Program-made: the position numbers and the translations under genes
In this document: in pieces, positions 1 to 64,000 of the stretch
How positions within the stretch are numbered: position 1 is the stretch's first letter
Layout of the letters: the number at the start of each line of letters is the position of its first letter
Source of the DNA: an uncultured Desulfovibrionaceae bacterium
GTDB taxonomy: Bacteria > Desulfobacterota > Desulfovibrionia > Desulfovibrionales > Desulfovibrionaceae
Assembly (NCBI GenBank): GCA_964372165.1
Contig: CAYJPT010000001.1
Span: 1,106-65,105 of the forward strand
DNA: 64,000 nt
Direction of reading: 5' to 3'
The notes under the pieces: generated by a model
Seen by the model: the letters and a program-made list of their open reading frames with translations, nothing else
The model's database searches: none
Told to the model about the DNA's origin: nothing

Positions 1-284
1 GTAGGTTTTTCTTTCATATCTGGTGTCATTCCACCACCTTGAATCATGAAATCACCAATTACTCTGTGGAAAATTGTTCCATCATAATGACCGCTTTTCA
101 CATAATTAATAAAGTTTGCTACAGTGACAGGAGCCTTTGCGGCATCCAAACGCACAACAAAACTACCTAGAGTAGTATCAAATTGAACTGCTGGGCTTGG
201 TGTAGTTGCAGCAAAACTTTGTGTACTTGCTAAAAAAACAACACAGGCTACAATAGCCATCATAAAACGTTTAGTAAATGACAT
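1..284 (-). CDS. Secreted cyclophilin-type peptidyl-prolyl cis-trans isomerase (3' end runs off the window)
   Basis: Own translation of the minus strand from ATG at 284-282: [25 protein letters not shown] (signal peptide), then [14 protein letters not shown], the cyclophilin core motif. Absent from the ORF track because the window edge truncates it. Confidence 0.8.
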
Positions 285-396
285 AAAAAACTCTCTCGTT
301 AAAGGTTATAGATATCCATTTTTAACAAAGGCAATTATATTTCTTTTGTGCATCAGCTATTAACAATAATAGTATGCAATTTTTAACTGGTTTTAA

Positions 397-972
397 TTAT
401 TCTGACCACTCCTCAGGTGCTGGCACACTTGGCAAAGGAAGGTTGGCAGACATTTGCTGAGTATTTACTATGAAATTAAGTCTAAAAGACCATATACTAC
501 CTTCACGCTTGCGCACAAAATGAGAGGTTTTATAACGCAATTCTTTTTTCACCACACTCATAGGACCAAAAAAATTTCGCATAGTGCTAATGTCAGAAGC
601 TTTCCAGCGAAAAGCTCCAACACTCATTAATTGCTCCATAACTCTTAAAAATTGTTGTCCACCTTCATTATTTTGTCCGGTGTCAGTGAAGGTTACCTCA
701 GCTCCCGTAACCACAAGTTTATTCACATATATTGTGAGTAATACACTATGCCCATAGTCAACTACATAGCCTTGCTCACTTTTACGCGCATTGGTAAGAC
801 TTACAAATTTTGTTTCATACTTGCCCCAGAATCTTTGAAAAGATTCCCATAAAAATTGCGGAGGCTGCTGAATAGACTCTTGATTTTGACAAGCCATTAA
901 ACAAATACATATCATGAATGAGGAGAAAAACAATAATCTTTTTTTCACACTATCATCCCTTTGCTGTAGCAT
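397..972 (-). CDS. Hypothetical lipoprotein, last gene of the export block
   Basis: ORF 397..1029 trimmed to the internal ATG at 972 (MLQQRDDSVKKRLLFFSSFMICICLMAC). It has a basic n-region, a hydrophobic core and an LMAC lipobox-like cysteine. No recognisable catalytic motif. Confidence 0.5.
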   Translation of the reverse strand: MLQQRDDSVKKRLLFFSSFMICICLMACQNQESIQQPPQFLWESFQRFWGKYETKFVSLTNARKSEQGYVVDYGHSVLLTIYVNKLVVTGAEVTFTDTGQNNEGGQQFLRVMEQLMSVGAFRWKASDISTMRNFFGPMSVVKKELRYKTSHFVRKREGSIWSFRLNFIVNTQQMSANLPLPSVPAPEEWSE

Positions 973-2368
973 TTTCCCAAGGCGGAGGTGGGCGCCATAC
1001 CCACAATAAAGCAAGCAGTGGAACAACACCTATAATTTCTGCTATCAAACGCCCGACTATAGGCAGTAATATCCACCACAAACTAAAAGCCAAGGCTGGC
1101 ACACAGATAACAATTACCCACTGCAAGATACTTAGTGGTTTAGCCTTATATTGAAAATATGATACCGTGCAAATGGCTACCCAAACCTTGGTTAAAGTTA
1201 TAGCCAGTGCTGCCCCTTCTAAAGGCATCTTTTGTGTTAAATAAGTACACAATAAAATATTTATCCCCAAACCACTGGCATAAAATACTAAAAGCAATTT
1301 GTGTTTACGCATGCTTATCATTGCATACGCTGCAAGATTGTGCAAAAAAGCAGTTGCAATGCAGGGTGCTAAAATCCGCTGTGCGGTAACCGCAACATCA
1401 TAATTTGCACCATAAATAAAGGTCAAAATACGATCACTTTCCACACATATAACATAAATCAAAGGCATACAAGCAGCCCACAAACTACGTGCAGTTTGCC
1501 CTGTTAATTTTTGAAATGCTAGTTTATCTGTATCCCATAATTTAGCCATAACCGGAAAAACAACTTTTGCCAAAAGCGCACTTGATACCAATACAGAAAG
1601 ACCGTCAACAACCTCCCAAGCAACGCTATACGCACCAACTGCGGCATCTCCACCATATTTTTTTAGAAAAAATACATTTAACTTATTATAAAGAATAGCG
1701 CATGCGGCAATGCATGTAAAAACAATCCCTTGCTTCCATTTATTTGCTATTTGCCTCAAGTCAACAAGGCGTATTCCTATAAGTGGATTACGCCCCAGTG
1801 CCTTTAGAGAAATAGAAACAAGAAGTAATGATTCAAGTGGTTTATATAGAGCAATATAGATGGGAGGTGCATCAAAAAGCACTAAGGCTATACCAACACC
1901 GATACCAATAAGACTTGCAGGAACACGAATACGCATCTCTACATCTTGGCGCCCTCGTGCTTGGCACAAAGCAAAAAACGAATCGCTAAGAGCATCAATA
2001 CCAAGCCCTGCAGCAATCGACATAACTATAATGCGTAATTCTAAACTATAGCCTTGCCAAACAGTAAAAAACCACGTGCCTACTAAAGCTAAGCAAAGCA
2101 GCACAATTTTTAGCCATGTAATGGCTCCCAGCAATTGAAGCGGACGGTTTTCACGCCTAGCAAATGTTGAGATTAAAAAGTCATTAAGCCCAACATCAGC
2201 AATAAGGCGTACAATATACCCAAATGATAGAGCAAGCATAATCTGGCCAAGGACATCAGAGCTATGACGCGCTAGAATAATAGTGAACAATGTCCACGTA
2301 ACATCACGAGTCCACTGCGCACCTAGCACATATCCAAGCCGCTGTGGAATGCTTCTTAACTTGGCCAT
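953..2368 (-). CDS. MOP-superfamily flippase (Wzx / polysaccharide-biosynthesis-protein type)
   Basis: 471 aa, polytopic and hydrophobic throughout. Overall resemblance to oligosaccharide/lipid flippase family proteins. Overlaps or abuts its neighbours on the same strand. Confidence 0.7.
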   Translation of the reverse strand: MAKLRSIPQRLGYVLGAQWTRDVTWTLFTIILARHSSDVLGQIMLALSFGYIVRLIADVGLNDFLISTFARRENRPLQLLGAITWLKIVLLCLALVGTWFFTVWQGYSLELRIIVMSIAAGLGIDALSDSFFALCQARGRQDVEMRIRVPASLIGIGVGIALVLFDAPPIYIALYKPLESLLLVSISLKALGRNPLIGIRLVDLRQIANKWKQGIVFTCIAACAILYNKLNVFFLKKYGGDAAVGAYSVAWEVVDGLSVLVSSALLAKVVFPVMAKLWDTDKLAFQKLTGQTARSLWAACMPLIYVICVESDRILTFIYGANYDVAVTAQRILAPCIATAFLHNLAAYAMISMRKHKLLLVFYASGLGINILLCTYLTQKMPLEGAALAITLTKVWVAICTVSYFQYKAKPLSILQWVIVICVPALAFSLWWILLPIVGRLIAEIIGVVPLLALLWVWRPPPPWENATAKG

Positions 2369-2383
2369 GTAACCTGTATCAAT

Positions 2384-3436
2384 TTAAGATGCGTTTGGTT
2401 GTGCGCTTGGCTGTACAATCGGCTGCGCGTTCGATTCTCCCTGAGGATTTTGATTATCATCACTTGGAGCTTGCGCAGGCTCAGCCTTCGCATCATCTTT
2501 ATTTTCTTGTTTATTAGCATTTTTTACATTACGAGACATTGCCACTAAAACCTTAAAACCAGGCCTTAATTCAAAATCTGGATTAGGAATAGTAAATTCT
2601 ATTGTAAAATATGATGGTGCACCAATTTCTATGTTATTACTAGTCCAAGAAATATTGCTAACAGTAGCATCAATAACCTTATCATTTAAAGAAGGAATAG
2701 TAGCTTGGCCTATGTCACCAACCTTTATATCTTCCATATCGCCTTCATATACAAGGACATTAATTAGCATTGGATTCAAAGTTCCGATGGTAATGGGCTT
2801 TGCACCCTCTGCTAATTCTTTATTGGGAAACAATCCTGACGCTAGAGAAAGCACTCTACCATCCATAGGGGCTTTAAGTACTAAACTTTTAGGAAGGTCC
2901 ATACCTTCTTTAATGGTTACTCCAAAGTATTCACTCAATTCTTCAAGTCTTTGCTTAAAGTTTTTTTCTCTTTTTGCTACCGCACGTTTAAGTAATTTAA
3001 TACGTTGCCTTATGGAGTCAACATCTCCAGCTAAACGATCGGAAAGTTGATCTGGTCCAAGCCCACTTGATGACAATTTACGCGCCGTATTCCTATTATT
3101 AGTAAGTTCTACTAATTGCCTTTCCGTGGACAAAATATTAGCTCGGTCTTCTTCAGTATTAGCTCCAGTGGTTACTTCTTGTTGCAAGTTTCGTCTGGCA
3201 TCATCTGTAAGTGTGTATTTCATCAAAACTTGATCTTTCATAACACTTTGGCCAGGCTTAACTAAAACTTCTTCAACCACGGCTTCAAAAGGTAATGCAG
3301 TAGCACGTGTTACTTGGCTAACAACTTTGCCACTAAGTGAGGTAGTTACTGTGGCAGCATCTGCACTTTGCAGGCTTGTAAAAAATGAACAAAAAACACA
3401 TATCAGTGCTATGTTTTTTATTTTGTTAATAATCAT
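2384..3436 (-). CDS. HlyD-family membrane fusion (periplasmic adaptor) protein
   Basis: N-terminal signal/anchor (IALICVFCSFFTSLQSADA), a lipoyl-like hairpin (VEEVLVKPGQSVMKDQVLMKY), a long coiled-coil middle and a beta-barrel-like C-terminal part. Low-complexity Q/N/P/A tail. Confidence 0.75.
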   Translation of the reverse strand: MIINKIKNIALICVFCSFFTSLQSADAATVTTSLSGKVVSQVTRATALPFEAVVEEVLVKPGQSVMKDQVLMKYTLTDDARRNLQQEVTTGANTEEDRANILSTERQLVELTNNRNTARKLSSSGLGPDQLSDRLAGDVDSIRQRIKLLKRAVAKREKNFKQRLEELSEYFGVTIKEGMDLPKSLVLKAPMDGRVLSLASGLFPNKELAEGAKPITIGTLNPMLINVLVYEGDMEDIKVGDIGQATIPSLNDKVIDATVSNISWTSNNIEIGAPSYFTIEFTIPNPDFELRPGFKVLVAMSRNVKNANKQENKDDAKAEPAQAPSDDNQNPQGESNAQPIVQPSAQPNAS

Positions 3437-3437
3437 G

Positions 3438-4916
3438 CTAAAACTCCTCTGATGCTGGCAAACCTAAGAAACGTTCACTTAGCAGGCCAGCAACATCCAT
3501 CCACTTAATTCTTGCCATATCATAATCTAGCTCTACCATAATTAAACTAATACGTGCAGCAATAAGGTCTGCTTGTGCACTAGCTAACTCAGGGTACACT
3601 ACAACGCCGTCATTAAAGCTAATTTCTTTTTCTTTTAACAGCATTTCTGAAACTTTTAAGTTATTTTGGGCTATTTTAAGGCTATTTTCAGCCAATTTTA
3701 CCATCTGTTGCCCCTCTATCCATTCATGCGAAAACTCTGTACGAGCCTGAGCTTGCTCTTGAAATGCCTGAGCTTTTTCCATGCGTGCGGTCTGTACACC
3801 GCGATAACGCCTACCCCAATCTATAAGAGGAAATTGCAAATTCAAGTGTACAAATGTATCTTCTTGTCCATCAACAGGCTGATACTGTCCAGCAGGTGGA
3901 TTATTATCAACACGGATAGCTATATCTGGAATGTACTCTGCCCACGCTAACATTATGCCAAGATCCATCAAAGCAATTTGTCCGCGCAGTAAAAGTGCGT
4001 CTTCACTGCGATTCCAGTGTTCTTCCCAATGTAATTGTTCTCCGTCAAAACCTTGAAGAATATTTTTTGCATCGGTAGTATCAACATTAAATTTATGCTC
4101 TAACTCCACACCAACTATACTCTTCAACTTAGTGCGCAGCATTAAATCTTCAATCTTATTACGCTCAAGTTCGAGTTGTCTTTCACGCTCTTGTTGTATT
4201 GCTATGTTAAGAGATGCACCTTGTTTGCCCTCCACAGCTTCTAATTGCTGCCAATATTCGATTAATTTTTTGGCTATAGGCAAAAGTTGCTCTTGTAATG
4301 CAATAGTTTTTCTTTTTGCCTCAAGCTGCTGATACATACCAGCAATATTTAAAATAGCTTCAGCAATCGCTTTGCGATGTGTGGACAAAGCAATATCAAT
4401 CATCATAGCTTTTGATTTGTGATTAAAATATGTTGAGACAGGATTTGGGAAACTCATATTAAAAGCTACCCGCATCTTTGTTTTAGCATAGTCTGCCGGC
4501 AAGTCTTCAAGTCCAGTATTTAGAGCTGTAATATTATTTGAAATGTCTAAAGATATAGTTGGCTCTGGTAAATATTGCCAAACTGCATCAACAAGCTTGA
4601 GCTTACTCATCTCAATAGATACGGCTGAGTTAGCTAGTAATGGAGATTGCTGTATTGCCAAATACACGCTATCATCAAAGGAAAATGCTTTGTCAGAATT
4701 ATATAGGTTTGGCATTGAAGCTTCTAGCTTTGCTTTATGCTCAACAGGCACTCCTGGAGCAGACTCAAGCCAGTGTCGTGCTGGCAATTCAGGCGCACTC
4801 ATACCAGCTTTTTGTGATGCGCAACCTCCAAGGAAAGCTATCATCATAAATAAACATATGATATTTTTTGAAAGATATAACCTCTGCCCCACAAACCAAC
4901 CACTAAATTTAAACAT
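3438..4916 (-). CDS. TolC-family outer membrane efflux protein
   Basis: 492 aa with a lipoprotein-like signal (FLGGCAS) and two long helical repeats typical of outer membrane factors. The stop is 1-2 nt from the adaptor gene start. Confidence 0.75.
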   Translation of the reverse strand: MFKFSGWFVGQRLYLSKNIICLFMMIAFLGGCASQKAGMSAPELPARHWLESAPGVPVEHKAKLEASMPNLYNSDKAFSFDDSVYLAIQQSPLLANSAVSIEMSKLKLVDAVWQYLPEPTISLDISNNITALNTGLEDLPADYAKTKMRVAFNMSFPNPVSTYFNHKSKAMMIDIALSTHRKAIAEAILNIAGMYQQLEAKRKTIALQEQLLPIAKKLIEYWQQLEAVEGKQGASLNIAIQQERERQLELERNKIEDLMLRTKLKSIVGVELEHKFNVDTTDAKNILQGFDGEQLHWEEHWNRSEDALLLRGQIALMDLGIMLAWAEYIPDIAIRVDNNPPAGQYQPVDGQEDTFVHLNLQFPLIDWGRRYRGVQTARMEKAQAFQEQAQARTEFSHEWIEGQQMVKLAENSLKIAQNNLKVSEMLLKEKEISFNDGVVVYPELASAQADLIAARISLIMVELDYDMARIKWMDVAGLLSERFLGLPASEEF

Positions 4917-4925
4917 TTTTTTACC

Positions 4926-7900
4926 TCATGACACAACAGAAAGCATACGTAAACCTTGCAATACGAGCAAAACCTTACCATTTACCTCAACTATTTGCGC
5001 ATTAATTAATTTTTCCAAGCCTGAACCTTGTAATTGCCAATCTATATGAGCAATGTCATAATTTTGCATAGCAGACACGTGGCTAAAATGTAAGATATCA
5101 ACTATTTGGTAATTTTCGTATGTTGGCAAAGCCAACTTTTGTATCAACCCAATGCTTGCGATTTGCAAGTTATAGTACAAATCATGCTGTTCTGCAATGT
5201 TTTTTATTGAAAATATATGCTCATGAATATTTTTTTTATCTAATAATTCCTGCCTATTATCTCCCCATAAAGGAATTATACTTTCCTCTTCATTACTTAG
5301 GTAAATTTTTCCTTTAGCGTAGCATTGTTTCTCTTGTAAACGCCGTCCATTTTCAGAAATTGCATAAATCTCAAGCGATGATTGGCATGGCAAAACCAAA
5401 CCTTGGCCTGCATTTGTCCATTGCTCAGCTTCTATTATCGCTTCACCCTCGCGCGTGATACCATCTGGACATTTAAATGCACTTTCAAAATGTAAATCAC
5501 TAGCTCCACTACATTGCAACCAAGTAAAACCCATACGTGCTGCACTATATAATGTATCTAACATAAAAAGAGGTGACACTTCGGGGGCAGATGTTTTTTG
5601 ACTAGCCAAAAAACCATCTGCATAAACAGAAAAATTACGACGTGCAATAAAATTTGTCTGGCTATCTAACTTCATTTGCTTAGGGTATAAATGTGGAAAG
5701 TTATGCATATCTTCAGCAAGACCAGCTTTTGCCACTGCTGTGGGGCTTGCATCTGGCATAAGGGTTGGCACTTGCGGAAATGATTTATGCCAAATAACAT
5801 TGTTCTCAGTACCACATAAAAGCTCACGAGCAAAAAGCATTGGCAATACATCATAATCAAGTAAACCTACGCCCAGCGCAGTAAATACACTTTGTAAACC
5901 CTCATTAGATAGCATACCCACATTACCATTTACAGGTGCTAACCATAGGCAACGCCAAAACAAATCATGCTTTGTACAAAACTGCTCCAATAAGGCAGCC
6001 ATAGCTCGATTAGCTGCAGCATAATTAGCTTGTCCTATATTACCACACCAGGCAGCAAGCGATGATATACCCACAGCATAGCGCAAACCATACTTAACCG
6101 ATTCTTGCAAAAGGTTTTCTAAGCCATCATATTTAACGGCCATTACCTGCGATATTTGCCTTGTGCTCAATTCACTCAACGGTACATCTTCATTTATACC
6201 AGCTCCATGTATTAAGCCATGTATTTCACCCCAAGTTTCAAAAATGCTTGCCAGCGTTGTTTGTACTTGTTTTTTATCACTCACATCACAGGCGTAATAA
6301 ACACATTTTGCCCCAAAACCTGCCAGTTTTTCTATAACTTGTTGAGAAGGCGCAGCACTACGCCCTAATAGCAACAAGGTGCATTCAAGCATGGCTAAGC
6401 CCTCTAAAGCCTTTGGAGTAATGCCACGCCCTCCACCTGAAACTATAATTACTTGCCCTTTGCTAATGGGTAAGCCAAATCTACCAGCAGCCCAAGGTTT
6501 TTGCTTTAAGCGAAGCGATCCCATGTAGCTTGAGTTTAAACATGAGTACAAAGGAAATTCACTATGCGTGCATAATATTTTTTGCATAAAGCCTTGCATT
6601 GCGCCATTACTTAAACCTTGCTTAGTGTGTATGGCTCTAAAATGACGCTGTGGATATTCCTGCGCTGCCGTCAAGAGTAATGCATTTAAGCTTGCAAAAA
6701 GATTTGAACCAAGTAGCGATGTTGTCAATTCTTCATGTACTATACACATTTGCCCTTTTTCACTACGCAAAAATGCCTGTACAAGACTCATGTATTCTAT
6801 AATAGGTGAAGAATCTTTATAGGATAAAATTTCATCTAGATATGGCAAAGCTATGACAATCAGACCTGGTTTCAAGTCTTGCTCAAGCGTTGCTTGTGCG
6901 TGAAGTATATCCTCAACCCTTAATACTTGCTCACTGCCAAAGGTTTGCGTCAAAAATTCATACCATTGTTGAGCATAGTCATTTTTCCCAACTATCACAG
7001 CCGGTAAAAATTCTTTTTTATCACTAAGCAATTGTGCATTCCACTCCTCACCTGGCATTACAAAAGGGCATTTTTCAATAACACTACGTACAATGGGATG
7101 AGTGGTAATAGGCTTTTCTATGGTAGGTTGTTCATCACTTGTTGAATCTATATTTAATGAACGCGCATTAGCCACAACCTTTGCTAAATCTGCAATAGTG
7201 GCAACATCTATAAAATCCTCAAAGTTGACCTTAACATTAAATGTCTTTTCAATTTCATTAATAACTACAGGAAAACGACTTGAACGCATAGCAAGGTCAT
7301 AACGCAAATCCATGTGTGCAGACAATTGGTGCGACTCAAAACCTGTTACTCGTACCAAAAGCGGTATAATGTCTTCTACATAATTGGCAGTGTTTTCAGT
7401 TTTTGTTTCAAGACATTTTGCGTCGCTTTGATCTTTTGCAATTTTTTTTCGCTTTGGTACAAAATTATCCGGAACAACATAAGTACTTGGGCCTTTAATA
7501 TGCCCAAGAGAATAAAGCTCAGCCACAGCCCTGCGCATGGCTTCAACTTCTTTACCTTTACGTCCAACGGAAATACGATGCGCTGTAGGTTGTATTTCTG
7601 AAATAAGCCGACTTAAAGTTGCAGTTGGACCAAGCTCCACAAAATGGCGAACAGAATAATCATTATATACTCTATTAACACAATCCACCCAGCGTACCGG
7701 GCTTTCATCAAGGTCAGCTATATATTCGCATATACTTTCTTTATCGTTTGGATATAAATCTGCAGTAACATTGCTTAACACTGGTGTATGTCCAGCTTGA
7801 ATAGTAAATTCCATCAAACTATCAATGGATATTTTGCGAATAGTACGCAAACCAGGATGATGGAAAGCCATACTAATATTAAGCAGGCCTACCATAATTT

Positions 7901-8762
7901 TTTGCTCTTTTAATTTAGCGCAGGCTTTTTCTAAATCGCTTCGTGTTCCACTTAAAATGTACTGCGTAGGGCTATTATAACTTGAAACATAAAAATTTGG
8001 AAAATCCTCTAAAACCTGCTTGATTACATCATAAGGAGCATGAACAGCCATCATACCACTATCGTGATTACCCTCTTGCTCCATATCATCTATAATTTTT
8101 GAATGCTTATTGATGATACCCCACGCATCTTCAGGCGAATATACTCCCGCTAGGCATAAGGCAATAAGCTCTCCTAAACTATGCCCAACAACAATATCCG
8201 CTTTATATCCTAGTGTCTCAAGGTAGTATGCTTGGGCATATGAAACGAAAAAAATATACGGAGCTTGCCAGCGTGTGCGCATAAGCTTTTTTTTATCGGT
8301 TTCATCAAGTAAGGCTAAAATATCCCAATCTGAAACAGCAGCAATGCGCTCCATGGCTGCTCTAACAGCAGGAATATTATCATAAAGTTCACGCCCCATA
8401 TGAGCAAAAACGCTGCCTTGCCCTCCGGTAATAGTAGCAATTCTAGGCTTATCTTGCTTTTTTTCCAGCCATATACCCTGCTTGCGCAAATCCTTTAAAG
8501 TAGCATTATCTGGATTTTTTCCAATGTTAGTTATATAATTACGCCATGATGGTGTTATAGAGCCAATTCGCCATAATTCACCTGCATGACTAAGGCTAAT
8601 TAAGCGAACACCATTTTCTACGTGTTGACTTTCTATGAAGTTTTCTTGTTCCTGTCCTGCACCCATAGATACGGCATTAGTACTTTCCAATTCAATGCTC
8701 CCACATAAAAGCCAATAATATGGCTTTTCAATATAAACTATATTAATTAACACATAAAACAA
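4926..8762 (-). CDS. KS-less PKS-like multidomain protein: acyltransferase - ACP-like - ketoreductase, plus unassigned N- and C-terminal regions
   Basis: AT motifs GGQGSV, GHSLGE (nt 8172-8186) and MAFHHP. ACP-like four-helix region around nt 7271-7315. SDR/KR motifs GGGRGIT (about nt 6421-6450) and YAAAN (about nt 6004-6032). No CHH ketosynthase motifs anywhere. The track start is a non-ATG codon; the true start may be the ATG at 8666. Confidence 0.85.
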   Translation of the reverse strand: MFYVLINIVYIEKPYYWLLCGSIELESTNAVSMGAGQEQENFIESQHVENGVRLISLSHAGELWRIGSITPSWRNYITNIGKNPDNATLKDLRKQGIWLEKKQDKPRIATITGGQGSVFAHMGRELYDNIPAVRAAMERIAAVSDWDILALLDETDKKKLMRTRWQAPYIFFVSYAQAYYLETLGYKADIVVGHSLGELIALCLAGVYSPEDAWGIINKHSKIIDDMEQEGNHDSGMMAVHAPYDVIKQVLEDFPNFYVSSYNSPTQYILSGTRSDLEKACAKLKEQKIMVGLLNISMAFHHPGLRTIRKISIDSLMEFTIQAGHTPVLSNVTADLYPNDKESICEYIADLDESPVRWVDCVNRVYNDYSVRHFVELGPTATLSRLISEIQPTAHRISVGRKGKEVEAMRRAVAELYSLGHIKGPSTYVVPDNFVPKRKKIAKDQSDAKCLETKTENTANYVEDIIPLLVRVTGFESHQLSAHMDLRYDLAMRSSRFPVVINEIEKTFNVKVNFEDFIDVATIADLAKVVANARSLNIDSTSDEQPTIEKPITTHPIVRSVIEKCPFVMPGEEWNAQLLSDKKEFLPAVIVGKNDYAQQWYEFLTQTFGSEQVLRVEDILHAQATLEQDLKPGLIVIALPYLDEILSYKDSSPIIEYMSLVQAFLRSEKGQMCIVHEELTTSLLGSNLFASLNALLLTAAQEYPQRHFRAIHTKQGLSNGAMQGFMQKILCTHSEFPLYSCLNSSYMGSLRLKQKPWAAGRFGLPISKGQVIIVSGGGRGITPKALEGLAMLECTLLLLGRSAAPSQQVIEKLAGFGAKCVYYACDVSDKKQVQTTLASIFETWGEIHGLIHGAGINEDVPLSELSTRQISQVMAVKYDGLENLLQESVKYGLRYAVGISSLAAWCGNIGQANYAAANRAMAALLEQFCTKHDLFWRCLWLAPVNGNVGMLSNEGLQSVFTALGVGLLDYDVLPMLFARELLCGTENNVIWHKSFPQVPTLMPDASPTAVAKAGLAEDMHNFPHLYPKQMKLDSQTNFIARRNFSVYADGFLASQKTSAPEVSPLFMLDTLYSAARMGFTWLQCSGASDLHFESAFKCPDGITREGEAIIEAEQWTNAGQGLVLPCQSSLEIYAISENGRRLQEKQCYAKGKIYLSNEEESIIPLWGDNRQELLDKKNIHEHIFSIKNIAEQHDLYYNLQIASIGLIQKLALPTYENYQIVDILHFSHVSAMQNYDIAHIDWQLQGSGLEKLINAQIVEVNGKVLLVLQGLRMLSVVS

Positions 8763-8766
8763 GATT

Positions 8767-8950
8767 CAGCACAATTAATTGGCACAGACTGATGACAAAC
8801 CCCCTTTCAGGCGTTTGTGCCGCCTAAGGCAGACAAGCTGCCTTGGCAGTAAGGCACGAAAATCATTCGTTTAACGGCGCAAATGAATTGCGCCTACTCT
8901 TGATTTATCGGCTCGTGCTGACTTTGTCAGCACTCTGAGCACAATTAATT
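8767..8950. repeat. Structured ~156-nt module flanked by an exact 14-bp direct repeat (AGCACAATTAATTG) and splitting a palindrome
   Basis: Direct repeats at 8767-8780 and 8937-8950. The second lies in the perfect 16-bp palindrome GCACAATTAATTGTGC (8938-8953). The interior carries at least four hairpins, for example AAGGCAG-ACAAG-CTGCCTT at 8825-8843. Its core is homologous to 16709-16794. Confidence 0.6.
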
Positions 8951-9346
8951 GTGCAGTAGTCTTAAAATATTCAATAAAAGACCACAAAGACAGAAAAAAT
9001 ATTTTTCACAACATAACAATTCAAACTATACTCAAAAAAATACATATCATATCAAATTCTTATGTGGAATAAAATTACAACTCCAAATTAATTCGCAAAA
9101 TGAGCACAGTATAGCATTATTACTTCCTACATTAGAAGTAACATGCTCATCAAAGCTGCAAGGTCTTTGATTTATAAATTATAGGACATTTTATCACACT
9201 TGTCTATCAAGGCATAGGTTTGCCCAAAACCAAGTTAATATATATTCTTGCCAAAAAGAAAAGTTTGTTGTAAGCATCTTCATTCACGTGCTACATGATA
9301 ACATTGTCAATACAAGCACCATATAAAACTTTGGGAGATAGATGGC

Positions 9347-10645
9347 ATGAATAAAGAGCAAGAATTGAACACCATGTCCGATGAGCAAATAGAAAAAAGT
9401 GATTCTTCGTTGGAGTTCAATTATGTGCACAAAAAACTTTCCGTTGGTCGAGCTGTGGCCATGGGAAAAAAAATGGGTATTCGCAACCCACTATTTTTGT
9501 GCCACGATAAAGCTGCCAAAGCTTATACCACCATTGAGGGCAAAGAATACCTCAATTTTTCTACCTATGATTACCTAGACATTAATACACATCCTGAAAT
9601 AACCGCCGCTGTTACTAAAGCTGCAGAAAAATACGGAACTTCTGCCGGTGCAAGCCGCCTTGTTGGTGGGGAGCGCCCACCACATTTAGAGCTTGAACGC
9701 GCCATTGCAGATTTTTATGAAGTTGATGATAGCATTGTTTACGTAAGTGGCCATGCAACCAATGTTTCAACATTGGGTTTTCTCTTCACCTCGCGCGATT
9801 TAATATTGCATGATAATCTTGCACATAACTCCTTAATGCAAGGAGCTAAGCTTTCATCTGCAACGCGCATGTCTTATACGCATGATAACACCGACGCTTT
9901 AGAAGCTATATTAAAACAACGCCGTAATGACTTTCGCCATGTAATAATTGTAACTGAAGGCCTTTTTAGCATGGACGGCAATATACCTGATTTACCACGC
10001 ATCGTTGAACTAAAAAAACAATATAATTGTATGCTACTTGTAGACGAAGCACACTCATTAGGTATACTTGGTGCAACAGGGCGTGGTGCACGTGAGCATT
10101 TTAATATTGACCCCAATGATGTTGACATGTGGATGAGCACCCTTAGTAAATCACTGTGTGGTTGCGGGGGTTTTATTGCCGGCAATAAAAAACTTATTGA
10201 AAACTTAAAGTATGGCTCTCCAGGCTTTGTTTTTAGCGTAGGAATGTCACCTATACTTGCTGTTGCATGCAAAACAGCTCTTGACATAATACAACGTGAA
10301 CCAGAGCGTGTACACAAATTACAACATATTAGTAAGTATTTTCTTGACTATGCCAAAAGCCTCAACCTTGATACTGGTGTTGCACAAGGATATGCCAATG
10401 TTCCAATAATCGTTGGTAATTCTATGGTGACAGGCGTTGTATCCAACGCACTATTAAACCGTGGTATTTACGTTATGCCTATTACTTTCCCGGCAGTGCA
10501 GGAAGGTACAGCAAGACTTCGTTTCTTCTTATCAGCTGCACATTCTGAAGCTGATGTACGAAGAGCACTTGATATTACAGCAGAAGAATTACCAAAGGCT
10601 GCAAAAACCATTGAAGAATGGATTGCAAACAACCCACAAGATTAA
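9347..10645 (+). CDS. PLP-dependent alpha-oxoamine synthase family enzyme (BioF / serine palmitoyltransferase / CqsA class)
   Basis: 432 aa with a class-II aminotransferase fold. VDEAHS and the PLP-lysine motif STLSKSL (about nt 10136-10160). SD-like GGGAGA precedes the ATG. Confidence 0.85.
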   Translation: MNKEQELNTMSDEQIEKSDSSLEFNYVHKKLSVGRAVAMGKKMGIRNPLFLCHDKAAKAYTTIEGKEYLNFSTYDYLDINTHPEITAAVTKAAEKYGTSAGASRLVGGERPPHLELERAIADFYEVDDSIVYVSGHATNVSTLGFLFTSRDLILHDNLAHNSLMQGAKLSSATRMSYTHDNTDALEAILKQRRNDFRHVIIVTEGLFSMDGNIPDLPRIVELKKQYNCMLLVDEAHSLGILGATGRGAREHFNIDPNDVDMWMSTLSKSLCGCGGFIAGNKKLIENLKYGSPGFVFSVGMSPILAVACKTALDIIQREPERVHKLQHISKYFLDYAKSLNLDTGVAQGYANVPIIVGNSMVTGVVSNALLNRGIYVMPITFPAVQEGTARLRFFLSAAHSEADVRRALDITAEELPKAAKTIEEWIANNPQD

Positions 10646-10834
10646 GTATTCACTTTAACAAGATAATTTTCACACTTTGTGCTATGCACTTAATGAATAT
10701 TATTTATTAGTGAACATTTTTTAGTAAAAAAATACTGCGCATCGTTATATTATGTTTCTTTTTGTCAAACAATGTACAGGCAAAAAGCTAGTGAAACATT
10801 CAAAAATTACAGTATAAAATACAAATTTATGACA

Positions 10835-10876
10835 ATTGAAGACCTCTGCGCAATCTATTGTGCAGAGGTCTTCAAT
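10835..10876. repeat. 20-bp-stem palindromic hairpin of the CTCTGCACAAT / ATTGTGCAGAG repeat family
   Basis: TTGAAGACCTCTGCGCAAT-CT-ATTGTGCAGAGGTCTTCAA has one G-T pair and no U-tract. The same arm sequence bounds the elements at 16626-16828 and 53110-53194. Confidence 0.6.
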
Positions 10877-10919
10877 CTTAAAAATACAAATATGTCATTG
10901 GGCATAATATGGAGTTACT

Positions 10920-12839
10920 ATGTGTGGCATAGCAGGTTTTTATCAACTTGATGGGCAAAATTTACCGCATGAAGCCTCTACATGGCTAAAAAATATGACA
11001 GACGCCATAAACTATCGTGGCCCAGACGGTGAGGGACAATGGATTGATGGTGCTGTTGCTCTAGGGCATAGGCGCCTTTCTATAATTGACCTAAAAACTG
11101 GTGCGCAGCCTATGTCAGATGCCTCTGACCAAGTATGGGTTACCTTCAATGGTGAAATATATAATTTTCCAGCACTACGTGAAGAATTAAAAGCACGCGG
11201 TTGCACCTTTCGCACAAACTCAGATACAGAAGTTATACTATATGCTTGGCAAGAATGGGGTAAGGATTGTGTGCAGCATTTTGAAGGCATGTTTGCCTTT
11301 GTCTTATATGATAAAAGACAAAAAATCCTTTTTTGCGCTAGGGATCGTTTTGGGAAAAAACCTTTCTATTACACGATTCAACAGGGTCGCTTTATTTTTG
11401 CCTCAGAACTTACAGCTATAAAATGCTTTCCAAACTTGAGCTTAAGTGTAAAGCCACAATCTCTTATGCGTTATTTAGCATATGAGTATGCGCCAACACC
11501 TGAGTGCATTTATACCGAAGTGCAAAAACTGCCTCCTTCACACAGCCTCATGCTATGTGAAGGAAAAACAACACTGTCGCGCTATTGGGAAATACCAACG
11601 CCGCTTGAAAATGTCACAGTTTCTGAAGATGACCTTGCAAGTGAGCTTTGCCACCTGCTAGACAAAGCTGTGGAGCGGCGCATGATAAGTGATGTGCCAC
11701 TTGGTGTTTTTCTATCCGGTGGTATTGATTCTTCAATAATCACAGCCCTAATGGCTGGCAAAGCTGATAAAATAAAAACATTTTCCATAGGGTTTAAAGA
11801 AGCAAGCTATGATGAGTCACAATATGCGCGCATTATTGCAAACCACTATACAACCGACCATTGCGAGCACATACTATCCGCCGATTATTGCGCAGAAATT
11901 TTGCCAGATGTTATAAGTCGTCTTGATGAGCCTATGGCTGACGCATCTGTTGCGCCAACATATTTATTATCAGAGCTTACCCGAAAGCATGTTACTGTGG
12001 CCCTTGGCGGTGACGGATCAGATGAATTATTTGCAGGCTATGAACATTTTATTGGCTTAAAAGTTGCTGAACATTACAACAAATGGCCTTCATTGTTGCG
12101 TAAAGGAATTGAAGGTATTTCATCAAGTTTACCTGCCAGTTCAAACTATATTAACTTAAACAATGCATTATCTACTTTTCTGGGTGCAGCTTATGCTCCA
12201 CCATGGCAAAGAGTACAAAGCTTGCTCACAGCCTTTACCCCTGAAATGCAACAAGATATTTGGAATAAAAATTTTATCAAGGATAACCATGATTTTTTAG
12301 CTTTAGATTCACTTTTTGCACCTACTAAGGAACATTTTTCCCACTGGCCAACCTCCAGCGCAGTGGGCAATGTAGAAAGAGCTGCTTATGTTTATGCACG
12401 ACAATTTCTTGTCGATGATATTTTAACTAAAGTGGATCGCTGCTCAATGTTGAAATCGCTTGAAGTGCGAGCACCATTTTTAGATACACAAGTGGCAGAA
12501 TTTGCAGCTAGACTACCACTACAGTATAAACTTAAAGGATTTAAAAGAAAATACTTACTTAAAAAAGCTTGTTCTGGGCTTTTACCCAAGGAAATTCTTA
12601 ATCGCAATAAGCGCGGATTTCAGATTCCAGTGGCCGCATGGTTACGAGGTTCCTTACGCCCCATGGTAGAAGAGTTATTAGGGGAACGCTTTTTGCAAGA
12701 ACAAGGTGTATTTAGTGTACCACACATTAAATCACTGGTAGATACGCACATGAGTGGCAAAAAAGATTTACGCAAGCCCCTTTGGACTTTGCTTGTGCTA
12801 CAAATGTGGTGGAGGGCAAACAAGCCAAAAATTTTATAA
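10920..12839 (+). CDS. Asparagine synthase (glutamine-hydrolysing) family amidotransferase, probable pathway-specific paralog
   Basis: N-terminal MCGIAG (Ntn Cys2), the SGGIDSS PP-loop, 639 aa. Confidence 0.9.
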   Translation: MCGIAGFYQLDGQNLPHEASTWLKNMTDAINYRGPDGEGQWIDGAVALGHRRLSIIDLKTGAQPMSDASDQVWVTFNGEIYNFPALREELKARGCTFRTNSDTEVILYAWQEWGKDCVQHFEGMFAFVLYDKRQKILFCARDRFGKKPFYYTIQQGRFIFASELTAIKCFPNLSLSVKPQSLMRYLAYEYAPTPECIYTEVQKLPPSHSLMLCEGKTTLSRYWEIPTPLENVTVSEDDLASELCHLLDKAVERRMISDVPLGVFLSGGIDSSIITALMAGKADKIKTFSIGFKEASYDESQYARIIANHYTTDHCEHILSADYCAEILPDVISRLDEPMADASVAPTYLLSELTRKHVTVALGGDGSDELFAGYEHFIGLKVAEHYNKWPSLLRKGIEGISSSLPASSNYINLNNALSTFLGAAYAPPWQRVQSLLTAFTPEMQQDIWNKNFIKDNHDFLALDSLFAPTKEHFSHWPTSSAVGNVERAAYVYARQFLVDDILTKVDRCSMLKSLEVRAPFLDTQVAEFAARLPLQYKLKGFKRKYLLKKACSGLLPKEILNRNKRGFQIPVAAWLRGSLRPMVEELLGERFLQEQGVFSVPHIKSLVDTHMSGKKDLRKPLWTLLVLQMWWRANKPKIL

Positions 12840-12885
12840 ACAGTCTTTTTAATTATAAAATACAGACTGTTCACTGGAGGAAGCT

Positions 12886-13515
12886 ATGTTTAAACGTCTA
12901 ATTTTTACTGCACTATTATGCCTTATTATGGTTGTGCCTGCTGCGGCAGAAACTTCCGGATTTTATGCTGGAGGTAAATTTATTTACTCCTATCAAACTT
13001 CTTGGGGCGGTGGATTATTTAGTGAATCCTACTCTCAAAGTGTCACTGGTGGTGGTTTTTTTGCAGGCTATGATTTTTATCAACAAAGTGACCTACCCAT
13101 ACGTGCTGAAATAGAATATGCTTTTCGTGGAAACCTTTATAAGGAAGATAATGCATCAGGCTACGCATCAGAAACTTTTTATAATATGCAAACATTATTA
13201 GTTAATTTTTATTATGACTTTTACAATGAAAGTTCCTTTACCCCCTATGTAGGTGCAGGTTTAGGTGTTGGATTTATGAATGGTAATTATAAATTTGATG
13301 TATCCGGAAGCAGTTTTGAAGGTAGTATGACCGACACAGTGCTTGCCTGGCATGTAGGTGGCGGTGTTGGCTATGCCATAACAGATAGAATTACTGCTGA
13401 CCTTGGTTATCGCTATCAAACCTTTGGCAGTAGCTACAAAGATTCCAACAATCAAGAGTTTGAAACTTCCACCAGCGGCCATGAAATAAGCCTTGGTGTA
13501 CGCTTTAACTTCTAA
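12886..13515 (+). CDS. Small outer-membrane beta-barrel protein
   Basis: Signal peptide ending AAAE, alternating aromatic/Gly beta-strand pattern, and the C-terminal GVRFNF with a terminal Phe typical of OMPs. Confidence 0.75.
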   Translation: MFKRLIFTALLCLIMVVPAAAETSGFYAGGKFIYSYQTSWGGGLFSESYSQSVTGGGFFAGYDFYQQSDLPIRAEIEYAFRGNLYKEDNASGYASETFYNMQTLLVNFYYDFYNESSFTPYVGAGLGVGFMNGNYKFDVSGSSFEGSMTDTVLAWHVGGGVGYAITDRITADLGYRYQTFGSSYKDSNNQEFETSTSGHEISLGVRFNF

Positions 13516-13520
13516 AATCA

Positions 13521-13542
13521 TCCGCACAATAAATTGTGCAGA
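13521..13542. repeat. Degenerate copy of the GCACAAT-ATTGTGC palindrome
   Basis: TCCGCACAAT-AA-ATTGTGCAGAA, immediately after the OMP stop codon. Confidence 0.45.
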
Positions 13543-13566
13543 AGTCTAAAATTTCATTAACAAAAC

Positions 13567-13606
13567 AAAAAGGTCTCTACGGCAAATGCTGTGGAGACCT
13601 TTTTGT
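13567..13606. terminator. Bidirectional intrinsic terminator between the OMP gene and lepA
   Basis: AAAAGGTCTCTAC-GGCAAATGCT-GTGGAGACCTTTTTGTTT has a 10-bp stem (one G-T pair) with A-run and T-run flanks. It sits in a convergent intergenic region. Confidence 0.6.
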
Positions 13607-13673
13607 TTAAATGTATAAAACTTTTATATCAAATCCTTAACATATAAGACTACTCAATACCAACACCAGGATA

Positions 13674-15479
13674 TTAATCATCACCCACTTGTAGGGCAGC
13701 TAAAAATGCTTCTTGCGGTAATTCAACATTACCCATACGCTTCATACGTTTTTTGCCTTCTTTTTGTTTTTCAAGCAATTTACGTTTACGTGTAATATCA
13801 CCGCCATAGCATTTTGCAGTAACATTTTTTCTAAATGCAGACACCGTTTCACGGGCAATAACTTTTTGCCCAATGGCTGCTTGAATGGCTACTTCAAAAA
13901 GTTGACGAGGAATGGTGCGCTTAAGCTTTAAGGCTAAAGCTCTGCCATAATGATAAGATTTATCCTTATGTACAATAACAGCTAAGGCATCAACTGCTTC
14001 GCCATTTAATAAAATATCAAGTCGTACTAAGTTTGAAGCGCGATACTCAATGAATTCATAATCCATTGAAGCATAACCCTTAGTGCCAGACTTTAAACGA
14101 TCAAAAAAATCAAATACAATTTCTGCAAAGGGCAATTCATAGGTAATAACCACACGATTAGTTGCTAAGTAGTGTAAGTTTTTTTGCAGCCCGCGTTTTT
14201 CTTCACATAATTTAAAAACATTACCCACAAAGTCATTGGGTACATGTATATCCATTTTAACAAAAGGTTCATAAAGTGTTGCAATTTTTGTGGCATCTGG
14301 CAACTTTGACGGATTATCTATATCAAGGGTTTTGTCATCAACTGTTTCAACCTTATAGATAACTGACGGTGCAGTTGCAATTAATTGCACCTCAAACTCT
14401 CGTTCAAGTCGCTCTTGTATAATTTCCATATGCAAAAGCCCCAAAAAACCACAACGAAATCCAAAACCAAGAGCTTGTGACGTTTCCGGCTCATAAGAAA
14501 AAGCTGAGTCATTAAGTTGTAATTTTTCCAATGCAGCTTTTAGCGTTTCATAATCGTCTGATTCTGATGGATAAAGCCCACAAAAAACCATGGGCTGAAC
14601 TTCTTTAAAACCTGGTACAGCCTCAGTTGCTGGCTCATCACGCAATGTAATAGTATCACCTACCTTGGCATCACCAAGCTCTTTTATACTGCCACATAAA
14701 AAACCTACCTCACCGGCGGATAATTGTGGCACATCTTGAGCCTCAGGAGAAAAAACTCCCAAGCGCAAAACTTCGTATTCCTTACCCGTAGCCATAAGTT
14801 TGATACGGTCATTTTTACGAATTGTACCATCAACAATGCGAAAAAGCACTACAACACCTTGATAGCTATCATACCAAGAGTCAAAAATAAGTGCTTTTAA
14901 TGGAGCTTGCCCATCACCTTCTGGGGCAGGTAAGCGACGAATTAAAGCCTCAAGTACCTCTGCAACACCTTCGCCTGTTTTAGCAGACACAGGTAAAGCC
15001 TCGGTACAATCAAGCCCTATAGATTCCTCAATTTCTTCTTTAACTCTATCTACGTCTGCACTTGGCAAATCAATTTTATTTAAAACAGGAATAATTTCAT
15101 GGTCATGATCAAGTGCCAAATATACATTGGCAAGGGTTTGAGCTTCCACACCCTGAGTTGCATCAACTACAAGCAAAGCACCATCGCATGCTGCAAGGGA
15201 GCGAGAAACCTCATAGTTAAAGTCCACATGTCCTGGTGTATCAATTAGATTTAATATATATTCATCACCAGTTGCAGACTTAAAAGGTATGCGCACCGTT
15301 TGTGCTTTAATGGTAATTCCGCGTTCACGCTCAAGATCCATCTTATCAAGATATTGATCGCGCTTTTCCCGCTCGGAGACCAATTTTGTGACTTCCAAAA
15401 TACGGTCTGCTAGTGTAGACTTACCGTGGTCAATATGGGCAATTATAGAAAAGTTTCGTATGTGTTCTTGTTTTGGCAT
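13674..15479 (-). CDS. lepA: Translation elongation factor 4 (LepA)
   Basis: [28 protein letters not shown] and NKIDL GTPase motifs, plus the LepA C-terminal domain. Track ORF trimmed to the ATG at 15479 ([10 protein letters not shown]). Confidence 0.95.
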
Positions 15480-15624
15480 AACATTGAATGTTAGCGTAAA
15501 TATGCACAAAAGTCCAAACTTGTTTTTGCATGTTTTTTACAAAGACACTCAGCATATACATTCTTTTATTTCAACACCTTGCCTTTACATTAATGTTTTT
15601 TTTAACATGAGTACCATAATACAC

Positions 15625-15815
15625 TTAAGGAAACGCATATTAAATTAACGAGTCAAAAAACATATTGTGCGTTTCCTTGCAAAGTAGGCAATTGTGCCTG
15701 CTTTGCACGCCGAATGAGAGCAAAAAACCACGTTTTTTTGCGTCCCACAGGGCGAATGAAGGCAGTGTGCCTTTCTGATTTATGCTGCTTGCAGAATAAA
15801 TCAGCATTTCCTTAA
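15625..15815 (+). repeat. Structured repeat (TTAAGGAAA-terminated family), long copy, in the lepA / glycosylase divergent promoter region
   Basis: An 82-nt core (15667-15748) matches the reverse complement of 32709-32850 with 5 mismatches. Hairpins include AAGGAAACGC...GCGTTTCCTT, CAAAGTAGGCA-ATTG-TGCCTGCTTTG and GCAAAAAA...TTTTTTGC. It carries about 50 extra nt (two hairpins) absent from the other copy. Confidence 0.65.
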
Positions 15816-15827
15816 TTTGGAGCTTAT

Positions 15828-16469
15828 ATGTATTTTAATTATGACGACCATGCTATAGCACATTTAAAAAAGCGTGATACTGCACTTTCAAAAGCCATTG
15901 AACAAATAGGGCATATTAATCGCGAAGTTAATTCAGATATTTTTACTTCCATTATAAAGCACATTGTAGGTCAGCAAATATCTACTGTTGCTCAGGAAAC
16001 AATTTACACAAGGCTTACCGAAAAATTTTCTTGCCTTGATGCCTCTAGTTTGTGTGCTTGCCCACGAGATGAATTGCAAGCATGTGGACTCAGCTTTAGA
16101 AAGGTAGATTACATCCAAGATTTTGCAAGAAAAGTACGTGGTAATGAATTCTGTGTAACAAGCCTTGCCCAAATGTCTGATGATCAAGTAATTGAACAAC
16201 TAAGTGCACTTAGAGGCATTGGAGTTTGGACAGCAGAAATGCTATTACTTTTTTGCCTACAAAGACCAGATGTTGTAAGCTTTGGTGATTTAGCAATTCT
16301 ACGTGGCATGCGCATGCTTTATCGTCATCGTAAAATTGATAAAAAATTATTTGCTAAATATGCAAAACGGTATTCGCCCTATGGCTCTGTTGCAAGTTTA
16401 TATCTTTGGGCCATTGCCGGCGGAGCAATGCCAGAACTTACTGACCCTGCACCAAAAAAGAAAGCATAG
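15828..16469 (+). CDS. DNA-3-methyladenine glycosylase II family (HhH-GPD)
   Basis: HhH motif LRGIGVWTAEMLLLF followed by GDLAILRG with the catalytic Asp. 213 aa. Confidence 0.8.
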   Translation: MYFNYDDHAIAHLKKRDTALSKAIEQIGHINREVNSDIFTSIIKHIVGQQISTVAQETIYTRLTEKFSCLDASSLCACPRDELQACGLSFRKVDYIQDFARKVRGNEFCVTSLAQMSDDQVIEQLSALRGIGVWTAEMLLLFCLQRPDVVSFGDLAILRGMRMLYRHRKIDKKLFAKYAKRYSPYGSVASLYLWAIAGGAMPELTDPAPKKKA

Positions 16470-16560
16470 CTATGTATTAAATGCTATAAAATTGCAGTGA
16501 CGCACATTTCATGCTTTGTTTCTGATAATTTATCTAAAAAAATAAGTATACAACAAACAA

Positions 16561-16602
16561 AATTGCCAGAAAATAGCTTTTGATACTATTTTCTGGCAAT
16601 TT
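16561..16602. terminator. Long hairpin, probable terminator downstream of the glycosylase gene
   Basis: AAATTGCCAGAAAATA-loop-TATTTTCTGGCAATTT has a 16-bp perfect stem followed by TTT. Confidence 0.55.
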
Positions 16603-16625
16603 TACTAATATTTTATAATACTGAA

Positions 16626-16828
16626 AGCTCTGCACAATTGTTTTCAGATATGAATTAATGGTTAAAACTTAAAATCTACTTAAACACCACAGCCAAGCGT
16701 ACAGAGCGAAAGGCACGAAAATCAATCACTTAACGGTGAAGCAAAGCTCCACCTATTCTTGATTTTCGGTTGCGCTGATTAACGTCAACGCTCTATGAAC
16801 CTCTACATAATGAGTTATGCAGAGGTTT
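16626..16828. repeat. Composite element: CTCTGCACAAT-type inverted ends enclosing the structured module also seen at 8849-8936
   Basis: Left end AGCTCTGCACAATTG (16626-16640); right end TTATGCAGAGGTT (about 16815-16828). The first ~60 nt align with 53110-53170. The core at 16709-16794 aligns with 8849-8936 with compensatory changes in two hairpins. Confidence 0.6.
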
Positions 16829-16864
16829 CAATACTGTTATTTTATTTACGTAATTCGCACACAT

Positions 16865-16900
16865 TTAAGGAAACCCTGATTAAATCAGCATTTCCTTAAA
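16865..16900. repeat. Solo TTTAAGGAAA...TTTCCTTAAA hairpin overlapping the cobA-hemD stop codon
   Basis: TTTAAGGAAACCCTGATTAAATCAGCATTTCCTTAAA has an inner CTGATT/AATCAG stem. The TAA stop of the minus-strand gene (16898-16896) lies inside the right arm. Confidence 0.5.
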
Positions 16901-18404
16901 ACCCAAAAAATTGCGTCAGCTCTTCAACCAAGGCCGGAATAGTAAACTCTTTGGGTTGAATGTGGCAATCCAAACCATGTTTTTGTAATGTTTTAGCTGT
17001 GATTGGTCCTATGGCTGCTAATTTTACATTAGGATATTGCGCTAAAGTTTCTTTGGGAACTAAAGATAAAAAATTATCTACAGTAGAAGATGAACCAAAG
17101 GTGATACAATGAATACGACCATTTGCAAGGTCTTCTAGCACTTCTTCCTTGCGGTTGGCTGCAGGCTTTGTTTCATAAATTGGCAAAACATTTACCATTG
17201 CACCAGCTTCACGCAAAGCTTCTGGTAGGACTTCGCGTGCCTCCTTGGCTCGTGGTAATAAGATATTTTGTCCTTTCATACCAAGTGCCAACATGCCTTC
17301 AACTACACCCTCTGCAACATATTGTGCCGGAACAAAATCAGCTTCAATGCCAAAGCTGCGCAAAATTTGCGCCGTTGCCGGGCCAATGGCCGCAACCTTT
17401 ATGCCATGCAAGCAGCGGCTATCAAGACCATGTATTTCAAGCCTTTTCCAAAAATGTTTCACTCCATTAACTGACGTAAACACAAGCCATTGGTAAGTGT
17501 TAAGCTTTTTTATTTGCTCATCAACTTCGGCATAGTCTGCCATAGGATGTATTTCAATAGTTGGGAATTGAATAACATGCGCGCCAAGCTCTGCAAGGTC
17601 AGCGGCAATGGTGCTTGCTTGCTCCCTTGCCCGTGTTACAACAATACCCTTACCAAGCAATGGTTTTTGCTCAAACCAATTAAGTTTATCACGCAATGTA
17701 ACAACATTACCCACTACAATAATTGAGGGATTGGTAAAGCCTTGTTTTGCTCCCTCTTGAGGCAATGCTGCAATGGTTGCAACAAGAGAACGGTGATGCG
17801 CAGTCGTACCCCAATGTACAAGGGCAGCAGGTGTATCAGGATTTAGCCCAGCATTAATCAAATTTTTTGAAATATCAGGTAGATTTTTCATACCCATAAC
17901 AAACACAAGGGTGGATGCCGATTTTGCAAGGGCTTCCCAATTATGTACAGAGCCGGGCTTATCTGGATTTTCATGTCCGGTAATAAGTGTAACTGACGAT
18001 GCAAAAGCACGATGTGTTAAAGGTATGCCTGCATAGGCTGGCCCTGCAATGGTACTTGAAATACCTGGTACTTCTTCAAAGGGCACTTGTGCAGCCAAAA
18101 GCTCTTCAGCTTCTTCTCCACCCCTACCAAAAATATAAGGATCGCCACCCTTTAACCTTGCAACAACTTTACCTTCTTTAGCTTTTTCAATAATAAGCGC
18201 ATTAATTTGATCTTGCGGTAAAGCGTGGTTTGCAGCCCTTTTACCCACATAAATAAGCTCTGCTGTGGGTTTTGCGTAATTTAATAATGTTGTATTGGCT
18301 AGAGCATCATAAACTACAACGTCAGCCATTTCTAAAATATTTTTACCCTTTATGGTCAAAAGACCAGCATCACCAGGGCCTGCTCCGATAAGATATACTT
18401 TCAT
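16896..18404 (-). CDS. cobA: Uroporphyrinogen-III C-methyltransferase fused to uroporphyrinogen-III synthase
   Basis: N-terminal MKVYLIGAGPGD with GGDPYIFGRGGEE (SUMT motifs), followed by a HemD-like C-terminal half. 502 aa. Confidence 0.9.
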   Translation of the reverse strand: MKVYLIGAGPGDAGLLTIKGKNILEMADVVVYDALANTTLLNYAKPTAELIYVGKRAANHALPQDQINALIIEKAKEGKVVARLKGGDPYIFGRGGEEAEELLAAQVPFEEVPGISSTIAGPAYAGIPLTHRAFASSVTLITGHENPDKPGSVHNWEALAKSASTLVFVMGMKNLPDISKNLINAGLNPDTPAALVHWGTTAHHRSLVATIAALPQEGAKQGFTNPSIIVVGNVVTLRDKLNWFEQKPLLGKGIVVTRAREQASTIAADLAELGAHVIQFPTIEIHPMADYAEVDEQIKKLNTYQWLVFTSVNGVKHFWKRLEIHGLDSRCLHGIKVAAIGPATAQILRSFGIEADFVPAQYVAEGVVEGMLALGMKGQNILLPRAKEAREVLPEALREAGAMVNVLPIYETKPAANRKEEVLEDLANGRIHCITFGSSSTVDNFLSLVPKETLAQYPNVKLAAIGPITAKTLQKHGLDCHIQPKEFTIPALVEELTQFFGF

Positions 18405-19934
18405 TTAAATGCCACTCCGCATAAGTTCAACTAAGCTACGCACACCAAAGCCAACAGCCCCAACGGGACAAAGAGCCGACTTCTTAAAAGCCCAATCAGC
18501 TCCTGCAATATCCAAGTGCGCCCAACGTACATCTGCTTTAATAAAGTTTTTTAAGAATAATGCCGCGTTAATAGCTCCACCTTCACGTGTACCAAGGTGA
18601 CTAATATCAGCCACTTGGCTTTGAAGATTTTCTTCATAATTGACCCACAAAGGCAGTGGCCAATAATTATCACCGCATAGTGCACCTGCGTTACGTATTT
18701 CTTCACTTAATGCAACATCATCACAAAATAATCCAGCTATCTCATTGCCAAGGGCAATGGCACATGCGCCGGTTAGAGTTGCAATGTCTATAATAAATGC
18801 TGGATTCCACTTTTCTTGCGCGTAACTTAAAGCATCACATAACACCAAGCGTCCCTCAGCATCGGTATTTAATATTTCGACAGTTTTACCTGAGTGAGAT
18901 TTAACAACGTCACCAGGGCGCATAGCTTTACCACCGGGCATATTTTCTGCACAAGCTAATATACCTATAATACGCCTTGGAATTTCTTCTTGCCCTGCCA
19001 CCTCAAGAGCACCAACTATGGCCGCAGCTCCGGACATATCACTTTTCATAGTGTGCATGTTACTTGCAGGTTTAATACTTATACCACCGGAATCAAATGT
19101 TAAACCCTTACCTACAAAGATTATGGGGTCATCATTTTCATGCCCTTTAGGTGCATGTTCTACAATGGCCAAATATGGTGGATTTTTAGATCCATTGCCC
19201 ACAGCTAAAATGGCATTACAACCTATTTTTTCAAGCTCTTGCACATCTAAAACTGTATAATGCATGCCATGCTTTTTAGCTACATCTTGGGCAGCTTTAG
19301 CCAAAGCCTCCGGAGTCATAATATTTGGTGGATAATTTGAAAGATCACGAGCAAGACAAACGCCACTTGCTGTGCGCTCACCACGCCTTGCTGCGGCATG
19401 CTCTGCATCTGGTACTGAACTTTCTGCAAAACCAAGAGCAAGCCATAAAGGATCTGCTTTATGGTCCGGTTTTGGTTCACGTAAAGCCATAAAGCGATAA
19501 AGACCTAAAAATGCAGCACAAACACCTTCTTCTATCAAGCGTGTCACTTGCATAGGCAATGTATTTAACGCTGGCACAGGTAGTAAGATGGACTCAACTC
19601 CCAAGCTACGGCAACGTGCAACAGCATCCGCCATAGCAGAGCGGAATGTCGCAAGCGAAAAGGCATCACGCTCACCAAGACCCACTGCTAATACTCGTGG
19701 GATAGATTGTTCTGGATGACCATAAAACACACCAATTTGCCCTTTGTCCCCTGTAAAGTCTTTTAGACCAGGTGCAATGGTAAACCAAGGTGTTGCCTCA
19801 CCCACCTCAGCGCATAAAGTTGAGGGGTCTTCACCTTTACAAGCAAAGGTGAGCATAATTTGCCCTTTCCATGTATTTGGGCCATTGGCTTGAAAACGTA
19901 TATCCACAATAAAGCTCCTTGCAAATTTGCTCAT
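18405..19934 (-). CDS. pepA: Leucyl aminopeptidase (M17)
   Basis: M17 signature NTDAEGRLVLCDAL, and VGKGLTFDSGG. Confidence 0.9.
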   Translation of the reverse strand: MSKFARSFIVDIRFQANGPNTWKGQIMLTFACKGEDPSTLCAEVGEATPWFTIAPGLKDFTGDKGQIGVFYGHPEQSIPRVLAVGLGERDAFSLATFRSAMADAVARCRSLGVESILLPVPALNTLPMQVTRLIEEGVCAAFLGLYRFMALREPKPDHKADPLWLALGFAESSVPDAEHAAARRGERTASGVCLARDLSNYPPNIMTPEALAKAAQDVAKKHGMHYTVLDVQELEKIGCNAILAVGNGSKNPPYLAIVEHAPKGHENDDPIIFVGKGLTFDSGGISIKPASNMHTMKSDMSGAAAIVGALEVAGQEEIPRRIIGILACAENMPGGKAMRPGDVVKSHSGKTVEILNTDAEGRLVLCDALSYAQEKWNPAFIIDIATLTGACAIALGNEIAGLFCDDVALSEEIRNAGALCGDNYWPLPLWVNYEENLQSQVADISHLGTREGGAINAALFLKNFIKADVRWAHLDIAGADWAFKKSALCPVGAVGFGVRSLVELMRSGI

Positions 19935-20145
19935 AATAATTCATGTTAGTACATGTTTCACTATATGCTTTCTTGATGCTTTTGCCAAGAGCAGACTGTG
20001 ACTCAATCTATTATACTTAGTTTCTAGTGCCTTAGTATAATATAATAAATGCACATACTATAAATATTGAGCGAAATTAAGACAAAACACTTTTGATAGA
20101 GCTTTTAATACACAGCGAAAATAGTATTTTTTAAGAGAGTAATTC

Positions 20146-21354
20146 ATGCTACTATACATACATGTACCTTTTTGCCGCACTAAATGTACCTATTGCGCCT
20201 TTCATTCGGTGGGAGTTGGTAAAGGTGTTAATATTCTTGATTATGAGCCATTTCTCCATTATATTGATACATTATTTTTAGAGCTTGCGGTATGGGGCGA
20301 TCGCTATAATGGCATGCCTATAGAATCAATTTTCTTTGGAGGAGGTACTCCTAGTCTTTTACCGGCACGTGTTGTTAAACTTATGCTTGAACGAATTCAT
20401 AAATGTTTTACAGTTGCAGATGATATTGAAATAACATTAGAAGCTAATCCAGAATCTTTACGCTCAAAGCAACAGATACGTGGTTTTTTAAAGGCTGGAG
20501 TCAACCGCCTTTCCATTGGTTTACAAAGTCTTGATGATGTTTATTTGCGTCAACTTGGACGTTCTCATCGTGTAAAAGACAGTCTTTATGCAGTCATGCA
20601 AGCCCGTGATATGGGTTTTGCTAATATTAATGTGGATTTAATGTGGGGTCTACCATCGCAAGGTGTACGCCATTGGTTAAATACTTTGCGCGAAGTCACA
20701 CGCATGAAACCTAATCATATTTCTGCCTATGGCCTTACACTTGAAAATGGTACAGACTTAGAGCGTGACTTTGCAGAAGGAAAAATCAACTTGCCGCCTG
20801 AGCGTGACCAATCAGTTATGTTTATCGAGGGAGCGGCAATTTTAGAAGAACAAGGCTATTTACACTATGAAATATCTAACTTTGCACGCATGGGCTTCCA
20901 ATGTAAGCATAACTTGGGATATTGGGAAGGCAATGACTATTTGGGTCTAGGTCCTTCGGCTACATCTACCATTCAAGGCAGACGCTGGACTAACCCTTTA
21001 AGTCAAAAAGTATGGGCTGCCAAAGTTGCAGATAACAGCCTTGACGCAGAAGCACAAAATTTAAATTCTACAGAACGTGTACTTGAGCTAATCATGCTGC
21101 GCTTGCGTACATCACGTGGACTACGTGTTAAAGCCTATAAAGCATTAACCGGACGTGATTTTATGGGTGACCATAAAAAACTTATTCAGGCTCTTCATGA
21201 AAATGGTCTTATCCGTATTCGCGATGGTTATTTACGCCTAACACGAAGCGGTATGTTAGTCTCCAACAGTATTTTATCAAATATTTTTTCGCAAACTGAG
21301 GCAACTCTTAATGCCCCACCTCCAACAAAGCCGGAAAAAAAGAAGATTAAATAA
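20146..21354 (+). CDS. hemW: Radical SAM HemW/HemN-family protein (heme chaperone / oxygen-independent coproporphyrinogen oxidase-like)
   Basis: YIHVPFCRTKCTYCAF CxxxCxxC radical SAM motif, GGGTPS, 402 aa. Confidence 0.85.
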   Translation: MLLYIHVPFCRTKCTYCAFHSVGVGKGVNILDYEPFLHYIDTLFLELAVWGDRYNGMPIESIFFGGGTPSLLPARVVKLMLERIHKCFTVADDIEITLEANPESLRSKQQIRGFLKAGVNRLSIGLQSLDDVYLRQLGRSHRVKDSLYAVMQARDMGFANINVDLMWGLPSQGVRHWLNTLREVTRMKPNHISAYGLTLENGTDLERDFAEGKINLPPERDQSVMFIEGAAILEEQGYLHYEISNFARMGFQCKHNLGYWEGNDYLGLGPSATSTIQGRRWTNPLSQKVWAAKVADNSLDAEAQNLNSTERVLELIMLRLRTSRGLRVKAYKALTGRDFMGDHKKLIQALHENGLIRIRDGYLRLTRSGMLVSNSILSNIFSQTEATLNAPPPTKPEKKKIK

Positions 21355-21420
21355 TCAGACACAGGAAAAACAATACAGCATGCTGAAAATAAACTACTTT
21401 TTATCTAAAACATACAAAAA

Positions 21421-21463
21421 AATTTCCAGAAATAAACACATGGAATGCACTTTTCTGGAAATT
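21421..21463. terminator. Bidirectional terminator hairpin between hemW and flgE
   Basis: AATTTCCAGAAA-loop-TTTCTGGAAATT has a 12-bp perfect stem and sits in a convergent intergenic region. Confidence 0.55.
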
Positions 21464-21530
21464 TTATAATGCAGATAACGACTAAAAAACTTTAAGACAT
21501 CAAAATTAAATGTGTAAATATCAACTATGA

Positions 21531-23012
21531 CTATTGCCGCTTAATTTCCATAGCTTTTTTTAGCATCTCATCTGCCGTTGTCACAACCTTACTATTACTT
21601 TGAAAACCACGTTGAGTAACAATCATATTAACCATTTCTTTTGCCATATCCACATTGGACATTTCTAAAGTACCGGCTTGAATTGAACCGTAGTTTTCTG
21701 TACCGGCCACTCCAAGGTCCATAGCACCAGCCGCCGGCGTTGAAGAAAATAAGTTTCCACCTTCGCGATGCAAACCATCTTCACTGGTAAATCTGGCAAT
21801 AGGTATTTCAAAAAGATCTGCATCTTGACCATTGGTATATCGACCAACAATGCGGCCATTTTCAGTTATATCAAGCTGGGTTAATTGCCCTTCACCATAC
21901 CCATCTTGCTCACCTAAGTATTGTGAATTTGAACCACTAAAGGCAGTTGAAGCATCTGCACTCACCGTAGCATTAGCACCCATACTTGATAAAAGAGCCT
22001 TATCTGTGCCAACAGCTGCCGCAGTTGCAGGAGCATTTGTCCATGCCTCAGCACCGGAAATACCCATATTAATACCAATTGATTGTTCATTAAAGGTAAA
22101 TTGTGGCACTCCATTTACCAGCGTTGCAGGTACCCAAGTATTTAAATCTTGTGTATTTGCAGCATCTGTTGGAGTAAAAGCTGACATATCTATAAGTTCG
22201 CCCTGTGAGTCAAATGTTAATGTGCCCGTCATCAAAGCCTGTGAACTTGCATCATCTGTAGTGGCATTTGAGGCTATTAAAAATTCTATCACTTGTTCAG
22301 GTGGGTCTGATGGTGTGCCATCAAAATATATGGTTAAGTCTTCTTTTTCACCAGCAGCATTATATATTTGCAAAGTCTGCGAATACCCAGGATTACCTAT
22401 GGGTACTGTAGCAGTTGGATCATAATTTTGAGCTAAGCTAAAAAAAGAATCTGTTGCACTTTCTGTTGAATCAGGCACATTACCAAGGTTAAAGCCTAAA
22501 TCCATTTGCGTAGTACCACTACCTGCCAATGTATCAAACTTATTAAGTTGTATAGGGACAAGTGATGTTAAAACGCCTGTTTCATCAATGGGATGCCCAT
22601 TTAGTACTTGTCCTCCCGGTAAGGATAAAAAGCCTGATTCATCAAAGCGAAAATTGCCTGCACGTGAGTATAATGTTTCACCCTCAAGCCCCGTTACTTG
22701 AAAAAACCCCTTACCTGCAATGGCTAGGTCTGTAAGTTCATTACTACTTTCAAAAGCACCTTGATTAAAAGATGTTCTAATAGCATCAACTTGCACACCA
22801 GAGCCAACTTGCCCTAAGGCTACAATGGAGTCATCGGTTGTGTTCCATGAGTCACCTAAGTTACCCTGACTATTATACATAAGATCAGAGAAGGTTATTA
22901 CTTGCTCTTTAAAACCTACAGTGCTTACATTAGCAATATTATTACTAACAACATTCATGCCTTCACTAAGGCTTTTCATGCCGGTTGCACCTACATATAG
23001 GGCACTGTTCAT
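21531..23012 (-). CDS. flgE: Flagellar hook protein FlgE
   Basis: N-terminal ALYVGATGMKSLSEGMNVVSNNIANVSTVGFK and C-terminal MSNVDMAKEMVNMIVTQRGFQSNSKVVTTADEMLK flagellar axial-protein motifs. Confidence 0.9.
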   Translation of the reverse strand: MNSALYVGATGMKSLSEGMNVVSNNIANVSTVGFKEQVITFSDLMYNSQGNLGDSWNTTDDSIVALGQVGSGVQVDAIRTSFNQGAFESSNELTDLAIAGKGFFQVTGLEGETLYSRAGNFRFDESGFLSLPGGQVLNGHPIDETGVLTSLVPIQLNKFDTLAGSGTTQMDLGFNLGNVPDSTESATDSFFSLAQNYDPTATVPIGNPGYSQTLQIYNAAGEKEDLTIYFDGTPSDPPEQVIEFLIASNATTDDASSQALMTGTLTFDSQGELIDMSAFTPTDAANTQDLNTWVPATLVNGVPQFTFNEQSIGINMGISGAEAWTNAPATAAAVGTDKALLSSMGANATVSADASTAFSGSNSQYLGEQDGYGEGQLTQLDITENGRIVGRYTNGQDADLFEIPIARFTSEDGLHREGGNLFSSTPAAGAMDLGVAGTENYGSIQAGTLEMSNVDMAKEMVNMIVTQRGFQSNSKVVTTADEMLKKAMEIKRQ

Positions 23013-23246
23013 AATAACTCCTTTGCAAATACTCTATTAAAACGACGTTGTGCATTTTTTTCCGCGCTGTATATTAGCGATGTGAAGAAAAAAATTACAA
23101 TCAAAACACTTAATACAAAGCAAAAATATTAAAAATTAACTAACAAACACTGTTTGTTATGCTTTTAATTTATGATAAGTTTTGCCATACACTTACCACG
23201 TCAAAACGGAAAATTTTTCCGCATAATAGGTCTGCATAAGATTAAA

Positions 23247-23262
23247 AGCATTTTTCATGCCA
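23247..23262 (-). promoter_or_regulatory. Candidate sigma-54 (-24/-12) promoter upstream of flgE
   Basis: The minus strand reads TGGCATGAAAAATGCT, against the consensus TGGCACG-N4-TTGCW. GG and GC have the correct spacing. It lies about 235 nt upstream of the flgE start. Confidence 0.5.
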
Positions 23263-23432
23263 TTGCATTGTTTTCGGACCAGTAGTCGCGTTACAAGTAA
23301 TTAAAGCAGTGCATGTTTTAGCAATATTTATTATAAATTAATTACTTAAGTCACCTTGCACTATTGTGCATATTTGTATACAATTTGACAGAGTATTTAT
23401 TTTTAATTTTTTACCAAAGTGAAGGATTTGAT

Positions 23433-24425
23433 ATGAAACGTATTCTCTTTTTATGTGGACTTTGTGTTGCAAGCTTAGTGTTCCTGTCAGCCCCAATCTC
23501 GCATGCCGCTGAAGCAAACACTCCGGATCATTTACGCTTTATGGCGGGACCTCCCGGTGGGAACTGGTTTGCCCTAGGTACAGCCCTTTCTGAAATGTGG
23601 TCTAAAAATGTAGTACAAACTACCAATAGCACCGGCGGTGGCGTATCAAACATCATTAATGCAAATAGTCGTAAAGGTGATCTTGGATTTACAGTCACCT
23701 CTTTTATTGGTGCAGCCGTTGCAGGTGAAGAAGATTTTAAAGGTAAAAAAATTGATAACGCTGTTGTATTTGCCAACTTATATACGCAAGTAACCTATTT
23801 TATTATGCGCGAAGACTTTGCTCAAAAGCACGGCATTACAACCGTTGGCGAACTATTAACAAAAAAAGTACCAGTACGCTTTGCTACTTTAAAACCCGGT
23901 ACTGCATCAGAATTTTTAGTAAAGGTACTTTTCTCCAAAGGGTATGATACTAATTACACAAAACTTAAAGGCAATAATGGCTGGTCAGTGCAATATGCAT
24001 CTTATGAAGGCGGTGCAGACTTGATTGCTGATAACCATCTTGACGTATTTGCATTTTCTGTAGGACAAGTAGCATCCATCGTAATGAACATTGAAAGCCG
24101 CGTGCCTGTGCGTATTTTAGGTGTGGAAACAAAAGCCTTAGACGCTGTAAGCAAAGCCTATGGTACAAGCGCACACACAATTGAGCCTGGTATTTACAAA
24201 AGTGTAACCAAGCCTGTTGTAACTGTTGGTGACTACACAAGTATAGTTATACGCAAGGACCTACCGGAAGAATTTGTTTACAAGCTAAGCAAAGCCATGT
24301 GGGAAAATAAGCAAAACCTAACCAATGCTGTTAAAGATGTACAAGAACTATCACCAGCAACAGCTCTACCAAAGGGTGTGCCTGCACATCCCGGCGCAGT
24401 AAAGTTTTGGAATAGCGTAAAATAA
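23433..24425 (+). CDS. TAXI-family TRAP transporter solute-binding protein
   Basis: Signal peptide MKRILFLCGLCVASLVFLSAPISHA, GGNWFALG and a C-terminal HPGAVKFW motif typical of TAXI receptors. Trimmed to the ATG at 23433 behind GAAGGA. Confidence 0.85.
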   Translation: MKRILFLCGLCVASLVFLSAPISHAAEANTPDHLRFMAGPPGGNWFALGTALSEMWSKNVVQTTNSTGGGVSNIINANSRKGDLGFTVTSFIGAAVAGEEDFKGKKIDNAVVFANLYTQVTYFIMREDFAQKHGITTVGELLTKKVPVRFATLKPGTASEFLVKVLFSKGYDTNYTKLKGNNGWSVQYASYEGGADLIADNHLDVFAFSVGQVASIVMNIESRVPVRILGVETKALDAVSKAYGTSAHTIEPGIYKSVTKPVVTVGDYTSIVIRKDLPEEFVYKLSKAMWENKQNLTNAVKDVQELSPATALPKGVPAHPGAVKFWNSVK

Positions 24426-24595
24426 ATACCGCAATACATAATATAAAGGCATGCAATTTAAGCATTAGTGAACATTGTAAACCTTTATAAATGCAAAGAA
24501 CAACGGCGTAAATTACTTGCACCGTTATATGTATTCAATCACTAGCTGTGTGGGCCATGCCCACACAGCATCACACAATAAAAAGTAGGTTTATA

Positions 24596-26461
24596 ATGAG
24601 AGCACTGATAGGCTGGCAACAAAAATTGCTCTACGTGTATATTGTATGCATTGGCATATTCCATCTATATACTGCCTTTTATGGCAGTTTTGAAGCATAC
24701 TTACAGCGTACCATACACCTTATGCTTATCCTTCCTCTCACCTATTTTTTATTTCCTATCAACTCTAAAGCACCAAAAGACAACATACCTTGGTATGATT
24801 GGATATTGGGTTTTATAGCCGCTGTACCAGGTTTATATGGTGTGCTAAATTATGATGATATTGTTAACCGCATACAGCAGGTAGACCCTTTAACTGATGC
24901 ACAATTTTTTTGCGGTGCATTGCTTGTATTTATGCTACTTGAAGGCTCAAGGCGTGTTGTGGGTTTACCCCTTTCTATCATTGCAGCAATGTTTGCAGCC
25001 TATATGCATTTTGGCTACTCCTTACCAGGAATTTTACAAGGTTTATCCTTGTCCTACCCGGAAATAGTGGAGCAATTATACCTTACAGATGAAGGTATTT
25101 TTTCTATGCCACTAGGAGTTTCTGCTACATTTGTCATTGTATTTTTAATATTTGGTGGTTTTTTGGACAAAAGCGGAGCCGGAGATTACTTTATGGACAT
25201 GGCTCGCGCACTAATGGGGACAAAACCTGGAGGACCAGCACAAATTGCCGTTGTTAGTTCCTGTCTTTTTGGGTCCATTAGTGGCTCGGCAGTTGCTAAT
25301 GTATATGGAACTGGTTCATTTACCATACCTTTGATGAAACGTATTGGCTATACCCCAACTTTTGCAGGAGCAGTTGAAGCTGCAGCAAGTACCGGTGGGC
25401 AAATCATGCCACCTGTTATGGGTGCTGGTGCATTTCTCATGGCCTCATTTTTGGGTATACAGTTTAAAGAGATTATGGTTGGGGCTTTTTTACCAGCCCT
25501 TATGTATTATGGAGCCTTGCTACTTATGGTGCGCTTAACTGCTTTGCGTAATGGTATGCAAGGGCTTGATCCATCAGAATTACCAAAGCTTAAAGATGCA
25601 TTAAAACGTTTATACTTACTCTTTCCCATAGTAGGTGTTGTATATATGCTGCTTGACGGTGCATCACCCATGAAAGCTGGCATTGTTGGTATTGCTTTGT
25701 GTTGGCTTGTTTCCCTGCCTGACCCTAAACGTCGCATGGGACCCAAACAAATTATTGATGCCATTTATGAGGGAACAAAAGGTATTCCACTTGTATGTGT
25801 TGCCTGTGCTTCAGCAGGCATAGTACTTGGTGCAGTTGCCTTAACCGGCATTGGCGGAAAGTTAGTTGGATTTGTTATCGCCCTTGCAGGCAATGTACCC
25901 TTTATGGCTCTTGTTCTTATTATGCTTGTATCCTTAGTGCTTGGGATGGGTTTACCAACCACAGGAGCATATATTTTAGCCTCTGCCCTTGGTTCACCAG
26001 TGCTCATTAAACTTGGCTTTGAACCACTTGCCGCACATATGTTTGTATTTTATTATGCTATCATTTCAAACATAACACCACCCGTTGCCCTTGCTGCATA
26101 TGCCGCAAGCTCCGTTGCAGGCTCTCCACCTAATCGTACCGGATTCCAAGCTATGAAACTTGGCAGCATTGCCTTTTTAGTCCCATTTGCTTTTTGCTAT
26201 GATCCTGGCCTACTTATGCTTGGTGATTTGCAAACTAATTCTTTAGCAACATTAAGTGGAGTGATGAGCGTCTTGGCACTTGGCGCTTTTTGGGTAGGCT
26301 ATGCCTATGATAATCTAAACACCATACATCGTGTCATTCTAGCTTGTGGTGGCATTTTAGTGTTTACCCCACAACCAATATTCGTTTTTGTTGGGATGAC
26401 TGCCATATTAGGAGTATGGGTGTTATCTTGGCTACGAGCGCGTAAAAATTCGCACACTTAG
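24596..26461 (+). CDS. TRAP transporter fused permease (TAXI-type)
   Basis: About 620 aa, polytopic, immediately downstream of the TAXI receptor. The start is uncertain (GTG 24548, ATG 24557 or ATG 24596). Confidence 0.85.
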   Translation: MRALIGWQQKLLYVYIVCIGIFHLYTAFYGSFEAYLQRTIHLMLILPLTYFLFPINSKAPKDNIPWYDWILGFIAAVPGLYGVLNYDDIVNRIQQVDPLTDAQFFCGALLVFMLLEGSRRVVGLPLSIIAAMFAAYMHFGYSLPGILQGLSLSYPEIVEQLYLTDEGIFSMPLGVSATFVIVFLIFGGFLDKSGAGDYFMDMARALMGTKPGGPAQIAVVSSCLFGSISGSAVANVYGTGSFTIPLMKRIGYTPTFAGAVEAAASTGGQIMPPVMGAGAFLMASFLGIQFKEIMVGAFLPALMYYGALLLMVRLTALRNGMQGLDPSELPKLKDALKRLYLLFPIVGVVYMLLDGASPMKAGIVGIALCWLVSLPDPKRRMGPKQIIDAIYEGTKGIPLVCVACASAGIVLGAVALTGIGGKLVGFVIALAGNVPFMALVLIMLVSLVLGMGLPTTGAYILASALGSPVLIKLGFEPLAAHMFVFYYAIISNITPPVALAAYAASSVAGSPPNRTGFQAMKLGSIAFLVPFAFCYDPGLLMLGDLQTNSLATLSGVMSVLALGAFWVGYAYDNLNTIHRVILACGGILVFTPQPIFVFVGMTAILGVWVLSWLRARKNSHT

Positions 26462-26472
26462 TCATCTTGTAA

Positions 26473-26523
26473 AAATACCCCTTTGGGGACGTAAGAAGTA
26501 AATTCTGGCTTGTTTTACGGCAC
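26473..26523. repeat. Copy of the ACCCCTTTGG...TTCTGGC...TTTTACGGCAC repeat module
   Basis: AAATACCCCTTTGGGGACGTAAGAAGTAAATTCTGGCTTGTTTTACGGCAC aligns with 29698-29748 and, more distantly, with 8797-8856. Confidence 0.55.
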
Positions 26524-26563
26524 TTATGCTTTAATAATCTTAAAGAATTTTCTTTTTGCTTTA

Positions 26564-26611
26564 CTAAATTGTCAGAAAGTCGCATTAGATGCTTTGTTTC
26601 TGACAATTTAG
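26564..26611. terminator. 15-bp perfect-stem hairpin in a convergent intergenic region
   Basis: CTAAATTGTCAGAAA-18 nt-TTTCTGACAATTTAG. A half-copy (GCTTTGTTTCTGATAATTTA) occurs at about 16512-16531. Confidence 0.5.
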
Positions 26612-26668
26612 TATGCTTAATTTTATGTTACAATATTTTCTTATTTTTTAGCATCTACTCATTATTTT

Positions 26669-27070
26669 TCAGCGCCTCGTGCGCAGCCAATAGTAAGCAA
26701 GGGTAAGCCCACCGCCAAGTGCTGTAATACTTGCAACAGTGCCAACAATTAGCACTATCAACATCCAATCAGCCCTTAACTCATTTAGTGACAAGTCAAA
26801 TAGCAGCATACCAGTAACTACAACAGCATGCACCAATGTGGCTGGCCAAACGTGACCAGAAATTTTTACTCCTATAAAACCAAGAAGCAAGGCAAAAGTT
26901 ACACTAAAAATTAGTCGCAAAAGCAAAACCCTACGCACTAAGATAATAGTTTTTGTGCCTTCAAGGGCTACATCTGCATAGTAATTTAAAGCAGAATAAA
27001 AAATTAAGCAGAGCACAAAAAGAATGATAAATTCAGCGTAATTAATTCTATTAAGTATGTTTTGTATCAT
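26669..27070 (-). CDS. Small integral membrane protein, unknown function
   Basis: 133 aa with four hydrophobic segments. Co-directional and closely spaced with fcl. Confidence 0.5.
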   Translation of the reverse strand: MIQNILNRINYAEFIILFVLCLIFYSALNYYADVALEGTKTIILVRRVLLLRLIFSVTFALLLGFIGVKISGHVWPATLVHAVVVTGMLLFDLSLNELRADWMLIVLIVGTVASITALGGGLTLAYYWLRTRR

Positions 27071-27081
27071 GATGTTATTAA

Positions 27082-28017
27082 TTATGTACGCAAATCACGT
27101 GATAAAAAATCTTCATATGTTAGACTAAGCCCGTGGTGCAAAGCAATTTTAGGTTGCCAACCAAGCTCATTAATAGCTGTAGTATCAAGTAATTTTTGCA
27201 TAGTACCATCTGGCTTGGTATAATCATTTATTATTTTACCTTTAAATCCAACCACATCAGCCACTAAGTGTGCTAACTCCATTATAGGTATATCTTTACC
27301 CCAACCAACATTTATATGCTTTGTTTCATTATAATTTTGCATAAGAAACAAACAAGCTGAAGCCAAATCATGTACATGCAAAAATTCTCGTCTAGGCTTA
27401 CCGCTACCCCAAATGCTTACCTCACTGGCTTGACTCATTTTTGCTTCATGAAAGCGGCGCATTAAAGCTGGTACAACATGAGCATTACTTTGATGATAGT
27501 TATCACCTGGACCATAAAGATTGGTTGGCATTACAGTAATGGCATTAAATCCATATTGCTTGTTATAGCTTTGGCACATTTCTATGCCTGCAATTTTTGC
27601 TAAAGCATATGCCTTGTTAGTTGCCTCCAAAGCACCACTAAGCAAATAATCCTCTCTTATTGGTTGAGGACATTCCTTAGGGTAAATGCAGGATGAACCA
27701 AGAAATAAAAACTTCTTTACTCCATATTTCCACGCAAAATGAATGCAATTGGTTTGAATTTGTAAATTCTCATATATAAAGTCTGCAGAAAAAGTATCAT
27801 TGGCAAATATGCCACCAACCTTAGCCGCACAAAGAAAAACAAAAGATGGCCTATTGTTTGCGAAAAAATCTTCAACCATCACTTGATTACATAAATCAAG
27901 CTCTATATGTGTGCGTTTTATAATATTAGTAAAGCCCTGTTCGTTTAAAGCATTACATATGGCAGAACCTACCATACCTCTATGCCCTGCTACAAATATA
28001 GGCTCATCTTTTTGCAT
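27082..28017 (-). CDS. fcl: GDP-L-fucose synthase
   Basis: IFVAGHRGMVGSA Rossmann motif and YALAK catalytic YxxxK. 311 aa with overall GER1/Fcl-like sequence. Confidence 0.9.
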   Translation of the reverse strand: MQKDEPIFVAGHRGMVGSAICNALNEQGFTNIIKRTHIELDLCNQVMVEDFFANNRPSFVFLCAAKVGGIFANDTFSADFIYENLQIQTNCIHFAWKYGVKKFLFLGSSCIYPKECPQPIREDYLLSGALEATNKAYALAKIAGIEMCQSYNKQYGFNAITVMPTNLYGPGDNYHQSNAHVVPALMRRFHEAKMSQASEVSIWGSGKPRREFLHVHDLASACLFLMQNYNETKHINVGWGKDIPIMELAHLVADVVGFKGKIINDYTKPDGTMQKLLDTTAINELGWQPKIALHHGLSLTYEDFLSRDLRT

Positions 28018-28021
28018 TTAT

Positions 28022-29488
28022 TTATCCTCGTCCATAGTTATCATCAAAGCGCACAATATCATCTTCATCAAGATATGAGCCTGACTGTATTTCAATCAAA
28101 GTAAGTGGTGTTTTACCAGGATTTTTCAAGCGATGCTTGCATGTAGCTGGTATATAAGTAGATTGATTTTCAGTTAAGAAAAGTGTTTCGTCTCCAACAA
28201 CAATTTCTGCTGTGCCGCTTACAACTACCCAATGTTCGGAGCGATGATAGTGCAATTGCAGCGATAGTGATGCACCAGGGTTAACTTCAATTCGTTTAAC
28301 TTGAAAACCTTGGTCACGCACAAGGCTTTCATAATTACCCCAAGGCCGATAGACCTTACGATGAAATGTGCCTTCTTTACGTTCTTGAGCTTGCATAGCC
28401 ATGACCAAGGTTTTAACATCTTGAGCATGCCTTTTTTTGGTGACCAAAACAGCGTCAGCTGTTTCCACAACAATCATATCTTCAACGCCTAAGGTTGCAA
28501 CCAAGCGTGTATCAGCGTGAATATAAGAATTTCTGGTTTTATGTGCAATAATGTCTCCACAACACACATTGCCTTTAGCATCTGCATCTGCCGACTCATA
28601 CAAAGCAGTCCAAGATCCAAGGTCATTCCAATAAATGTCCAGCGGTAACACAGCGGCCTTTTCGGTGTGTTCCATTATGGCGTAATCAATAGATTGGCTT
28701 GGGCAAGACACTAAACTTGCACTATCAGGTCGAATAAAGTCATAATCTTGCTTGCGTAAGTTCCAAGCATGGCGACAAATATCTAGCATATCAGGAGCAA
28801 ATTTTTCCATTTCCCACAATAAAGCATCTGCTCTAAATAAAAACATACCACTGTTCCAAAAATAATCGCCTTCTTGCAGCATAGTTTTGGCAACATCTTT
28901 TTGCGGCTTTTCTACAAACTTTGTTACATAGCATGTAGGATTTTTAAGATGCCCCCGAGTGTCCTCGCTACTGTCAATAAGATTACCACTTTTTATATAA
29001 CCATATCCGGTTTCAGCTGAGCTTGGCTTAATGCCAAATGTTACTAAAAATCCTTTACTAGCAGCTTGTGTAGCATCTTTAACAGCATTTACAAGGGCAT
29101 TTTCCGGACGTAAAATATGGTCAGAGGGCAAAACCAACAACAGCGCGTCGGGAGTTTCATCAAGAGCTGCCAAAGCACCAAGTGCTATAGCAGGCGCTGT
29201 ATTGTTTGCTTGTGGTTCAAGGATAATATTATGTGCACGATTACCGGGTATATACATTTGTTGAGCTGTGGCAGCAGCAAAAAAACGATGTTCTTCGTGG
29301 CAAATAATTATTGGAGCACCAACAGAACGCTCATGCGCACGCTGCAGGTGCTGCACACGCTGCAGAGTTTGAGTAAATAATGGTGGAGCATTGGCCGTAT
29401 ATTCCATAAACTGCTTAGGATAATGCGTACGGGACAAAGGCCATAAGCGAGAACCACTACCACCGCAAAGTATTATTGGATAAAGCAT
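28022..29488 (-). CDS. manC: Mannose-1-phosphate guanylyltransferase / mannose-6-phosphate isomerase (bifunctional type)
   Basis: N-terminal ILCGGSGSRLWPLSR nucleotidyltransferase motif and a C-terminal cupin with HRSEHWVVVSGTA. 488 aa. Confidence 0.9.
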   Translation of the reverse strand: MLYPIILCGGSGSRLWPLSRTHYPKQFMEYTANAPPLFTQTLQRVQHLQRAHERSVGAPIIICHEEHRFFAAATAQQMYIPGNRAHNIILEPQANNTAPAIALGALAALDETPDALLLVLPSDHILRPENALVNAVKDATQAASKGFLVTFGIKPSSAETGYGYIKSGNLIDSSEDTRGHLKNPTCYVTKFVEKPQKDVAKTMLQEGDYFWNSGMFLFRADALLWEMEKFAPDMLDICRHAWNLRKQDYDFIRPDSASLVSCPSQSIDYAIMEHTEKAAVLPLDIYWNDLGSWTALYESADADAKGNVCCGDIIAHKTRNSYIHADTRLVATLGVEDMIVVETADAVLVTKKRHAQDVKTLVMAMQAQERKEGTFHRKVYRPWGNYESLVRDQGFQVKRIEVNPGASLSLQLHYHRSEHWVVVSGTAEIVVGDETLFLTENQSTYIPATCKHRLKNPGKTPLTLIEIQSGSYLDEDDIVRFDDNYGRG

Positions 29489-29697
29489 AATAACTCTTAA
29501 AATTAAATGGTTATGTCATTATATCTGCATAAAACATAGTGCCTAATGTATACATAGTTTGTAACCTTATATAAATATATATAGCCTTTACATGGCTTAA
29601 TGCAAGACAAATGTATCTATTTAAAATTTAAATAAATGTTACCTGACACAATTTTAACTTTATAAAGTTACTTAGAAAAATAAAGCACGTTGCCTTC

Positions 29698-29776
29698 AAA
29701 TACCCCTTTGGAGACGCCAGAAACAAGTTCTGGCTTATTTTACGGCACGCAAAATTTTTCTGTAAGAAAAATTTCG
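29698..29776. repeat. Copy of the ACCCCTTTGG...TTCTGGC...TTTTACGGCAC repeat module with a downstream helix
   Basis: AAATACCCCTTTGGAGACGCCAGAAACAAGTTCTGGCTTATTTTACGGCAC, then AAATTTTTC-TGTAA-GAAAAATTT. The hairpin GCCAGAA-ACAAG-TTCTGGC shares the loop ACAAG with 8825-8843 but has a different stem. Confidence 0.55.
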
Positions 29777-29918
29777 TTAGTCGCCACCCTCATAATGCTT
29801 AATCTCATTATTATAATAAGTCTTCATATATTTAAACTTCTCAATATATATTACTGCAAGATAAAAACACCTCAAGCAAGCAATTGCGAAATAATATTGT
29901 TTAGTATATTTTACACCC

Positions 29919-30419
29919 ATGAAACAAAAAAACTTCACTCAGTATAAGCGAAAAAAAGATACCCTTGGACGCCCTGAAGAAGTTAAACCTGTGCTTGAAC
30001 GCTACTTGCGCAAGTGGGGCAAGCCTGGCAATGCTTTAATTATTGAGTTGTGGCAACACTGGCACATGGTTATGGGAGATGAAATTGCATCCATTGCAAA
30101 TCCACTTGGATATGACGGTGGAATATTACTTATTGGTGCTGAAGATGCCATGAGCGCGCAAGATTTGTCTTACATGACTTACGAAATACTTGAGCGTGCC
30201 AATGCCTTTATGGAAAGAGAATTTTTCAAAACGGTACGAGTTAGCTTGAACCTTGGACAAACGGCACTAAGTGAAGCTGTCAAATTTCAAGGGATGAATT
30301 ATACACCGCCAAAGGCTCCTGCCCCAAAACTAAATGGTAAATATCTACAGAATATGACAAATGATTCAGCGGTGGCACGTTGTTATGCACGCTATGTGGA
30401 GTGGGCAAAAGGTAATTAA
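29919..30419 (+). CDS. DUF721-like protein (DciA-like?)
   Basis: 166 aa with a basic N-terminus. Resembles DUF721 family proteins by eye only. Confidence 0.5.
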   Translation: MKQKNFTQYKRKKDTLGRPEEVKPVLERYLRKWGKPGNALIIELWQHWHMVMGDEIASIANPLGYDGGILLIGAEDAMSAQDLSYMTYEILERANAFMEREFFKTVRVSLNLGQTALSEAVKFQGMNYTPPKAPAPKLNGKYLQNMTNDSAVARCYARYVEWAKGN

Positions 30420-30530
30420 CAATTTACAAAATTAGATTATATTCAAGGCAGTTATTAGTTTTTTATATACAATGGATCAACAACCAAACTTTTGCTTAAG
30501 GCATAGAGGCACATTTACCTTAATCTATTA

Positions 30531-31337
30531 TTAGTCCTTTTTCTCGATGAATGATTCAGCATATTGCAGTAATTTCCTAGCTTCTTGGAAATCAGGATTA
30601 AGCTTTAAAGCTGCTAAAGCAGCAGCACGGGCTTTTGGCCACTTCTTCCAGTCAACGTACAATCTTCCGATGTTAAAATATAAGTTTGGATCGAGGCGTA
30701 AATATTTAGAGGCACGCAAATAGTACGTTTCAGCAATTTCAAATCGCTCAACTTTACGTAGAGCTATGCCAATTACATTATAGTATGGCAACATATCTGG
30801 ACGTAAATCTAAGGCTTCAGTTAAATATCGTATGGCCTCCTCATAAAGCTGTGCTTTTAATAATGCCTCACCCATATTACCCAAAAGTTCAGCATCTCGT
30901 GGAAATTCACGTGCAAGCGATGCAAATGTGGCTAGCCCTTTTGCAGAATCACTCCCTAATTCTTCAACTCCACGGTTGAAGTCTGCTTTTTTACGCTCTT
31001 CTCGCAGTTGATGTGCTCTTTCAGCTTCTTCTCGTACATGTTCAGCCAAAGCATCATGTAAATCACGCAAATTTGCCAATAAATCACGCTCTTGACCTGC
31101 TATATAGCTGAGTTGCAGCGGAAATAGGTTGCGCACCAAAGTGTCATTACTTATGGCAGCTAATGCATCTTCAATGAATTTTACAAATTCATTGCGTTCA
31201 GCCTTCATAAGTGGGGTGCTAAGTAACAAGTTTATGCCGTCTTGTACCGCCTGTACTGCGCCTACGGCTTTACCTTGTTTAAGCTGTGTTGAGGCTTGCG
31301 AAAGAGATTTACGTACTTTGGAAATATCTGCAGCCAT
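30531..31337 (-). CDS. Tetratricopeptide repeat protein
   Basis: The C-terminal half carries several 34-residue TPR-like units (AIRYLTEALDLRPD, ETYYLRASKYLRLDPN, AAALAALKLNPD). Confidence 0.7.
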   Translation of the reverse strand: MAADISKVRKSLSQASTQLKQGKAVGAVQAVQDGINLLLSTPLMKAERNEFVKFIEDALAAISNDTLVRNLFPLQLSYIAGQERDLLANLRDLHDALAEHVREEAERAHQLREERKKADFNRGVEELGSDSAKGLATFASLAREFPRDAELLGNMGEALLKAQLYEEAIRYLTEALDLRPDMLPYYNVIGIALRKVERFEIAETYYLRASKYLRLDPNLYFNIGRLYVDWKKWPKARAAALAALKLNPDFQEARKLLQYAESFIEKKD

Positions 31338-31654
31338 GCTAACTCCAAAATATTTTTTTATAAGGCTTCATATTATTTAAATAAATACTTCAAACATAAT
31401 GATTCAACATTTGTAACCTACAATAAGAAGATTGTCATGTAAAGTATTAATGTATAAAGCGTATGCGCCAAACATAGCTAATACTTTTTTACGTAATATA
31501 TTAATAGTCCATGTTGACAAAGAAAGTTATAAAATGATAGCTTGTCTTAGCGTCACTTGTTGGATATTGTGAACGTAAATTAGCGTATCATTAATACTTA
31601 CGGCCCATCATAATATGTGCCGTATAATAAATACTAAGCAAATGGAGAGTTGTT

Positions 31655-32041
31655 ATGCATGTTGATAGTGCAAGTTATTCCATGGAAAATGTTTGTTTGA
31701 AGCATGACAATGGGTCTGATATTGCTTTTCATGGTCGCCTTTTTGCTGAGTCTTCATGGTATGATGAAGAAAGTTCAACATTAACGCGCCAAAAGCTCTA
31801 TGTTACTGATAAAAATGAGCAAGTATACTATATTGTACGTGGAAATGGACCAGAGCGCACGCGCCATGCGTACAGGCTAACTGTCAATGGCGACTTTTGC
31901 ATCATTTATAATGGTAGTTCAGAAATAACCCTTCAATTTGACATGCTTATGTTAGCAGTGCGCCAACTATGCGGCCTAGATGCTGACGCTACACCATCAC
32001 TTTGTATGGTTGAAGAAATGCTTAAAGCTGCAAATTCTTAA
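31655..32041 (+). CDS. Hypothetical protein (128 aa)
   Basis: ATG preceded by GGAGAG and followed by a strong intrinsic terminator. No recognisable motif. Confidence 0.5.
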   Translation: MHVDSASYSMENVCLKHDNGSDIAFHGRLFAESSWYDEESSTLTRQKLYVTDKNEQVYYIVRGNGPERTRHAYRLTVNGDFCIIYNGSSEITLQFDMLMLAVRQLCGLDADATPSLCMVEEMLKAANS

Positions 32042-32061
32042 TATTACTTATTAGCTATTTC

Positions 32062-32096
32062 AAGGGGGCGGTATTACACGTCCCCTTTTTTTGTTT
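32062..32096 (+). terminator. Rho-independent terminator
   Basis: AAGGGGGCG-GTATTACA-CGTCCCCTT has a 9-bp stem followed by TTTTTTGTTT. Confidence 0.7.
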
Positions 32097-32154
32097 ATTT
32101 TTTTAAGATATTTTATTTATTTTTTAAATTTGATTGTACTATGGATTGGTCATT

Positions 32155-32652
32155 ATGATTAGAGTTTTAGGCATTGATCCTGGGTCCAGAATCACTGGCT
32201 GGGGAGTTGTGCAGGAAGTTTCTGGCGTGCTAAGCTTAGTTGATTGCGGCGCTATTAAAACTCAGAGTTCATCTAAATTATCATTTGCCGAACGCTTAGC
32301 CAAAATATACCTAGAGCTTAATAAAATAATTGAGCTTGTAAATCCGCATGAAGCCGCAATTGAGCAGGTATTTACAGCAAAAAATGCTATGACAGCATTA
32401 AAACTTGGTCAAGCCCGTGGAGTTGCAGTAGCTGCGTGTGCTCAACATCAAGTACCTGTTTTTGATTATGAACCTACCTTAGTAAAAAAATCTCTTGTAG
32501 GTACTGGGCGTGCAGACAAGCAACAAGTTGCATTTATGGTGAGCAGGTTGTTAAATACTAAAGGCAATTGGCTTGCAGATACAAGTGATGCCCTTGGAGT
32601 AGCAATTTGTCATTTGAGTATGCAACGCCTTAACAGGCACAAAAGCTTATAA
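32155..32652 (+). CDS. ruvC: Holliday junction resolvase RuvC
   Basis: MIRVLGIDPGSRITGWG, with catalytic acidic residues and a DTSDALGVAICH motif. Trimmed to the ATG at 32155. Confidence 0.9.
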   Translation: MIRVLGIDPGSRITGWGVVQEVSGVLSLVDCGAIKTQSSSKLSFAERLAKIYLELNKIIELVNPHEAAIEQVFTAKNAMTALKLGQARGVAVAACAQHQVPVFDYEPTLVKKSLVGTGRADKQQVAFMVSRLLNTKGNWLADTSDALGVAICHLSMQRLNRHKSL

Positions 32653-32708
32653 TTCAATAAGCATACTTTATTGATTCGACCTTTTAACTACTGTAATAAT
32701 TAGCTGGC

Positions 32709-32850
32709 ATTTAAGGAAATGCCCCGGTGGGACGCAAAAAAGCACGGTTTTTTGCTCTCATTCGGCGTGCAAAGTAGGCACAATTGCCTACTTTGTAAGG
32801 AAACGCACAACATATTTTTAACTTGTTGATTTATCAGCGTTTCCTTAATA
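32709..32850 (-). mobile_element. MITE-like non-autonomous element (TTAAGGAAA-terminated family) flanked by a 7-bp direct repeat
   Basis: The ends ATTTAAGGAAATGC and GCGTTTCCTTAATA are inverted repeats (11 of 14 match). An exact AGCTGGC flanks both sides (32702-32708 and 32851-32857). The interior is the inverted homolog of 15625-15748. Confidence 0.6.
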
Positions 32851-32884
32851 AGCTGGCTATTTATAATATCAAAAATGCTTTCGA

Positions 32885-33733
32885 TTATTGTTCAATGGCG
32901 AATATATTGCTATAAATAAGCTTTTTATCACTATCTTTTACTTCTATAATAAGTTGTGCATTAAAAAGATCATGCTCTTGCACTATATCAGCAAAAAAAA
33001 CTGCTTTCTTCCAACGTAAAATTTTATAGCTACCAACATTATTCGGAGTTAATGTTAAAGGCACTGTATCGCCAGAAGCTAAGCTCAAAATACAAAAAAC
33101 AGTGCCCGAAAGACTAGTTTCACCAGGATTACGCAAGTCCAATGAGATCCTTAACCTTCTTGGCGCAATCAATCGACTTTGTACATTTTCTACTAAGATT
33201 ACTCCAACATCTACAACAGGGAATTCCTCATGCCCCGGACCATCTTGTAGTACTGCCTCATCCACTTCTACATCCGGACCATGCTCTGTTATTTGCTCAG
33301 TAATCTTTTTCGTAGTATCTTCATTTTCTACTTTCTTGACAGCGCTATTTTTTTCTTCAGCCTTGCCTTGCTTGCTTTCATTGTTCGCAACATTATCTTG
33401 CAAATTAAATTGATTTTGCGCGATTCTGCCTTCAATATTAGTATCATGTTCAAGTAAGGCTTCAAGGGTGGTCAAGCGTTTTACTGTAAACTCATTTTCT
33501 TTATTAATATTTTCTAAGCTTAAATTTTTCTGTTTCAGCAATACATTATCTTGCCATAAAATATAAGCGCCCCACCCAACAAAACCTGCTATTATAGGAA
33601 AAAGCAAGAATAAAACTACAGTAGTATAAAACAAAGAGCGTCGGACACGATAGCGTTTAGTTTCACCACTATCGCGCATTATTAACAAATTTAATTTTTC
33701 ACCTGATACACTCATGCTTTTTACCTTCAACAT
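32885..33733 (-). CDS. Membrane-anchored hypothetical protein
   Basis: 282 aa with a single TM segment (LFYTTVVLFLLFPIIAGFVGWGAYILW), a coiled-coil/acidic linker and a C-terminal beta-rich domain. Its start overlaps the stop of the upstream L,D-transpeptidase gene by 1 nt. Confidence 0.5.
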   Translation of the reverse strand: MLKVKSMSVSGEKLNLLIMRDSGETKRYRVRRSLFYTTVVLFLLFPIIAGFVGWGAYILWQDNVLLKQKNLSLENINKENEFTVKRLTTLEALLEHDTNIEGRIAQNQFNLQDNVANNESKQGKAEEKNSAVKKVENEDTTKKITEQITEHGPDVEVDEAVLQDGPGHEEFPVVDVGVILVENVQSRLIAPRRLRISLDLRNPGETSLSGTVFCILSLASGDTVPLTLTPNNVGSYKILRWKKAVFFADIVQEHDLFNAQLIIEVKDSDKKLIYSNIFAIEQ

Positions 33734-35613
33734 TAATCAGTTGGTGATGCCGCCCATTCTTCAAGTACTATGCGCCAGCTATCGCCATGTGGCGCAAGAA
33801 TAAGAGTTTTTGTACCCTTATCACCTTTATTATTCTTATCACGGTATACTTGCATCATATCAGCACGCACACCTCTATCATCAAGCTGCACCCTAAGTCC
33901 ACTGAGTTTAATTTCTGCAGGGGACGCATTGGCCCATAAGGCTTGTTTTTGCGCTGCAATGGCGGCCTTATCTCTTGCACCTTGTTTTGCATTTGGTGCA
34001 TAATATGTCATGTAAGCTTTAACATTTGCAGCAAGCCAATCGGCACGCCAAGATGTAACAAATTTTGAAATTGAGGTGCTTATTTTTTCAAGGTATGCAG
34101 CCTCCATACCCAAGCGTTTTGACTTCCACTCAGAGCCTACAATTTTCCACCTATTTTTATCATCAAGCTGCCAATAAAGGTACTCTTCACCTTCTATTAC
34201 CTTTTTACCGGGTATATATATCAACCGCTTGCCAATAGTTAGCAAACTATCACCTCGCACAACCATTTGTACCTTACCGCTTATCATATCCAACCACGGT
34301 GCTTTAAAGTAAACATCCATAGCATTTTTAAGCTCTGCAATATTTGCCGCCGGTACATTACGTACTTTGCCATATTTTCCAGTATTATAAAAACCATAAA
34401 ATGTTTTAGCATCTTTTGCTTGCCACGCTTTTGAGCGTGCATCGACATTTTTTTGGATAGTAGCAGAAACTTCGCTTGTTAAAATTATCCTGCCTTGAGC
34501 ATTTACACTTGCTTGTGCCACCTGACTTTGCTTTGGTTTAGTAGCTTGTTCTACATTTTCTTCTGTTTCAGGCATTGAAAGAGGCGGTGGAACCGGCACT
34601 TCTTTTTGTACATCTGACGGTAAGGCATCGCTAACAATTGTTTGTGAAGCAGCCACAAGCTGACCTTTTTCATAAGCAGCTTGCATACCAACATTACGTG
34701 GTATCCATTCCATACCTACAATTCTAAACTGGCCTCCTTTATCACGCTGCCAGTAAAGTCTGCGTACACCCTCTGTAGAAAGGTTTGGTGCACGATAAAA
34801 CTGCTCTGACCATGTAACCCAATAACCAGGTCCTTCAAGGACATGGACTTCTCTATTAAAAATATTTATCCAAGCAAGATGCTTGAATAAACGCTCTTTA
34901 TTAGACTTAAATGCATTAAAACTTTCTGGCATTGCCTTAGAATAAGCACCTGCATCGTAAAAATCAAAAAATTTATCTGAGCGGCTTGCCCAGGCCCGTG
35001 TCCATTGCTCCATACGCAAACGTAAGTGTTTTGCTATACCTGAATCTTCCATGGGTACTTGTGAGGTATTTAGCGTCTCACCCACCACAACGGCCGTTCC
35101 TGGTAGAAGCATGGGCCCAACTTCAATAATATCTTTACGTTCAATGGCAATACAACCACGCGTATTTAATGGAATAATGTCGGCATCTTCACCCTTGCTA
35201 TGTATCCAGATACCATAACCTGTTTTACCACGTAATTTATCAACAGGATTTGGATAATTTAACGTGTAAGCAACGCCGCCATACTCTTTAAAGTCCAGTC
35301 CTTTAGCTATTTTATATTCAATAAAGTAAACACCTTCTGGTGTACGTTTATCGTTTACAACTTGTTTATCACCTAGCACCTGTCCTGTAGTGCAGGGATA
35401 ACTGAGTTTGAGTCTAAGTGGACTTTTTTTCTCATATAAATAAAATTTTTGTTCATTTTTATCTATAGCCACAATGCGCTGTGGCAAGGCGTAATCATAA
35501 ATACGCGCCTGCCAATCTTGAGCATAAGCAATTGAAAATGAGCCGCCAAAGCAACATATAGTCAAAGCCAAACTAAATTTATGAAAAAACGACAAGTATT
35601 TTTTATGCATCAT
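33733..35613 (-). CDS. L,D-transpeptidase (YkuD domain) with three tandem C-terminal repeat domains
   Basis: Signal peptide. YkuD catalytic region GIWIHSKGED...NTRGCIAIERKD (His...Cys). Three ~110-aa repeats follow, each ending in a W(R/K)IVG(M/S)EW-like motif. Confidence 0.8.
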   Translation of the reverse strand: MMHKKYLSFFHKFSLALTICCFGGSFSIAYAQDWQARIYDYALPQRIVAIDKNEQKFYLYEKKSPLRLKLSYPCTTGQVLGDKQVVNDKRTPEGVYFIEYKIAKGLDFKEYGGVAYTLNYPNPVDKLRGKTGYGIWIHSKGEDADIIPLNTRGCIAIERKDIIEVGPMLLPGTAVVVGETLNTSQVPMEDSGIAKHLRLRMEQWTRAWASRSDKFFDFYDAGAYSKAMPESFNAFKSNKERLFKHLAWINIFNREVHVLEGPGYWVTWSEQFYRAPNLSTEGVRRLYWQRDKGGQFRIVGMEWIPRNVGMQAAYEKGQLVAASQTIVSDALPSDVQKEVPVPPPLSMPETEENVEQATKPKQSQVAQASVNAQGRIILTSEVSATIQKNVDARSKAWQAKDAKTFYGFYNTGKYGKVRNVPAANIAELKNAMDVYFKAPWLDMISGKVQMVVRGDSLLTIGKRLIYIPGKKVIEGEEYLYWQLDDKNRWKIVGSEWKSKRLGMEAAYLEKISTSISKFVTSWRADWLAANVKAYMTYYAPNAKQGARDKAAIAAQKQALWANASPAEIKLSGLRVQLDDRGVRADMMQVYRDKNNKGDKGTKTLILAPHGDSWRIVLEEWAASPTD

Positions 35614-35626
35614 AGTCTACTCGCAA

Positions 35627-36187
35627 TTATTTTCTGCCAAGTTCAACTAACTCTTCACGGGTAAAAAGGGCCAAAAGCTCATAACCTGCATCTTTTAAAA
35701 TTTCGCGTCCACCTTCTTGACGGTCAAGAATTGTGCAAACAGTAACTATATTTAATCCTGCTGCACGCACACGCTCACAAGCTTTTAGTAATGAGCCACC
35801 AGTTGTAACAACATCTTCAAGCATAGCCACAGCATCACCTGTATTAAAATTACCAAGACCCTCTACATATTGACCTGTACCGTGCCCTTTAGCCTCCTTG
35901 CGTACCAATAAACCTGCTAAAGGTCGACCAAGTTCATGCGAAATTACCGTTGTGGATGAAACCAAGGGGTCAGCCCCAAGAGTCATACCACCAACACCCT
36001 TAATATCAACATTGGCCAGTAATTTATTAAAAAGTGAACCTATAAGCCAAGACCCCTCAGGATGCAAAGCTGTAACTCGGCAGTCAAAATAATAATCACT
36101 ACGGCGGCCGGAAGATAAAACAAAATCTCCCTCACGATATGATTTTTCAATCAAAATGCGCGCTAGGCGTTTTTTTAAGTCTTGCAT
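35627..36187 (-). CDS. pyrE: Orotate phosphoribosyltransferase
   Basis: PRPP-binding motif VAMLEDVVTTGGS. 186 aa. Confidence 0.9.
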   Translation of the reverse strand: MQDLKKRLARILIEKSYREGDFVLSSGRRSDYYFDCRVTALHPEGSWLIGSLFNKLLANVDIKGVGGMTLGADPLVSSTTVISHELGRPLAGLLVRKEAKGHGTGQYVEGLGNFNTGDAVAMLEDVVTTGGSLLKACERVRAAGLNIVTVCTILDRQEGGREILKDAGYELLALFTREELVELGRK

Positions 36188-36199
36188 AATATTTTCTTT

Positions 36200-37495
36200 C
36201 TAACTGTTGAAAACACGTGCAAAAATAGTGTCTTCATGACATAGGTAATAGTTTACATCAAAAAGTTCATTAAGGGCTTCAGCATTTAAATGAGCTGTAA
36301 TATCTGCGTTATCTTTTACAATTTCAGTAAAATGAACTTGCCTTTCCCAACTTTGCATTGCACAGCCTTGCACCAATTCATAGGCTTTTTGACGAGGAAG
36401 ACCCTTATCAATTAATGCTGTCAGTACACGCTGTGAATAATACAGACCAAGTGAGTGGTCCATATTTTTTTTCATACGCTCAGGCTTAACCACGAGATTT
36501 TTTAACAAATTTGTAAGCCTGTGCAAAATATAATCAGTAAGTATGGTTGAATCTGGCATAATAACACGTTCAACAGAAGAGTGACTAATATCGCGTTCAT
36601 GCCATAAAGCTTGATTTTCCATAGCTGCCACCGCATTGCTACGCAAAAGGCGAGAAAGACCAGTCATATTTTCTGCTGAAATGGGATTTTTCTTATGTGG
36701 CATGGCCGATGATCCCTTCTGCCCTTTGCCAAAACCTTCTTCAACCTCTAATACCTCGGTACGCTGTAAATGCCGCAACTCAACGCAAAGGCGCTCAATG
36801 CCACCACCAAGAATAGCAAGAGCAGTAAAAAACTGAGCATGGCGATCACGTTGGACTATTTGAGTTGAATGTACATCTACCTTTAAGCCCAAGTGTTGCA
36901 TTGTTAATGCCTCAACCTCAGGGCTTAAAAAAGCATAAGTACCAACAGCACCGGATAATTTACCCACGCGGACAATCTCAACAGCGTCAATTACACGCTG
37001 TAAGTGACGTGAAAACTCCGCATAAAAACCAGCCATTTTGATACCAAAGCTTGTGGGTTCGGCATGTATGCCATGAGTACGCCCCATGCATACTGTACCC
37101 TTCCACTTATGAGCAATGTCATGTAAAGTTTGAAGCAATGACTTAATATCTTGTATAATTATCTCACCTGCCTCCATAAGTAAAACGGCATTGGCAGTAT
37201 CTACAATATCTGAAGATGTGCAACCAAGATGAATATAACGTGCTTCTGCCCCAACATGCTCCTCAACCGAAGTCAAAAAAGCAATTACATCATGGCGTGT
37301 AGTTTCTTCAATTTCTAAAATACGATTAGTGTTAAAAGCTGCTTTTTTTCGTATAATTTCTATAACATCGTTAGGAATACGTCCAAGCTCATGCCAAGCT
37401 TCGCACACAGCAAGCTCCACCTTAAGCCACGCTTTATAGCGATTTTCAAGGGTCCAAATGGAACTCATGACTTCACGACTATATCTATCAATCAT
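36200..37495 (-). CDS. purB: Adenylosuccinate lyase
   Basis: Fumarate-lyase signature GSSAMPHKKNP. 431 aa. Confidence 0.95.
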   Translation of the reverse strand: MIDRYSREVMSSIWTLENRYKAWLKVELAVCEAWHELGRIPNDVIEIIRKKAAFNTNRILEIEETTRHDVIAFLTSVEEHVGAEARYIHLGCTSSDIVDTANAVLLMEAGEIIIQDIKSLLQTLHDIAHKWKGTVCMGRTHGIHAEPTSFGIKMAGFYAEFSRHLQRVIDAVEIVRVGKLSGAVGTYAFLSPEVEALTMQHLGLKVDVHSTQIVQRDRHAQFFTALAILGGGIERLCVELRHLQRTEVLEVEEGFGKGQKGSSAMPHKKNPISAENMTGLSRLLRSNAVAAMENQALWHERDISHSSVERVIMPDSTILTDYILHRLTNLLKNLVVKPERMKKNMDHSLGLYYSQRVLTALIDKGLPRQKAYELVQGCAMQSWERQVHFTEIVKDNADITAHLNAEALNELFDVNYYLCHEDTIFARVFNS

Positions 37496-37507
37496 AAAAA
37501 ATCCTCT

Positions 37508-37927
37508 TTATACGGCAGTCTTAACTTTATTCTTTGATTCTTTTTTTGGTGCGGCAGTAGACTTTTTATCTGCGGCTACTTTTTTTGTTTTCACATTGTT
37601 ACTACTTTTTTCTGCACCATTTGCTTTACTGTCTGAACCTTTGGCATCTGTAGACTTAGCCTTTTTACCACCATCAACGTCGCTATTCTTATTCTGGCTT
37701 GCAGTTTTATCCTGCTCTGTGTCGCCATTATTTTCTTGATTTTTACGGTTGCCATACTCTGTCACATACCAACCACCACCTTTAAGAACAAAGCTAGTAT
37801 TTGATATAATTTGGATAGCTTGCGTACCACATTGGGGGCAAGGTGCTTCTTGTGCACCTTCATGACTCTTTACCCACTCTTCAAAAACATTATCACATTG
37901 TGGGCAACTATATTCATAAATCGGCAT
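37508..37927 (-). CDS. FmdB-family zinc-ribbon protein with a Lys/Ser-rich tail
   Basis: MPIYEYSCPQCDNVFE...CPQCG (CxxC-N-CxxC). Trimmed to the ATG at 37927. Confidence 0.75.
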   Translation of the reverse strand: MPIYEYSCPQCDNVFEEWVKSHEGAQEAPCPQCGTQAIQIISNTSFVLKGGGWYVTEYGNRKNQENNGDTEQDKTASQNKNSDVDGGKKAKSTDAKGSDSKANGAEKSSNNVKTKKVAADKKSTAAPKKESKNKVKTAV

Positions 37928-38083
37928 AAAAAAATTCCCGTGGATTAAACCACAATAAACCACTAAAATAAAACATTTATAACGCAATAAAATTCATGCA
38001 TAATTTAAATTTATTGCCAAAAAACCTAAGTTCAACTAAAGGCATGGACCTGCCCCATAAAGAGCAGGTCCAAAAATACAAGG

Positions 38084-38197
38084 CTACTTCGCCTTTGCTT
38101 CAGCCTTAGCGTCGCGGATACGCTGTTTAATACGTTCTGCACGGCGTTTACGTCGTCTTGCCAATTCTTTGTGACGTTCAATCTTTTTTTGAGCCAT
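38084..38197 (-). CDS. Unannotated 37-aa highly basic small protein
   Basis: Own translation: MAQKKIERHKELARRRKRRAERIKQRIRDAKAEAKAK. A strong SD (GAAGGAGAT) lies 7 nt upstream of the ATG at 38197. The hairpin GGACCTG...CAGGTCC follows the stop. Below the ORF-track length cutoff. Confidence 0.55.
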   Translation of the reverse strand: MAQKKIERHKELARRRKRRAERIKQRIRDAKAEAKAK

Positions 38198-38375
38198 TAG
38201 GGCTATCTCCTTCATAAATGTATTATGTTTACGCTTTACACATTCTTCTCTTTATCCAATAGTATATAAGCACTTCAATGTCTAGACTTTTTTGATTTTT
38301 TTTTGTATTTATGGTACACAAAAAATTCGATTAAAATTTCAAAACATTTTAACACCAAAACTCATATATATAACT

Positions 38376-39626
38376 ATGCAAAATTTTAATTTTTTTCATA
38401 AAAAAACAACTTTGTTAATTGTCTGTAGTGCATTGTATATTTTTCTTTGTTGCATTATTTATGCTACGCCCACTTTAGCTATTGCTAAATCAAATAACAA
38501 CAAACAAGAAGAACTTCCATTTAAAACTTCACCCCTTGTACCCATAAGCAAAGCTGCTGCTACAAAACAAACAAAAGCATTAGATAAGGCACGTATGGGG
38601 CTAAAATCTTGGACTGAACTTGCTCCAAGCCTGCAAGATTCATTAAATTATAGTAAGCGTTGGCCTCAAAATAGCAGCGCCATTGAACACCAATATATAC
38701 CTTGGTCAAAAATTACTGCATCTTTGGAGCTGTTGATAAGCCTTTTGCCTCGCCTTGACAAAGAACCAGAACTTTTATCCAAACATTTTCAATGGTTTAA
38801 ATTAAATCCAAGTTCGCATTTTACTGGCTATTATTCACCTGTCATCAAGGCAAGCCAAACCAAGAAACCAGGCTATACGGCACCAATTTATCGCTTGCCT
38901 GACGAGCTTGCACCTGAGCTTGCATACTGCCTTGCTAAACACAATTGCCCTGATACTGCTTTTACTAAAGTCATTCGTCCTGACCCTCCATTTTTTAGCC
39001 GTGAAGCCATAGATCTTGATAATGCTTTAGAAGGGCGCGGTCTTGAAATAGCATGGCTTGAACACCCTTTTGATGTGTATGCTTTAATGCTTCAAGGCTC
39101 TGGATATTTAGATTTTGATACTGGTACTGATAGGGCCGTACTGTTTGCTGGCTTTAACGGTCATCGAGGCGAAAGTATGGCCGGATACCTCATGCGCACA
39201 AAAAATGTACATAAAAGAGATGCAACCATCGAAGGCATGCGAGCATGGTGGGACAAAAATCCAAGCAAACGCAGAGCTTTTTTGCAAGCATCTGCAGGCT
39301 ATGTATTTTTTCGCTATGGGCCAAGTGAGCCGCAAGCTACTATAGGTGGAAAACTTGTGCCTTGGGTAAGCTTAGCAGTTGATGCCAGAGTGTTGCCACT
39401 GGGTGGTATTTTGGCCTATGCCCTACCAACTAAGGGTACTGCTAAAGCTGGTGTCATTACAAGCGGTAACAATAGTATGCTCAATGGCTTAGGACTTGCT
39501 CAAGACACAGGTGGTGCCATAAATTTATTGCGTATCGACCTATACGCCGGTAAGGGCGCAAAAGCCCATGATAAAGCCATGAGTGTTTATAACAAAGGGC
39601 AAATATGGCTTTTATTAAAACGTTAA
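38376..39626 (+). CDS. mltA: Membrane-bound lytic murein transglycosylase A
   Basis: MltA-like and 3D domains (FTGYYSP, QDTGGAI). Trimmed to the ATG at 38376 with a signal/anchor. Confidence 0.8.
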   Translation: MQNFNFFHKKTTLLIVCSALYIFLCCIIYATPTLAIAKSNNNKQEELPFKTSPLVPISKAAATKQTKALDKARMGLKSWTELAPSLQDSLNYSKRWPQNSSAIEHQYIPWSKITASLELLISLLPRLDKEPELLSKHFQWFKLNPSSHFTGYYSPVIKASQTKKPGYTAPIYRLPDELAPELAYCLAKHNCPDTAFTKVIRPDPPFFSREAIDLDNALEGRGLEIAWLEHPFDVYALMLQGSGYLDFDTGTDRAVLFAGFNGHRGESMAGYLMRTKNVHKRDATIEGMRAWWDKNPSKRRAFLQASAGYVFFRYGPSEPQATIGGKLVPWVSLAVDARVLPLGGILAYALPTKGTAKAGVITSGNNSMLNGLGLAQDTGGAINLLRIDLYAGKGAKAHDKAMSVYNKGQIWLLLKR

Positions 39627-39681
39627 TCTAATTACATTGATGTCAACTTGCGCTTTATATTCAATTAAGGCATAATAAACG

Positions 39682-40581
39682 ATGCTTAAAAAATCCACCT
39701 ATATTCGGCGTTGGCTTTGGTTAGACATATTGCTAACCATTATCCTGTGCTTACTGGCTATTTCATTTTATAATTACGCTGTTAGTGCTGAAAGCACCCT
39801 GCCACAAAATTGGAAGTGGCATGAACTTGTTAAATACATTGGATGGATTGACGAGCAAGGCTGGCACATGGGACTTTTATTAAAGGGCCTAGCTACCACA
39901 TTGCGCCTTGGTATTTGGTCAGGAATTTTAGCTTTAATTATTGGGCTTGCCATGGGCATACAACTTGCTGCAAAACCCAATACAGTTTTAAGCCGTATAC
40001 TATTTATGTTGGTAGTATTTTTTCGTAATACCCCACCGTTAATATTACTTTTCTTACTTTATTTTTTAACAAGTGAAAGCACATTGGCACTTTTTACCAA
40101 TGCTATGCGTGAAGCACCACAAAGTGTGCAAAATGTAGTAGGATTTATTTTTGCAACACCTGAAAATATGGATCGCATGTTAGCTGCTGTTATCACACTT
40201 GGTTGCTATCAAGGTGCGTATATTGCAGAAATTGTGCGCGCTGGCTTGCAGAGCTTACCTCAAGGTCAATGGGATGCAGCGGCAGCTCTTGGATTTTCTC
40301 CAAGACAACAATTTTTTGGAGTTTTACTTCCACAATGCTTACCGCTTATGATACCTGCACTTGCTGGTCAATATGTTTCAATATTTAAAGATTCTGCGCT
40401 GGCTTCTCTTATTTCAGTTCCAGAGCTTACCTTTCAAGGAATGGAAATCATGGCTATTAGCCGCCTACCATTTGAAACATGGCTCTTAGTTGCATTATTA
40501 TATTTAATTATTTCTTTAGCATGCACTAATATATTTCACAGTATTGAGCGACGTTTGCGCTGGCATAAACACACACAGTAA
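39682..40581 (+). CDS. Amino-acid ABC transporter permease (His/Glu/Gln/Arg/opine family)
   Basis: EAA-type loop AAAALGFSPRQQFFGVLLPQ and the polar amino acid permease N-terminal motif. No ATPase or binding-protein gene is adjacent. Confidence 0.85.
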   Translation: MLKKSTYIRRWLWLDILLTIILCLLAISFYNYAVSAESTLPQNWKWHELVKYIGWIDEQGWHMGLLLKGLATTLRLGIWSGILALIIGLAMGIQLAAKPNTVLSRILFMLVVFFRNTPPLILLFLLYFLTSESTLALFTNAMREAPQSVQNVVGFIFATPENMDRMLAAVITLGCYQGAYIAEIVRAGLQSLPQGQWDAAAALGFSPRQQFFGVLLPQCLPLMIPALAGQYVSIFKDSALASLISVPELTFQGMEIMAISRLPFETWLLVALLYLIISLACTNIFHSIERRLRWHKHTQ

Positions 40582-40638
40582 CATTTTCAAAATATTTTGA
40601 AATTGTAATCACGTTTTTCAAATATCTTTGAAAAAGTA

Positions 40639-41655
40639 TTAAGCAAAATGGTCAAAGCCACCTTGTGTGGGTATATCCTGCGCATTTAAAGATATAGCCC
40701 CATCATCAGTAATACACCCAATGCCATAAGCTAAAGGCAGAGCGGCATATATTATTGGAAATAATTTTGGAGCGCATGCTCCTAAAAGAGCATAATCTTC
40801 ACCACCAAGCCAAGCCTCAACACTTGGGCATAAACCATATGTACGATTGTAACGCACAACTTCCTCATGCAACAGTGACTCCGGCAAAACAACTTGTGCA
40901 CCTAAGTGACTTTGCAAACTACTGTCACCACCAAGTAAGCGTGGCAAATCTTTTGCTAAACCATCTGACAAATCCATAAGCACTGGGGGTCTTGCTTGTA
41001 ACCCAAGGCGAGCAATGCTTAAACCGGCACGCACTAAGGGCTTTGGACGTAAATGTGTTGCACATGCAACTGGCCAATCGTCACTGGCTTTAATCCCATG
41101 TGCTTCAAGTACACTAAGCCCCACCCTAGCTAAACCTACATGCCCTACCAAAAAAAGAGTATCCCCCGGCATGGCTCCACCACGCACCAAGAATGTACTT
41201 TGATCTTCTTTGTTTGCCTTTAACGGCGATTTGGCACTTTCTCCCCAAATACTGATGCATACGCTTATTTGGTTTGAGCGTGCTATATCACCACCTACAA
41301 GCACCATATTGTGCTCATGTGCCAAGGATGACATGCCATTAAAAAACTCATTTAGCCATTTTTCATCTACCTTGGGCGAAAGTCCAAGACACAAACTAAA
41401 TCCCAATGGATTTGCACCCATGGCAGCAATATCACTTATATTCACTGCCAAGGCTTTATAGCCAATGTCGCCAGCTTGAAAATAATCATGACGAAAGTGT
41501 ATATCTTCAATAAAAAGATCACTGCTAAAGCAAAGGTTTTGATTAACACCCAAGACGGCACAATCGTCACCACGTCCCAAAATCAAAGAAGAATGCTTAT
41601 TTACAAAATACTTATCTACTATTTTCAAAACGTGATTTTCAGATAATAATGGCAC
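40639..41655 (-). CDS. thiL: Thiamine-monophosphate kinase
   Basis: AIR-synthase-like fold motifs GDDCAV, DLFIEDIHF and GGDI. 338 aa. Confidence 0.85.
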   Translation of the reverse strand: MPLLSENHVLKIVDKYFVNKHSSLILGRGDDCAVLGVNQNLCFSSDLFIEDIHFRHDYFQAGDIGYKALAVNISDIAAMGANPLGFSLCLGLSPKVDEKWLNEFFNGMSSLAHEHNMVLVGGDIARSNQISVCISIWGESAKSPLKANKEDQSTFLVRGGAMPGDTLFLVGHVGLARVGLSVLEAHGIKASDDWPVACATHLRPKPLVRAGLSIARLGLQARPPVLMDLSDGLAKDLPRLLGGDSSLQSHLGAQVVLPESLLHEEVVRYNRTYGLCPSVEAWLGGEDYALLGACAPKLFPIIYAALPLAYGIGCITDDGAISLNAQDIPTQGGFDHFA

Positions 41656-41656
41656 T

Positions 41657-43819
41657 TTATGACTCCAAGGTTAAAAAGTCCTTCATAATAACTTTTAATC
41701 CAAAGCCAGAAAAGTTTACTTGGTACTTATCAGGTGGTAAAAATTTTACCATTTTACCACGACCAAAAATTTTATGCTGACAATAGCCAAGTGGTAATGA
41801 TTCGGACTTACTTACTGTTGGCTGTTCACTTTCAATTTTTTTCTTATTATCAGATGGTGGTAAAAGTTGCACACTAGGTGTAAAACTACTCTGGTTTTGC
41901 ACTCTTTTTTGCATAATTTTACCGTAGCTTTCATACCATTCCTCACACATACCACGTGGAAGTTCTCGCAAAAAAGGACTGGGGGTTGCATAAATGCTGC
42001 CGGCACTGCCCCTATTGCTAACACAAGATGGTGCATAAAGCTCAAGGTGTTGCTTGGCACGAGTGCAAGCTACATACATTAAGCGCCGCTCTTCTTCAAA
42101 ACCTTCAGCATCGTTCAAAGCATGCCTTGAGGGGAAACGCTCCTCCACTAAATCCATTATAAGCACCGCATTCCACTCAAGACCCTTAGCAGAGTGCACA
42201 GTTGAAAGAATAATACATTGTTCATCAATATCATCTTCCTCCACTGTATCAAGCATTAAATCTGCAATAAAAAGATCCAAATGATTTGCACTTTCTGCCA
42301 TATGCAAAGTTTCATCCAAGCCTTGCCTGCGCCTTGGCCAGTCATCAGGGTAAGCTGCCTCCAACATAGGTTGATAATGCTCAATAATTGCTTCTATTTG
42401 CTCGCTAGGGCTACGCATAAGCACGCGCTTAGCATCCAAAAATTGCATATCTGCTAAAAAACCTGGATATTTTGCAAACGCTTTTTCTGTGGCATTGGCA
42501 TCACCCTTAATGGCTATGCCATAAAGTTTTAGCATGGTTTTTTTGCCAATTCCCTTGTGCAACATGGCCACACGTTCAAAAGCTGGCATATCAAAGGGAT
42601 TTATCAACAAGCGCGCATAAGAGAGAACATCTTTAATATGCGCTGCATCTGCAAAGCGTATTCCGCCATATTTTCTAAATTTTATTCCCGCACGCTTGAG
42701 AGAAATTTCTAAATTATATGAATGAAAACCAGCACGAAATAGAACTGCTATTTCATGTGGTAAATAGCTCTGTAATAATTCAATAATACGTCTTGTTATA
42801 ATATCAGCCTGACTTTTGTCTGTTCCTGGTATAACCAGACGCACGGGATTGCCTCCAATGCGCTTGGTAAAAAGTGTTTTTTGATATGACTCTTGGGCAT
42901 TTTGCAATAAGGTATTGGCTACATCTAATACCGGCTGCGTTGAGCGGTAGTTTTCTTCTAAACGAATAACCTTAGTATTTGGAAAATTATCTGGAAAGTC
43001 CAAAATATTTCGTACATTAGCCCCACGAAAAGCATATATAGACTGGGCATCATCACCTACAGCCATAACATTACCATGCCCACCAAAGTCCTTGCTACCC
43101 AAAAGTCTTACTAAACGTGCTTGCACCAAGTTAGTATCTTGATACTCATCCACCATAATATGCTGTAAGCCACGTCTAAAATTCTGTAAGGCAGGGCTAT
43201 TTTCTTGCAAAAGAGCTTCAAGTTCAAATAGCAAGTCATCATAATCAAGCAAACCTTGTGTACGCCTATAATCTGTATATGCAGCATTAATATCTTGTAA
43301 AGCTTCAGTATGTGGCAATAAGTGATTTGCCTCACGCTGCAAAACTTCTTCTATGCTAATTTCTTTATTGCGAGCTTTGCTTAAAATACCAACTATATTT
43401 TGGCTTTTTGGAAAAGACCTATCACCTTTACCAAGCTTTAACTCCTCACGACAATGTCTAATGGCAGACGTGATATCGGCACTATCCATAATTGAAAAGT
43501 GCCTTCCATCAAGCCATGCCGGTCGATATTGCCGTAACACACTGTAGGCAAAGGCATGAAACGTGCCCCCACGTACACCCATTAAGCCACGCTCAAGTAG
43601 TTGTGATGCCCTTTTAAGCATTTCTTGTGCTGCTTTGCGAGTAAATGTAAGCAAGAGCATATGCTCAGGGTCAACCTCTTGTTCCACAAGCCAAGCCAAG
43701 CGGTAAATAATGGTACGAGTTTTACCACTGCCTGCTCCAGCAATAACTAAAACTGGACCATCAGGTGCTGTCACCGCTGCATATTGTGCAGGATTCAAAC
43801 TTTTTTCATAATCAATCAT
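41657..43819 (-). CDS. UvrD/Rep/PcrA-family ATP-dependent DNA helicase
   Basis: Walker A AGAGSGKT, the DEYQDT motif II and VHSAKGLEW motif VI. 720 aa. Confidence 0.9.
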   Translation of the reverse strand: MIDYEKSLNPAQYAAVTAPDGPVLVIAGAGSGKTRTIIYRLAWLVEQEVDPEHMLLLTFTRKAAQEMLKRASQLLERGLMGVRGGTFHAFAYSVLRQYRPAWLDGRHFSIMDSADITSAIRHCREELKLGKGDRSFPKSQNIVGILSKARNKEISIEEVLQREANHLLPHTEALQDINAAYTDYRRTQGLLDYDDLLFELEALLQENSPALQNFRRGLQHIMVDEYQDTNLVQARLVRLLGSKDFGGHGNVMAVGDDAQSIYAFRGANVRNILDFPDNFPNTKVIRLEENYRSTQPVLDVANTLLQNAQESYQKTLFTKRIGGNPVRLVIPGTDKSQADIITRRIIELLQSYLPHEIAVLFRAGFHSYNLEISLKRAGIKFRKYGGIRFADAAHIKDVLSYARLLINPFDMPAFERVAMLHKGIGKKTMLKLYGIAIKGDANATEKAFAKYPGFLADMQFLDAKRVLMRSPSEQIEAIIEHYQPMLEAAYPDDWPRRRQGLDETLHMAESANHLDLFIADLMLDTVEEDDIDEQCIILSTVHSAKGLEWNAVLIMDLVEERFPSRHALNDAEGFEEERRLMYVACTRAKQHLELYAPSCVSNRGSAGSIYATPSPFLRELPRGMCEEWYESYGKIMQKRVQNQSSFTPSVQLLPPSDNKKKIESEQPTVSKSESLPLGYCQHKIFGRGKMVKFLPPDKYQVNFSGFGLKVIMKDFLTLES

Positions 43820-43918
43820 GGGGCTACTCTACTGTTATATGTTGACGCAAGCAAGGTTTACCCTATACATTGTGCGAGAAAATTTTTAAATACATTAAAT
43901 TTCAACAAGGAAACTATT

Positions 43919-44428
43919 ATGTCACAACAATCAGACAACTTTAACAAGGCTGTGGAAATAATATTAGAAGCTGTTATGTTTGAAAATTGGTTACGCTTTT
44001 ATTTCATAAGCGAAACACTTGGTGATGTAGAGGTGCTATACCTTACCGTTCCAGAACAAGGTATGGAGCGTATCAAAGAATTATATCCGCACTTATTGCC
44101 ACTAGCAGAATTAGTAAACAACAAGGAAGTAACCTTTGAATCGTCACGCACAGCCGTCTGTACATATGTAATAACCGACGTTGACGGCAAGCGCATTCCA
44201 CAAAATATGTCTAACATGGTTTTAGACAGCAATACTTTTCAAATAGAGTTGCAATTGTTTACCACATGGGTACAAAGCCACGAAAGCCAATTAGACGAAA
44301 CATTTTTAGAATTTGGTACATGGCAAAACTTTTTCTCACAGTGGAGAGAAACCGACGAAGTTAAGGATTTTCGCCTACAAATGCATGCCAGTGTAACCAT
44401 GCCTGAAGGTAAAGAAGGTAAGGCTTAA
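43919..44428 (+). CDS. Hypothetical protein (169 aa)
   Basis: Track ORF trimmed to the ATG at 43919 (MSQQSDNFNK) behind AAGGAAA. No recognisable motif. Confidence 0.45.
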   Translation: MSQQSDNFNKAVEIILEAVMFENWLRFYFISETLGDVEVLYLTVPEQGMERIKELYPHLLPLAELVNNKEVTFESSRTAVCTYVITDVDGKRIPQNMSNMVLDSNTFQIELQLFTTWVQSHESQLDETFLEFGTWQNFFSQWRETDEVKDFRLQMHASVTMPEGKEGKA

Positions 44429-44519
44429 TAATTATATTGTAATTCTCCATATAGTATGTAGAATGTTCTTAAGGTTAAAATCCTTTATGTGTAAGCAAAA
44501 ATTCTTATGGAGGTATATT

Positions 44520-45071
44520 ATGGCAATAGCTACATCAGCTGAACAAATAAGCCCCTTGGGCGTTGGCAGCAAAGTACCAGATGGTGCGCTATTAACTATG
44601 GATGGGCAAAGCACTACACTCAAAGCAGTTTTAAATGATAAGGCTGCAGTCATAATTTTTTATCGTGGTGAATGGTGACGCTTTTGCCTCACGCAGTTAG
44701 CGGGAATAAACTTCATCCTTTCAACATTAGAAGAGCGTGGATATTCAGTGCTTAGCATTTGCCCTGATTTACCAGCAGGACTGAAAAACGTACATGAAAG
44801 CAGGAAACTTGATTTCCCTCTTTTTTCTGATACAAGCGTTGCCCTTTCAGAACAATTTGGCATAGCATTTCATGTTGATGACGCAACTGTTGATATGTAT
44901 TTAACAAAATACAATATTGATCTTGAAAAAGCTTCAGGCGAAAAACATCATAACTTACCCGTACCGGCTGTGTTTGTAATTGACGCAGAGGGCACAATTA
45001 AATTTGCATACACCAATGCAGATCATACTACACGCCTAAGCAATGATGAGCTACTAGAGCAGGCTACTTAA
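44520..45071 (+). CDS. Peroxiredoxin-like (PRX_like2 / AhpC-TSA fold) selenoprotein, with UGA at 44676-44678 read as selenocysteine
   Basis: Track ORFs 44463..44678 and 44748..45071 are in the same frame, with no other stop between them. The joined sequence reads VIIFYRGEW-U-RFC, where non-Sec homologs have FYRGxWCPxC. GGAGG precedes the ATG at 44520. Confidence 0.8.
44676..44705 (+). promoter_or_regulatory. In-frame UGA plus a candidate bacterial SECIS stem-loop
   Basis: The stem UCACGC / GCGGGA (one mismatch) with loop AGUUA spans 44689-44705 and starts 11 nt after the UGA. This is the position expected for a bacterial SECIS. Confidence 0.4.
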
Positions 45072-45091
45072 GGAAATCAGCGTTTCCTTAA
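45068..45091. repeat. Solo TTAAGGAAA...TTTCCTTAA hairpin overlapping the selenoprotein stop codon
   Basis: TTAAGGAAA-TCAGCG-TTTCCTTAA. The TAA stop (45069-45071) lies inside the left arm. Confidence 0.5.
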
Positions 45092-45123
45092 ATATACATT
45101 TATAAAATCATACAAAATCTATT

Positions 45124-45157
45124 AAAGACCTTTATGTAGCTTTGCATAAAGGTCTTT
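45124..45157 (+). terminator. 13-bp perfect hairpin downstream of the selenoprotein gene
   Basis: AAAGACCTTTATG-TAGCTTTG-CATAAAGGTCTTT. The U-tract is weak. Confidence 0.5.
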
Positions 45158-45191
45158 GCATTTCCGTTAGTTACTAACTATTTTCTCTTTG

Positions 45192-45207
45192 TGGAATAGA
45201 TTGTGCA
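45192..45207 (+). promoter_or_regulatory. Weak sigma-54-like element upstream of flgI
   Basis: TGGAATAGATTGTGCA has GG and GC at the consensus spacing but poor flanking matches. It ends 39 nt before the flgI ATG. Confidence 0.25.
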
Positions 45208-45246
45208 TCTAGGTGCATAGTAAACTGTCACCAAGGAGAAAGTGTC

Positions 45247-46356
45247 ATGATTTTGACTTATCGTAATTATATACAAATTTTTCTGGCTATAGCCATAGTC
45301 TTTGCTCTTGTAATACCTGCCAAGGCTGTTCGTATAAAAGACATTGCCACATTTTCCGGTGTGCGTGACAACCAGCTTATTGGATATGGTCTTGTTGTAG
45401 GCCTTAGCGGAACAGGTGATAAAACCGGATCAGTTTTTACAACTTCATCCATTGCCAATATGATGGATAAAATGGGTGTTGCCGTTGATCCAGATAAACT
45501 TAAAGTAAAAAACGTTGCATCTGTAATGGTTACAGCGCGTATGCCTATATCCGCAAAACCTGGTACACGTCTTGATGTTACAATTTCTTCAGTTGGTGAT
45601 GCATCCTCACTACTTGGCGGTGTTCTTTTACAAACATCACTTAAAGGTGTTGATGGCAAAACCTATATGCTGGCTCAAGGCTCTTTAACTGTTGGTGGTT
45701 TTTCTGCCGGTGGTGCTGCTGCTAATGCTCAAAAAAATATTGCTACTGTTGGCATCATTCCCGGCGGTGGTATTGTGGAGCGCGGCATACCATTTGAATT
45801 TAATGATCAAGATAACCTAACCTTAAGTATGCGCATTGCGGACTTTAGTACCAGCCAAAAAATAGCTGAACGGCTCAATGCAGCTATGGGTGGCCCTTTT
45901 TCCAAAGCAACAGATGCATCTACAGTAGAAATTACCATTCCTCCGCAATATAAAAATAATATGGTTCCACTTATGGCCTCATTAGAAAACATTGAAATTT
46001 CGCCTGATTCTCCAGCTAAGGTTGTGGTTGATGAAAAAACAGGGACTGTTGTACTTGGGCGTAATGTACGTATTTCGCAAACGGCTGTAGCGCATGGAAA
46101 TTTACAAATTACAGTACAAGAAACAGAGCAAGTTTCGCAGCCTGGTCCATTTTCGCAAGGACAAACTGTGGTCACTCCTGAAACAGCCATTAACGTGCGT
46201 GAAGAAAATCGCCGCCTTATGATGGTTGAAGGTGCTACACTGCAAGAATTGGTAGATGGACTAAATGCCATTGGTGCAACCCCTCGTGACTTAATCTCAA
46301 TACTACGCACTTTACAAGTTTCCGGTGCTTTACATGCAGATTTGGAGGTAATTTAA
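45247..46356 (+). CDS. flgI: Flagellar P-ring protein FlgI
   Basis: [31 protein letters not shown] and a C-terminal [38 protein letters not shown]. Confidence 0.95.
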
Positions 46357-46357
46357 T

Positions 46358-47713
46358 ATGTCAGTAAATCAATTAAATATGCTTCAAACCAAGGGACATA
46401 TGCAAGCTCAAGACTTGGAACTTAAGCAAAATCAAGTTTCATCGCTTACAAAAAGCAATCTAGATCCTGCTGCAAAAGAAAAGAAGCTACGCGAAGCTTG
46501 TGAGGGTTTTGAGTCAATTTTTATACAAAAAATGTGGCAACAAATGCGTGCTACTCTACCTCAAGAAAATCCCCTAGTAGGACGAGAAGAAAAATTTTGG
46601 CAAGGCATGTATGATCAGGAACTTGCTAAAAAGATGGCTTCATCTGGTGGTATTGGTCTTGCGGATATGATGTACAGTCAACTTTCTCGCAACTTGGTTT
46701 CAGCTAGTCGTACTACAGCTGATGCTATGGGACAGAATAAAGGTTTTGAAATTAGCTCAACACCACTATTGCCTGTACAAGATTCTGCGCCTATGCAGGC
46801 ACAAAGCTCCCCAAATGCTTTAGACCAAGGTACTAAGGTGCAAACCAATGACAATAAATTAAGTGCTAACAATAATGTAACGCAACCAAGCAACGTTTCG
46901 CAAAACATAACTAATAGCACAGCTTCAACTATACCAAATAGTATTTATAGTGGTGCTGCTCCACATATGGGCGAAAGTGCAAGTCATGATGCAAACACTA
47001 ACACAAACCACAATAGCAATTTTGTGGCAAATGCAAGCAACAATATGCAAGCAAGCGCAATGACTTCTAGCCCAAATAGCACACCAATTGTGGAGCAATA
47101 CCTTACTAATATACAAAACAAGCAAACAGCAACAGCAACAACGCAAGAAATTCCAACAGGTCTTGAACTTGCAAGACAAGCTCAGCTACAAGCTACAAAT
47201 CAGCCACCCTTAAATGGTGTTTTACCAAGGCAAAACACACCGCTTAATGCCAATGACTTACAAATACAAAATGCCTTTATTCAACCAAATGCCAATACTT
47301 CCGTAGTTGCAGGGATAACACAAGCCATGGGCAATGCAGCTATGACTAACACTTCTTTGGGAAATAGTTCTGGGCAAATAGCACCGGGTGCGGCTCTTAT
47401 GCAAGCGCAAATTGGCAATCAAACACTAGAAAATACGCAACAACATATCATTCGCACTACCTATACAACTAATATTCCAGCTAATGAGCGTAGCAAGCGT
47501 AAAAGCAGTCAACATTTAACTTCAGGCCAGCCAACGGTACAAAACTTAACAACGGCTTATCCTTATGGTTCAAGTAAGGTAAATAATGCTCAAGGTAATG
47601 CTGCAGTGCAATCCACAAATGCAAGACAGCTTGCTCAATCCCCCCTTGTGCAAGAACTTGAAAGTTCACCAATTACACCTGTAGCTGCGCCAAATGAACA
47701 AGATAAGAGCTAA
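46358..47713 (+). CDS. FlgJ-like rod-binding protein lacking a muramidase domain, with a long Q/N/T/S-rich tail
   Basis: The rod-binding domain LREACEGFESIFIQKMWQQMR...GGIGLADMMYSQL lies in the first ~110 aa. The remaining ~340 aa are low complexity. Confidence 0.75.
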   Translation: MSVNQLNMLQTKGHMQAQDLELKQNQVSSLTKSNLDPAAKEKKLREACEGFESIFIQKMWQQMRATLPQENPLVGREEKFWQGMYDQELAKKMASSGGIGLADMMYSQLSRNLVSASRTTADAMGQNKGFEISSTPLLPVQDSAPMQAQSSPNALDQGTKVQTNDNKLSANNNVTQPSNVSQNITNSTASTIPNSIYSGAAPHMGESASHDANTNTNHNSNFVANASNNMQASAMTSSPNSTPIVEQYLTNIQNKQTATATTQEIPTGLELARQAQLQATNQPPLNGVLPRQNTPLNANDLQIQNAFIQPNANTSVVAGITQAMGNAAMTNTSLGNSSGQIAPGAALMQAQIGNQTLENTQQHIIRTTYTTNIPANERSKRKSSQHLTSGQPTVQNLTTAYPYGSSKVNNAQGNAAVQSTNARQLAQSPLVQELESSPITPVAAPNEQDKS

Positions 47714-47722
47714 GCGAAATAA

Positions 47723-47738
47723 AGGCATGATATTTGCA
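47723..47738 (+). promoter_or_regulatory. Candidate sigma-54 (-24/-12) promoter for flgN-flgK-flgL-csrA-fliW
   Basis: AGGCATGATATTTGCA against the consensus TGGCACG-N4-TTGCW. GG, TTGCA and the spacing all fit. It ends 53 nt before the ATG at 47792. Confidence 0.55.
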
Positions 47739-47791
47739 TTATAAGTTTATATAAATTTTATGGGCACATTTTACCATACAAGGAAGATATA

Positions 47792-48259
47792 ATGTACCAA
47801 CAAATACACAATACCCTAACCAGACAAAGCCAAGGTCTAAAGCTTTTGGTAAGTTTGTTAGATGAAGAATATGACCTTTTACGTCAGCGTGAAACTGATG
47901 CCGTTGTCGCCATAGAGTTTAGCATACATGAACTTATTCGCCAATTGGCATACGAAAAAGAATTTGTTATTCGTATGCTTAACGGTGGAAAAATATTACA
48001 TTATGTTGAGCTATTACCTGCTGGACAAAGCGAGGTTTTGCTTGAACTATATAAAAGTATTGGCACAAATGAGCAAAGAGCATCGCGGCAAGCTTCACGC
48101 AATGCGCAACTTTCTTTAGCCTTGCTTGATCAAAGTCAACGCCTTATGCAAGAGCTACACAGTCACATAATACCTAAGCCCACACCAACCTATGGTAGAC
48201 GTGGTGCTATGGGCACAAGACAAAGACCACAAGCCAGTCTTATTTCTGGGAGGCTCTAA
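47792..48259 (+). CDS. FlgN-like flagellar export chaperone
   Basis: 155 aa, helical, immediately upstream of and overlapping flgK. The call rests on position and general resemblance only. Confidence 0.5.
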   Translation: MYQQIHNTLTRQSQGLKLLVSLLDEEYDLLRQRETDAVVAIEFSIHELIRQLAYEKEFVIRMLNGGKILHYVELLPAGQSEVLLELYKSIGTNEQRASRQASRNAQLSLALLDQSQRLMQELHSHIIPKPTPTYGRRGAMGTRQRPQASLISGRL

Positions 48260-50379
48260 TGTCCATTAACGGTTTATTCAATATAGGCCAATCGGCTCTT
48301 AACGCGCAACAAAATACCATTGCTACTACTGGTAATAATATTGCTAATGTGAATACACCTGGTTATTCACGTCAATATGTGCAGCTTGAGGATGCCTTTG
48401 CCCTTACTGATAAACCTGGTGCCCAAGGTATGGGCGTTGATGCTGTTCAAGTTTTACGCCGCTTTGACCAATTTATTGAAGTTTCTTTTTTAGATAAATA
48501 TACCGAAGCCTCACGCTGGGAACAACAATCAACCACCATGACCAGCGTAGAAAGCATTTTTAATGAAGCAAATCGTACTGGTATTAGTGATAGTATGACT
48601 GCCTTTTTTAAAGCATGGCAAGACCTTGCACTACGCCCCGATGATTCTGCAACAAGGCAAAACTTGCTTTCAACTTCTGACAATTTAAGCTTGCTTGTAC
48701 GCCAATCTATGGAAGATTTAGAGCAAATCCGCCAGCAAATGGATTTATCTATTCAAGTTGATGTTGATAGAGCCAATGAATTAATAGGAACCATTGCAGA
48801 ATTAAATAAGCAAATTACCCAAAATACCATTGTGGGTGTTAGCAATCCCAACGACCTCATGGATAAGCGTGATGTAGCCATACGTGAACTTGCTGAAATT
48901 GTTGACATAGACACACAATATGGTGATGGTAATGACATAACAATTCGCCTATCCAATGGCTTTCCCTTAGTGCAAGGACATGAAACATTTTCTTTAGAAG
49001 TTTTAGGTCATCGCTCTGAAAGTAATAAAGTGCCTGATTCCACTTATGAAGGTAATATCACATTTGATGGTGCAGATTCGCGTGAATACACAGTTGAAAT
49101 GCTAAGCGGTGGTGACGCAGGAGCAGTTGGTGCAGCTACAAATCCAACATTTAGGGTATCACTTGACGGCGGCAAAACTTGGTTACGTGATGAAGATGGT
49201 ACAGAGTCCGTATTTGAAGTAACTGACGATAACGGCGATGGCGAAGTTGATCCAGTGCTTGTACATAACCTTAAAATATCATTTAGTGAAACTGACGACT
49301 TCACAGCCAATGATCGTTTTATTATAACTCCCAAAAGTGGTTTATATTGGATTGAGCCCACACGTGGACCTCAAAATATTACACCACAAACCTATTTTGA
49401 CGGGACTGAAAATCAAGATCGTTTATCTGGTGGCACACTTACAGCTTTCTTTAATGTGCGTGATGAGCATATAGGACGCTACGAAGACGAGCTTGACGCT
49501 GTTGCCCATAGTCTTATATGGGAAGTAAATAAACTACATAGTCAGGGTGCTGGACTTGAGCATGTTTCTTACTATGCCGGAACAGAGCAAGTTACTGACA
49601 CAAGCATTGCCCTAAATACACCGCAAAGCGGGTTGGAATTTGCTGATAAATTAACAGAGGGTAATATACATTTTCATTTTTATGATAAAGAAACAGGTAG
49701 CTACTACGATGGTGGCATGTTAGATTTTGATACCGCTACCGACGGCATACAAAACTTTGACCCCTCAGTACACAGCCTTCAAGATGTTGCAAGTGCTATT
49801 AATAACACCTTTGGAACTGAAATCAGTGCTACCATTCTTGATAATAAGTTAAGCCTTAATATCAATAACCCTGACCTTGAATTTTCATTAGGTACTGATA
49901 CCACCGGCGTTATGGCAGCCCTTGGCATTAACACATTTTTTCAAGGGGATGATGCCACAAGTATCGCGCTTAATTCGGATATACACTCTGACCTTAACCG
50001 CATTGCGGCAGGCTACATTAACGGCAAAAACGAACTTAACCCCGGTGATGATGCTCTAGCCAATGGCGTTGGTAATTTACTTACTGAAAAAGTAGAAATA
50101 TCCACAGTTTGGCGTACTACAAGTGATCAAAGTATTTCAGAATATTACAGCACATTTGTTTCTCGTGTTGGTGCTGATACACGTACAGCACATACCAATG
50201 CCGAATACAATACGGCCCTTGCTAATGACTTAAGTGCACAACAGCAAGCGGTATCAGGTGTTAACCTTGATGAGGAAATGTCTAATTTAATTAAGTTTCA
50301 ACATTCCTATACCGCAGCGGCAAAGCTAATTACCACAGCAGATGAAATGCTACAAACATTGCTTGGCCTTAAGCAATAA
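48259..50379 (+). CDS. flgK: Flagellar hook-associated protein 1 (FlgK)
   Basis: N-terminal SALNAQQNTIATTGNNIANVNTPGYSRQ and C-terminal NLDEEMSNLIKFQHSYTAAAKLITTADEMLQTLL. Confidence 0.9.
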   Translation: MSINGLFNIGQSALNAQQNTIATTGNNIANVNTPGYSRQYVQLEDAFALTDKPGAQGMGVDAVQVLRRFDQFIEVSFLDKYTEASRWEQQSTTMTSVESIFNEANRTGISDSMTAFFKAWQDLALRPDDSATRQNLLSTSDNLSLLVRQSMEDLEQIRQQMDLSIQVDVDRANELIGTIAELNKQITQNTIVGVSNPNDLMDKRDVAIRELAEIVDIDTQYGDGNDITIRLSNGFPLVQGHETFSLEVLGHRSESNKVPDSTYEGNITFDGADSREYTVEMLSGGDAGAVGAATNPTFRVSLDGGKTWLRDEDGTESVFEVTDDNGDGEVDPVLVHNLKISFSETDDFTANDRFIITPKSGLYWIEPTRGPQNITPQTYFDGTENQDRLSGGTLTAFFNVRDEHIGRYEDELDAVAHSLIWEVNKLHSQGAGLEHVSYYAGTEQVTDTSIALNTPQSGLEFADKLTEGNIHFHFYDKETGSYYDGGMLDFDTATDGIQNFDPSVHSLQDVASAINNTFGTEISATILDNKLSLNINNPDLEFSLGTDTTGVMAALGINTFFQGDDATSIALNSDIHSDLNRIAAGYINGKNELNPGDDALANGVGNLLTEKVEISTVWRTTSDQSISEYYSTFVSRVGADTRTAHTNAEYNTALANDLSAQQQAVSGVNLDEEMSNLIKFQHSYTAAAKLITTADEMLQTLLGLKQ

Positions 50380-50402
50380 AGCAAATAGGATAGGAGTTTA
50401 AT

Positions 50403-52250
50403 ATGCGCGTAACCAATAATATGATTTATGATAATTCGCTGTACAATATGCAGTCATCTTTAGGCGCGCTTTTAGAATCTAACATTCAAGGCGGATCACA
50501 AAAGAAAATTAATCGCCCTTCCGATGATCCGGCAGGTGCAGCACTTGTACTCAACTCAAGAGCCAATATTGAATCAACTGAGCAATACCAGCGTAATGTC
50601 GATACTGCACGCGGTTGGCTACAGCTTGCTGATGCAACCTTGCAACAAACCAGTACAACCATATTAAAAATTAAAGAATTGACTGAGCAAGCCTCTACCG
50701 AAACCATGACTGATGAAAATAGAGAACAAATTGCTTATCAATTGGAAGAATTATTTGGACAGCTTTTAAATTTATCCAATACTGAATTTGAAGGCAATTC
50801 CATCTTTGCCGGTCATAAGTATGACAATAACGCCTTTGAACAAAGTCTTGGTGTTGTGAGCAAAGATCCAAATTTTGATAGCAGTACTGTTACTGTTAGT
50901 GGTGATAGTGATACAAATACAGCCATACGCTTTATAAGTAATGGTACTGTAGGTGTTGATGCCCTAAACTACCAATACAGCCAAAACGGTGGGGATACAT
51001 GGACTGACGCCACCCTTGCCGCTGGTGAAACAAGCATTACTGTTGAAGGTGTAACATTAGACATTCGTCCAGGTTCGCAAATAACTGCAGCAACCAGAAC
51101 CGATGATATATATTCTGATGACGGTACCTTTTTATATGTTCACCCAACAACAGAATATGGTGGTGATGATAATGACCGCAATATTTATGGTTTAACAAGT
51201 GGTGCGCCAAGTGGTATGAGCAATACCGTAGTCGGGTCACTACCTGACAATACAATTTTTACCTTAACAGGTGATGTTGACCTGAAAACTGCTGGTGCAA
51301 CTATCAACTATAGCATTACCCAAAGTGATGGCACTGTACAAAACTACACAGCTACTGTACCAAACCCACCACCGCCACAAACACCAAATGGCATTGTGGA
51401 GCTACCCTTTGATGATGCTAACGGCAACAGATTGACCCTTGAACTTGATACCAGCAATGCAACTACTAGCGCTTTAACAGCAGGTATGCGCATTGACCTA
51501 CAACCTCGCCGCGTGGATATGCTTGGTGGTAATCCTGATAATACCTTGCTTAATGCTCAAGGTAGCTTTGCACAAAACACCTTGGTACGTTTAGACGATG
51601 ATACAAACCTTAGTGATGCAGGCTCTATAATTAACTATTCATACAGCTCAGATGGTGGTAATACTTGGATTACGGCCACAAGCCAAGTACCAACACCACC
51701 GACAGGTAGTGCACGCTTAGCATTGCCCGGTGGTTTTTTAGAATTATCCGATGCCCCTGGTATTGCACCACCAAATACAATGCCTGCTGGTACGCAATTA
51801 GTTATACATCCTGACCGTGCTGACCTTAGTTATGAAATTATGAAGGACACCTACGTTGCAGCAAACCAAGTTGGTAAGGATATTTTTGGTGGGCAATACA
51901 ATGGTCAAGTAGTTGATGGGCCAAACCTTTTTGAAGTTGTGGGACAACTTATTTCGTATTGCCACTTTAATGACACCGATGGTATCTCCCAAACTTTGGA
52001 AACTTTAACCGAAGCACATGAACATGTAGAAACACAAGCAACTCGCATCGGTGGATTAAATAATCGCTTAGACCTTGCAGCCGACGTTTTGAGCTTTGAA
52101 AAGCTAGACCAACAAGAACGTTTAAGTTATACTGAAGACATAGACTTGACAGAACTTTTAAATAATTTGGCAAAACAAGAGCTTGCATACAATACTGTGC
52201 TAAAATCATCCTCCATGATTATGCAGCTTAATTTGACACAATTTGTATAA
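50403..52250 (+). CDS. flgL: Flagellar hook-associated protein 3 (FlgL), unusually long
   Basis: MRVTNNMIYDN with the flagellin-like N-terminus PSDDPAGAA, and a flagellin-like C-terminal helix. 615 aa with a large central insert. Confidence 0.85.
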   Translation: MRVTNNMIYDNSLYNMQSSLGALLESNIQGGSQKKINRPSDDPAGAALVLNSRANIESTEQYQRNVDTARGWLQLADATLQQTSTTILKIKELTEQASTETMTDENREQIAYQLEELFGQLLNLSNTEFEGNSIFAGHKYDNNAFEQSLGVVSKDPNFDSSTVTVSGDSDTNTAIRFISNGTVGVDALNYQYSQNGGDTWTDATLAAGETSITVEGVTLDIRPGSQITAATRTDDIYSDDGTFLYVHPTTEYGGDDNDRNIYGLTSGAPSGMSNTVVGSLPDNTIFTLTGDVDLKTAGATINYSITQSDGTVQNYTATVPNPPPPQTPNGIVELPFDDANGNRLTLELDTSNATTSALTAGMRIDLQPRRVDMLGGNPDNTLLNAQGSFAQNTLVRLDDDTNLSDAGSIINYSYSSDGGNTWITATSQVPTPPTGSARLALPGGFLELSDAPGIAPPNTMPAGTQLVIHPDRADLSYEIMKDTYVAANQVGKDIFGGQYNGQVVDGPNLFEVVGQLISYCHFNDTDGISQTLETLTEAHEHVETQATRIGGLNNRLDLAADVLSFEKLDQQERLSYTEDIDLTELLNNLAKQELAYNTVLKSSSMIMQLNLTQFV

Positions 52251-52266
52251 AGCACATGGGTAATAT

Positions 52267-52503
52267 ATGTTAATTCTTACACGTCGCCCCGGTGAAAGCC
52301 TTTATGTGGGTGAAAATATACGCATCACCGTTCTTGGCTTGCAAGGTAAGCAGGTCAAAATTGGTCTTGATGTACCCAATGACATGACTGTCTACAGGGA
52401 AGAAGTATATAAACGTGTGACTGAAGAAAATCGTCTCGCCATTGAGACAAGCAACGAAGACCTATTGATGGTGGCAAGTTTATGGCAAGAGAAAACGAAG
52501 TAG
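52267..52503 (+). CDS. csrA: Carbon storage regulator CsrA
   Basis: [37 protein letters not shown]...VYREEVY. Confidence 0.95.
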
Positions 52504-52973
52504 AAGTGCAAACCCGATTAGGGACTAGGCACATCAATAAAGATAAAGTTATTTACTTTCCTCGTGGCTTGGCTGGGTTTGAAGGTTTACATGAATTTAC
52601 CTTACTCCAAATACGCCCCGATGCGCCCCTTTTGGTATTGCAAAGCATGGATAAGCCAGAGGTGGGTTTACTGGTAGCTGACCCTTATAGTTTTATAAAA
52701 GATTTTAATATTAAAATTGGTGATGCTGAACAAAAACTTCTATGCTTAAAAGAATTACACCAACTAGCAGTGCTTGTCACTGTAACTATACCTGTTGGCC
52801 AGCCAGAAAAGACTGCCCTCAACCTTGTAGGGCCAATCATCATTAACCACGAAGCTCGTATTGGCTTACAAATACCTCAATCAGAAAACAATACCCCAAA
52901 CCAAGTTTTACTATCTGAATTAAATAACGATAAAGAGCTTAATAATGATGATGAAAGTGAAAAATCTTCCTAA
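52482..52973 (+). CDS. fliW: Flagellar assembly factor FliW
   Basis: [16 protein letters not shown] and NLVGPIIIN motifs. Overlaps csrA by 22 nt. Confidence 0.85.
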
Positions 52974-53109
52974 TATATTCGATGCTGAATAACACAGTTC
53001 AATGTATTATTCTAAAAGGCACATTAACCCCAAGTAAACTTTTGGGAAATACCAGCATTTCATCTCAAAGCTCGCCGGGGTGTTCCCGTTAGCCTAAAAA
53101 CAAAGCGAG

Positions 53110-53194
53110 AGCTCTGCACAGTTGTTTTAAAATATAATTTTGCCGTTAAAATTTTAAAAATTACTTCAATGGCAAAATGTAATGTGCAGAGGCT
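53110..53194. repeat. Short element bounded by CTCTGCACA(A/G)TT-type inverted ends
   Basis: Left end AGCTCTGCACAGTTG (53110-53124); right end AATGTGCAGAGGCT (53181-53194). The interior aligns with the first ~60 nt of 16626-16828 and contains the TTTTGCC...GGCAAAA stem. Confidence 0.5.
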
Positions 53195-53242
53195 TTTATT
53201 TTTATTATTGCAGAAGCTTTTTATCTTTTATGAATTGGCAGC

Positions 53243-54145
53243 TTAGCTGATGGACATTTGTTTTTTTTGCCTAATAACCCAAAGACTTTGCAAACATACC
53301 GAAAGAATAATCACAAAAAGTCCCATATAAAAAGCAAAATTAAGCTCTCTTGCTTCACCAAGAAAAGCTATGGCAATAAATATGCTATACACTGGTTCTA
53401 AATTATAACTTAAATTAACAGTAAAAGCTGAAATACAGTGTAGGGATTGAATAAGCAAGTAACTCATGCCAATAGTACAAAAAGTTGAAAGACAAAATAA
53501 CAGTATAGTATCTTTTAAGCTTGGTATCAAGTAGGTGATTTCAAAGTAGTTAATGCAGATAGGCAAGATACAAGTTAAGAATAAAGCCCCACCTCCCATT
53601 TGATAAAGTAAAGTAGCATTATCACTGTACCCTTTGAAATACTTAATACTAATCGTATATAATGCACCTAAAAAAGCAGCGATTACTCCGGCAATAATGC
53701 CAAGCCTGTAGCGCACATCAAAAGAAAAAATCAGCAACACTCCAAGCACTGTTAATAGGCTAAAGGCCAGTTCACGCCAAGAAAAGCGGGTGCGTAATAA
53801 AAGCGGTTCACTAACGGCTGTAAAAAATCCAATTAAAGAGTAACAAACAACGCCAATTGACACATTGGAAAGCTTTATGCTGGCATAAAAAAACAACCAA
53901 TGCACACAAATTAGCACACCACTAAAGCCGATTTTTAAAAAGTCCTTTAAGCTAATTCGTTCAAACTTACCGCTGAAATATAAAAAAAGGGCAAAAATAA
54001 CAAAGGTCATGGACATTCTATACCAAACAAGCATGACTTGTTCCAAATCAATCAGCTTGCCTAAAATACCTGTAAAACCAGCTAGTAGTATAGATGTATG
54101 CAGCTTAATAAACGCTTTATTTGTATCAGTTAGAGTAAAAAACAT
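53243..54145 (-). CDS. EamA/DMT-family transporter
   Basis: 300 aa with about ten TM segments in two homologous halves. Confidence 0.8.
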   Translation of the reverse strand: MFFTLTDTNKAFIKLHTSILLAGFTGILGKLIDLEQVMLVWYRMSMTFVIFALFLYFSGKFERISLKDFLKIGFSGVLICVHWLFFYASIKLSNVSIGVVCYSLIGFFTAVSEPLLLRTRFSWRELAFSLLTVLGVLLIFSFDVRYRLGIIAGVIAAFLGALYTISIKYFKGYSDNATLLYQMGGGALFLTCILPICINYFEITYLIPSLKDTILLFCLSTFCTIGMSYLLIQSLHCISAFTVNLSYNLEPVYSIFIAIAFLGEARELNFAFYMGLFVIILSVCLQSLWVIRQKKQMSIS

Positions 54146-54148
54146 TTT

Positions 54149-54634
54149 TTACCGAGCTTTTAAGGTTTGCCTTGGGTCTAATATGGGAAAGGGGCGTGAC
54201 CCACCATCAACAATTTTCAAGGTGTTGACAATATTTTGAAAGTCTACACAAGCACCACTTGCCACTACAAAGACAAGCCTGCTACCATGATAAGTAAAGC
54301 GAGCAGAGCTTAAGACATCACTTTTTGTGTTTACAAAAAAACTAAATCCACCATCATCAGCCTTAGGGTTTTGCCCTTGCATACTTTGATATAAAACAAT
54401 GCCAAGCTCATTAAAATCTGAATTTTGGTGCAAGGTCACACTTACATTAATAACACATTGCTCCTTAGGCTCAGTAAAAATATAACTATTGCCCTGCTCT
54501 TCAACGATCCAATCACTTGGAATATCAATACTAAATTCCTTAAAATTTTGTGCAAAGGCAAGAGATGGCATGAAAATCATGCCACATATACATAGACATA
54601 AAAATCCATTTGCCACTTCTTGCACAAATTTCAT
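54149..54634 (-). CDS. Secreted hypothetical protein
   Basis: Trimmed to the ATG at 54634 (MKFVQEVANGFLCLCICGMIFMPSLAFAQ signal peptide). This removes the overlap with the upstream ligase gene. Confidence 0.45.
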   Translation of the reverse strand: MKFVQEVANGFLCLCICGMIFMPSLAFAQNFKEFSIDIPSDWIVEEQGNSYIFTEPKEQCVINVSVTLHQNSDFNELGIVLYQSMQGQNPKADDGGFSFFVNTKSDVLSSARFTYHGSRLVFVVASGACVDFQNIVNTLKIVDGGSRPFPILDPRQTLKAR

Positions 54635-54669
54635 TAAGTATGAGTGCAAAATAATTAAAGTTTTATTTA

Positions 54670-56367
54670 TCACAATTTCTTGCTTGCAGGAGCTTGCATT
54701 GCTTCTGGCCACATTTCAGAAGCCATTTCACGTAATTTAAACTTTTGTATTTTTCCACTGGCAGTTAGTGGGAAGCCCTCAATAGTTGCAATGTAACGTG
54801 GGATTTTAAACCATGCTATCTTGCCTCGGCAATGGTCCCGCACGTCTTCGGGTTGCACATCATAACCTGGTTTAGCAATGATAAATGCCCCGACTTCTTC
54901 TCCATATTTATGGCTTGCAACAGCTATTACTTGTACGTCTAAAACACCTTCCATGCCAAGTAAAAACTCTTCAATTTCACGTGGGTAAACATTTTCTCCC
55001 CCGCGAATAATCATATCCTTGATACGTCCGGTAATAGTAACATAGCCATTTTCATCCATAGTACCAAGGTCGCCTGAATGTAACCAACCATCAGGTGTTA
55101 TAGTTTCAGCTGTTTCTTTTGGCATGTTATAATAACCTTTCATAATATTATAACCACGGCACATAATCTCACCAACTTCACCACGTGGCATTTCTTCACA
55201 GGTGTCTGGATCTGCTACCTTTACCTCAATACCTGGCATGGCACATCCAACAGTGGCACAACGAACATCTAATGGATCATTTACATCTGATTGCGTCATA
55301 ACAGGCGAAGCTTCAGTTAAGCCATAACAAATTGTAATTTCACGCATATACATATCATCAACTACACGGCGCATTAGTGGTTCAGGACACACAGAGCCTG
55401 CCATAATACCAGTGCGTAATGAAGATACATCAAAACGTTTAAACATCTTATGTTCAAGAACCGCAATAAACATTGTTGGCACGCCATACAATGCCGTACA
55501 GCGTTCTGAATCAATAGCCTCTAACATATGAAGTGGATTGAAGTTTTCTAAAATGACCATAGTTGTACCATGATTTACGCAAGCTGAAACGCCAAGTACG
55601 CAACCAAAACAATGGAATAAAGGTACAGGCAAACAAAGGCGGTCTTTATCACTAAATTTTTGATGCGCACCAATCCAATAACCATTTAAACCAATGCCGA
55701 CATGAGTTAACATAACACCTTTGGGAAAGCCAGTAGTACCAGAAGTATATTGCATATTAATTACATCCCAAGGATCAAGCTCAGCCTGCCGTGTGGCATA
55801 TTCTTCGTCACTTACCATAACCGACATGGCTCGTACCTCAGGTATAGAGTACATACCACGATACTTTTCAACCCCTAAAAAGAAAATACGGCGCAAATGT
55901 GGTAAACTTGGTACATTAATACAATCACGTGATTGTGTGCGTAGCTCAGGCACTATGGTGTACAAGGTTTGAATAAAATCATGGTCACGTACATTATCGA
56001 TAATGAAAATATTTTCACATTCAGAATGCTGCAAAAGATAACGTAACTCATGCTCACGATAATTTGTATTAACTGTAATAAGCACAGCACCAATTTTTGC
56101 TGTAGCAAATTGCAAAGCTACCCAATATGGCACATTTGTCGCCCAAACGGCAACTTTTTCGCCTCTTTTAACCCCAAGCCCCATGAGACCTTTGGCCAGT
56201 TCATCAACAGTTTTACCAAATTCACGCCATGTTTGGCGATACTCACGATCAACATAAACAACAGCATCACTATCAGGAATGCGTGCTATGGTTTCATCAA
56301 GAATTTGTCCCAAGGTTCTTTCTTGTAATACAAATTGTTTTTGCCTTTCTGCTACTTTATTTTTCAT
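54670..56367 (-). CDS. AMP-dependent acyl-CoA synthetase/ligase
   Basis: AMP-binding signature YTSGTTGFPKGV, GYGLTE, and GDLGTMDENGYVTITGRIKD. Confidence 0.9.
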   Translation of the reverse strand: MKNKVAERQKQFVLQERTLGQILDETIARIPDSDAVVYVDREYRQTWREFGKTVDELAKGLMGLGVKRGEKVAVWATNVPYWVALQFATAKIGAVLITVNTNYREHELRYLLQHSECENIFIIDNVRDHDFIQTLYTIVPELRTQSRDCINVPSLPHLRRIFFLGVEKYRGMYSIPEVRAMSVMVSDEEYATRQAELDPWDVINMQYTSGTTGFPKGVMLTHVGIGLNGYWIGAHQKFSDKDRLCLPVPLFHCFGCVLGVSACVNHGTTMVILENFNPLHMLEAIDSERCTALYGVPTMFIAVLEHKMFKRFDVSSLRTGIMAGSVCPEPLMRRVVDDMYMREITICYGLTEASPVMTQSDVNDPLDVRCATVGCAMPGIEVKVADPDTCEEMPRGEVGEIMCRGYNIMKGYYNMPKETAETITPDGWLHSGDLGTMDENGYVTITGRIKDMIIRGGENVYPREIEEFLLGMEGVLDVQVIAVASHKYGEEVGAFIIAKPGYDVQPEDVRDHCRGKIAWFKIPRYIATIEGFPLTASGKIQKFKLREMASEMWPEAMQAPASKKL

Positions 56368-56397
56368 ACACTACCACACTTTTAAAGAACTTTAAGA

Positions 56398-56967
56398 CTA
56401 AGGATTATATATAATTGCCAAAATTTCTGCAGGGCCATCACCATGAGCTCCCACGTAATGCGGCACTATGGAATTGTAATATATTGTATCACCCTGTTTT
56501 AATATATGACTTTCACGCCCGTAAACCACCAACAACTCCCCCTTAAGCACTAGCATAAATTCTTCACCTTGATGGGATGATGTTGTACGCTCATCACCTT
56601 TATCCGGCATGATTTCAATATAAAAAGGCTCCATATTTCTATCACTCTTACCCTTACCCAAGGCGTGATAAAGGTAGCTTGCATTACTATTCCTACTCTT
56701 ATGCATGGCAAGATCTGCACTACAGTCACCAATGCGTGAAATAATAGGATCACGGGTAATTTCATCATCCATAAATGTACCCAAACGCACTCCAAGAGCG
56801 CGTGCTATTTTTTGCAAAGGTCCAATGCTTGGGTAAACATTATCATCTTCCAAGGCTGTCATAAAAGATTCTTTCAAGCCGGTATGTTCACACAACGTTT
56901 CAAGACTGATACCACGCTCTTCTCGATAAGCCTTAATTCTTTTGCCTAATTTTTGTTCAACGCTCAT
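56398..56967 (-). CDS. XRE-family HTH regulator with a C-terminal cupin domain
   Basis: N-terminal HTH LGKRIKAYREERGISLETLCEHTGL. C-terminal cupin HQGEEFMLVLKGEL...GDTIYYNSIVPH. Confidence 0.85.
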   Translation of the reverse strand: MSVEQKLGKRIKAYREERGISLETLCEHTGLKESFMTALEDDNVYPSIGPLQKIARALGVRLGTFMDDEITRDPIISRIGDCSADLAMHKSRNSNASYLYHALGKGKSDRNMEPFYIEIMPDKGDERTTSSHQGEEFMLVLKGELLVVYGRESHILKQGDTIYYNSIVPHYVGAHGDGPAEILAIIYNP

Positions 56968-57216
56968 ATAAACCTCCCTATATGGCTACTGGCACTTTAC
57001 TTCACAAAACACTACGTTATCACAACAATATCAGCTTTACATATAACTCTCAAAAGCACAATTTTATTAAAATTGCTTTTACAGTCTATGCTGCTTAATT
57101 ACGCTAAAATGCAGCAAAGTAGTCACCACCACTTAACAAAATGCTAAGTATTAAGCAAGAAATCTATCCACGAAAAACAGGATGCAAACAATATTGTTAT
57201 TTGTTAGCTTTAAGGC

Positions 57217-59613
57217 ATGGAAAATACACAAAACTTAAAATCTATAAAAACTACTGAGCGCAAGCAAATCTTAGTGAATGGGCAAGTGCAAGGTGTTGGC
57301 TTTAGACCTTTTGTATACCGTTTAGCTTGTATTCATAAAATATATGGTAAGGTTGGTAACACTTCACAAGGTGTATGCATAGAGGCTCAAGGCTCAAAGG
57401 AAAATTTGCATAATTTCATAGAAGATTTGCAACAGACACTTCCACCATTAGCTAAAATAAATACTTTGGACGTTAAATGCATCCCCATTCAAAATGACTA
57501 TGATTTTCAAATTATCACTAGCCAAGCAGAAGGAGGAAATGAAGTCCTCATAGCTGCCGACGCAGCTATTTGTGCTGAGTGCATGCAAGATATATTAGAC
57601 CCAAGCGATCGCCGCCACTACTACCCTTTTACAAATTGTACCAATTGCGGACCACGCTATACCATTACGCATTCCATACCCTATGACCGCCACACTACAT
57701 CTATGCATTGCTTTAATCTTTGCCCGCAATGCCAAAGCGAATACACTAACCCTCTTGACCGTAGATTTCATGCTCAACCTAATGCTTGTCCAATATGTGG
57801 ACCGCAAATATGGTTTGTCAAATCAGGCACTTCCCTAGAACAAAGTGATTTTTCGCAAACACCACAACATCAACGTAATGACGCAAGCATTCAATGCGTA
57901 GCATCAAGATTAAAGGCTGGAGATATTGCTGCTATCAAAGGGCTTGGTGGTTTTCACCTTTGTTGTGATGCCACCAACCAAGATAGCATTGCGCTACTAC
58001 GAGAACATAAAAACCGCCCTCACAAGCCTTTAGCCGTGATGGTTTTAGATATTGCAATGGCTAAACGCATTGCTCACATTGGTCCAAGAGAAGAAGCCTT
58101 ACTTAATGGCAATGAAAAACCCATTGTGCTTTGCAAAAGGAAGCAAAACATCTTGCCGCAAAGCCTTGCACCAGACACAGAACAAATAGGTTTAGTTTTA
58201 CCATATACGCCACTACACGTGGTACTTATGCAACATTATACCAAACTTTGTTCTAAAAATGCTATTGTAGCCTTGGTTATGACCTCTGGAAATGCCGGAG
58301 GTGAACCCATATGTCTTGGAAATCGTGAGGCTTTAAACCGCCTCTCACACATTGCGCAAGTTTTTTTATTACATAATCGTGACATATTAATACGCAATGA
58401 TGATTCAGTTTGCAGCACAACACCTATTATAAATGGATTATCACCTTCTGTTGATAAAATATTTTTTCGGCGTGCACGTGGTTATGTACCACGCCCTATT
58501 AAACTCTCTACGCAAGACGCAGGCGCAATTATGGGCATGGGTGCTGAATTAAAATCTACTATTTGTTTGAGCAGAGGCAACTTAGCCTTTGTAAGTCAGC
58601 ATATTGGTGATTTACACAACCTTGAGACTATGTATTTTTATAATGAAATCATACAACACATGGAAATGCTTTTACAAGTACAGCCCAAAGCCATTATACA
58701 CGACCTGCACCCTGACTTTATGTCTACACAAATTGCAAAAAACATTGCGCAAGAGCGCAACATTCCCTGCATCCCCATGCAACATCACTTTGCACATGCA
58801 TGGAGTGTTTTGGCAGAGCATAATTTTACAGGAAAAATATTAGCTTTAAGCCTTGATGGTACTGGACTTGGTACTGATGGCACTATTTGGGGAGGAGAGC
58901 TTCTTTACATTAATACAATTAACCTTGAACATAAACGCCTTGGAAGACTAGCACCCTTTACTTTACCGGGTGCTGATAGTGCGACCAAAGAACCTTGGCG
59001 CATTGCGCTAGGTTTAGCTCAAAACTCAAAATGGCAAAAGCACATTGAAATTCAGCACGAACAATACGCTTTAGGCGTAAGTGAGATATTAAAACGTAAC
59101 CTTAACTGCCCTCTAACTTCAAGTGTAGGTAGACTGTTTGATGCTGTGTCCGCAGGGCTTGGACTTTGCAACATTACAAGCTATGAAGGGCAAGCCGCCA
59201 TTAGACTAGAACAAGCCCAACGCAATGTACCTTGGGTTGGGCTTGGCAGTATTGACAATGGTTATGACTGTATTGCACAAAAAAAAGGAGACCTTTGGGA
59301 ACTGCCAAGCCAAACATTGTTTATGCATTGCCTTGAGGAAAAAAATATTGAGATGGCCGCACGGCGTTTTCACGTAGGCTTAGCTCAAGGTTTTGCACAA
59401 ATGGCTAAAATGGCAGCCTTGCAACTTGATATCAAACACATTGCCCTGTCAGGAGGAGCTATGCAAAATCTAACATTACACAGCATACTACCTGCCATAC
59501 TAAGAAATCATGGTTTTACAGTACTTATGCACCAAGATATTCCTTGCAATGATGGTGGCATTGCTCTTGGGCAAGTAGCTTGGGGTAGGCAATGCCTTGC
59601 GCAAAACAGTTAG
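57217..59613 (+). CDS. hypF: [NiFe]-hydrogenase maturation carbamoyltransferase HypF
   Basis: Acylphosphatase domain (VNGQVQGVGFRPFVYRLA), two CxxC-N18-CxxC zinc fingers, and YrdC-like and Kae1-like domains. 798 aa. Confidence 0.95.
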   Translation: MENTQNLKSIKTTERKQILVNGQVQGVGFRPFVYRLACIHKIYGKVGNTSQGVCIEAQGSKENLHNFIEDLQQTLPPLAKINTLDVKCIPIQNDYDFQIITSQAEGGNEVLIAADAAICAECMQDILDPSDRRHYYPFTNCTNCGPRYTITHSIPYDRHTTSMHCFNLCPQCQSEYTNPLDRRFHAQPNACPICGPQIWFVKSGTSLEQSDFSQTPQHQRNDASIQCVASRLKAGDIAAIKGLGGFHLCCDATNQDSIALLREHKNRPHKPLAVMVLDIAMAKRIAHIGPREEALLNGNEKPIVLCKRKQNILPQSLAPDTEQIGLVLPYTPLHVVLMQHYTKLCSKNAIVALVMTSGNAGGEPICLGNREALNRLSHIAQVFLLHNRDILIRNDDSVCSTTPIINGLSPSVDKIFFRRARGYVPRPIKLSTQDAGAIMGMGAELKSTICLSRGNLAFVSQHIGDLHNLETMYFYNEIIQHMEMLLQVQPKAIIHDLHPDFMSTQIAKNIAQERNIPCIPMQHHFAHAWSVLAEHNFTGKILALSLDGTGLGTDGTIWGGELLYINTINLEHKRLGRLAPFTLPGADSATKEPWRIALGLAQNSKWQKHIEIQHEQYALGVSEILKRNLNCPLTSSVGRLFDAVSAGLGLCNITSYEGQAAIRLEQAQRNVPWVGLGSIDNGYDCIAQKKGDLWELPSQTLFMHCLEEKNIEMAARRFHVGLAQGFAQMAKMAALQLDIKHIALSGGAMQNLTLHSILPAILRNHGFTVLMHQDIPCNDGGIALGQVAWGRQCLAQNS

Positions 59614-59680
59614 ATATTTTCGGCAAGGCAATACTTTGCCACATAAACATAAGGCTATAACAATATAATATTAAATATTT

Positions 59681-60076
59681 TCAATCAATTTTTTTCTGAT
59701 GAAATGTAAATTTAGCATTGCGGTTTTGCACTCTTTTATCGCAAGCGCAAGACTTACATGCACCTGCGCATTGGCAAGGGCTATTTTTCATAGCTAAAAT
59801 TCTATTACCGTGATGGCCTAAGCGAACCCCTTGCTCACCTTTGAAAATAATTTGTCGCGGTGTAACATGAGCAATGCACCTCTTGAAATCTTGACAATAA
59901 TCATCTTGCACAGGTTGCAGCTTGCGAACATCTAAAAAAATTCGTGAATCATCTATGTTAGCTTCAAATATTGCTGCTGTAAATTTTGTTACATCTTGTT
60001 TTGTAAAATTTCCAAACAGAGCAAAATGCACCCCAGTAATACTTTTTCTTACTGTATAATAAAAATTTTCTTGCAT
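59681..60076 (-). CDS. Hypothetical protein with a C-terminal Cys-rich motif
   Basis: 131 aa with the C-terminal CQCAGACKSCAC (five Cys in 12 residues). The ATG is preceded by an AGGAG-containing sequence. Confidence 0.5.
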   Translation of the reverse strand: MQENFYYTVRKSITGVHFALFGNFTKQDVTKFTAAIFEANIDDSRIFLDVRKLQPVQDDYCQDFKRCIAHVTPRQIIFKGEQGVRLGHHGNRILAMKNSPCQCAGACKSCACDKRVQNRNAKFTFHQKKID

Positions 60077-60216
60077 TACCTAACTCCTATAAGGTGAAGC
60101 TTGTTGTAAGTTTTTAAATGCAACATCAAAGCTTTAATAGCTTCTAAAACCGCACACAGTTACATAGCATGTGCAAAAATTGTTTACACAACCATGTGCG
60201 GCTTTGGACTTAACAG

Positions 60217-60660
60217 CTATGCGGAGGCTAGAACATTTTTAACAAAATCATCTATTGAGGATTTTTCTGATTGTGGCTCACCATCAATCTTTAGAGTATC
60301 AATCACCTCTGCGCCCATAGCATTTAATTTTTGCTCAATAGCATCTACTGCACCACAAAAATATGTATAGCTACTATCACCGCAACCAAACACTGCTGTT
60401 TTTTTGCCTTGCGCACCAATGCTATCAAATTCATCAAAAAGTGGAATAAAGTCGTCTTGCAGCTCAATTTCCTCATCACCCCAAGTAGAGCAACCAAACA
60501 AAATTAAACTATATTTATCACAAAGCCCGCTAGCACTAACTGCGTCAGCGCTTTGATTTGTAACATTATAACCTTCTTGCTCAAGCAATTTTTCAATATG
60601 CGACGCAACAAATTCAGTATTGCCAGTGGTTGAGCCATACACAATTAAAGCTTCTTTCAT
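60217..60660 (-). CDS. Short-chain flavodoxin
   Basis: MKEALIVYGSTTGNTE FMN phosphate-binding loop and the STWGDEE motif. 147 aa. Confidence 0.9.
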   Translation of the reverse strand: MKEALIVYGSTTGNTEFVASHIEKLLEQEGYNVTNQSADAVSASGLCDKYSLILFGCSTWGDEEIELQDDFIPLFDEFDSIGAQGKKTAVFGCGDSSYTYFCGAVDAIEQKLNAMGAEVIDTLKIDGEPQSEKSSIDDFVKNVLASA

Positions 60661-60695
60661 AATTTTCTCCTTAAGATATATAAATTTATCGACAT

Positions 60696-60714
60696 GAGAA
60701 TGATATTCAAAATC
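60696..60714. promoter_or_regulatory. Fur-box-like site upstream of flavodoxin
   Basis: GAGAATGATATTCAAAATC matches 15 of 19 positions of the classical GATAATGATAATCATTATC box. It lies 36-54 nt upstream of the flavodoxin start codon. Confidence 0.35.
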
Positions 60715-61018
60715 ATAAAAATTGCAACATTTTTCTTAAAATATTTTTGATTATAATTTCACTATATTTACTGTCACTTACTTTACAACAATCTTATTTC
60801 CCAGCAAGCAATACAAAAAAAATTTCTCCAAAGCTCTTTTCAAAATCGTAAAAAATTGCCACAAGGGACGCAAATTCCCCATTATTTAAAAATAATTGTG
60901 CAGATCTCTCAAATATCAAATTTAAGTGCTTAAAGGATTGATTAAGCTTTACATTAAACTATTAATATATCATGATGCAGGTTACACTTATATAGCTTAA
61001 TCTTAATAGGAATTTTAT

Positions 61019-61492
61019 ATGGCAAGTAGTCTTGGCGGAAAATCAGCCCTAACCAGTGATACAACAATACTTATGTATTATGCACTCTCAATGTTAAGCC
61101 TTGTGGTTGGAGTGACATTTTTTTTAGCTCTTATCGGTTCATTTGTATCCCGTTACATTGCAAACAAAGAAGGAGCACCCTTTGTTGAGCAACACTGTGC
61201 CTGGATTTTTCGTAGTCTTTGCATTACACTTTTCTTAATATGCATTATCATAGTTATAACAATTTTTTTATTAGGAGCTGCAGGTGTGGTTATGCCTGAC
61301 ACATCCCAAATAAATAATTTTGCACAACTTTGGTCTGACCCCAGCATACGCATTGCTTTACAATATATTTTTAGTATGCTTACTTGCATACTGCTGGTAC
61401 TTTTGTGGTTTATTTACCGTATACTACGTGGAGGATATGCACTGATAAAAAGACAGCCCTTGCGCGCATTAAAAGTGCATACACGACTATAA
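61019..61492 (+). CDS. Integral membrane protein, unknown function
   Basis: 157 aa with four hydrophobic segments. Confidence 0.5.
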   Translation: MASSLGGKSALTSDTTILMYYALSMLSLVVGVTFFLALIGSFVSRYIANKEGAPFVEQHCAWIFRSLCITLFLICIIIVITIFLLGAAGVVMPDTSQINNFAQLWSDPSIRIALQYIFSMLTCILLVLLWFIYRILRGGYALIKRQPLRALKVHTRL

Positions 61493-61494
61493 AA

Positions 61495-62241
61495 ATGACT
61501 GTATTACCAATTGCTGCACCTTCTTGCATTCTTCCAGACCATGTGGCGGCCAATGCATATTTTTTAGCCTCTAAAGTACAAGAGGTAGGCTTATGTTTTT
61601 TTGAAACCAAAGCTTGCCTTGATTACTCTGAAAAAGATTTGCCACAAGATCTTGCAACCCTTCCTTTAACTTGGCATATTCATTTGCCGGTTGATTTGCC
61701 TTGGGGAACAAGTAGCGACATTCAAGCCGCTCAAGCCGCATTCAACATTGCTCAAAAGGTCAACCACCTAAATCCACGTTGTGTAGTTTTACACCCACCA
61801 ACCAAGGTAAGCCTTAAAGAACAGGAAGCACTTTTATCAAATTTTGCAGACTATTGGTATAAGCATAGTACCACACCTATATTATTAGAAAATATTGAAG
61901 GCGCACCACTTGCAAACCTCAGTTCAAATCTTTTTAGCTCAAGCCACATACCTTTTGGTATTTGCCTTGATGTAGGGCATATGCTAGGATATGGACATGT
62001 AGATATACTAATGAATAGTCATTTGCTAGATAAAGTTGGCTTGGTACATTGGAGCGCACCAGGAAAAAAAGATGAGCACCTTGCCCTTAAGCACTTTACC
62101 CCATCAGAATATTTACTGGCTAAACAAGTTGTTAAAAGGATACCATGCTCAGCTCATCATATGTTAGAAATTTTTAATTGGGAAAACATTGTGCAATCCT
62201 ACCCTATATTAAGGCAACTTTTGGATAATACAGATGAGTAA
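61495..62241 (+). CDS. Xylose-isomerase-like TIM-barrel / AP-endonuclease-2 superfamily protein (possibly CbiR-like phosphodiesterase)
   Basis: Track ORF trimmed to the ATG at 61495, 3 nt after the upstream stop. His/Asp/Glu-containing strand ends (HIHLP, VLHPP, LLENIEG, DVGH) fit this fold. The specific function is not established. Confidence 0.55.
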   Translation: MTVLPIAAPSCILPDHVAANAYFLASKVQEVGLCFFETKACLDYSEKDLPQDLATLPLTWHIHLPVDLPWGTSSDIQAAQAAFNIAQKVNHLNPRCVVLHPPTKVSLKEQEALLSNFADYWYKHSTTPILLENIEGAPLANLSSNLFSSSHIPFGICLDVGHMLGYGHVDILMNSHLLDKVGLVHWSAPGKKDEHLALKHFTPSEYLLAKQVVKRIPCSAHHMLEIFNWENIVQSYPILRQLLDNTDE

Positions 62242-63235
62242 AGCGGATAACAAAATCGCTACACGCATAATGCAATGGCGTAATACATTATGTAAAAATG
62301 ATACATGGTGTATATTAATAGCGGCAGACCCAGATGCACTTGGTGCAGCCATGGCCTTAAAGCGTATTTTAAGTTACCGAGTTAAAGAGGTTACTATTGC
62401 AAGCATTAACACCGTAACACGCCCCGATAATCTTGCCATGTTGCGCTATTTACGCATCCCCTTAGTGGACTGGCAAGAAAATATGGTCAATGACTTTAGT
62501 CACTTTGCCATTGTAGATTCTCAACCACATCATAATCCGGCCTTTGAAAAAGTAAAATTTTCTGTCATTATTGATCATCACCCCTTAGCTGAAAAAACCA
62601 CATATGAAGCTGATTTTATAGATATTTGCCCAGAATATGGTGCAACATGCACCATGATGACGCGTTATATAAAAGCCTTAAATATTCGTCCTGGTAAATT
62701 ACTTGCCACAGCCATGCTTTATGGCATTCGTGCCGACACAGCAGCCTTTGACCGCAGCGGTATTACCGTTGATTTCCAAGCTTATCAATATCTATCACGC
62801 TTTGCAGATATAAATTTAATGCGACGTATTTTTCGTAGTGAATATCTTTTAAGCTGGCTTCCTCTTTTTAGTCGTGCATTTCGCAGCCTTAAAACTTGCA
62901 AAACAGGGGCTCATGCCCATGTGGGCGATGTTAAATCACCGGATTTATTGGTAGCCATTGCTGATTTTTTTACACGCGTACATGGTTTACGCTGGGTTGC
63001 TGTTAGTGGTGTATTTAATGACACTGCTGTTATAATTTTTAGAAGCGATGGTAGTAAAAATATGGGTAACTTTGCTTCTCAGCTTTTTGGCGACATTGGT
63101 TCAGCAGGTGGTCACAAAAATATGGCCCGTGCCGAAATACCAATCATTGCCATTGATGCCGTAAACGTTCAAGATTTTATATATGGTAAACTCATGCCAT
63201 ACTGCAAAACTAAGAAACGGAAAAACAACAACTAG
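62234..63235 (+). CDS. DHH/DHHA1-family phosphoesterase (NrnA-like)
   Basis: Motifs DPDALGAAMAL, VDSQP, IIDHHP and GGHKNMA. 333 aa. Confidence 0.8.
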   Translation: MSKADNKIATRIMQWRNTLCKNDTWCILIAADPDALGAAMALKRILSYRVKEVTIASINTVTRPDNLAMLRYLRIPLVDWQENMVNDFSHFAIVDSQPHHNPAFEKVKFSVIIDHHPLAEKTTYEADFIDICPEYGATCTMMTRYIKALNIRPGKLLATAMLYGIRADTAAFDRSGITVDFQAYQYLSRFADINLMRRIFRSEYLLSWLPLFSRAFRSLKTCKTGAHAHVGDVKSPDLLVAIADFFTRVHGLRWVAVSGVFNDTAVIIFRSDGSKNMGNFASQLFGDIGSAGGHKNMARAEIPIIAIDAVNVQDFIYGKLMPYCKTKKRKNNN

Positions 63236-63257
63236 CCACAATAAAAAGGAGATTTTC

Positions 63258-64000
63258 ATGGCTCAACAAAAAACCCCAAAGAGCGCCTCAGAACTAACTA
63301 TCTGGAAAGATGCCACCGCAATGATTGAAAAGGCACGTGCAGAAAATATCCAAACTGTATGGGACCGCTTTGAACAGCAACAACCTGCATGTAAATTCTG
63401 TGAGCTTGGCACTACTTGTAAAAACTGTAGCATGGGTCCATGCCGCGTTGTGCATAGTGAGGATGGCACAGGTAAAAGAGCCTTAGGTGTTTGTGGGGCA
63501 AATGCTGATATTATTGTTGCACGTAACTTTGCACGTTTTGTGGCTGGAGGTTCAGCAAGTCACTCTGACCACGGTCGTGACCTTATTGAAGTTTTAGAAG
63601 CCGTAGCCCTTAATCAAGCACCAGACTATTGCATTAAAGATGAAGAAAAACTACGCCGCATTGCCGCTGAACTTGGCATTGAGGTTGAAAATAAAGACAC
63701 TCTCGTCGTAGCAAAAGAACTTGCTGAGTTATTTTTTAGTGACTTTAGTAGTCGCCGCAAGGAAGTTTCTTTCATCGGTCGCGTACCCGAAAAGCGTCGT
63801 GAACTGTGGAATAAACTTAATATAACACCACGTGGCGTTGACCGCGAAGTGGTAGAGATGATGCATCGCACACATATGGGTGTTGATAATGATGCAGTAA
63901 ATATTCTTCTGCACTCTGCACGATGTGCCTTGGCTGATGGCTGGGCAGGCTCCATGATAGGTACAGAACTATCAGATATTCTTTTTGGTACTCCAAGCCC
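63258..64000 (+). CDS. cooS: Anaerobic carbon-monoxide dehydrogenase catalytic subunit (5' part; runs off the window)
   Basis: Own translation from the ATG at 63258 behind AAAGGAG: ...CKFCELGTTCKNCSMGPCRV...GVCGANADIIVARNF...HSDHGR. These are the CooS N-terminal cluster-binding motifs. Not in the ORF track because there is no stop inside the window. Confidence 0.9.
   Translation, partial: MAQQKTPKSASELTIWKDATAMIEKARAENIQTVWDRFEQQQPACKFCELGTTCKNCSMGPCRVVHSEDGTGKRALGVCGANADIIVARNFARFVAGGSASHSDHGRDLIEVLEAVALNQAPDYCIKDEEKLRRIAAELGIEVENKDTLVVAKELAELFFSDFSSRRKEVSFIGRVPEKRRELWNKLNITPRGVDREVVEMMHRTHMGVDNDAVNILLHSARCALADGWAGSMIGTELSDILFGTPS

What the first reader, a model, noticed from the sequence alone, without database searches (positions are those of the whole stretch)
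397..13515. Orphan KS-less acyl/amino-lipid biosynthesis-and-export locus (best candidate for an undescribed system)
Eight genes sit in two divergent blocks around a shared 585-bp control region. The minus strand carries the AT-ACP-KR megaprotein, a TolC-type channel, a HlyD-type adaptor, a MOP flippase and a lipoprotein, packed with 1-15 nt gaps or overlaps. The plus strand carries an alpha-oxoamine synthase (AOS), an AsnB-type amidotransferase and a small OM beta-barrel. There is no ketosynthase, NRPS C/A domain, thioesterase or glycosyltransferase. The only C-C bond-forming enzyme is the PLP-dependent AOS. In known pathways (BioF, serine palmitoyltransferase, CqsA/LqsA, the capnine CapB step) this enzyme class condenses an amino acid with an acyl thioester to give an alpha-amino ketone. 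A plausible logic is that AT loads the ACP, AOS condenses an amino acid onto the acyl-ACP, KR reduces the 3-keto group (as in sphingoid-base synthesis), AsnB amidates a carboxylate, and the product is flipped and exported to the outer membrane or the medium. I do not recognise this gene combination as a characterised pathway.
Basis: partly seen in the sequence, partly recalled or inferred. Interest (0 to 1): 0.82.

Follow-up and report, generated by a model that had tools for sequence, protein, structure and literature searches.

The report
Orphan Desulfovibrionaceae acyl-amino biosynthesis-export cassette
This is a real eight-gene unit, conserved across the sulfate-reducing family Desulfovibrionaceae (including human-gut species) and not yet characterised, that probably joins a carrier-bound acyl group to an amino acid, adds an amide, and exports the product through an unusual flippase-adaptor-TolC route.

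Summary
All eight ORFs exist at the stated coordinates, in two divergent blocks, with the predicted protein families.

The gene set is not a chance juxtaposition. At least 584 genome stretches, almost all Desulfovibrionaceae (D. piger, D. desulfuricans, D. falkowii; D. legallii by its AOS orthologue), encode relatives. TolC+adaptor+MOP follow the megaprotein in 54 of 56 assessable loci. The AOS lies divergently upstream in 44 of 58.

The window copy is a reduced variant. Relatives carry an intact KS in front (a PfaA-like KS-AT-ACP-KR-DH module). Most gut species add two GT4 glycosyltransferases. The window lacks both, and its DH-like domain lacks the candidate catalytic residues.

Ten literature searches and every source annotation gave only generic names, so "orphan" stands; MIBiG could not be queried.

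The product is unknown. My best guess is an exported amino-lipid-like amphiphile. The main rival is a small malonamyl-derived amino-ketone made by OxyD-type logic. A MOP transporter coupled to an adaptor and TolC would itself be unusual.

The parts
397..1029 (-). Small lipoprotein of an unnamed family. The probable true start is Met20, at 972.
   Evidence: The lipobox LMAC (Cys47 of the ORF) and a conserved mature motif, PQFLWESFQRFWGK...GYxVDYG...NEGGxQFLRL...FRW, are shared by 10 related loci. There is no Pfam, NCBIfam or PDB match. The large protein database holds only 5 homologues. The AF2 model was poor (pLDDT 49).
953..2368 (-). Multi-pass inner-membrane transporter: a divergent MOP/PST (Wzx-like) family member.
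   Evidence: The window copy has no significant family hit (MatE E = 0.012). Orthologues (57-82% identical) hit PF01943, PF13440 and NF041871 Wzx_EPS. Mean column identity across 10 orthologues is 70%. Only 67 of 1.84 billion representatives score E <= 1e-30.
2384..3436 (-). Periplasmic adaptor (membrane-fusion protein, HlyD family).
   Evidence: HlyD_D23 35.7 bits and HlyD_3 31.7 bits. Weak RND_mfp and DevB hits. An N-terminal signal or anchor sequence is visible.
3438..4916 (-). TolC-family outer-membrane channel.
   Evidence: PF02321 OEP, 98 bits, two stretches.
4926..8762 (-). Megaprotein with architecture AT-ACP-KR-DH-like: a PfaA-type PKS module without its KS.
   Evidence: The closest full-length relatives are P0002 and P0003 at 45% and 41% identity. 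KS-containing relatives are 35-39% identical.
8538..8645 (-). Remnant of the KS-AT linker (residues ~40-75) at the N-terminus of the megaprotein.
   Evidence: It aligns with the segment directly after the KS domain in KS-containing relatives (VENGVRLISLSHAGELWRIG against VVNGTRLMGLLHRGEEWRMG). Invariant residues include G51, L57, W64, R65 and W73.
7596..8426 (-). Acyltransferase domain (malonyl-type fold).
   Evidence: GHSLGE and xAFHH motifs. The best PDB matches are FabD enzymes. The carboxylate-binding Arg (Ser+25) is His here and in 6 other members, and Arg in 112 others.
7176..7370 (-). Acyl carrier domain.
   Evidence: PP-binding, 26 bits. A family-invariant D-L-x-x-R-S-S-R-F-P segment (Ser494) replaces the usual DSL. 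A PPTase gene sits beside the homologue in L039.
5979..6455 (-). Ketoreductase catalytic subdomain.
   Evidence: PF08659, 104 bits. GGGRGI, Lys, Ser and YAAAN motifs are present.
4929..5807 (-). C-terminal double-hotdog, PKS dehydratase-like domain, probably inactive as a dehydratase.
   Evidence: AF2 pLDDT 87, pTM 0.85. Foldseek top hits are CurF/J/K DH, E ~1e-10, TM ~0.55. Four of 20 family members hit PF14765 PS-DH. The window clade has R-N-F-S and no E-x-x-x-Q, where most members of the other clades have a His and (L/V)E(G/A)xxQ.
8763..9346 (.). Shared divergent control region, with two copies of the palindrome GCACAATTAATTG(T/G)GC at 8769-8781 and 8939-8954.
   Evidence: 5 strand matches in the window against 0.54 expected. 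Promoter-like hexamers face both ways but are not above the shuffle expectation. There is no Rfam match of note.
9347..10645 (+). PLP-dependent alpha-oxoamine synthase (AOS).
   Evidence: Scores are TIGR00858 343 bits, KBL 302 and SPT 292, all below their curated cut-offs. Catalytic residues are conserved in the alignment to 8s1y. Orthologues are 63-79% identical across the family.
10920..12839 (+). Glutamine-dependent AsnB-type amidotransferase.
   Evidence: Asn_synthase 340 bits plus GATase_7. Its nearest model is TIGR03108, the XrtA/PEP-CTERM amidotransferase (626 bits against a cut-off of 817). The N-terminus is Met-Cys-Gly. The best PDB match is 7ylz, a hydroxyamidotransferase.
12886..13515 (+). 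Small outer-membrane beta-barrel protein.
   Evidence: OMP_b-brl 73 bits. PDB matches are the Opa60 and NspA small outer-membrane barrels. It is present in only 6 of 58 assessable loci.
13524..13539 (.). Third copy of the palindrome (GCACAATAAATTGTGC), directly after the barrel gene's stop codon.

Best explanation
**What it is.** The locus is one variant of a conserved, uncharacterised biosynthesis-and-export cassette of Desulfovibrionaceae. It descends from a single PfaA-like PKS module (KS-AT-ACP-KR-DH) teamed with an alpha-oxoamine synthase, an AsnB-type amidotransferase and a dedicated envelope exporter.

**Likely steps in the window (all inferred).**
1. The AT charges the in-cis carrier domain with an acyl unit. 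The AT fold says malonyl. The Arg-to-His change in this copy leaves a non-carboxylated acyl group possible.
2. With no KS of its own, any chain growth must come from the housekeeping fatty-acid KS acting on this carrier, or there is none.
3. The AOS condenses an amino acid onto the carrier-bound thioester. This releases an alpha-amino ketone and forms the only C-C bond the locus can make.
4. The intact KR reduces a keto group.
5. The glutamine-dependent AsnB enzyme converts a carboxylate to an amide.
6. The DH-like domain has lost its candidate catalytic residues. It probably serves as a scaffold or a binding module.
7. The MOP/PST-type membrane protein, the periplasmic adaptor and the TolC channel are translationally packed and always co-inherited. 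They move the product across the envelope. The lipoprotein and the small beta-barrel are clade-specific outer-membrane accessories.

**Likely product.** An amphiphilic amino-lipid-like, amide-bearing molecule destined for the outer membrane or cell surface. Most gut Desulfovibrio would make a glycosylated version.

**Shown.** Gene and domain content, catalytic motifs, co-conservation, and the KS/KR loss pattern.

**Inferred.** Every chemical step, the substrate identities, and the three-part exporter assembly.
For: **Content and motifs.**

**Co-inheritance.**
- The same eight-gene layout occurs in L001/L007, L002/L008 and L009, with different flanks.
- TolC+MFP+MOP are present in 54 of 56 assessable loci, the AOS in 44 of 58, and AOS+AsnB in 42 of 58.
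- Conservation is strong: AOS 63-79%, AsnB 54-81%, MOP 57-82% identity.

**PfaA-like ancestry.**
- Relatives carry an intact KS (Cys-His-His) fused in front.
- NCBIfam finds PKS_plus_SDR and PfaA similarity.
- The outgroups L013 (ER-KS-AT-KR-DH followed by TolC) and L030 have KS and KR.

**Pointers to a lipid-type product.**
- L013 contains a PfaD-like enoyl-reductase domain.
- L039 (Chloroflexota) pairs the same KS-less AT-ACP-KR-DH protein with a PPTase, a fused fatty-acyl-AMP-ligase-ACP-AOS and an ABC exporter.
- GT4 glycosyltransferases and a Wzx-like flippase occur in most loci.

**Precedents.**
- AOS enzymes that draw on a dedicated ACP: the AcpR/AasR/SPT system (PMC9386255).
- A PKS-made glycolipid exported through an adaptor and TolC: heterocyst glycolipids (PMC8064123).
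Against: - No product, mutant or expression data exist.
- KS and KR have been lost repeatedly while AT, ACP, AOS and AsnB persist. This is awkward if a long chain must be built on this carrier. It fits better with a small malonyl-derived unit.
- The family AT is malonyl-type, and a malonyl thioester is not a lipid.
- In L039 the AOS has its own FAAL-loaded ACP. The AT-ACP megaprotein may therefore not be the AOS's acyl donor at all.
- The carrier domain has an atypical RSS motif, and no PPTase lies in the window.
- In 14 of 58 loci the AOS/AsnB block is not next to the megaprotein.
- To my knowledge, MOP transporters are not known partners of adaptor/TolC pairs.
Confidence: 0.45

Rival explanations
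1. **Small polar metabolite by OxyD-type logic.** The AT loads malonyl onto the ACP. The AsnB enzyme amidates the free carboxylate to give malonamyl-S-ACP. The AOS condenses an amino acid onto it, giving a gamma-amino-beta-keto amide. The KR, where present, reduces that to the beta-hydroxy amide. The KS, where present, adds one more C2 unit. The MOP protein acts like a MATE-type efflux pump, feeding the adaptor and TolC, and the product is a secreted soluble compound (a signal, antimetabolite or metal binder).
For: - The only invariant catalytic parts across the family are a malonyl-type AT, an ACP, AsnB and the AOS. Those four form a self-sufficient pathway.
- KS, KR and the DH residues behave as optional decorations.
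- An AsnB homologue, OxyD, is reported to generate the malonamate starter unit of oxytetracycline (PMC6164072).
- AsnB has its Cys2 nucleophile.
- TolC pumps typically expel small molecules.
- The window MOP's only marginal Pfam hit is MatE.
Against: - The window AT has His in place of the malonyl-binding Arg.
- Orthologues of the transporter hit Wzx/PST flippase models, not MATE.
- The GT4 pairs, the lipoprotein and the OM barrel point to envelope biology.
- Outgroups carry an ER domain or a fatty-acyl-AMP ligase.
- The nearest AsnB model is the exopolysaccharide-associated TIGR03108.
Confidence: 0.25
2. **A classical bacterial sphingolipid or sulfonolipid-type pathway.** The AOS is a serine (or cysteate) acyltransferase that uses acyl-ACP, the KR is the 3-ketosphinganine reductase, and the product is a ceramide-like outer-membrane lipid.
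For: - The AOS scores 292 bits against the CFB serine palmitoyltransferase model, 212 bits against Sphingobacterium SPT and 171 bits against cysteate-C-fatty acyltransferase.
- It has a dedicated carrier, as in AcpR-dependent SPTs.
- An SDR reductase is present.
- The export genes point to the outer membrane.
Against: - All SPT models score far below their curated cut-offs (292 against 640).
- BioF and KBL models score as high or higher.
- No acyl-ACP synthetase and no ceramide-synthase-type N-acyltransferase lies in the locus or the window.
- The KR is absent from most family members.
- AsnB has no role in known sphingolipid routes.
- A search for Desulfovibrio sphingolipid literature found nothing relevant.
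Confidence: 0.08
3. **A CAI-1/LAI-1-like autoinducer system.** The AOS makes an alpha-amino or alpha-hydroxy ketone signal that is pumped out through TolC.
For: - The AOS family includes CqsA and LqsA.
- Weak hits exist to NF005526 (164 bits) and to the CqsA structures (89 bits).
- An exporter is present.
Against: - The score is far below the cut-off (164 against 428).
- No sensor kinase or response regulator is linked in the window or in related loci.
- Known systems need neither a PKS-type megaprotein, nor AsnB, nor glycosyltransferases.
Confidence: 0.05
4. **Housekeeping genes that merely sit together.** The AOS is BioF and AsnB is asparagine synthetase, lying next to an unrelated efflux operon.
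For: - The best NCBIfam hit of the AOS is bioF (343 bits).
- AsnB passes the generic asn_synth_AEB cut-off (535 against 267).
- In 14 of 58 loci the two blocks are unlinked.
Against: - The bioF score is below its cut-off (426).
- No bioA, bioB or bioD lies nearby.
- The AOS-AsnB pair stays divergently linked to the megaprotein in 42 of 58 loci, across genomes whose megaproteins are only 29-54% identical to the window's, and with changing flanks.
- In most loci two GT4 genes are inserted between the AOS and AsnB. That makes sense only for a dedicated pathway.
Confidence: 0.03

Closest known systems
PfaA-type PUFA / 'secondary lipid' synthases (pfa-like clusters, Shulse & Allen 2011, PMC3098273) and the HglE heterocyst-glycolipid synthase
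   Same: - The domain order is KS-AT-ACP-KR-DH in KS-bearing relatives, and AT-ACP-KR-DH in the window.
- NCBIfam finds PfaA and PKS_plus_SDR similarity.
- The outgroup L013 has a PfaD-like ER fused in front.
- The products of most pfa-like types are unknown envelope lipids.
   Different: - There are no PfaB, PfaC or PfaD partners, only a single ACP, and no KS in the window.
- Scores are far below the family cut-off (167 against 1010).
- The obligatory AOS and AsnB partners are not part of any of the 20 catalogued types.
- That survey lists neither Desulfovibrio nor any aminotransferase-linked type.
Heterocyst glycolipid export by DevBCA with the TolC homologue HgdD (PMC8064123 and Staron et al. 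2011, cited there)
   Same: - A PKS-made amphiphile is glycosylated (in most Desulfovibrio versions) and exported through a membrane-fusion protein and a TolC-family channel encoded with the pathway.
- The window's adaptor has a weak DevB-family hit.
   Different: - The inner-membrane component here is a MOP/PST-type protein, not an ABC transporter.
- The window has no glycosyltransferase.
- The AOS and AsnB have no counterpart in that system.
Bacterial sphingolipid initiation: SPT with the specialised carrier AcpR and its loader AasR (PMC9386255)
   Same: - An AOS-family enzyme works with a dedicated acyl carrier rather than with CoA or the housekeeping ACP.
- A reductase acts on the keto group.
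- The product is destined for the outer membrane.
   Different: - The carrier is a domain of a PKS-type megaprotein and is loaded by an AT, not by an acyl-ACP synthetase.
- There is no ceramide synthase.
- The AOS is not an SPT by the curated thresholds.
- AsnB and a TolC-type exporter are added.
PKS-AOS hybrids such as RedL/PigH of prodiginine synthesis and SxtA of saxitoxin synthesis (my own knowledge; one orthologue is auto-named PigH)
   Same: A carrier-bound acyl or beta-ketoacyl unit made by PKS-type domains is released by a PLP-dependent AOS that condenses it with an amino acid.
   Different: - There the AOS is fused to the carrier, and the products are pyrrole or guanidine alkaloid precursors.
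- Here the AOS is a separate, divergently transcribed gene.
- None of the downstream tailoring genes of those pathways is present.
OxyD malonamyl starter-unit formation in oxytetracycline biosynthesis (PMC6164072, citing Zhang et al. 2006)
   Same: An AsnB-family glutamine amidotransferase is encoded alongside a malonyl-loading AT and an ACP. It could turn a malonyl thioester into a malonamyl thioester.
   Different: - OxyD works with a type II minimal PKS in actinomycetes.
- That system has no AOS and no exporter of this type.
- The window AsnB is closest to the exopolysaccharide-linked TIGR03108 group.
Tripartite envelope exporters (adaptor + TolC with an RND, ABC or MFS pump; my own knowledge)
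   Same: The TolC-family and HlyD-family genes sit in one tightly packed operon with a single inner-membrane transporter gene. This is the standard genetic signature of a three-part pump.
   Different: The inner-membrane gene belongs to the MOP/PST flippase superfamily. To my knowledge that superfamily is not an established partner class.

Membership tests
PfaA-type PUFA/secondary-lipid synthase | A KS domain heads the module | tested here: not met
   There is no KS Pfam hit in the window protein or anywhere in the window. No KS remnant was found by phmmer. Relatives such as P0004 and P0024 do have an intact KS.
PfaA-type PUFA/secondary-lipid synthase | AT, ACP, KR and DH follow in that order | tested here: met
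   AT spans residues 113-389, ACP 465-529, KR 772-927 and the DH-like double hotdog 986-1278.
PfaA-type PUFA/secondary-lipid synthase | The score reaches the curated family threshold (TIGR02813), and PfaB/C/D partner genes are present | tested here: not met
   The score is 166.7 bits against a cut-off of 1010. No partner genes lie in the locus.
Alpha-oxoamine synthase superfamily (PLP fold type I) | The catalytic His, Asp-x-x-His, PLP-binding Lys and carboxylate-binding Arg are conserved | tested here: met
   The alignment to 8s1y shows LAHNS, VDEAHSLG, TLSKSL and ARLRF.
BioF (8-amino-7-oxononanoate synthase) | The curated equivalog score is reached, in a biotin-operon context | tested here: not met
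   TIGR00858 scores 342.8 bits against a cut-off of 426.45. No bioA, bioB or bioD neighbours exist.
Serine palmitoyltransferase / bacterial sphingolipid pathway | The curated SPT score is reached, and a partner acyl-ACP synthetase and ceramide synthase are present | tested here: not met
   NF047600 scores 292 against 640, NF047599 scores 237 against 500, and NF047603 scores 187 against 670. None of the eight genes is an AMP-ligase or an N-acyltransferase. The only AMP-binding gene in the window lies 41 kb away.
CqsA/LqsA autoinducer synthase | The curated score is reached, and a sensor kinase is linked | tested here: not met
   NF005526 scores 164 against 428. No kinase lies in the locus.
Class II (Ntn) glutamine amidotransferase, AsnB family | An N-terminal Cys nucleophile, a GATase domain and an Asn_synthase domain are present | tested here: met
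   The protein starts MCG. PF13537 scores 163 bits and PF00733 scores 340 bits.
XrtA/PEP-CTERM system amidotransferase (TIGR03108) | The curated score is reached, in an exosortase context | tested here: not met
   The score is 625.7 bits against a cut-off of 816.9. No exosortase gene was seen among the window proteins scanned.
OxyD-type malonamyl initiation | An AsnB homologue acts on a malonyl thioester | not testable with these tools
   Only the parts list is compatible: a malonyl-type AT, an ACP and AsnB. This needs an enzyme assay.
Tripartite adaptor/TolC exporter | An OMF (TolC-family) gene and an MFP (HlyD-family) gene lie in one operon | tested here: met
   PF02321 scores 98 bits and PF16576 scores 35.7 bits (above the cut-off of 30). 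The two genes are 1 nt apart. All three exporter genes (TolC, MFP, MOP) co-occur in 54 of 56 loci.
Tripartite adaptor/TolC exporter | The inner-membrane partner belongs to the RND, ABC or MFS class | tested here: not met
   The only membrane transporter gene in the operon is of the MOP/PST type.
MOP/PST (Wzx-type) flippase superfamily | A significant match to the Polysacc_synt, MurJ or Wzx models | tested here: inconclusive
   The window protein itself has no hit at E <= 0.01. Orthologues at 57-82% identity match PF13440 (2.7e-17), PF01943 and NF041871 (4e-11). The family profile finds no solved structure by sequence.
PKS dehydratase (PS-DH double hotdog) | The double-hotdog fold | tested here: met
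   AF2 pLDDT is 87. Foldseek matches CurF/J/K, GphF and MAS-like DH domains at E 1e-10 to 1e-9 and TM about 0.5-0.58.
PKS dehydratase (PS-DH double hotdog) | The catalytic His and the acidic residue of the DxxxQ/H helix are present | tested here: not met
   The window clade has Asn (R-N-F-S) and no E/D-x-x-x-Q. Most members of the other clades have a His and (L/V)E(G/A)xxQ. The residue equivalence is inferred from the sequence alignment and secondary structure, not from a residue-level superposition.

The most novel reading that the evidence does not exclude
Desulfovibrionaceae, including common human-gut species, make a so-far undescribed family-wide envelope molecule: an amide-bearing amino-lipid or amino-glycolipid. 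Its only dedicated C-C bond is formed by an alpha-oxoamine synthase acting on a PKS-derived carrier. It is delivered to the cell surface by a new class of three-part exporter, in which a MOP/PST flippase-type protein, rather than an RND, ABC or MFS pump, couples to a periplasmic adaptor and TolC.
Probability: 0.3. Interest if true: 0.8.

Novelty: new variant of a known kind. Interest (0 to 1): 0.62.

Why it matters
**Who carries it.** Desulfovibrio species are widespread gut sulfate reducers that have been linked to inflammatory disease. Their surface chemistry beyond LPS is poorly known.

**What it could reveal.** The cassette is conserved across the family. Its AOS and transporter are 60-80% identical between genomes whose other genes have diverged much further, which suggests strong selection on the product. 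Most gut species add glycosyltransferases. Identifying the product would define a new bacterial lipid or metabolite class that could interact with the host.

**Mechanistic interest.**
- It would show what a KS-less PKS module does when an AOS is the only condensing enzyme.
- It would test whether AsnB-type enzymes amidate carrier-bound malonate outside actinomycete antibiotic pathways.
- It would test whether MOP-family transporters can act as the inner-membrane engine of a TolC-type exporter.

**A built-in experiment.** The natural series of variants (with or without KS, KR and GT4) predicts structure differences that can be checked directly.

Tried and rejected
**Searches and predictions that gave nothing**
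- Looking up the window's own megaprotein by identity found no record. The source genome was not among the species representatives either; the best hit was 54% identical.
- A profile of the lipoprotein family found nothing in the PDB.
- The MOP family profile found no solved structure by sequence.
- Rfam on the control region gave only a chance-level hit.
- Promoter-like sites in the control region were not above the shuffle expectation.
- The palindrome is absent from all 86 related loci, so it is not a conserved operator of the cassette.
- phmmer found no degenerate KS in KS-less members that have long N-termini.

**Literature**
- Ten searches and targeted reading found no description of this gene set. 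The papers read were the G20 phosphate-limitation study, the 2026 Desulfovibrio pangenome paper, the Shulse & Allen survey and a gut-lipid review.

**Readings I rejected**
- Biotin synthesis.
- A CqsA-type signal.
- A classical sphingolipid pathway (see the rival explanations).
- Treating the AT's Arg-to-His change as proof of a non-malonyl substrate. His recurs in only 7 of 119 members, and the closest relatives keep Arg.

Full report
**1.

The ORF scan reproduces the eight reading frames at the stated coordinates. Five lie on the minus strand: 397-1029, 953-2368, 2384-3436, 3438-4916 and 4926-8762. They are separated by 9, 1 and 15 nt and one overlap. Three lie on the plus strand: 9347-10645, 10920-12839 and 12886-13515. 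A 584-bp intergenic region sits between the two blocks.

- an acyltransferase, a carrier domain and a ketoreductase in the 1278-aa protein;
- a TolC-family OEP protein;
- a HlyD-family adaptor;
- a PLP-dependent alpha-oxoamine synthase (AOS);
- an AsnB-type glutamine amidotransferase starting Met-Cys-Gly;
- a small outer-membrane beta-barrel.

Two calls rest on indirect evidence:
- The 471-aa membrane protein has no significant hit itself. Its 57-82% identical orthologues match Polysacc_synt, Polysacc_synt_3 and an EPS Wzx model.
- The last ORF belongs to no named family. It has a conserved lipobox and a strongly conserved mature region.

No KS, NRPS domain, thioesterase or glycosyltransferase lies in the locus or anywhere else in the 64 kb. 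The rest of the window is housekeeping: lepA, haem, flagellar, repair and purine genes.

**2.

- *A fourth domain.* Some relatives consist of AT-ACP joined directly to the last ~290 residues, so that region is a separate module. An AlphaFold model built on 20 family sequences is confident (pLDDT 87, pTM 0.85). Its best structural matches are the double-hotdog dehydratase domains of the curacin, gephyronic acid and MAS-like PKSs (E about 1e-10, TM about 0.55). Four of 20 family members also hit the PS-DH Pfam model. The protein is therefore AT-ACP-KR-DH-like, which is the PfaA domain order without the KS.
- *The DH is probably inactive.* In the window clade the candidate catalytic positions are Asn (R-N-F-S) and a non-acidic residue. 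Most members of the other clades have a His beside the invariant F-S, plus an (L/V)E(G/A)xxQ helix. This equivalence comes from the alignment and secondary structure, not from a residue-level superposition.
- *The KR looks active.* It keeps its GGGRGI, Lys, Ser and YAAAN motifs.
- *The AT is malonyl-type by fold and motifs.* It has GHSLGE and xAFHH, and FabD enzymes are its best solved relatives. In the window, though, the carboxylate-binding Arg is His. This is true of only 7 of 119 family members.
- *The carrier domain is atypical.* It has a family-invariant R-S-S-R-F-P segment instead of DSL.

**3. It is a conserved cassette, not an orphan or a chance neighbourhood**

*Homologues.* A homologue search with the megaprotein found three architectures: rare AT-ACP-KR proteins, KS-AT-ACP-KR proteins of 1650-1880 aa, and many AT-ACP-X proteins from Desulfovibrio.

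*Gene contexts.* The same neighbours appear every time: the AOS and AsnB divergently upstream, and TolC, adaptor and MOP downstream.

*Genome scan.* At least 584 stretches encode relatives. Almost all are Desulfovibrionaceae, including D. piger ATCC 29098, D. desulfuricans, D. falkowii and many gut MAGs. D. legallii appears among the AOS orthologues.

*Co-occurrence in the 83 non-duplicate loci fetched:*
- TolC+adaptor+MOP are present in 54 of 56 loci that have enough downstream sequence. The two exceptions are the outgroups from other phyla or orders.
- The AOS is present in 44 of 58 loci that have enough upstream sequence, and AsnB accompanies it in 42.
- Two GT4 glycosyltransferases and an unknown 345-aa protein lie between the AOS and AsnB in 37 of those 42.
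- The barrel and the lipoprotein occur in only 6 and 10 loci respectively.

*Other points.* The closest eight-gene matches (L007, L008, L009) have different flanking genes from the window, so the unit moves as a block. Where the AOS block is missing, unrelated housekeeping genes take its place, so the two transcription units can be separated.

**4. Direction of evolution**

- The KS domains of relatives keep the Cys-His-His triad.
- The window protein starts exactly at the post-KS linker, whose conserved residues are invariant across the family.
- KS-less members contain no degenerate KS.
- In a rough neighbour-joining tree of the shared AT region, outgroups from Desulfobacterales and another deltaproteobacterium have KS and KR. 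Inside Desulfovibrionaceae, several KS-less and KR-less lineages nest among KS+KR ones.
- The window clade, which has a KR, is sister to a KR-less group.

I read this as repeated domain loss from a PfaA-like ancestor. The window is a strongly reduced version: no KS, no GT4, and a dead DH.

**5. How it most likely works**

*Shown:* the parts, their motifs and their co-inheritance. *Inferred:* every chemical step below.

My preferred reading (about 0.45):
1. The AT charges its own carrier.
2. The AOS condenses an amino acid onto the carrier-bound thioester, releasing an alpha-amino ketone. It is catalytically intact and is the only C-C bond-forming enzyme encoded here.
3. The KR reduces a keto group.
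4. AsnB amidates a carboxylate.
5. MOP, adaptor and TolC carry the product across the envelope, with the lipoprotein and the barrel as clade-specific outer-membrane accessories.

Evidence that the product is lipid-like:
- The outgroup L013 has a PfaD-type enoyl reductase fused to KS-AT-KR-DH, followed by a TolC gene.
- The Chloroflexota locus L039 pairs the same KS-less AT-ACP-KR-DH protein with a PPTase, a fused fatty-acyl-AMP-ligase-ACP-AOS and an ABC exporter.
- The transporter resembles a Wzx-type flippase, and most loci carry GT4 genes.

Precedents:
- SPTs that use a specialised ACP (PMC9386255).
- A PKS-made glycolipid exported through an adaptor and TolC in heterocysts (PMC8064123).

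**6. The main rival**

The only invariant catalytic parts are a malonyl-type AT, an ACP, AsnB and the AOS. That set could work by itself:
1. Malonyl-ACP is amidated to malonamyl-ACP. The AsnB homologue OxyD is reported to do this for the oxytetracycline starter unit (PMC6164072).
2. The AOS then makes a gamma-amino-beta-keto amide.
3. KS, KR and DH act as optional decorations.

This explains the repeated KS and KR losses better than the lipid model. It fits less well with the flippase-type transporter, the glycosyltransferases, the outgroup evidence and the window's Arg-to-His AT. I give it about 0.25.

I consider the classical sphingolipid, CqsA-type signal and housekeeping BioF/AsnB readings unlikely. 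All the curated models score far below threshold, and the required partner genes are absent.

**7. Comparison with what is known, and novelty**

The cassette resembles, in part:
- pfa-like secondary-lipid synthases;
- the heterocyst glycolipid system;
- AcpR-dependent sphingolipid initiation;
- PKS-AOS hybrids such as RedL, PigH and SxtA;
- OxyD-type initiation.

It is not a member of any of them (see the membership table). The survey of pfa-like cluster types lists neither Desulfovibrio nor an AOS-linked type. Ten literature searches and four targeted readings found no description. All source names for the megaprotein and AOS orthologues are generic or automatic. I could not query MIBiG.

I classify it as a new variant of a known kind: a PKS/AOS hybrid biosynthesis-export cluster.

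Its most unusual feature is the invariant operon of TolC, adaptor and a MOP/PST-type transporter with no RND, ABC or MFS gene. The MOP protein belongs to a small, distinct and very conserved subfamily (70% mean column identity; 67 representatives at E <= 1e-30 out of 1.84 billion).

**8. Verdict**

- The locus should be reframed as a reduced member of a family-wide Desulfovibrionaceae cassette that descends from a PfaA-like module.
- The product and the order of reactions remain open.
- Interest is moderate to high. The cassette is conserved in gut-relevant bacteria, has natural variants that make its chemistry testable, and may reveal a new exporter class. Uncharacterised biosynthetic clusters are nevertheless common, and nothing here breaks known enzymology.

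Noticed in passing
window 8769-8781, 8939-8954, 13524-13539: A 16-bp palindrome, GCACAATTAATTGTGC, occurs twice upstream of the megaprotein gene. It occurs once more, with one mismatch per half, directly after the barrel gene's stop codon. It is found nowhere else in the 64 kb (5 strand matches against 0.54 expected) and in none of 86 related loci. It could be the operator of a species-specific regulator, or a local repeat. GC-rich hairpin-like sequence lies between the first two copies (8790-8935).
   Followed up: partly
window 8666-8762: The megaprotein ORF's TTG start at 8762 adds 32 residues with no counterpart in relatives. Met33 (ATG at 8666) is the more likely start, which widens the control region to about 680 bp. 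Likewise, the lipoprotein probably starts at Met20 (972), not at the GTG at 1029.
   Followed up: partly
window 7770-7790 (megaprotein residue His220, 25 residues after the active-site Ser195): The AT's malonyl-carboxylate-binding Arg is His in the window and in six other family members (P0027, P0030, P0034, P0042, P0046, P0048). The other 112 members have Arg. This may signal a change of acyl specificity in a few lineages.
   Followed up: partly
window 7275-7295 (megaprotein residues 489-498): The carrier domain has a family-invariant D-L-x-x-R-S-S-R-F-P segment where ACPs normally have DSL around the phosphopantetheine serine. No PPTase gene lies in the window, whereas the distant homologue in L039 has one adjacent.
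   Followed up: no
L039:95-10386 (Candidatus Limnocylindria MAG): A Chloroflexota contig carries a KS-less AT-ACP-KR-DH protein (1341 aa), a PPTase, a fused AMP-ligase-ACP-AOS protein (1121 aa) and an ABC-2 exporter. This is a related logic in a distant phylum, with a different loader and a different exporter.
   Followed up: partly
L013:12-11229 (Desulfobacterales MAG): A 2397-aa protein with an NMO-type enoyl reductase fused to KS-AT-KR-DH is preceded by a radical-SAM/SPASM gene and a GT1 gene and followed by a TolC-family gene. It may resemble the ancestral form of the cassette.
   Followed up: no
window 33733-39626 compared with L014:294-6951: A block of genes lies about 25 kb from the cassette in the window but directly next to it in the related MAG locus L014. 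The block comprises the L,D-transpeptidase/Cds6_C gene, an unknown gene, adenylosuccinate lyase and MltA. The cassette or its surroundings have therefore been rearranged between close relatives.
   Followed up: no
L075 and L082: Contigs labelled Odoribacter splanchnicus and Bulleidia sp. carry the Desulfovibrio-type AT-ACP/TolC/adaptor genes, at the same identity levels as Desulfovibrio loci. They are most likely binning contaminants rather than real occurrences in those taxa.
   Followed up: no
window 1-20000: GC content is about 36-44%. From my own knowledge this is low for Desulfovibrionaceae. The closest relatives are uncultured Desulfovibrionaceae MAGs from one study (ERP123703), which suggests a distinct low-GC lineage of the family.
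   Followed up: no

Follow-up and report, generated by a model that had tools for sequence, protein, structure and literature searches.

The locus lies in a 64-kb window (64,000 nucleotides, the whole stretch of DNA analysed) from an uncultured Desulfovibrionaceae bacterium, and is built around a polyketide synthase (PKS)-like open reading frame (4926..8762, minus strand) with 1278 codons counted from TTG 8762. An identical entry of 1278 aa is present in the protein collection (P0001). TTG 8762 is probably not the true start; likelier ones are TTG 8690 (codon 25), which GGGAG precedes by 7 nt, and ATG 8666 (codon 33). The closest relatives measure 1250-1253 aa. The protein is genuine, with 1,250-1,278 residues, and derives from a one-module polyketide synthase that lost the chain-extending domain.

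On the same strand, the gene for a TolC-like outer-membrane factor (3438..4916; PF02321, E=8e-28) starts 10 nt 3' of the PKS-like ORF, and is followed by genes for an HlyD-type membrane-fusion protein (2384..3436; PF16576 and PF13437) and a polytopic homologue of MOP/Polysacc_synt-type flippases (953..2368). The window flippase itself has no Pfam match and was assigned from the Pfam matches of its orthologues, which are 77-82% identical and carry PF01943/PF13440. The last cassette gene, a minus-strand ORF of ~190 aa (397..1029) with a lipoprotein-like signal in its translation (…CLMAC…), has no Pfam or NCBIfam match; its orthologues follow the flippase gene in low-GC-clade loci as well as in loci whose PKS bears a ketosynthase (KS).

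Transcribed divergently from the PKS-like ORF is the gene for a PLP-dependent alpha-oxoamine synthase (AOS) of the BioF/Kbl/Spt family (9347..10645, plus strand; PF00155, E=5e-46; motifs DEAHS and TLSKS). It scored below the cut-offs of the NCBIfam bioF, Kbl and SPT models, with 292, 237 and 187 bits against SPT cut-offs of 640, 500 and 670, and its PDB matches include Thermus BioF/Kbl and Sphingobacterium SPT, with SphA and SPT structures among them. The plus strand continues with an AsnB-family glutamine-dependent amidotransferase (10920..12839; Pfam Asn_synthase, E=2e-101), above the cut-off of TIGR01536 and below that of TIGR03108, and a small outer-membrane beta-barrel protein (12886..13515; PF13505, E=4e-20) whose gene has syntenic counterparts in L086 and the low-GC clade.

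Domain layout of the PKS-like protein

The Pfam domain order is acyltransferase (AT, residues 113-389), carrier (ACP, 465-529) and ketoreductase (KR, 772-927), in agreement with the first-pass annotation, whose quoted motifs are all in place (GGQGSV 113-118, GHSLGE 193-198 at nt 8169-8186, MAFHHP 298-303, DLAMRSSRF 489-497, GGGRGIT 776-782 and YAAAN 914-918). The roughly 400 aa that it had left unassigned resolve entirely into ordinary PKS parts, namely a linker, the KR structural subdomain and a dehydratase (DH) fold. At the N-terminus, residues ~45-108 (8439..8630, minus strand) align, with invariant residues, to the KS-AT interval of the KS-bearing proteins P0004-P0030 (alignment A1), and the conserved part of this region is, judged by alignment, a pre-AT linker that stands after the KS in the KS-bearing relatives.

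The AT domain (7596..8426, minus strand; PF00698 Acyl_transf_1, E=1.8e-32) has the catalytic Ser195 (GHS195LGE) and His301 (MAFH301H) of type I PKS acyltransferases, and GHSLGE and xAFHH are near-universal among the relatives. Its best PDB sequence matches are the FabD malonyl-CoA:ACP transacylases 3im8 and 2cuy (E~1e-30), with which it has the GQGS, GHSLGE and xAFH motifs in common. It differs from FabD in being fused into a protein of 1250 aa, in its score against TIGR00128 (146.9 bits, below the cut-off of 260.9) and in carrying His220 (nt 8103-8105) at the position of FabD Arg117, the residue that binds the malonyl carboxylate. Arg occupies this position in 111/119 relatives (93%), and by the xAFH motif, the Arg117 position and the nearest PDB matches the family AT looks malonyl-specific.

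In the carrier domain (7176..7370, minus strand; PF00550 PP-binding, E=1e-5) Ser494 (nt 7281-7283; DLAMR-S494-S-RF) is the candidate site of phosphopantetheine attachment. It is the first Ser of the motif and falls on Ser36 of E. coli AcpP in a gapless alignment of low score. The motif had been described as atypical, which it is, but it is near-universal within the family; RSSRF occurs in 104/120 relatives, the KS-bearing ones included. By its distribution, DLxxRSSRF is a family signature rather than a sign of decay. The RSS carrier should work in the KS-bearing relatives, because their KS keeps its Cys/His/His residues and the carrier motif is identical. The carrier is also the best-conserved domain: the three full-length loci closest to the window (L004/L005/L008) keep it at 69-73% identity and the AT at 54-57%.

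Residues 537-972 (1278-aa numbering) were modelled with AlphaFold2 (pLDDT 83.8), and in Foldseek the model aligned over ~430 columns to the complete two-subdomain PKS ketoreductases 5d2e, 2fr0 and 3mjv (E 2e-21 to 1e-19, TM 0.67-0.72). Residues 550-760, for which the first-pass annotation had proposed structure prediction and Foldseek, are thus predicted to form the KR structural (pseudo-KR) subdomain (residues ~558-759; 6486..7091, minus strand). The catalytic subdomain (residues ~770-942; 5937..6455, minus strand; PF08659, E=1.5e-29) has intact motifs (SGGGRGIT, LLGRS, K877 in VKYDG, S900/901 and Y914AAAN), with INED859 at the site of LDD in B-type KRs, and the KR is 52% identical to that of the KS-bearing P0004. 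Model and motifs together point to a two-subdomain PKS KR, with a structural part and a Rossmann part carrying the NADPH motif and Lys/Ser/Tyr/Asn.

The C-terminus (residues ~1020-1278; 4929..5705, minus strand), for which a hot-dog/dehydratase or a release domain had been guessed, is predicted to adopt the double-hotdog fold of PKS dehydratases. Its AlphaFold2 model (pLDDT 82.1) had the CurF/CurK/CurJ DH domains as best Foldseek matches (E 6e-12 to 1e-10; query-length-normalised TM 0.46-0.56), a profile search against the PDB matched the CurJ DH (E=1.3e-3), and PF14765 was detected in 4/19 family members. The catalytic HxxxGxxxxP motif is absent from the window protein and from 18 aligned relatives, and a relaxed His-motif pattern gave only scattered, unrelated matches across the 120 relatives. 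At the column of the catalytic Asp of the second hotdog in the CurJ alignment, some relatives have Glu and the window protein has no acidic residue, a manual reading that is less certain. The DH-like domain is retained in 117/120 relatives with conserved motifs of its own (FSxY, G(V/I)TRE and NGR(R/H)).

Absence of the ketosynthase and fate of the ketoreductase

The window protein has no ketoacyl-synt match in Pfam (PF00109/PF02801), and tblastn with five KS domains of relatives found neither a KS nor a KS remnant in the whole 64-kb window, where the sole matches of the KS-plus-linker queries were to the conserved linker (nt 8556-8705). The absence of a KS noted at first pass is thus confirmed, and the degenerate KS that would have spoken against that description was not found in the window. 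The protein therefore lacks the KS with a Cys-His-His triad that defines a chain-extending type I PKS. A search of the KS-less loci out to 10 kb also found no KS gene.

Relatives that share 35-40% identity with the window protein have the full KS-AT-ACP-KR-DH-like architecture and the same divergent AOS and AsnB genes. In a neighbour-joining tree of the AT-ACP region, which is not a robust phylogeny, the KS-less groups fall at three places; because of these three placements and the lack of a KS remnant in the window, we infer that KS loss was secondary and repeated. On this sequence evidence the KS-less state appears derived, and not a design principle. AOS as a replacement for the KS was considered and rejected, since the KS-bearing relatives carry the same AOS.

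The other KS-less members that were examined (P0002, P0003, P0029, P0033 and P0034) have lost the catalytic Tyr of the KR and/or its glycine-rich motif. In hhalign, the linker region of the gut Desulfovibrio proteins aligns to the catalytic subdomain of the KR (99.6%, E=2e-24) but has the motifs replaced, and the KR there appears to be a fossil. Judged from these motifs, KR decay follows KS loss in the other KS-less lineages, and the window protein is a rare intermediate, without KS, with KR motifs intact and with His at the FabD Arg117 position. PKS ketoreductases usually work on beta-ketoacyl groups attached to an ACP, and this carrier cannot acquire such groups without a KS. That speaks against the reading preferred below, and the intact KR may be no more than a recent leftover.

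A KS could act in trans, with an unlinked or housekeeping FabF/FabB/FabH-type enzyme elongating on the malonyl-loaded carrier, the cis KR reducing, and the AOS or another enzyme off-loading the chain. Type II enzymes are established as serving specialised ACPs such as AcpXL and NodF, and the malonyl-type AT motifs and nearest PDB matches, together with the intact KR motifs, would fit. However, neither the 64-kb window nor the 10 kb around the KS-less loci holds such a gene, His replaces the malonyl-carboxylate-binding Arg in the window AT, and the loss of KR function in most KS-less orthologues would be unexpected for chain builders, so that we regard this arrangement as unlikely. That the protein is a decaying, functionless PKS remnant is highly improbable. 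Its KS is gone, its DH-like domain has no catalytic motif, its Arg117 is replaced and sister lineages show a decaying KR, but the ORF is unbroken over about 1250 codons, roughly 100 KS-less relatives with an overall identity of only 30-55% all retain the catalytic residues of AT and ACP, and the operon position is conserved.

Conservation of the cassette in Desulfovibrionaceae

The relatives set comprised 120 listed proteins, and all of the strong genomic loci (72/72) belong to Desulfovibrionaceae, among them loci of D. piger ATCC 29098 and D. desulfuricans. The cassette is common to about 60 species-representative Desulfovibrionaceae genomes, with the same gene order in L004/L005 and about 50 other loci, and the same AOS/AsnB/exporter layout is found in KS-bearing relatives (L017 among them). 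The window protein carries the DLxxRSSRFP, xAFHH, G(V/I)TRE and NGR(R/H) motifs, with the outer-membrane factor, membrane-fusion protein and MOP flippase genes directly 3'. These features place it in an unnamed, Desulfovibrionaceae-restricted family with the architecture [KS]-AT-ACP-[KR]-DH-like.

Of the related loci, 48 extend far enough downstream to be scored; the outer-membrane factor and the membrane-fusion protein were each present in all 48 of these and the flippase in 47, a linkage that looks operon-like. An AOS orthologue was found upstream in 49/57 related loci (86%), with both KS-bearing and KS-less forms. Wherever the two genes are co-located they stand head-to-head, no more than a few hundred bases apart, and AsnB is kept together with the AOS in most loci. 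The AOS link is not obligatory, because the remaining 8/57 loci have no adjacent AOS (L001, L012, L016, L023, L027, L048, L049 and L109). By these counts, the tightest partner of the PKS-like gene appears to be the downstream exporter (47-48/48) rather than the AOS.

The same counts, and the loci L109 and L110, would suit a functional unit of PKS-like protein and exporter in which the AOS and AsnB are mere neighbours, and the acyl group would be released or transferred by another enzyme or by the DH-like domain, whose retention and own conserved motifs also fit. However, the AOS co-location persists head-to-head across deep divergence, in KS-bearing and KS-less forms alike, and no thioesterase, reductase or condensation domain for release was seen in the cassettes, which makes mere adjacency decidedly unlikely.

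A small polar product can also be envisaged, in which malonyl-S-ACP is the AOS substrate and yields a 4-amino-3-oxo acid that the KR reduces, AsnB amidates, and this unit would decorate a glycan handled by the glycosyltransferases and the Polysacc_synt-type flippase. ALA synthase uses succinyl-CoA and BioF uses pimeloyl-ACP, the AT motifs are malonyl-type with Arg117 kept in most of the family, the AsnB resembles those of exopolysaccharide loci, with TIGR03108 as its best model, and the cassette combines a Polysacc_synt flippase with, in D. desulfuricans and D. piger, GT4 glycosyltransferase genes between AOS and AsnB. Against this, the Arg is absent from the window protein, the AOS substrate would differ greatly in the KS-bearing orthologues with the same AOS, a beta-keto acid readily decarboxylates, and the membrane-fusion protein and TolC-like factor may point to export of an amphiphile. 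We consider a product of this type quite unlikely.

Comparison with known systems and proposed function

PfaA of the PUFA synthases and the enediyne PKSE are iterative type I PKSs with the order KS-AT-ACP-KR-DH, and the full-length relatives (KS-AT-ACP-KR-DH-like) share with them the unusual placement of the carrier ahead of the KR. PfaA (TIGR02813) is the second-best NCBIfam model of the window protein, over the AT and KR regions, but at 166.7 bits against a cut-off of 1010. In contrast to these synthases, the window protein has no KS, one RSS carrier instead of tandem DSL-type ACPs, and a DH-like domain without HxxxGxxxxP; the neighbours are the AOS, AsnB and exporter genes, with no PfaB/C/D, PPTase or thioesterase partner at this locus.

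PKS or fatty-acyl carrier systems off-loaded by an AOS are known from Fum8 (fumonisin), SphA (sphingofungin), RedL/PigH (prodiginines) and SxtA (saxitoxin). The likeness lies in a PLP-dependent AOS encoded beside a carrier-containing megasynthase and, as proposed here, in release of the thioester through a C-C bond formed to an amino acid. Here, however, the AOS is separate and divergently transcribed, the synthase lacks a KS in this genome, an envelope exporter is coupled, and the genes form a chromosomal cassette in about 60 genomes rather than a sporadic secondary-metabolite cluster.

Sphingolipid initiation in Caulobacter/Sphingomonas employs Spt, a dedicated ACP, an acyl-ACP synthetase, the ketoreductase CerR and glycosyltransferases. 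The cassette likewise combines a reductase and a dedicated carrier with an Spt/BioF/Kbl-family AOS; some species add glycosyltransferases, and the destination is likely the outer membrane. The carrier here, however, would be loaded by a fused FabD-type AT, where that pathway uses an adenylating enzyme, a bCerS homologue was not seen, and the AOS falls under every SPT cut-off. The literature searched held no report of a sphingolipid in Desulfovibrio. The heterocyst glycolipid system (HglE-type PKS, glycosyltransferase and DevBCA-TolC exporter) likewise joins genes for a PKS-derived lipid to a membrane-fusion protein and TolC-like factor, and the window membrane-fusion protein has a weak DevB-family match. 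The inner-membrane part here is of the MOP/Polysacc_synt type and not an ABC transporter, AOS and AsnB are additional, and the taxon and the biology are different.

Our preferred reading, to which we give a probability of about 0.5, is that the window protein is a KS-less orthologue of a Desulfovibrionaceae-specific single-module type I PKS, and serves as an acyl-loading and carrier scaffold feeding the AOS and the envelope exporter. It had been suggested at first pass that the protein is a loading and reducing scaffold for the AOS; the AOS link is borne out by the gene neighbourhoods, and the reducing role is doubtful given KR decay in other KS-less members. The AT would charge the phosphopantetheine arm of Ser494 with malonyl (by motif) or a fatty acyl group. 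Fungal FAS has bifunctional malonyl/palmitoyl transferases, and the Arg-to-His change at position 220 fits a relaxed need for a carboxylated substrate. The malonyl-type AT motifs sit badly with direct fatty-acyl loading.

In this scaffold reading, an amino-acid carbanion on the AOS would attack the acyl-S-ACP thioester and release an alpha-amino ketone, the release logic of serine palmitoyltransferase, Fum8 and RedL, and the cis KR may then reduce the ketone. AsnB, and glycosyltransferases in other species, would tailor the product, which the MOP flippase, membrane-fusion protein and outer-membrane factor would deliver to the outer membrane or the outside. In the KS-bearing relatives, the chain would first be lengthened by one malonyl unit and reduced; we propose that KS, and then KR, were lost repeatedly because this extension step is dispensable. 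The conserved and apparently unstudied cassette, which is also found in human-gut Desulfovibrio, probably makes and exports an amino-lipid.

Domain content of the PKS-like protein

The minus-strand ORF at 4926-8762 spans 1278 codons from a TTG; it is a genuine gene built of known parts and no artefact. The annotated TTG start is doubtful; an alternative TTG at 8690 has GGGAG 7 nt upstream, ATG 8666 is a further possible start, and the closest relatives (among the best 120 of 1031 matches) are 1250-1253 aa long. Pfam placed an acyltransferase (AT) at residues 113-389 (E=1.8e-32), a phosphopantetheine-binding domain at residues 465-529 (E=1e-5) and a PKS ketoreductase (KR) at residues 772-927 (E=1.5e-29), and gave no ketosynthase (KS), in agreement with the first-pass annotation, whose quoted motifs were all found in place. 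A KS acting in trans would be compatible with such a protein, and we regard this as unlikely; searching with five relatives' KS regions, tblastn detected neither a KS nor a remnant of one in the ORF, the ~600-680-bp upstream spacer or the entire 64-kb window. Neither Pfam nor tblastn revealed a degenerate KS at the N-terminus or in the upstream spacer.

The approximately 400 aa that had seemed to carry no recognizable motif resolve into ordinary PKS parts by alignment and by AlphaFold2 modeling with Foldseek. Residues ~45-108 align, invariant positions included, with the segment between KS and AT in the longer relatives, and by this alignment they are a pre-AT linker left over from KS loss. 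The model of residues 537-972, which run from where the carrier ends to slightly beyond the KR (pLDDT 83.8), matched complete two-subdomain PKS ketoreductases (macrolactin, bacillaene, DEBS KR1 and amphotericin) over ~430 columns, with E values of 2e-21 to 1e-19 and a TM of ~0.7. Because the matched ketoreductases are complete, residues ~558-759 are, on the predicted structure, the KR structural subdomain.

The last 316 residues (pLDDT 82.1) had been proposed to be either a hot-dog/dehydratase or a release domain. The former proposal holds, given that the Foldseek matches were exclusively PKS dehydratase double hotdogs (CurF, CurK, CurJ, GphF and MAS-like PKS; E 6e-12 to 1e-9) and that a profile of this region reached the CurJ DH in the PDB at E=1.3e-3. 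A thioesterase or other release domain was rejected on the same searches, which returned only PKS dehydratases, and the phmmer thioesterase match of one relative was a low-complexity Pro/Ala artefact. The DH-like domain is kept in 117 of the 120 relatives (the best 120 of 1031) with conserved motifs of its own (FSxY, G(V/I)TRE and NGR(R/H)), and 4 of 19 relatives reached Pfam PS-DH. No conserved HxxxGxxxxP was found in any family member by alignment and pattern search over the 120 relatives, so canonical dehydratase activity appears unlikely. Candidate roles for this domain are acyl binding, docking and release.

The architecture is thus linker-AT-ACP-KR(structural+catalytic)-DH-like, the same domain order as in PfaA/enediyne-PKSE minus the KS. 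The protein falls outside the elongating PKS modules, which are defined by a KS; it scores 167 bits against a cut-off of 1010 bits for PfaA and 147 bits against 261 bits for FabD, whose Arg117 is replaced, and it lacks the motif of an active PS-DH. It does have the two-subdomain PKS KR and the DH fold.

Conservation of the acyltransferase and carrier

The carrier is the best-conserved domain, with 69-73% identity in L004, L005 and L008, the three closest full-length loci, where the AT reaches 54-57%; KR identity in L004 and L005 is 30-49%. Its motif, DLxxRSSRF, is present in 104/120 relatives (the best 120 of 1031). Ser494, the first serine of RSS, falls on AcpP Ser36 in a gapless global alignment of low score, and BLASTP found no match between the carrier domain and E. 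coli AcpP. A decayed carrier site was ruled out, as RSSRF is the family norm, including where KS, AT and KR are all catalytically complete. Because these KS-bearing relatives share the motif, we read it most simply as a functional phosphopantetheine site in which Arg unusually replaces the Asp. That the whole protein is a dead remnant is very improbable, the least likely of four rival explanations, because the ORF is intact and the AT and ACP residues are invariant across ~100 diverged KS-less relatives.

The AT motifs GHSLGE and xAFHH are near-universal among the relatives, and the nearest PDB sequences are FabD (E~1e-30); by both, the AT is predicted to be malonyl-type. If so, malonyl-ACP might itself be the direct substrate of the divergently encoded PLP-dependent alpha-oxoamine synthase (AOS), giving a small polar unit for a glycan, which we consider rather improbable. 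The equivalent of FabD Arg117 is Arg in 111/119 relatives and His220 (nt 8103-8105) in the window protein. The same Arg-to-His change occurs in six relatives from the protein search (P0034, P0037, P0042, P0052, P0056 and P0059), all KS-less, and the changed proteins fall in three separate clades. It is found in 7/96 KS-less vs 0/23 KS-bearing proteins, a difference unlikely to be statistically significant at such counts. The substitution is suggestive, on these small counts, of a relaxed need for a carboxylated substrate. The loci with this change and enough upstream sequence (L109, and L110 on the same contig as L016) both lack an adjacent AOS.

Family range and domain loss

The protein search returned 1031 significant matches, of which the best 120 were examined. 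Four groups of relatives were recognized among them: two full-length KS-less proteins (P0002 and P0003, 41-46% identity); ~25 KS-bearing proteins of 1650-1880 aa (35-40% identity) with an N-terminal KS whose Cys/His/His are intact; 800-aa AT-ACP-DH-like proteins; and, in gut Desulfovibrio, a large set of proteins of 1030-1490 aa named "acyltransferase domain-containing". When each species was represented by one genome, 72 strong loci were obtained, whose titles give Desulfovibrio or Desulfovibrionaceae in nearly every case and another family in none; past these only generic AT matches at ~30% identity were found. The window itself does not belong to this one-per-species set. The strong loci include D. 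piger ATCC 29098, D. desulfuricans and D. falkowii; the nearest to the window (39% GC) are uncultured low-GC Desulfovibrionaceae MAGs. The gut Desulfovibrio orthologues, for example L019 (D. piger ATCC 29098) and L026 (D. desulfuricans SFAD67), have the architecture AT-ACP-(fossil KR)-DH-like and lengths of 1030-1490 aa, with no annotation in their sources beyond "acyltransferase domain-containing protein". Cultured human-gut Desulfovibrio strains are tractable for pathway tests.

In a neighbour-joining tree of the AT-ACP core, which is not a robust phylogeny, KS-less proteins occupy three places: a low-GC clade that includes the window protein and has the KS-bearing P0004 at its base, a group adjoining the KS-bearing P0018, and a large gut Desulfovibrio clade. 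Loss of the KS is followed by decay of the KR. The catalytic Tyr and/or the glycine-rich motif is gone in P0002, P0003, P0029, P0033 and P0034. In gut Desulfovibrio, the KR catalytic subdomain can still be recognized in the ~210-260 residues that separate the ACP from the DH-like domain (hhalign 99.6%, E=2e-24), with LALCVLDxxLLP in place of VVSGGGRGITP and no Tyr motif left. Of the KS-less proteins examined, the window protein alone has both the glycine-rich and the catalytic Tyr motif; its KR also keeps LLGRS, K877 and S900, and has INED at the B-type LDD position. It looks like an early stage of the loss series, or a protein whose KR has been newly put to use.

The odd look of the window gene thus has an evolutionary explanation, and the gene is well conserved. 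The series runs from the full module through KS-less proteins with a live-looking KR (the window protein) and KS-less proteins with a fossil KR to the 800-aa AT-ACP-DH-like proteins. Such a natural loss series can help in finding out which PKS domains are indispensable, whether for structure or for catalysis.

Gene neighborhood and proposed pathway

The window's neighbors were mapped onto all related loci. Among the 48 loci whose sequence extends far enough downstream, a TolC-like factor (48/48), an HlyD-type membrane-fusion protein (48/48) and a MOP/Polysacc_synt-type flippase (47/48) come after the PKS-like gene, usually with a ~190-aa lipoprotein-like ORF after the flippase. The exporter at 953-4916(-), like those of ~48 orthologous loci, has the MOP/Polysacc_synt-type polytopic protein instead of an ABC, RND or MFS pump, to our knowledge an unusual tripartite combination with TolC-like and HlyD-type components. 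The window's MOP homologue has no Pfam or NCBIfam match; orthologues at 77-82% identity do match.

Upstream, the divergent AOS (9347-10645(+) in the window) is present in 49/57 loci, usually with an AsnB-type amidotransferase after it. In D. desulfuricans and D. piger, the AOS and AsnB genes are separated by one or two GT4 glycosyltransferase genes, an unassigned 339-aa ORF is also found there in gut Desulfovibrio loci, and in the low-GC clade a small outer-membrane beta-barrel gene lies beyond AsnB. The partner AOS is below every equivalog cut-off for BioF, Kbl, SPT, ALAS and CqsA. An adjacent AOS is absent from eight loci, including the KS-bearing L001 and the KS-less L109 and L110. That the AOS is a mere neighbor of the PKS-like gene would fit these eight loci, and stands against the 49 that have it; we consider it about as improbable as malonyl-ACP being the AOS substrate. 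The idea that the AOS replaces the KS as condensing enzyme came from the KS-bearing P0004, which has no AOS nearby; it is refuted by P0005, P0018, P0030 and L017, all KS-bearing and with the AOS/AsnB/exporter arrangement of the window.

The rest of the window (13674-64000) is ordinary chromosomal content of even GC (36-43%), so the cassette lies in the core chromosome, in no obvious island. The genes there include those for LepA, an HhH-GPD glycosylase, a CobA/HemD fusion, a HemN-like radical SAM protein, leucyl aminopeptidase, FlgE, FlgI, an FlgJ-like protein, FlgK, a flagellin-like protein, a TRAP transporter, the GDP-mannose pathway, a YkuD L,D-transpeptidase with a Cds6_C domain, adenylosuccinate lyase, MltA and UvrD.

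The AOS/PKS spacer holds a conserved element of ~150-190 nt (8765-8955, minus-strand orientation) with 47% GC vs ~29% in its flanks, an MFE of -87 kcal/mol (z=-8.05 against shuffles) and hairpins with compensatory changes (13/44 predicted pairs covary over three copies). A partial copy lies at ~16710-16778, and the element recurs in a Desulfovibrio genome (L025:22074-22219). The core, CCGTTAARYGANTGATTTTCGTGCCTT, occurs in 20 metagenome contigs (L089-L108), several labeled human gut and one with two tandem copies. The flanks vary from copy to copy, with left and right flank being mutual inverted repeats within each copy, as if the element sat inside a hairpin or palindrome. Rfam gave no matches in the window or the spacer, element included. 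Possible identities are a small RNA and a MITE/REP-like element targeting hairpins. It is bracketed in the divergent promoter region by two exact copies of a perfect 16-bp palindrome, GCACAATTAATTGTGC (8768-8783 and 8938-8955), with a 17-nt near-copy at 13524-13540, just past the outer-membrane barrel gene; the palindrome may be an operator, duplicated or split by the insertion. A good sigma-70-like promoter match, TAGACA-17-TATAAT, lies upstream at 9206-9178(-), but promoter-like sites are no commoner than in shuffles.

The anatomy, conservation pattern and synteny were observed directly, and from them we infer the rest of the mechanism. In the most economical model, the AT would load an acyl unit on Ser494, and the AOS would condense it with an amino acid and so free an alpha-amino ketone, a release chemistry known from serine palmitoyltransferase, Fum8/SphA and RedL. 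The product would be tailored by AsnB, elsewhere also by glycosyltransferases, and the MOP flippase, membrane-fusion protein and TolC-like factor would bring it to the outer membrane or through it. Full-length relatives would begin by extending the chain by one malonyl unit and reducing it, a step that appears optional because KS and KR were lost repeatedly while AT, ACP, DH-like domain, AOS and exporter were kept. The model requires that the AT itself can load the chain; the malonyl/palmitoyl transferase of fungal FAS is an Arg-containing FabD-fold AT capable of such loading. We therefore tentatively propose, at a probability of about 0.3, that Desulfovibrionaceae, including gut D. piger and D. 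desulfuricans, make an undescribed envelope amino-(glyco)lipid, a sphingoid-like long-chain base, for which a FabD-type AT fused to an unusual RSS-type carrier passes an acyl chain on to a free-standing oxoamine synthase, the product being exported by the MOP/membrane-fusion/TolC-like system and the PKS extension and reduction domains being an optional module, several times discarded.

The closest working likenesses are PKS/AOS hybrids and bacterial sphingolipid synthesis (Spt with a dedicated ACP), from both of which the window system differs in its AT-type loader and MOP-based tripartite exporter. No description of the cassette was found in the full-text literature searched, a collection that is incomplete and leaves its absence unproven. 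If the model holds, an AT-loaded ACP would be a third feed for an SPT-like enzyme, beside acyl-CoA and synthetase-loaded ACP. Interest centers on the product of this Desulfovibrionaceae-wide cassette, which would then belong to a conserved envelope-lipid pathway in gut sulfate reducers, bacteria often linked to inflammation.

Follow-up and report, generated by a model that had tools for sequence, protein, structure and literature searches.

A 153-nt structured element, probably a MITE-like transposon, between copies of a duplicated palindrome in an uncultured Desulfovibrionaceae bacterium

An AT-ACP-KR gene on the minus strand (4926-8762) and a class I/II aminotransferase gene (9347-10645) are separated by a divergent spacer of 584 bp in the 64,000-nt stretch of DNA from an uncultured Desulfovibrionaceae bacterium that was analysed here (the window), and within this spacer an exact 14-mer, AGCACAATTAATTG, occurs twice on the plus strand. 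What lies between the two repeats, and how did it arrive there? The first-pass annotation had read the arrangement as an insert of 156 nt flanked by a 14-bp duplication. The repeat is exact as described, although its coordinates had been given one base low (8767-8780 and 8937-8950, for 8768-8781 and 8938-8951), and the insert is indeed flanked by a duplication; the element itself, however, is 153 nt long, and the duplicated unit is an 18-bp palindrome, one copy of which carries a 1-nt deletion. We consider it likely that the segment at 8785-8937 is a non-autonomous, MITE-like DNA transposon, here called Type A, that inserted into the palindrome by structure-dependent targeting.

Downstream of the aminotransferase gene lie genes for asparagine synthase, an outer-membrane beta-barrel protein and LepA; OEP/HlyD efflux components are encoded at lower coordinates, beyond the AT-ACP-KR gene. 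The insert had been placed a few nucleotides from the AT-ACP-KR start, which holds for the longest ORF, whose TTG start at 8762 is five bases from the left repeat, but not for the first in-frame ATG, which lies near 8666. G+C content rises by 21 points from spacer to insert (51% at 8782-8937, against 30% in the remaining spacer and 39% in the whole window).

Taken alone, the AGCACAATTAATTG pair is marginal, with an ungapped local score of 14 against a maximum of 12.5 in 200 shuffles of the flanks. The right 14-mer is part of a perfect palindrome, GCACAATTAATTGTGC, at 8939-8954. Because the family boundaries set by a covariance model (CM R1, built from 32 full-length copies) define the ends of the element as 8785 and 8937 on the plus strand, the duplicated unit is the entire palindrome: AGCACAATTAATTG-GCA on the left (8768-8784) and the intact AGCACAATTAATTGTGCA on the right (8938-8955). 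These two copies match at 17 of 18 positions, one T having been deleted from the left copy, and the 14-bp duplication is an uninterrupted stretch of the 18-bp one. The right copy is followed by AGTAGTCTTAAAA; taken together with GTAGTCTTAAAA further downstream, it looks like a right end of Type B, a related family described below. No terminator-like site was detected in 8600-9400, and the flanking palindrome did not register as a Rho-independent terminator. An origin of the direct repeat from long terminal inverted repeats that themselves end in a palindrome was considered and rejected; by the family boundaries the palindrome is not part of the element, and the hairpins beside other copies are unrelated.

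The element so bounded has the general features of a MITE. Like MITEs, which are under about 500 bp long, it is short and non-coding, with no ORF of 50 or more amino acids within 8785-8937, and it ends in terminal inverted repeats, CAGACTGATGACAAA on the left (8785-8799) and TTTGTCAGCACTCTG on the right (8923-8937), which pair at 13 of 15 positions. Both repeats were identified by an inverted-repeat search, in which 8782-8799 and 8923-8940 gave 83% complementarity, together with the conservation of ends across the 32 copies.

A covariance model had been proposed as a check on the first-pass annotation, and it recognised the window copy over model positions 1-152 with 152.5 bits (E value 1.5e-44) and further full-length copies with 138-188 bits. 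Copies were collected with the motif GCAYRAAAATCA-N29-TAYTYTTGAT, which is conserved among three related copies and was run on a species-representative genome collection; at least 119 stretches matched. More than 90 related copies were found among the matches listed, and all confirmed members reside in at least 24 uncultured Desulfovibrionaceae/Mailhella MAGs, all from one project, ERP123703. Many dispersed copies per genome, as would be expected of a MITE, are present: a single MAG, CAYJOQ, holds at least 26 loci. On the fetched loci, the matches of CM R1 listed comprised 36 full-length Type A copies, in the score range given above, and about 65 more distant relatives, and a second, diverged copy lies in the window itself (16651-16795, 69.8 bits). 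In an alignment of the window Type A element with 31 further full-length copies, column identity averages 89%; judged by eye, the copy at locus L030, which has the same score of 152.5 bits, is the most similar.

Type A length is constant at 151-153 nt, with conserved termini CAGAYTRATGACAAA...TTTGTCARCACTCT (bounds also written CAGAYTRATGACAAA...TTTGTCARCACTCTG); copies start with CAGAYTRATGACAAAC and finish with TTTGTCARCACTCT(G/C), and the terminal inverted repeat is an imperfect one of 15 bp. Many copies are located at contig ends, as expected of repeats, which break short-read assemblies. The family appears confined in host range. Motif matches in Listeria, Patescibacteria, Bacteroidota and other taxa were chance matches that the covariance model did not recognise, and two matches on viral contigs, on which the model was likewise silent, were not members. 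BLASTN of the element against a plasmid collection gave no match, and the family core pattern found one match in the JGI metagenomes, of 11.8 bits only, the family being essentially absent there.

Comparison with orthologous loci had also been proposed, and it agrees with an insertion. An exact-protein look-up of the window aminotransferase returned no record, so relatives were reached via homologues; the closest, at 75-79% identity, belong to MAGs of uncultured Desulfovibrionaceae. Since the nearest relative is only 79% identical in this protein, it is too distant for a base-level comparison of empty sites, and presence or absence was read across genomes at the level of orthologous intergenic regions, not of conspecific alleles. 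In L001 and L003 the spacer between the same two divergent genes measures only 227 and 296 bp, respectively, against 584 bp in the window, and neither the element nor the palindrome is present in it. Similarly, a filled site in L011 corresponds to an intergenic region of the window without the element (43806-43940), and a filled site in L060 to one in L043 without it. The predicted empty-site junction, TTCAGCACAATTAATTGTGCAGTAG, had 0 matches in the JGI metagenomes. Two of the three related aminotransferase loci (L001 and L002) carry diverged copies elsewhere beside that gene. A single-copy conserved regulatory RNA of the aminotransferase locus was rejected as an explanation; the positions and orientations of the copies differ, and the family is dispersed genome-wide.

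A direct repeat of 14-37 bp abuts Type A on both sides in 24 of the 28 copies with both flanks, with local alignment scores of 14-34.5 against maxima of 8-13 for shuffled flanks; duplication at both ends is as found for MITEs, its length and variability being atypical. The duplicated sequence differs from locus to locus, yet nearly all fold as stem-loops, often bidirectional terminators with A and T runs. Examples are AAAAAAACCCCATTCTTGGGGTTTTT at L028 (26 bp, A and T runs included), AAAAAAGCATTGATAACAATCAATGCTTTTTT at L113 (32 bp), AACATCCTCTTGTCTGTGACAAGAGGATGT at L085 (30 bp) and a duplication of 33-37 bp at L111. The centre of the duplicated segment falls within 2 nt of the hairpin dyad in 21 of 23 copies (median 24 nt, range 18-33), and the base preceding Type A is not conserved, the left-flank termini being heterogeneous. 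In four or five copies (L067, L070, L087, L044, L099) the left and right hairpins are unlike, or hairpins are missing; this calls for a secondary rearrangement, and recombination between copies would have that outcome.

Type A is, then, a dispersed family of constant length with inverted-repeat ends, bracketed by duplications of locus-specific stem-loops, and across the family its target is any local stem-loop, often a Rho-independent terminator. At the locus in question, the evidence supports entry of the element into a pre-existing 18-bp palindrome between the AT-ACP-KR and aminotransferase genes, all of which was duplicated. The claim that a small non-coding element had integrated into a palindrome is upheld by the multi-copy family, by the different local hairpin duplicated at each copy and by the related spacers that lack the element.

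The origin of the target palindrome was traced to a second set of elements. Type B elements measure about 203-205 nt between the outer bases of their repeats, have the ends (R)AGACCTCTGCRCAAT...ATTGYGCAGAGGTCT(Y), and consist of an AT-rich left half and a right half with the same core as Type A; they are flanked by ordinary 5-6-bp duplications (e.g. AATAT, ATGAC, ATACC). The window copy of Type B occupies 16623-16829 and is flanked by AATACT. Intermediates at L037, L090, L013 and L061 have a Type A body with hairpins of the Type B kind on the flanks.

Simple palindromes resembling that at the insert had been reported at 10835-10876 and 13521-13542; similar palindromes do exist in the window, but at 10838-10873 and 13518-13546. 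In look, these solo palindromes are REP-like. Each is made up of two Type B repeats, one left and one right, joined head to head, and the palindrome at the Type A insert is likewise made of fused Type B terminal inverted repeats. Elsewhere in the window, at 53109-53195, Type B repeats enclose only an AT-rich loop, and at the orthologous site upstream of asnB a full Type B element is present in L002 and a solo palindrome in the window. The palindrome that Type A entered here is therefore composed of the fused ends of a second, related MITE family and is no generic hairpin.

In order to account for duplications of this kind, we favour a model in which a transposase acting in trans would recognise its target by structure, as an extruded cruciform or hairpin, and would attack both strands at the 5' feet of the extruded stem-loop; repair synthesis would then copy the entire stem-loop to each side of the element. 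Duplications centred on the dyad are what such a cruciform-attack model predicts. The orientation of Type A relative to flanking genes showed no bias (12 copies the same and 12 opposite with respect to the upstream gene, 11 and 15 with respect to the downstream gene), as expected for DNA transposition into a symmetric target. Since an insertion leaves a whole hairpin to the neighbour on either side, it should do almost no harm, and this would account for the spread of the family.

The fetched loci, 832 kb in all, were searched for the enzyme. They contained no autonomous partner with matching ends, and an all-against-all comparison of their 576 ORFs produced no multi-copy transposase-like ORF; beside 3'-truncated copies there was no transposase, only ordinary genes. 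Candidate ends without the interior, considered as traces of an autonomous partner, proved to be chance matches, additional copies, or copies already counted and now read from the opposite strand. Given that a transposase was not found, assignment to an IS family is unjustified.

The interior of Type A is densely structured, and every internal hairpin named in the first-pass annotation, as well as the long-range helix, is present in the MFE fold of the plus strand. Subterminal hairpin 1, ACAAAC...GTTTGT (8795-8818), shows 88% pairing in Type A and double changes in two of its pairs. It is followed by the hairpin 2 domain (8819-8855), in which GCC and GGC enclose AAGGCAG-ACAAG-CTGCCTT; its AAGGCAG stem spans 8826-8844, 6 of 9 inner pairs are compensatory and 98% of cells are paired. 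The core common to Type A and Type B (8857-8910) is formed by the long-range helix CGAAAATCA/TGATTTATCG (8857-8865 with 8901-8910), which encloses hairpin 3, GGCGCAA-ATGAA-TTGCGCC (8876-8894), with 5 pairs showing double changes. Subterminal hairpin 4, GTGCTGAC-TTT-GTCAGCAC (8915-8933), shows double changes at all 8 of its pairs among 103 distinct sequences. Measured from the ends of the element, the outermost hairpins lie about 10 nt in on the left and 4 nt in on the right. Folded as RNA, the 188-nt unit reaches -80.8 kcal/mol on the plus strand (shuffles, -48.4 +/- 3.9; z -8.4) and -87.0 kcal/mol on the minus strand (z -8.9), with shuffle means for the two strands of about -48 to -53 +/- 3.9.

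Sequence variation among the copies follows this structure. In the 32 Type A copies, 95% of the cells of a 47-pair model are standard pairs, and at 12 pairs both partners change. Covariation scores 0.136, compared with 0.067 in shuffles (0 of 500 attain the observed value) and 0.013-0.036 with slid partners. When 103 distinct members were aligned to the model, double changes appeared at 38 of the 47 pairs and the score was 0.272, against 0.110 in shuffles and 0.04-0.055 with slid partners, in an alignment that was fitted to the structure and is consequently biased towards it. Pair 238/349 of the long-range helix (alignment A3) is GC in 61 sequences and AU in 36, and hairpin 3 has at least 6 different stem sequences. 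The single-stranded core segments (UCGUUUAAC and CUACUC) hardly vary from one subfamily to another. Among the core-helix mismatches, 121 are A.C and 23 are G.U, which hints that the complementary strand would fold better; most of this excess, however, goes back to two positions that many copies have inherited, so that it amounts to about two events. Templated (quasi-palindrome) mutation is another source of compensatory double changes in palindromic DNA, one in which no selection on RNA is involved.

Strong compensatory variation of the interior is not what a transposase needing the ends alone would predict. The four-helix interior, common (compensatory changes included) to elements as different in their termini as Type A, Type B and the intermediates, may be a functional single-stranded RNA or ssDNA required in cis, in which case the family would be a new 'hairpin-homing' structured class rather than an ordinary IS deletion derivative; we regard this as unlikely. 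An interior required in cis may, for example, be a scaffold or guide for a mobilising enzyme that recognises structure, or else a small-RNA module that is itself mobile and rides along with terminators.

Harder to credit is that the element is primarily a functional structured RNA whose dispersal is secondary, acting as a small RNA, as an antisense RNA or as the 5' leader of the AT-ACP-KR mRNA. The first-pass annotation had likewise suggested that the insert may serve as a leader or antisense RNA, or may simply disrupt the promoter. The very stable fold on both strands, the strong covariation in all helices and the near-invariant single-stranded core are in keeping with an RNA, and the excess of A.C over G.U would fit selection on the strand co-directional with the AT-ACP-KR gene. 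On that strand, a promoter-like site reading from 9206 to 9178 (11/12 matches) could read through the element and may yield, for instance, a long leader; a plus-strand match at 8747-8775 overlaps the left palindrome copy only. Some Type B copies also have a TTGAAA-N17-TAWAAT motif upstream of the core. However, no promoter-like or terminator-like site was found within the window Type A element (8785-8937), and Rfam 15 gave no match in the region at E values up to 10 and none window-wide at the gathering threshold; the best match in the region, twister-P3, scored 17.1 bits where 39.9 would be required (E 4.6). This reading also sits poorly with a family that is scattered over unrelated loci in dozens of copies per genome, with duplicated targets and no fixed orientation towards neighbouring genes. 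Its strand argument is weakened by the origin of most of the A.C excess in two inherited positions, and its covariation argument by the templated route to double changes.

We hold it very improbable that Type A is a relic of a single-strand DNA transposon mobilised by an HUH/Y1 enzyme, whether of the IS200/IS605 palindrome-associated type or REP/RAYT-like, with the subterminal hairpins as recognition sites. A subterminal hairpin does lie near each end, as in palindrome-associated elements of the IS200/IS605 group, the structure is conserved beyond the sequence, and the mismatches of the core helices are asymmetric between strands. Insertion of IS200/IS605 elements takes place 3' of a fixed tetra- or pentanucleotide and leaves the target unduplicated, whereas Type A has duplications of 14-37 bp, a heterogeneous left flank with no conserved preceding base, and terminal inverted repeats; no Y1 transposase or TnpB-like repeated ORF was detected near the copies. 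The likeness to REP, BIME and REPIN sequences lies in the dispersed intergenic palindromes, sometimes in arrays. REPINs, which are moved by RAYT tyrosine transposases, consist of two REPs in inverted orientation and have no target duplication (PMC3337134; PMC2817692), whereas the solo palindromes here are fused Type B repeats and Type A has four helices, inverted repeats and duplications; no RAYT-like repeated ORF was found among the 576 ORFs, and the family does not qualify as REP or REPIN.

Lower again do we rate insertion by a site-specific recombinase, or template switching at a hairpin where replication stalled, by which the flanking repeats would be att-like or products of slippage. Duplications of up to 37 bp are far above the normal staggers of transposases, and tandem arrays of the form hairpin-element-hairpin-element are frequent, occurring at seven loci (L030, L111, L050, L062, L081, L113 and L116). 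'Insertion with long target duplication' is also described for restriction-modification genes with no recognisable mobile element (PMC2853133). Against this, the repeat sequence is different at every locus, and because the flanking repeats share no common att core, site-specific recombination was ruled against; the element ends are precise and bear inverted repeats, and the centring on the dyad fits a symmetric cruciform attack better than slippage. A chance repeat in an AT-rich spacer with fortuitous hairpins, for which one could cite the score of the AGCACAATTAATTG pair alone (14, against a shuffled maximum of 12.5), can be dismissed in view of the covariance-model match (E 1.5e-44), the more than 100 related copies elsewhere, the fold z score of -8.4 and the 21-point rise in G+C.

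How, then, does a MITE-like transposon with structure-dependent targeting compare with known systems? The closest parallels in target choice are IS1630 of Mycoplasma fermentans and ISMhom-1 of M. hominis (IS30 family), which duplicate the inverted repeats or stem-loops, variable in both length and sequence, that they enter (PMC2853133; PMC3317919). The IS1630 duplications are put at 19-26 bp in one paper (PMC2853133) and at 16-26 bp in the other (PMC3317919, citing Calcutt et al. 1999), and insertion of ISMhom-1 preserves the flanking ORFs (PMC7648426). The duplications of Type A are also hairpins (14-37 bp), a different one at each site, and its choice of target is IS1630-like. IS1630, in contrast, is an autonomous element of 1.2-1.4 kb with 27-bp inverted repeats and an IS30-type transposase, whereas Type A is a non-coding element of 153 nt with 15-bp inverted repeats, found in Desulfovibrionaceae, and no IS30-type partner occurred among the fetched loci.

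IS1272, of the IS1182 family, also uses a stem-loop target that is recognised by structure and not by sequence; it is presented as 'stem-loop replacing' and structure-dependent, its target stem-loop being removed with no duplication (PMC5678879). Type A differs in that the stem-loop is kept and duplicated, not replaced. The cruciform model set out in the same paper includes a pathway b, whereby the entire stem-loop becomes duplicated after attack at its 5' feet (PMC5678879), and this pathway alone fits Type A.

Classical bacterial MITEs (Correia/NEMIS, ERIC, RUP, QMITE, Chunjie) are small, non-coding, multi-copy and mostly intergenic, with terminal inverted repeats and transcripts that are predicted to fold stably (PMC10969869). 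Type A shares their small size, lack of coding capacity, copy number and terminal inverted repeats. Classical MITEs, however, have fixed duplications of 2-9 bp and form mainly one long hairpin through their inverted repeats, whereas the duplications of Type A are long, variable and hairpin-shaped and its interior has four helices with compensatory variation; Type B, in the same genomes, behaves like a classical MITE in its 5-6-bp duplications.

Literature searches returned no description of the Type A/B family, nor of MITEs in Desulfovibrionaceae or Mailhella, and no paper that mentions project ERP123703. In the searchable literature, hairpin-duplicating insertion is rare and documented for few autonomous ISs, and it is new for a non-autonomous element of about 150 nt with a co-varying four-helix interior.

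Structure-dependent targeting with duplication of the stem-loop is, as a mechanism, still a model, and in this family the junctions of dozens of natural insertions lie open to direct reading. For those who work with these MAGs, the repeats fragment the assemblies, and where an element precedes biosynthetic genes, as it does the AT-ACP-KR/aminotransferase pair, it can be taken for a conserved operator or a regulatory RNA. The family shows how a mobile element colonises terminators and palindromes without destroying them, and how one MITE family nests in the fused ends of another; the covariation of the interior is the part that could open something new.

A second family member lies in the window at 16623-16829 on the plus strand (69.8 bits against the covariance model built from 32 full-length Type A copies), and belongs to Type B, the related family of elements of roughly 203-205 nt. 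Its terminal inverted repeats read GAAAGCTCTGCACAAT...ATTATGCAGAGGTTTC, it is flanked by a 6-bp duplication, AATACT, and it shares its 3' core with the Type A element at 8785-8937.

The Type B ends also occur on their own. The solo palindromes at 10838-10873 and 13518-13546 each consist of the left and right Type B terminal repeats fused head to head, as in GAAGACCTCTGCGCAAT-CT-ATTGTGCAGAGGTCTTC, and the site orthologous to 10838-10873 in L002, one of the aminotransferase-homologue loci from related MAGs, is occupied by a full Type B element. A "mini" element at 53109-53195 lacks the structured core; its Type B repeats enclose an AT-rich loop of some 55 nt, and it looks like the Type B left half alone.

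When 103 distinct family sequences were aligned to the model structure, the core helices (window 8857-8933) contained 121 A.C mismatches, as against 23 G.U pairs; the complementary strand would therefore fold better, as RNA or as single-stranded DNA, although most of the A.C excess is supplied by two positions that are common by descent.

Tandem arrays of the form hairpin-element-hairpin-element were present in several MAGs (L030, 5066-5347; L111, 5667-5999; L062, 953-1354), which suggests that amplification often takes place locally, between the duplicated hairpins. The Type B variant of locus L020, on a contig binned as Lentimicrobiaceae (CAYJOY010000034.1), is the same as that in the Mailhella contigs L040 and L115, and the contig itself is probably mis-binned.

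Other repeats also occur. A further dispersed family, found at 26473-26523 and 29698-29748 and in the aminotransferase-homologue locus L001 (7595-7700), consists of AAATACCCCTTTGGGGACGCCAGAAG...TTTTACGGCAC followed by a hairpin, AAATTTTTCT...AGAAAAATTT; in L001 it directly adjoins a diverged Type A copy. Two 46-nt repeats of hairpin character (TAAATTGTCAGAAA...TTTCTGACAATTTA; 16487-16532 and 26565-26610) are 76% identical, and one of them lies just upstream of the Type B element at 16623-16829. A 28-nt near-palindrome, TGCAAAGTAGGCAATTGTGCCTGCTTTG, occurs twice (15678-15705 and 32768-32795; 82% mutual identity), and the two copies may be members of another hairpin repeat family.

In three genomes, a family element immediately adjoins the same aminotransferase gene (window 8785-8937; L002 7517-7721; L001 7448-7599). 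The three positions are non-orthologous and the orientations differ; this recurrence could arise because spacers rich in hairpins hold elements at high density, or because the locality is a hot spot. The surrounding genes (window 953-13515), a neighbourhood partly conserved in L001-L003, encode OEP and HlyD-type efflux components, an AT-ACP-KR protein, a class I/II aminotransferase of the 8-amino-7-oxononanoate-synthase type, an asparagine synthase and an outer-membrane beta-barrel protein, and together they look like a cluster for the biosynthesis and export of a lipid or amino-lipid.
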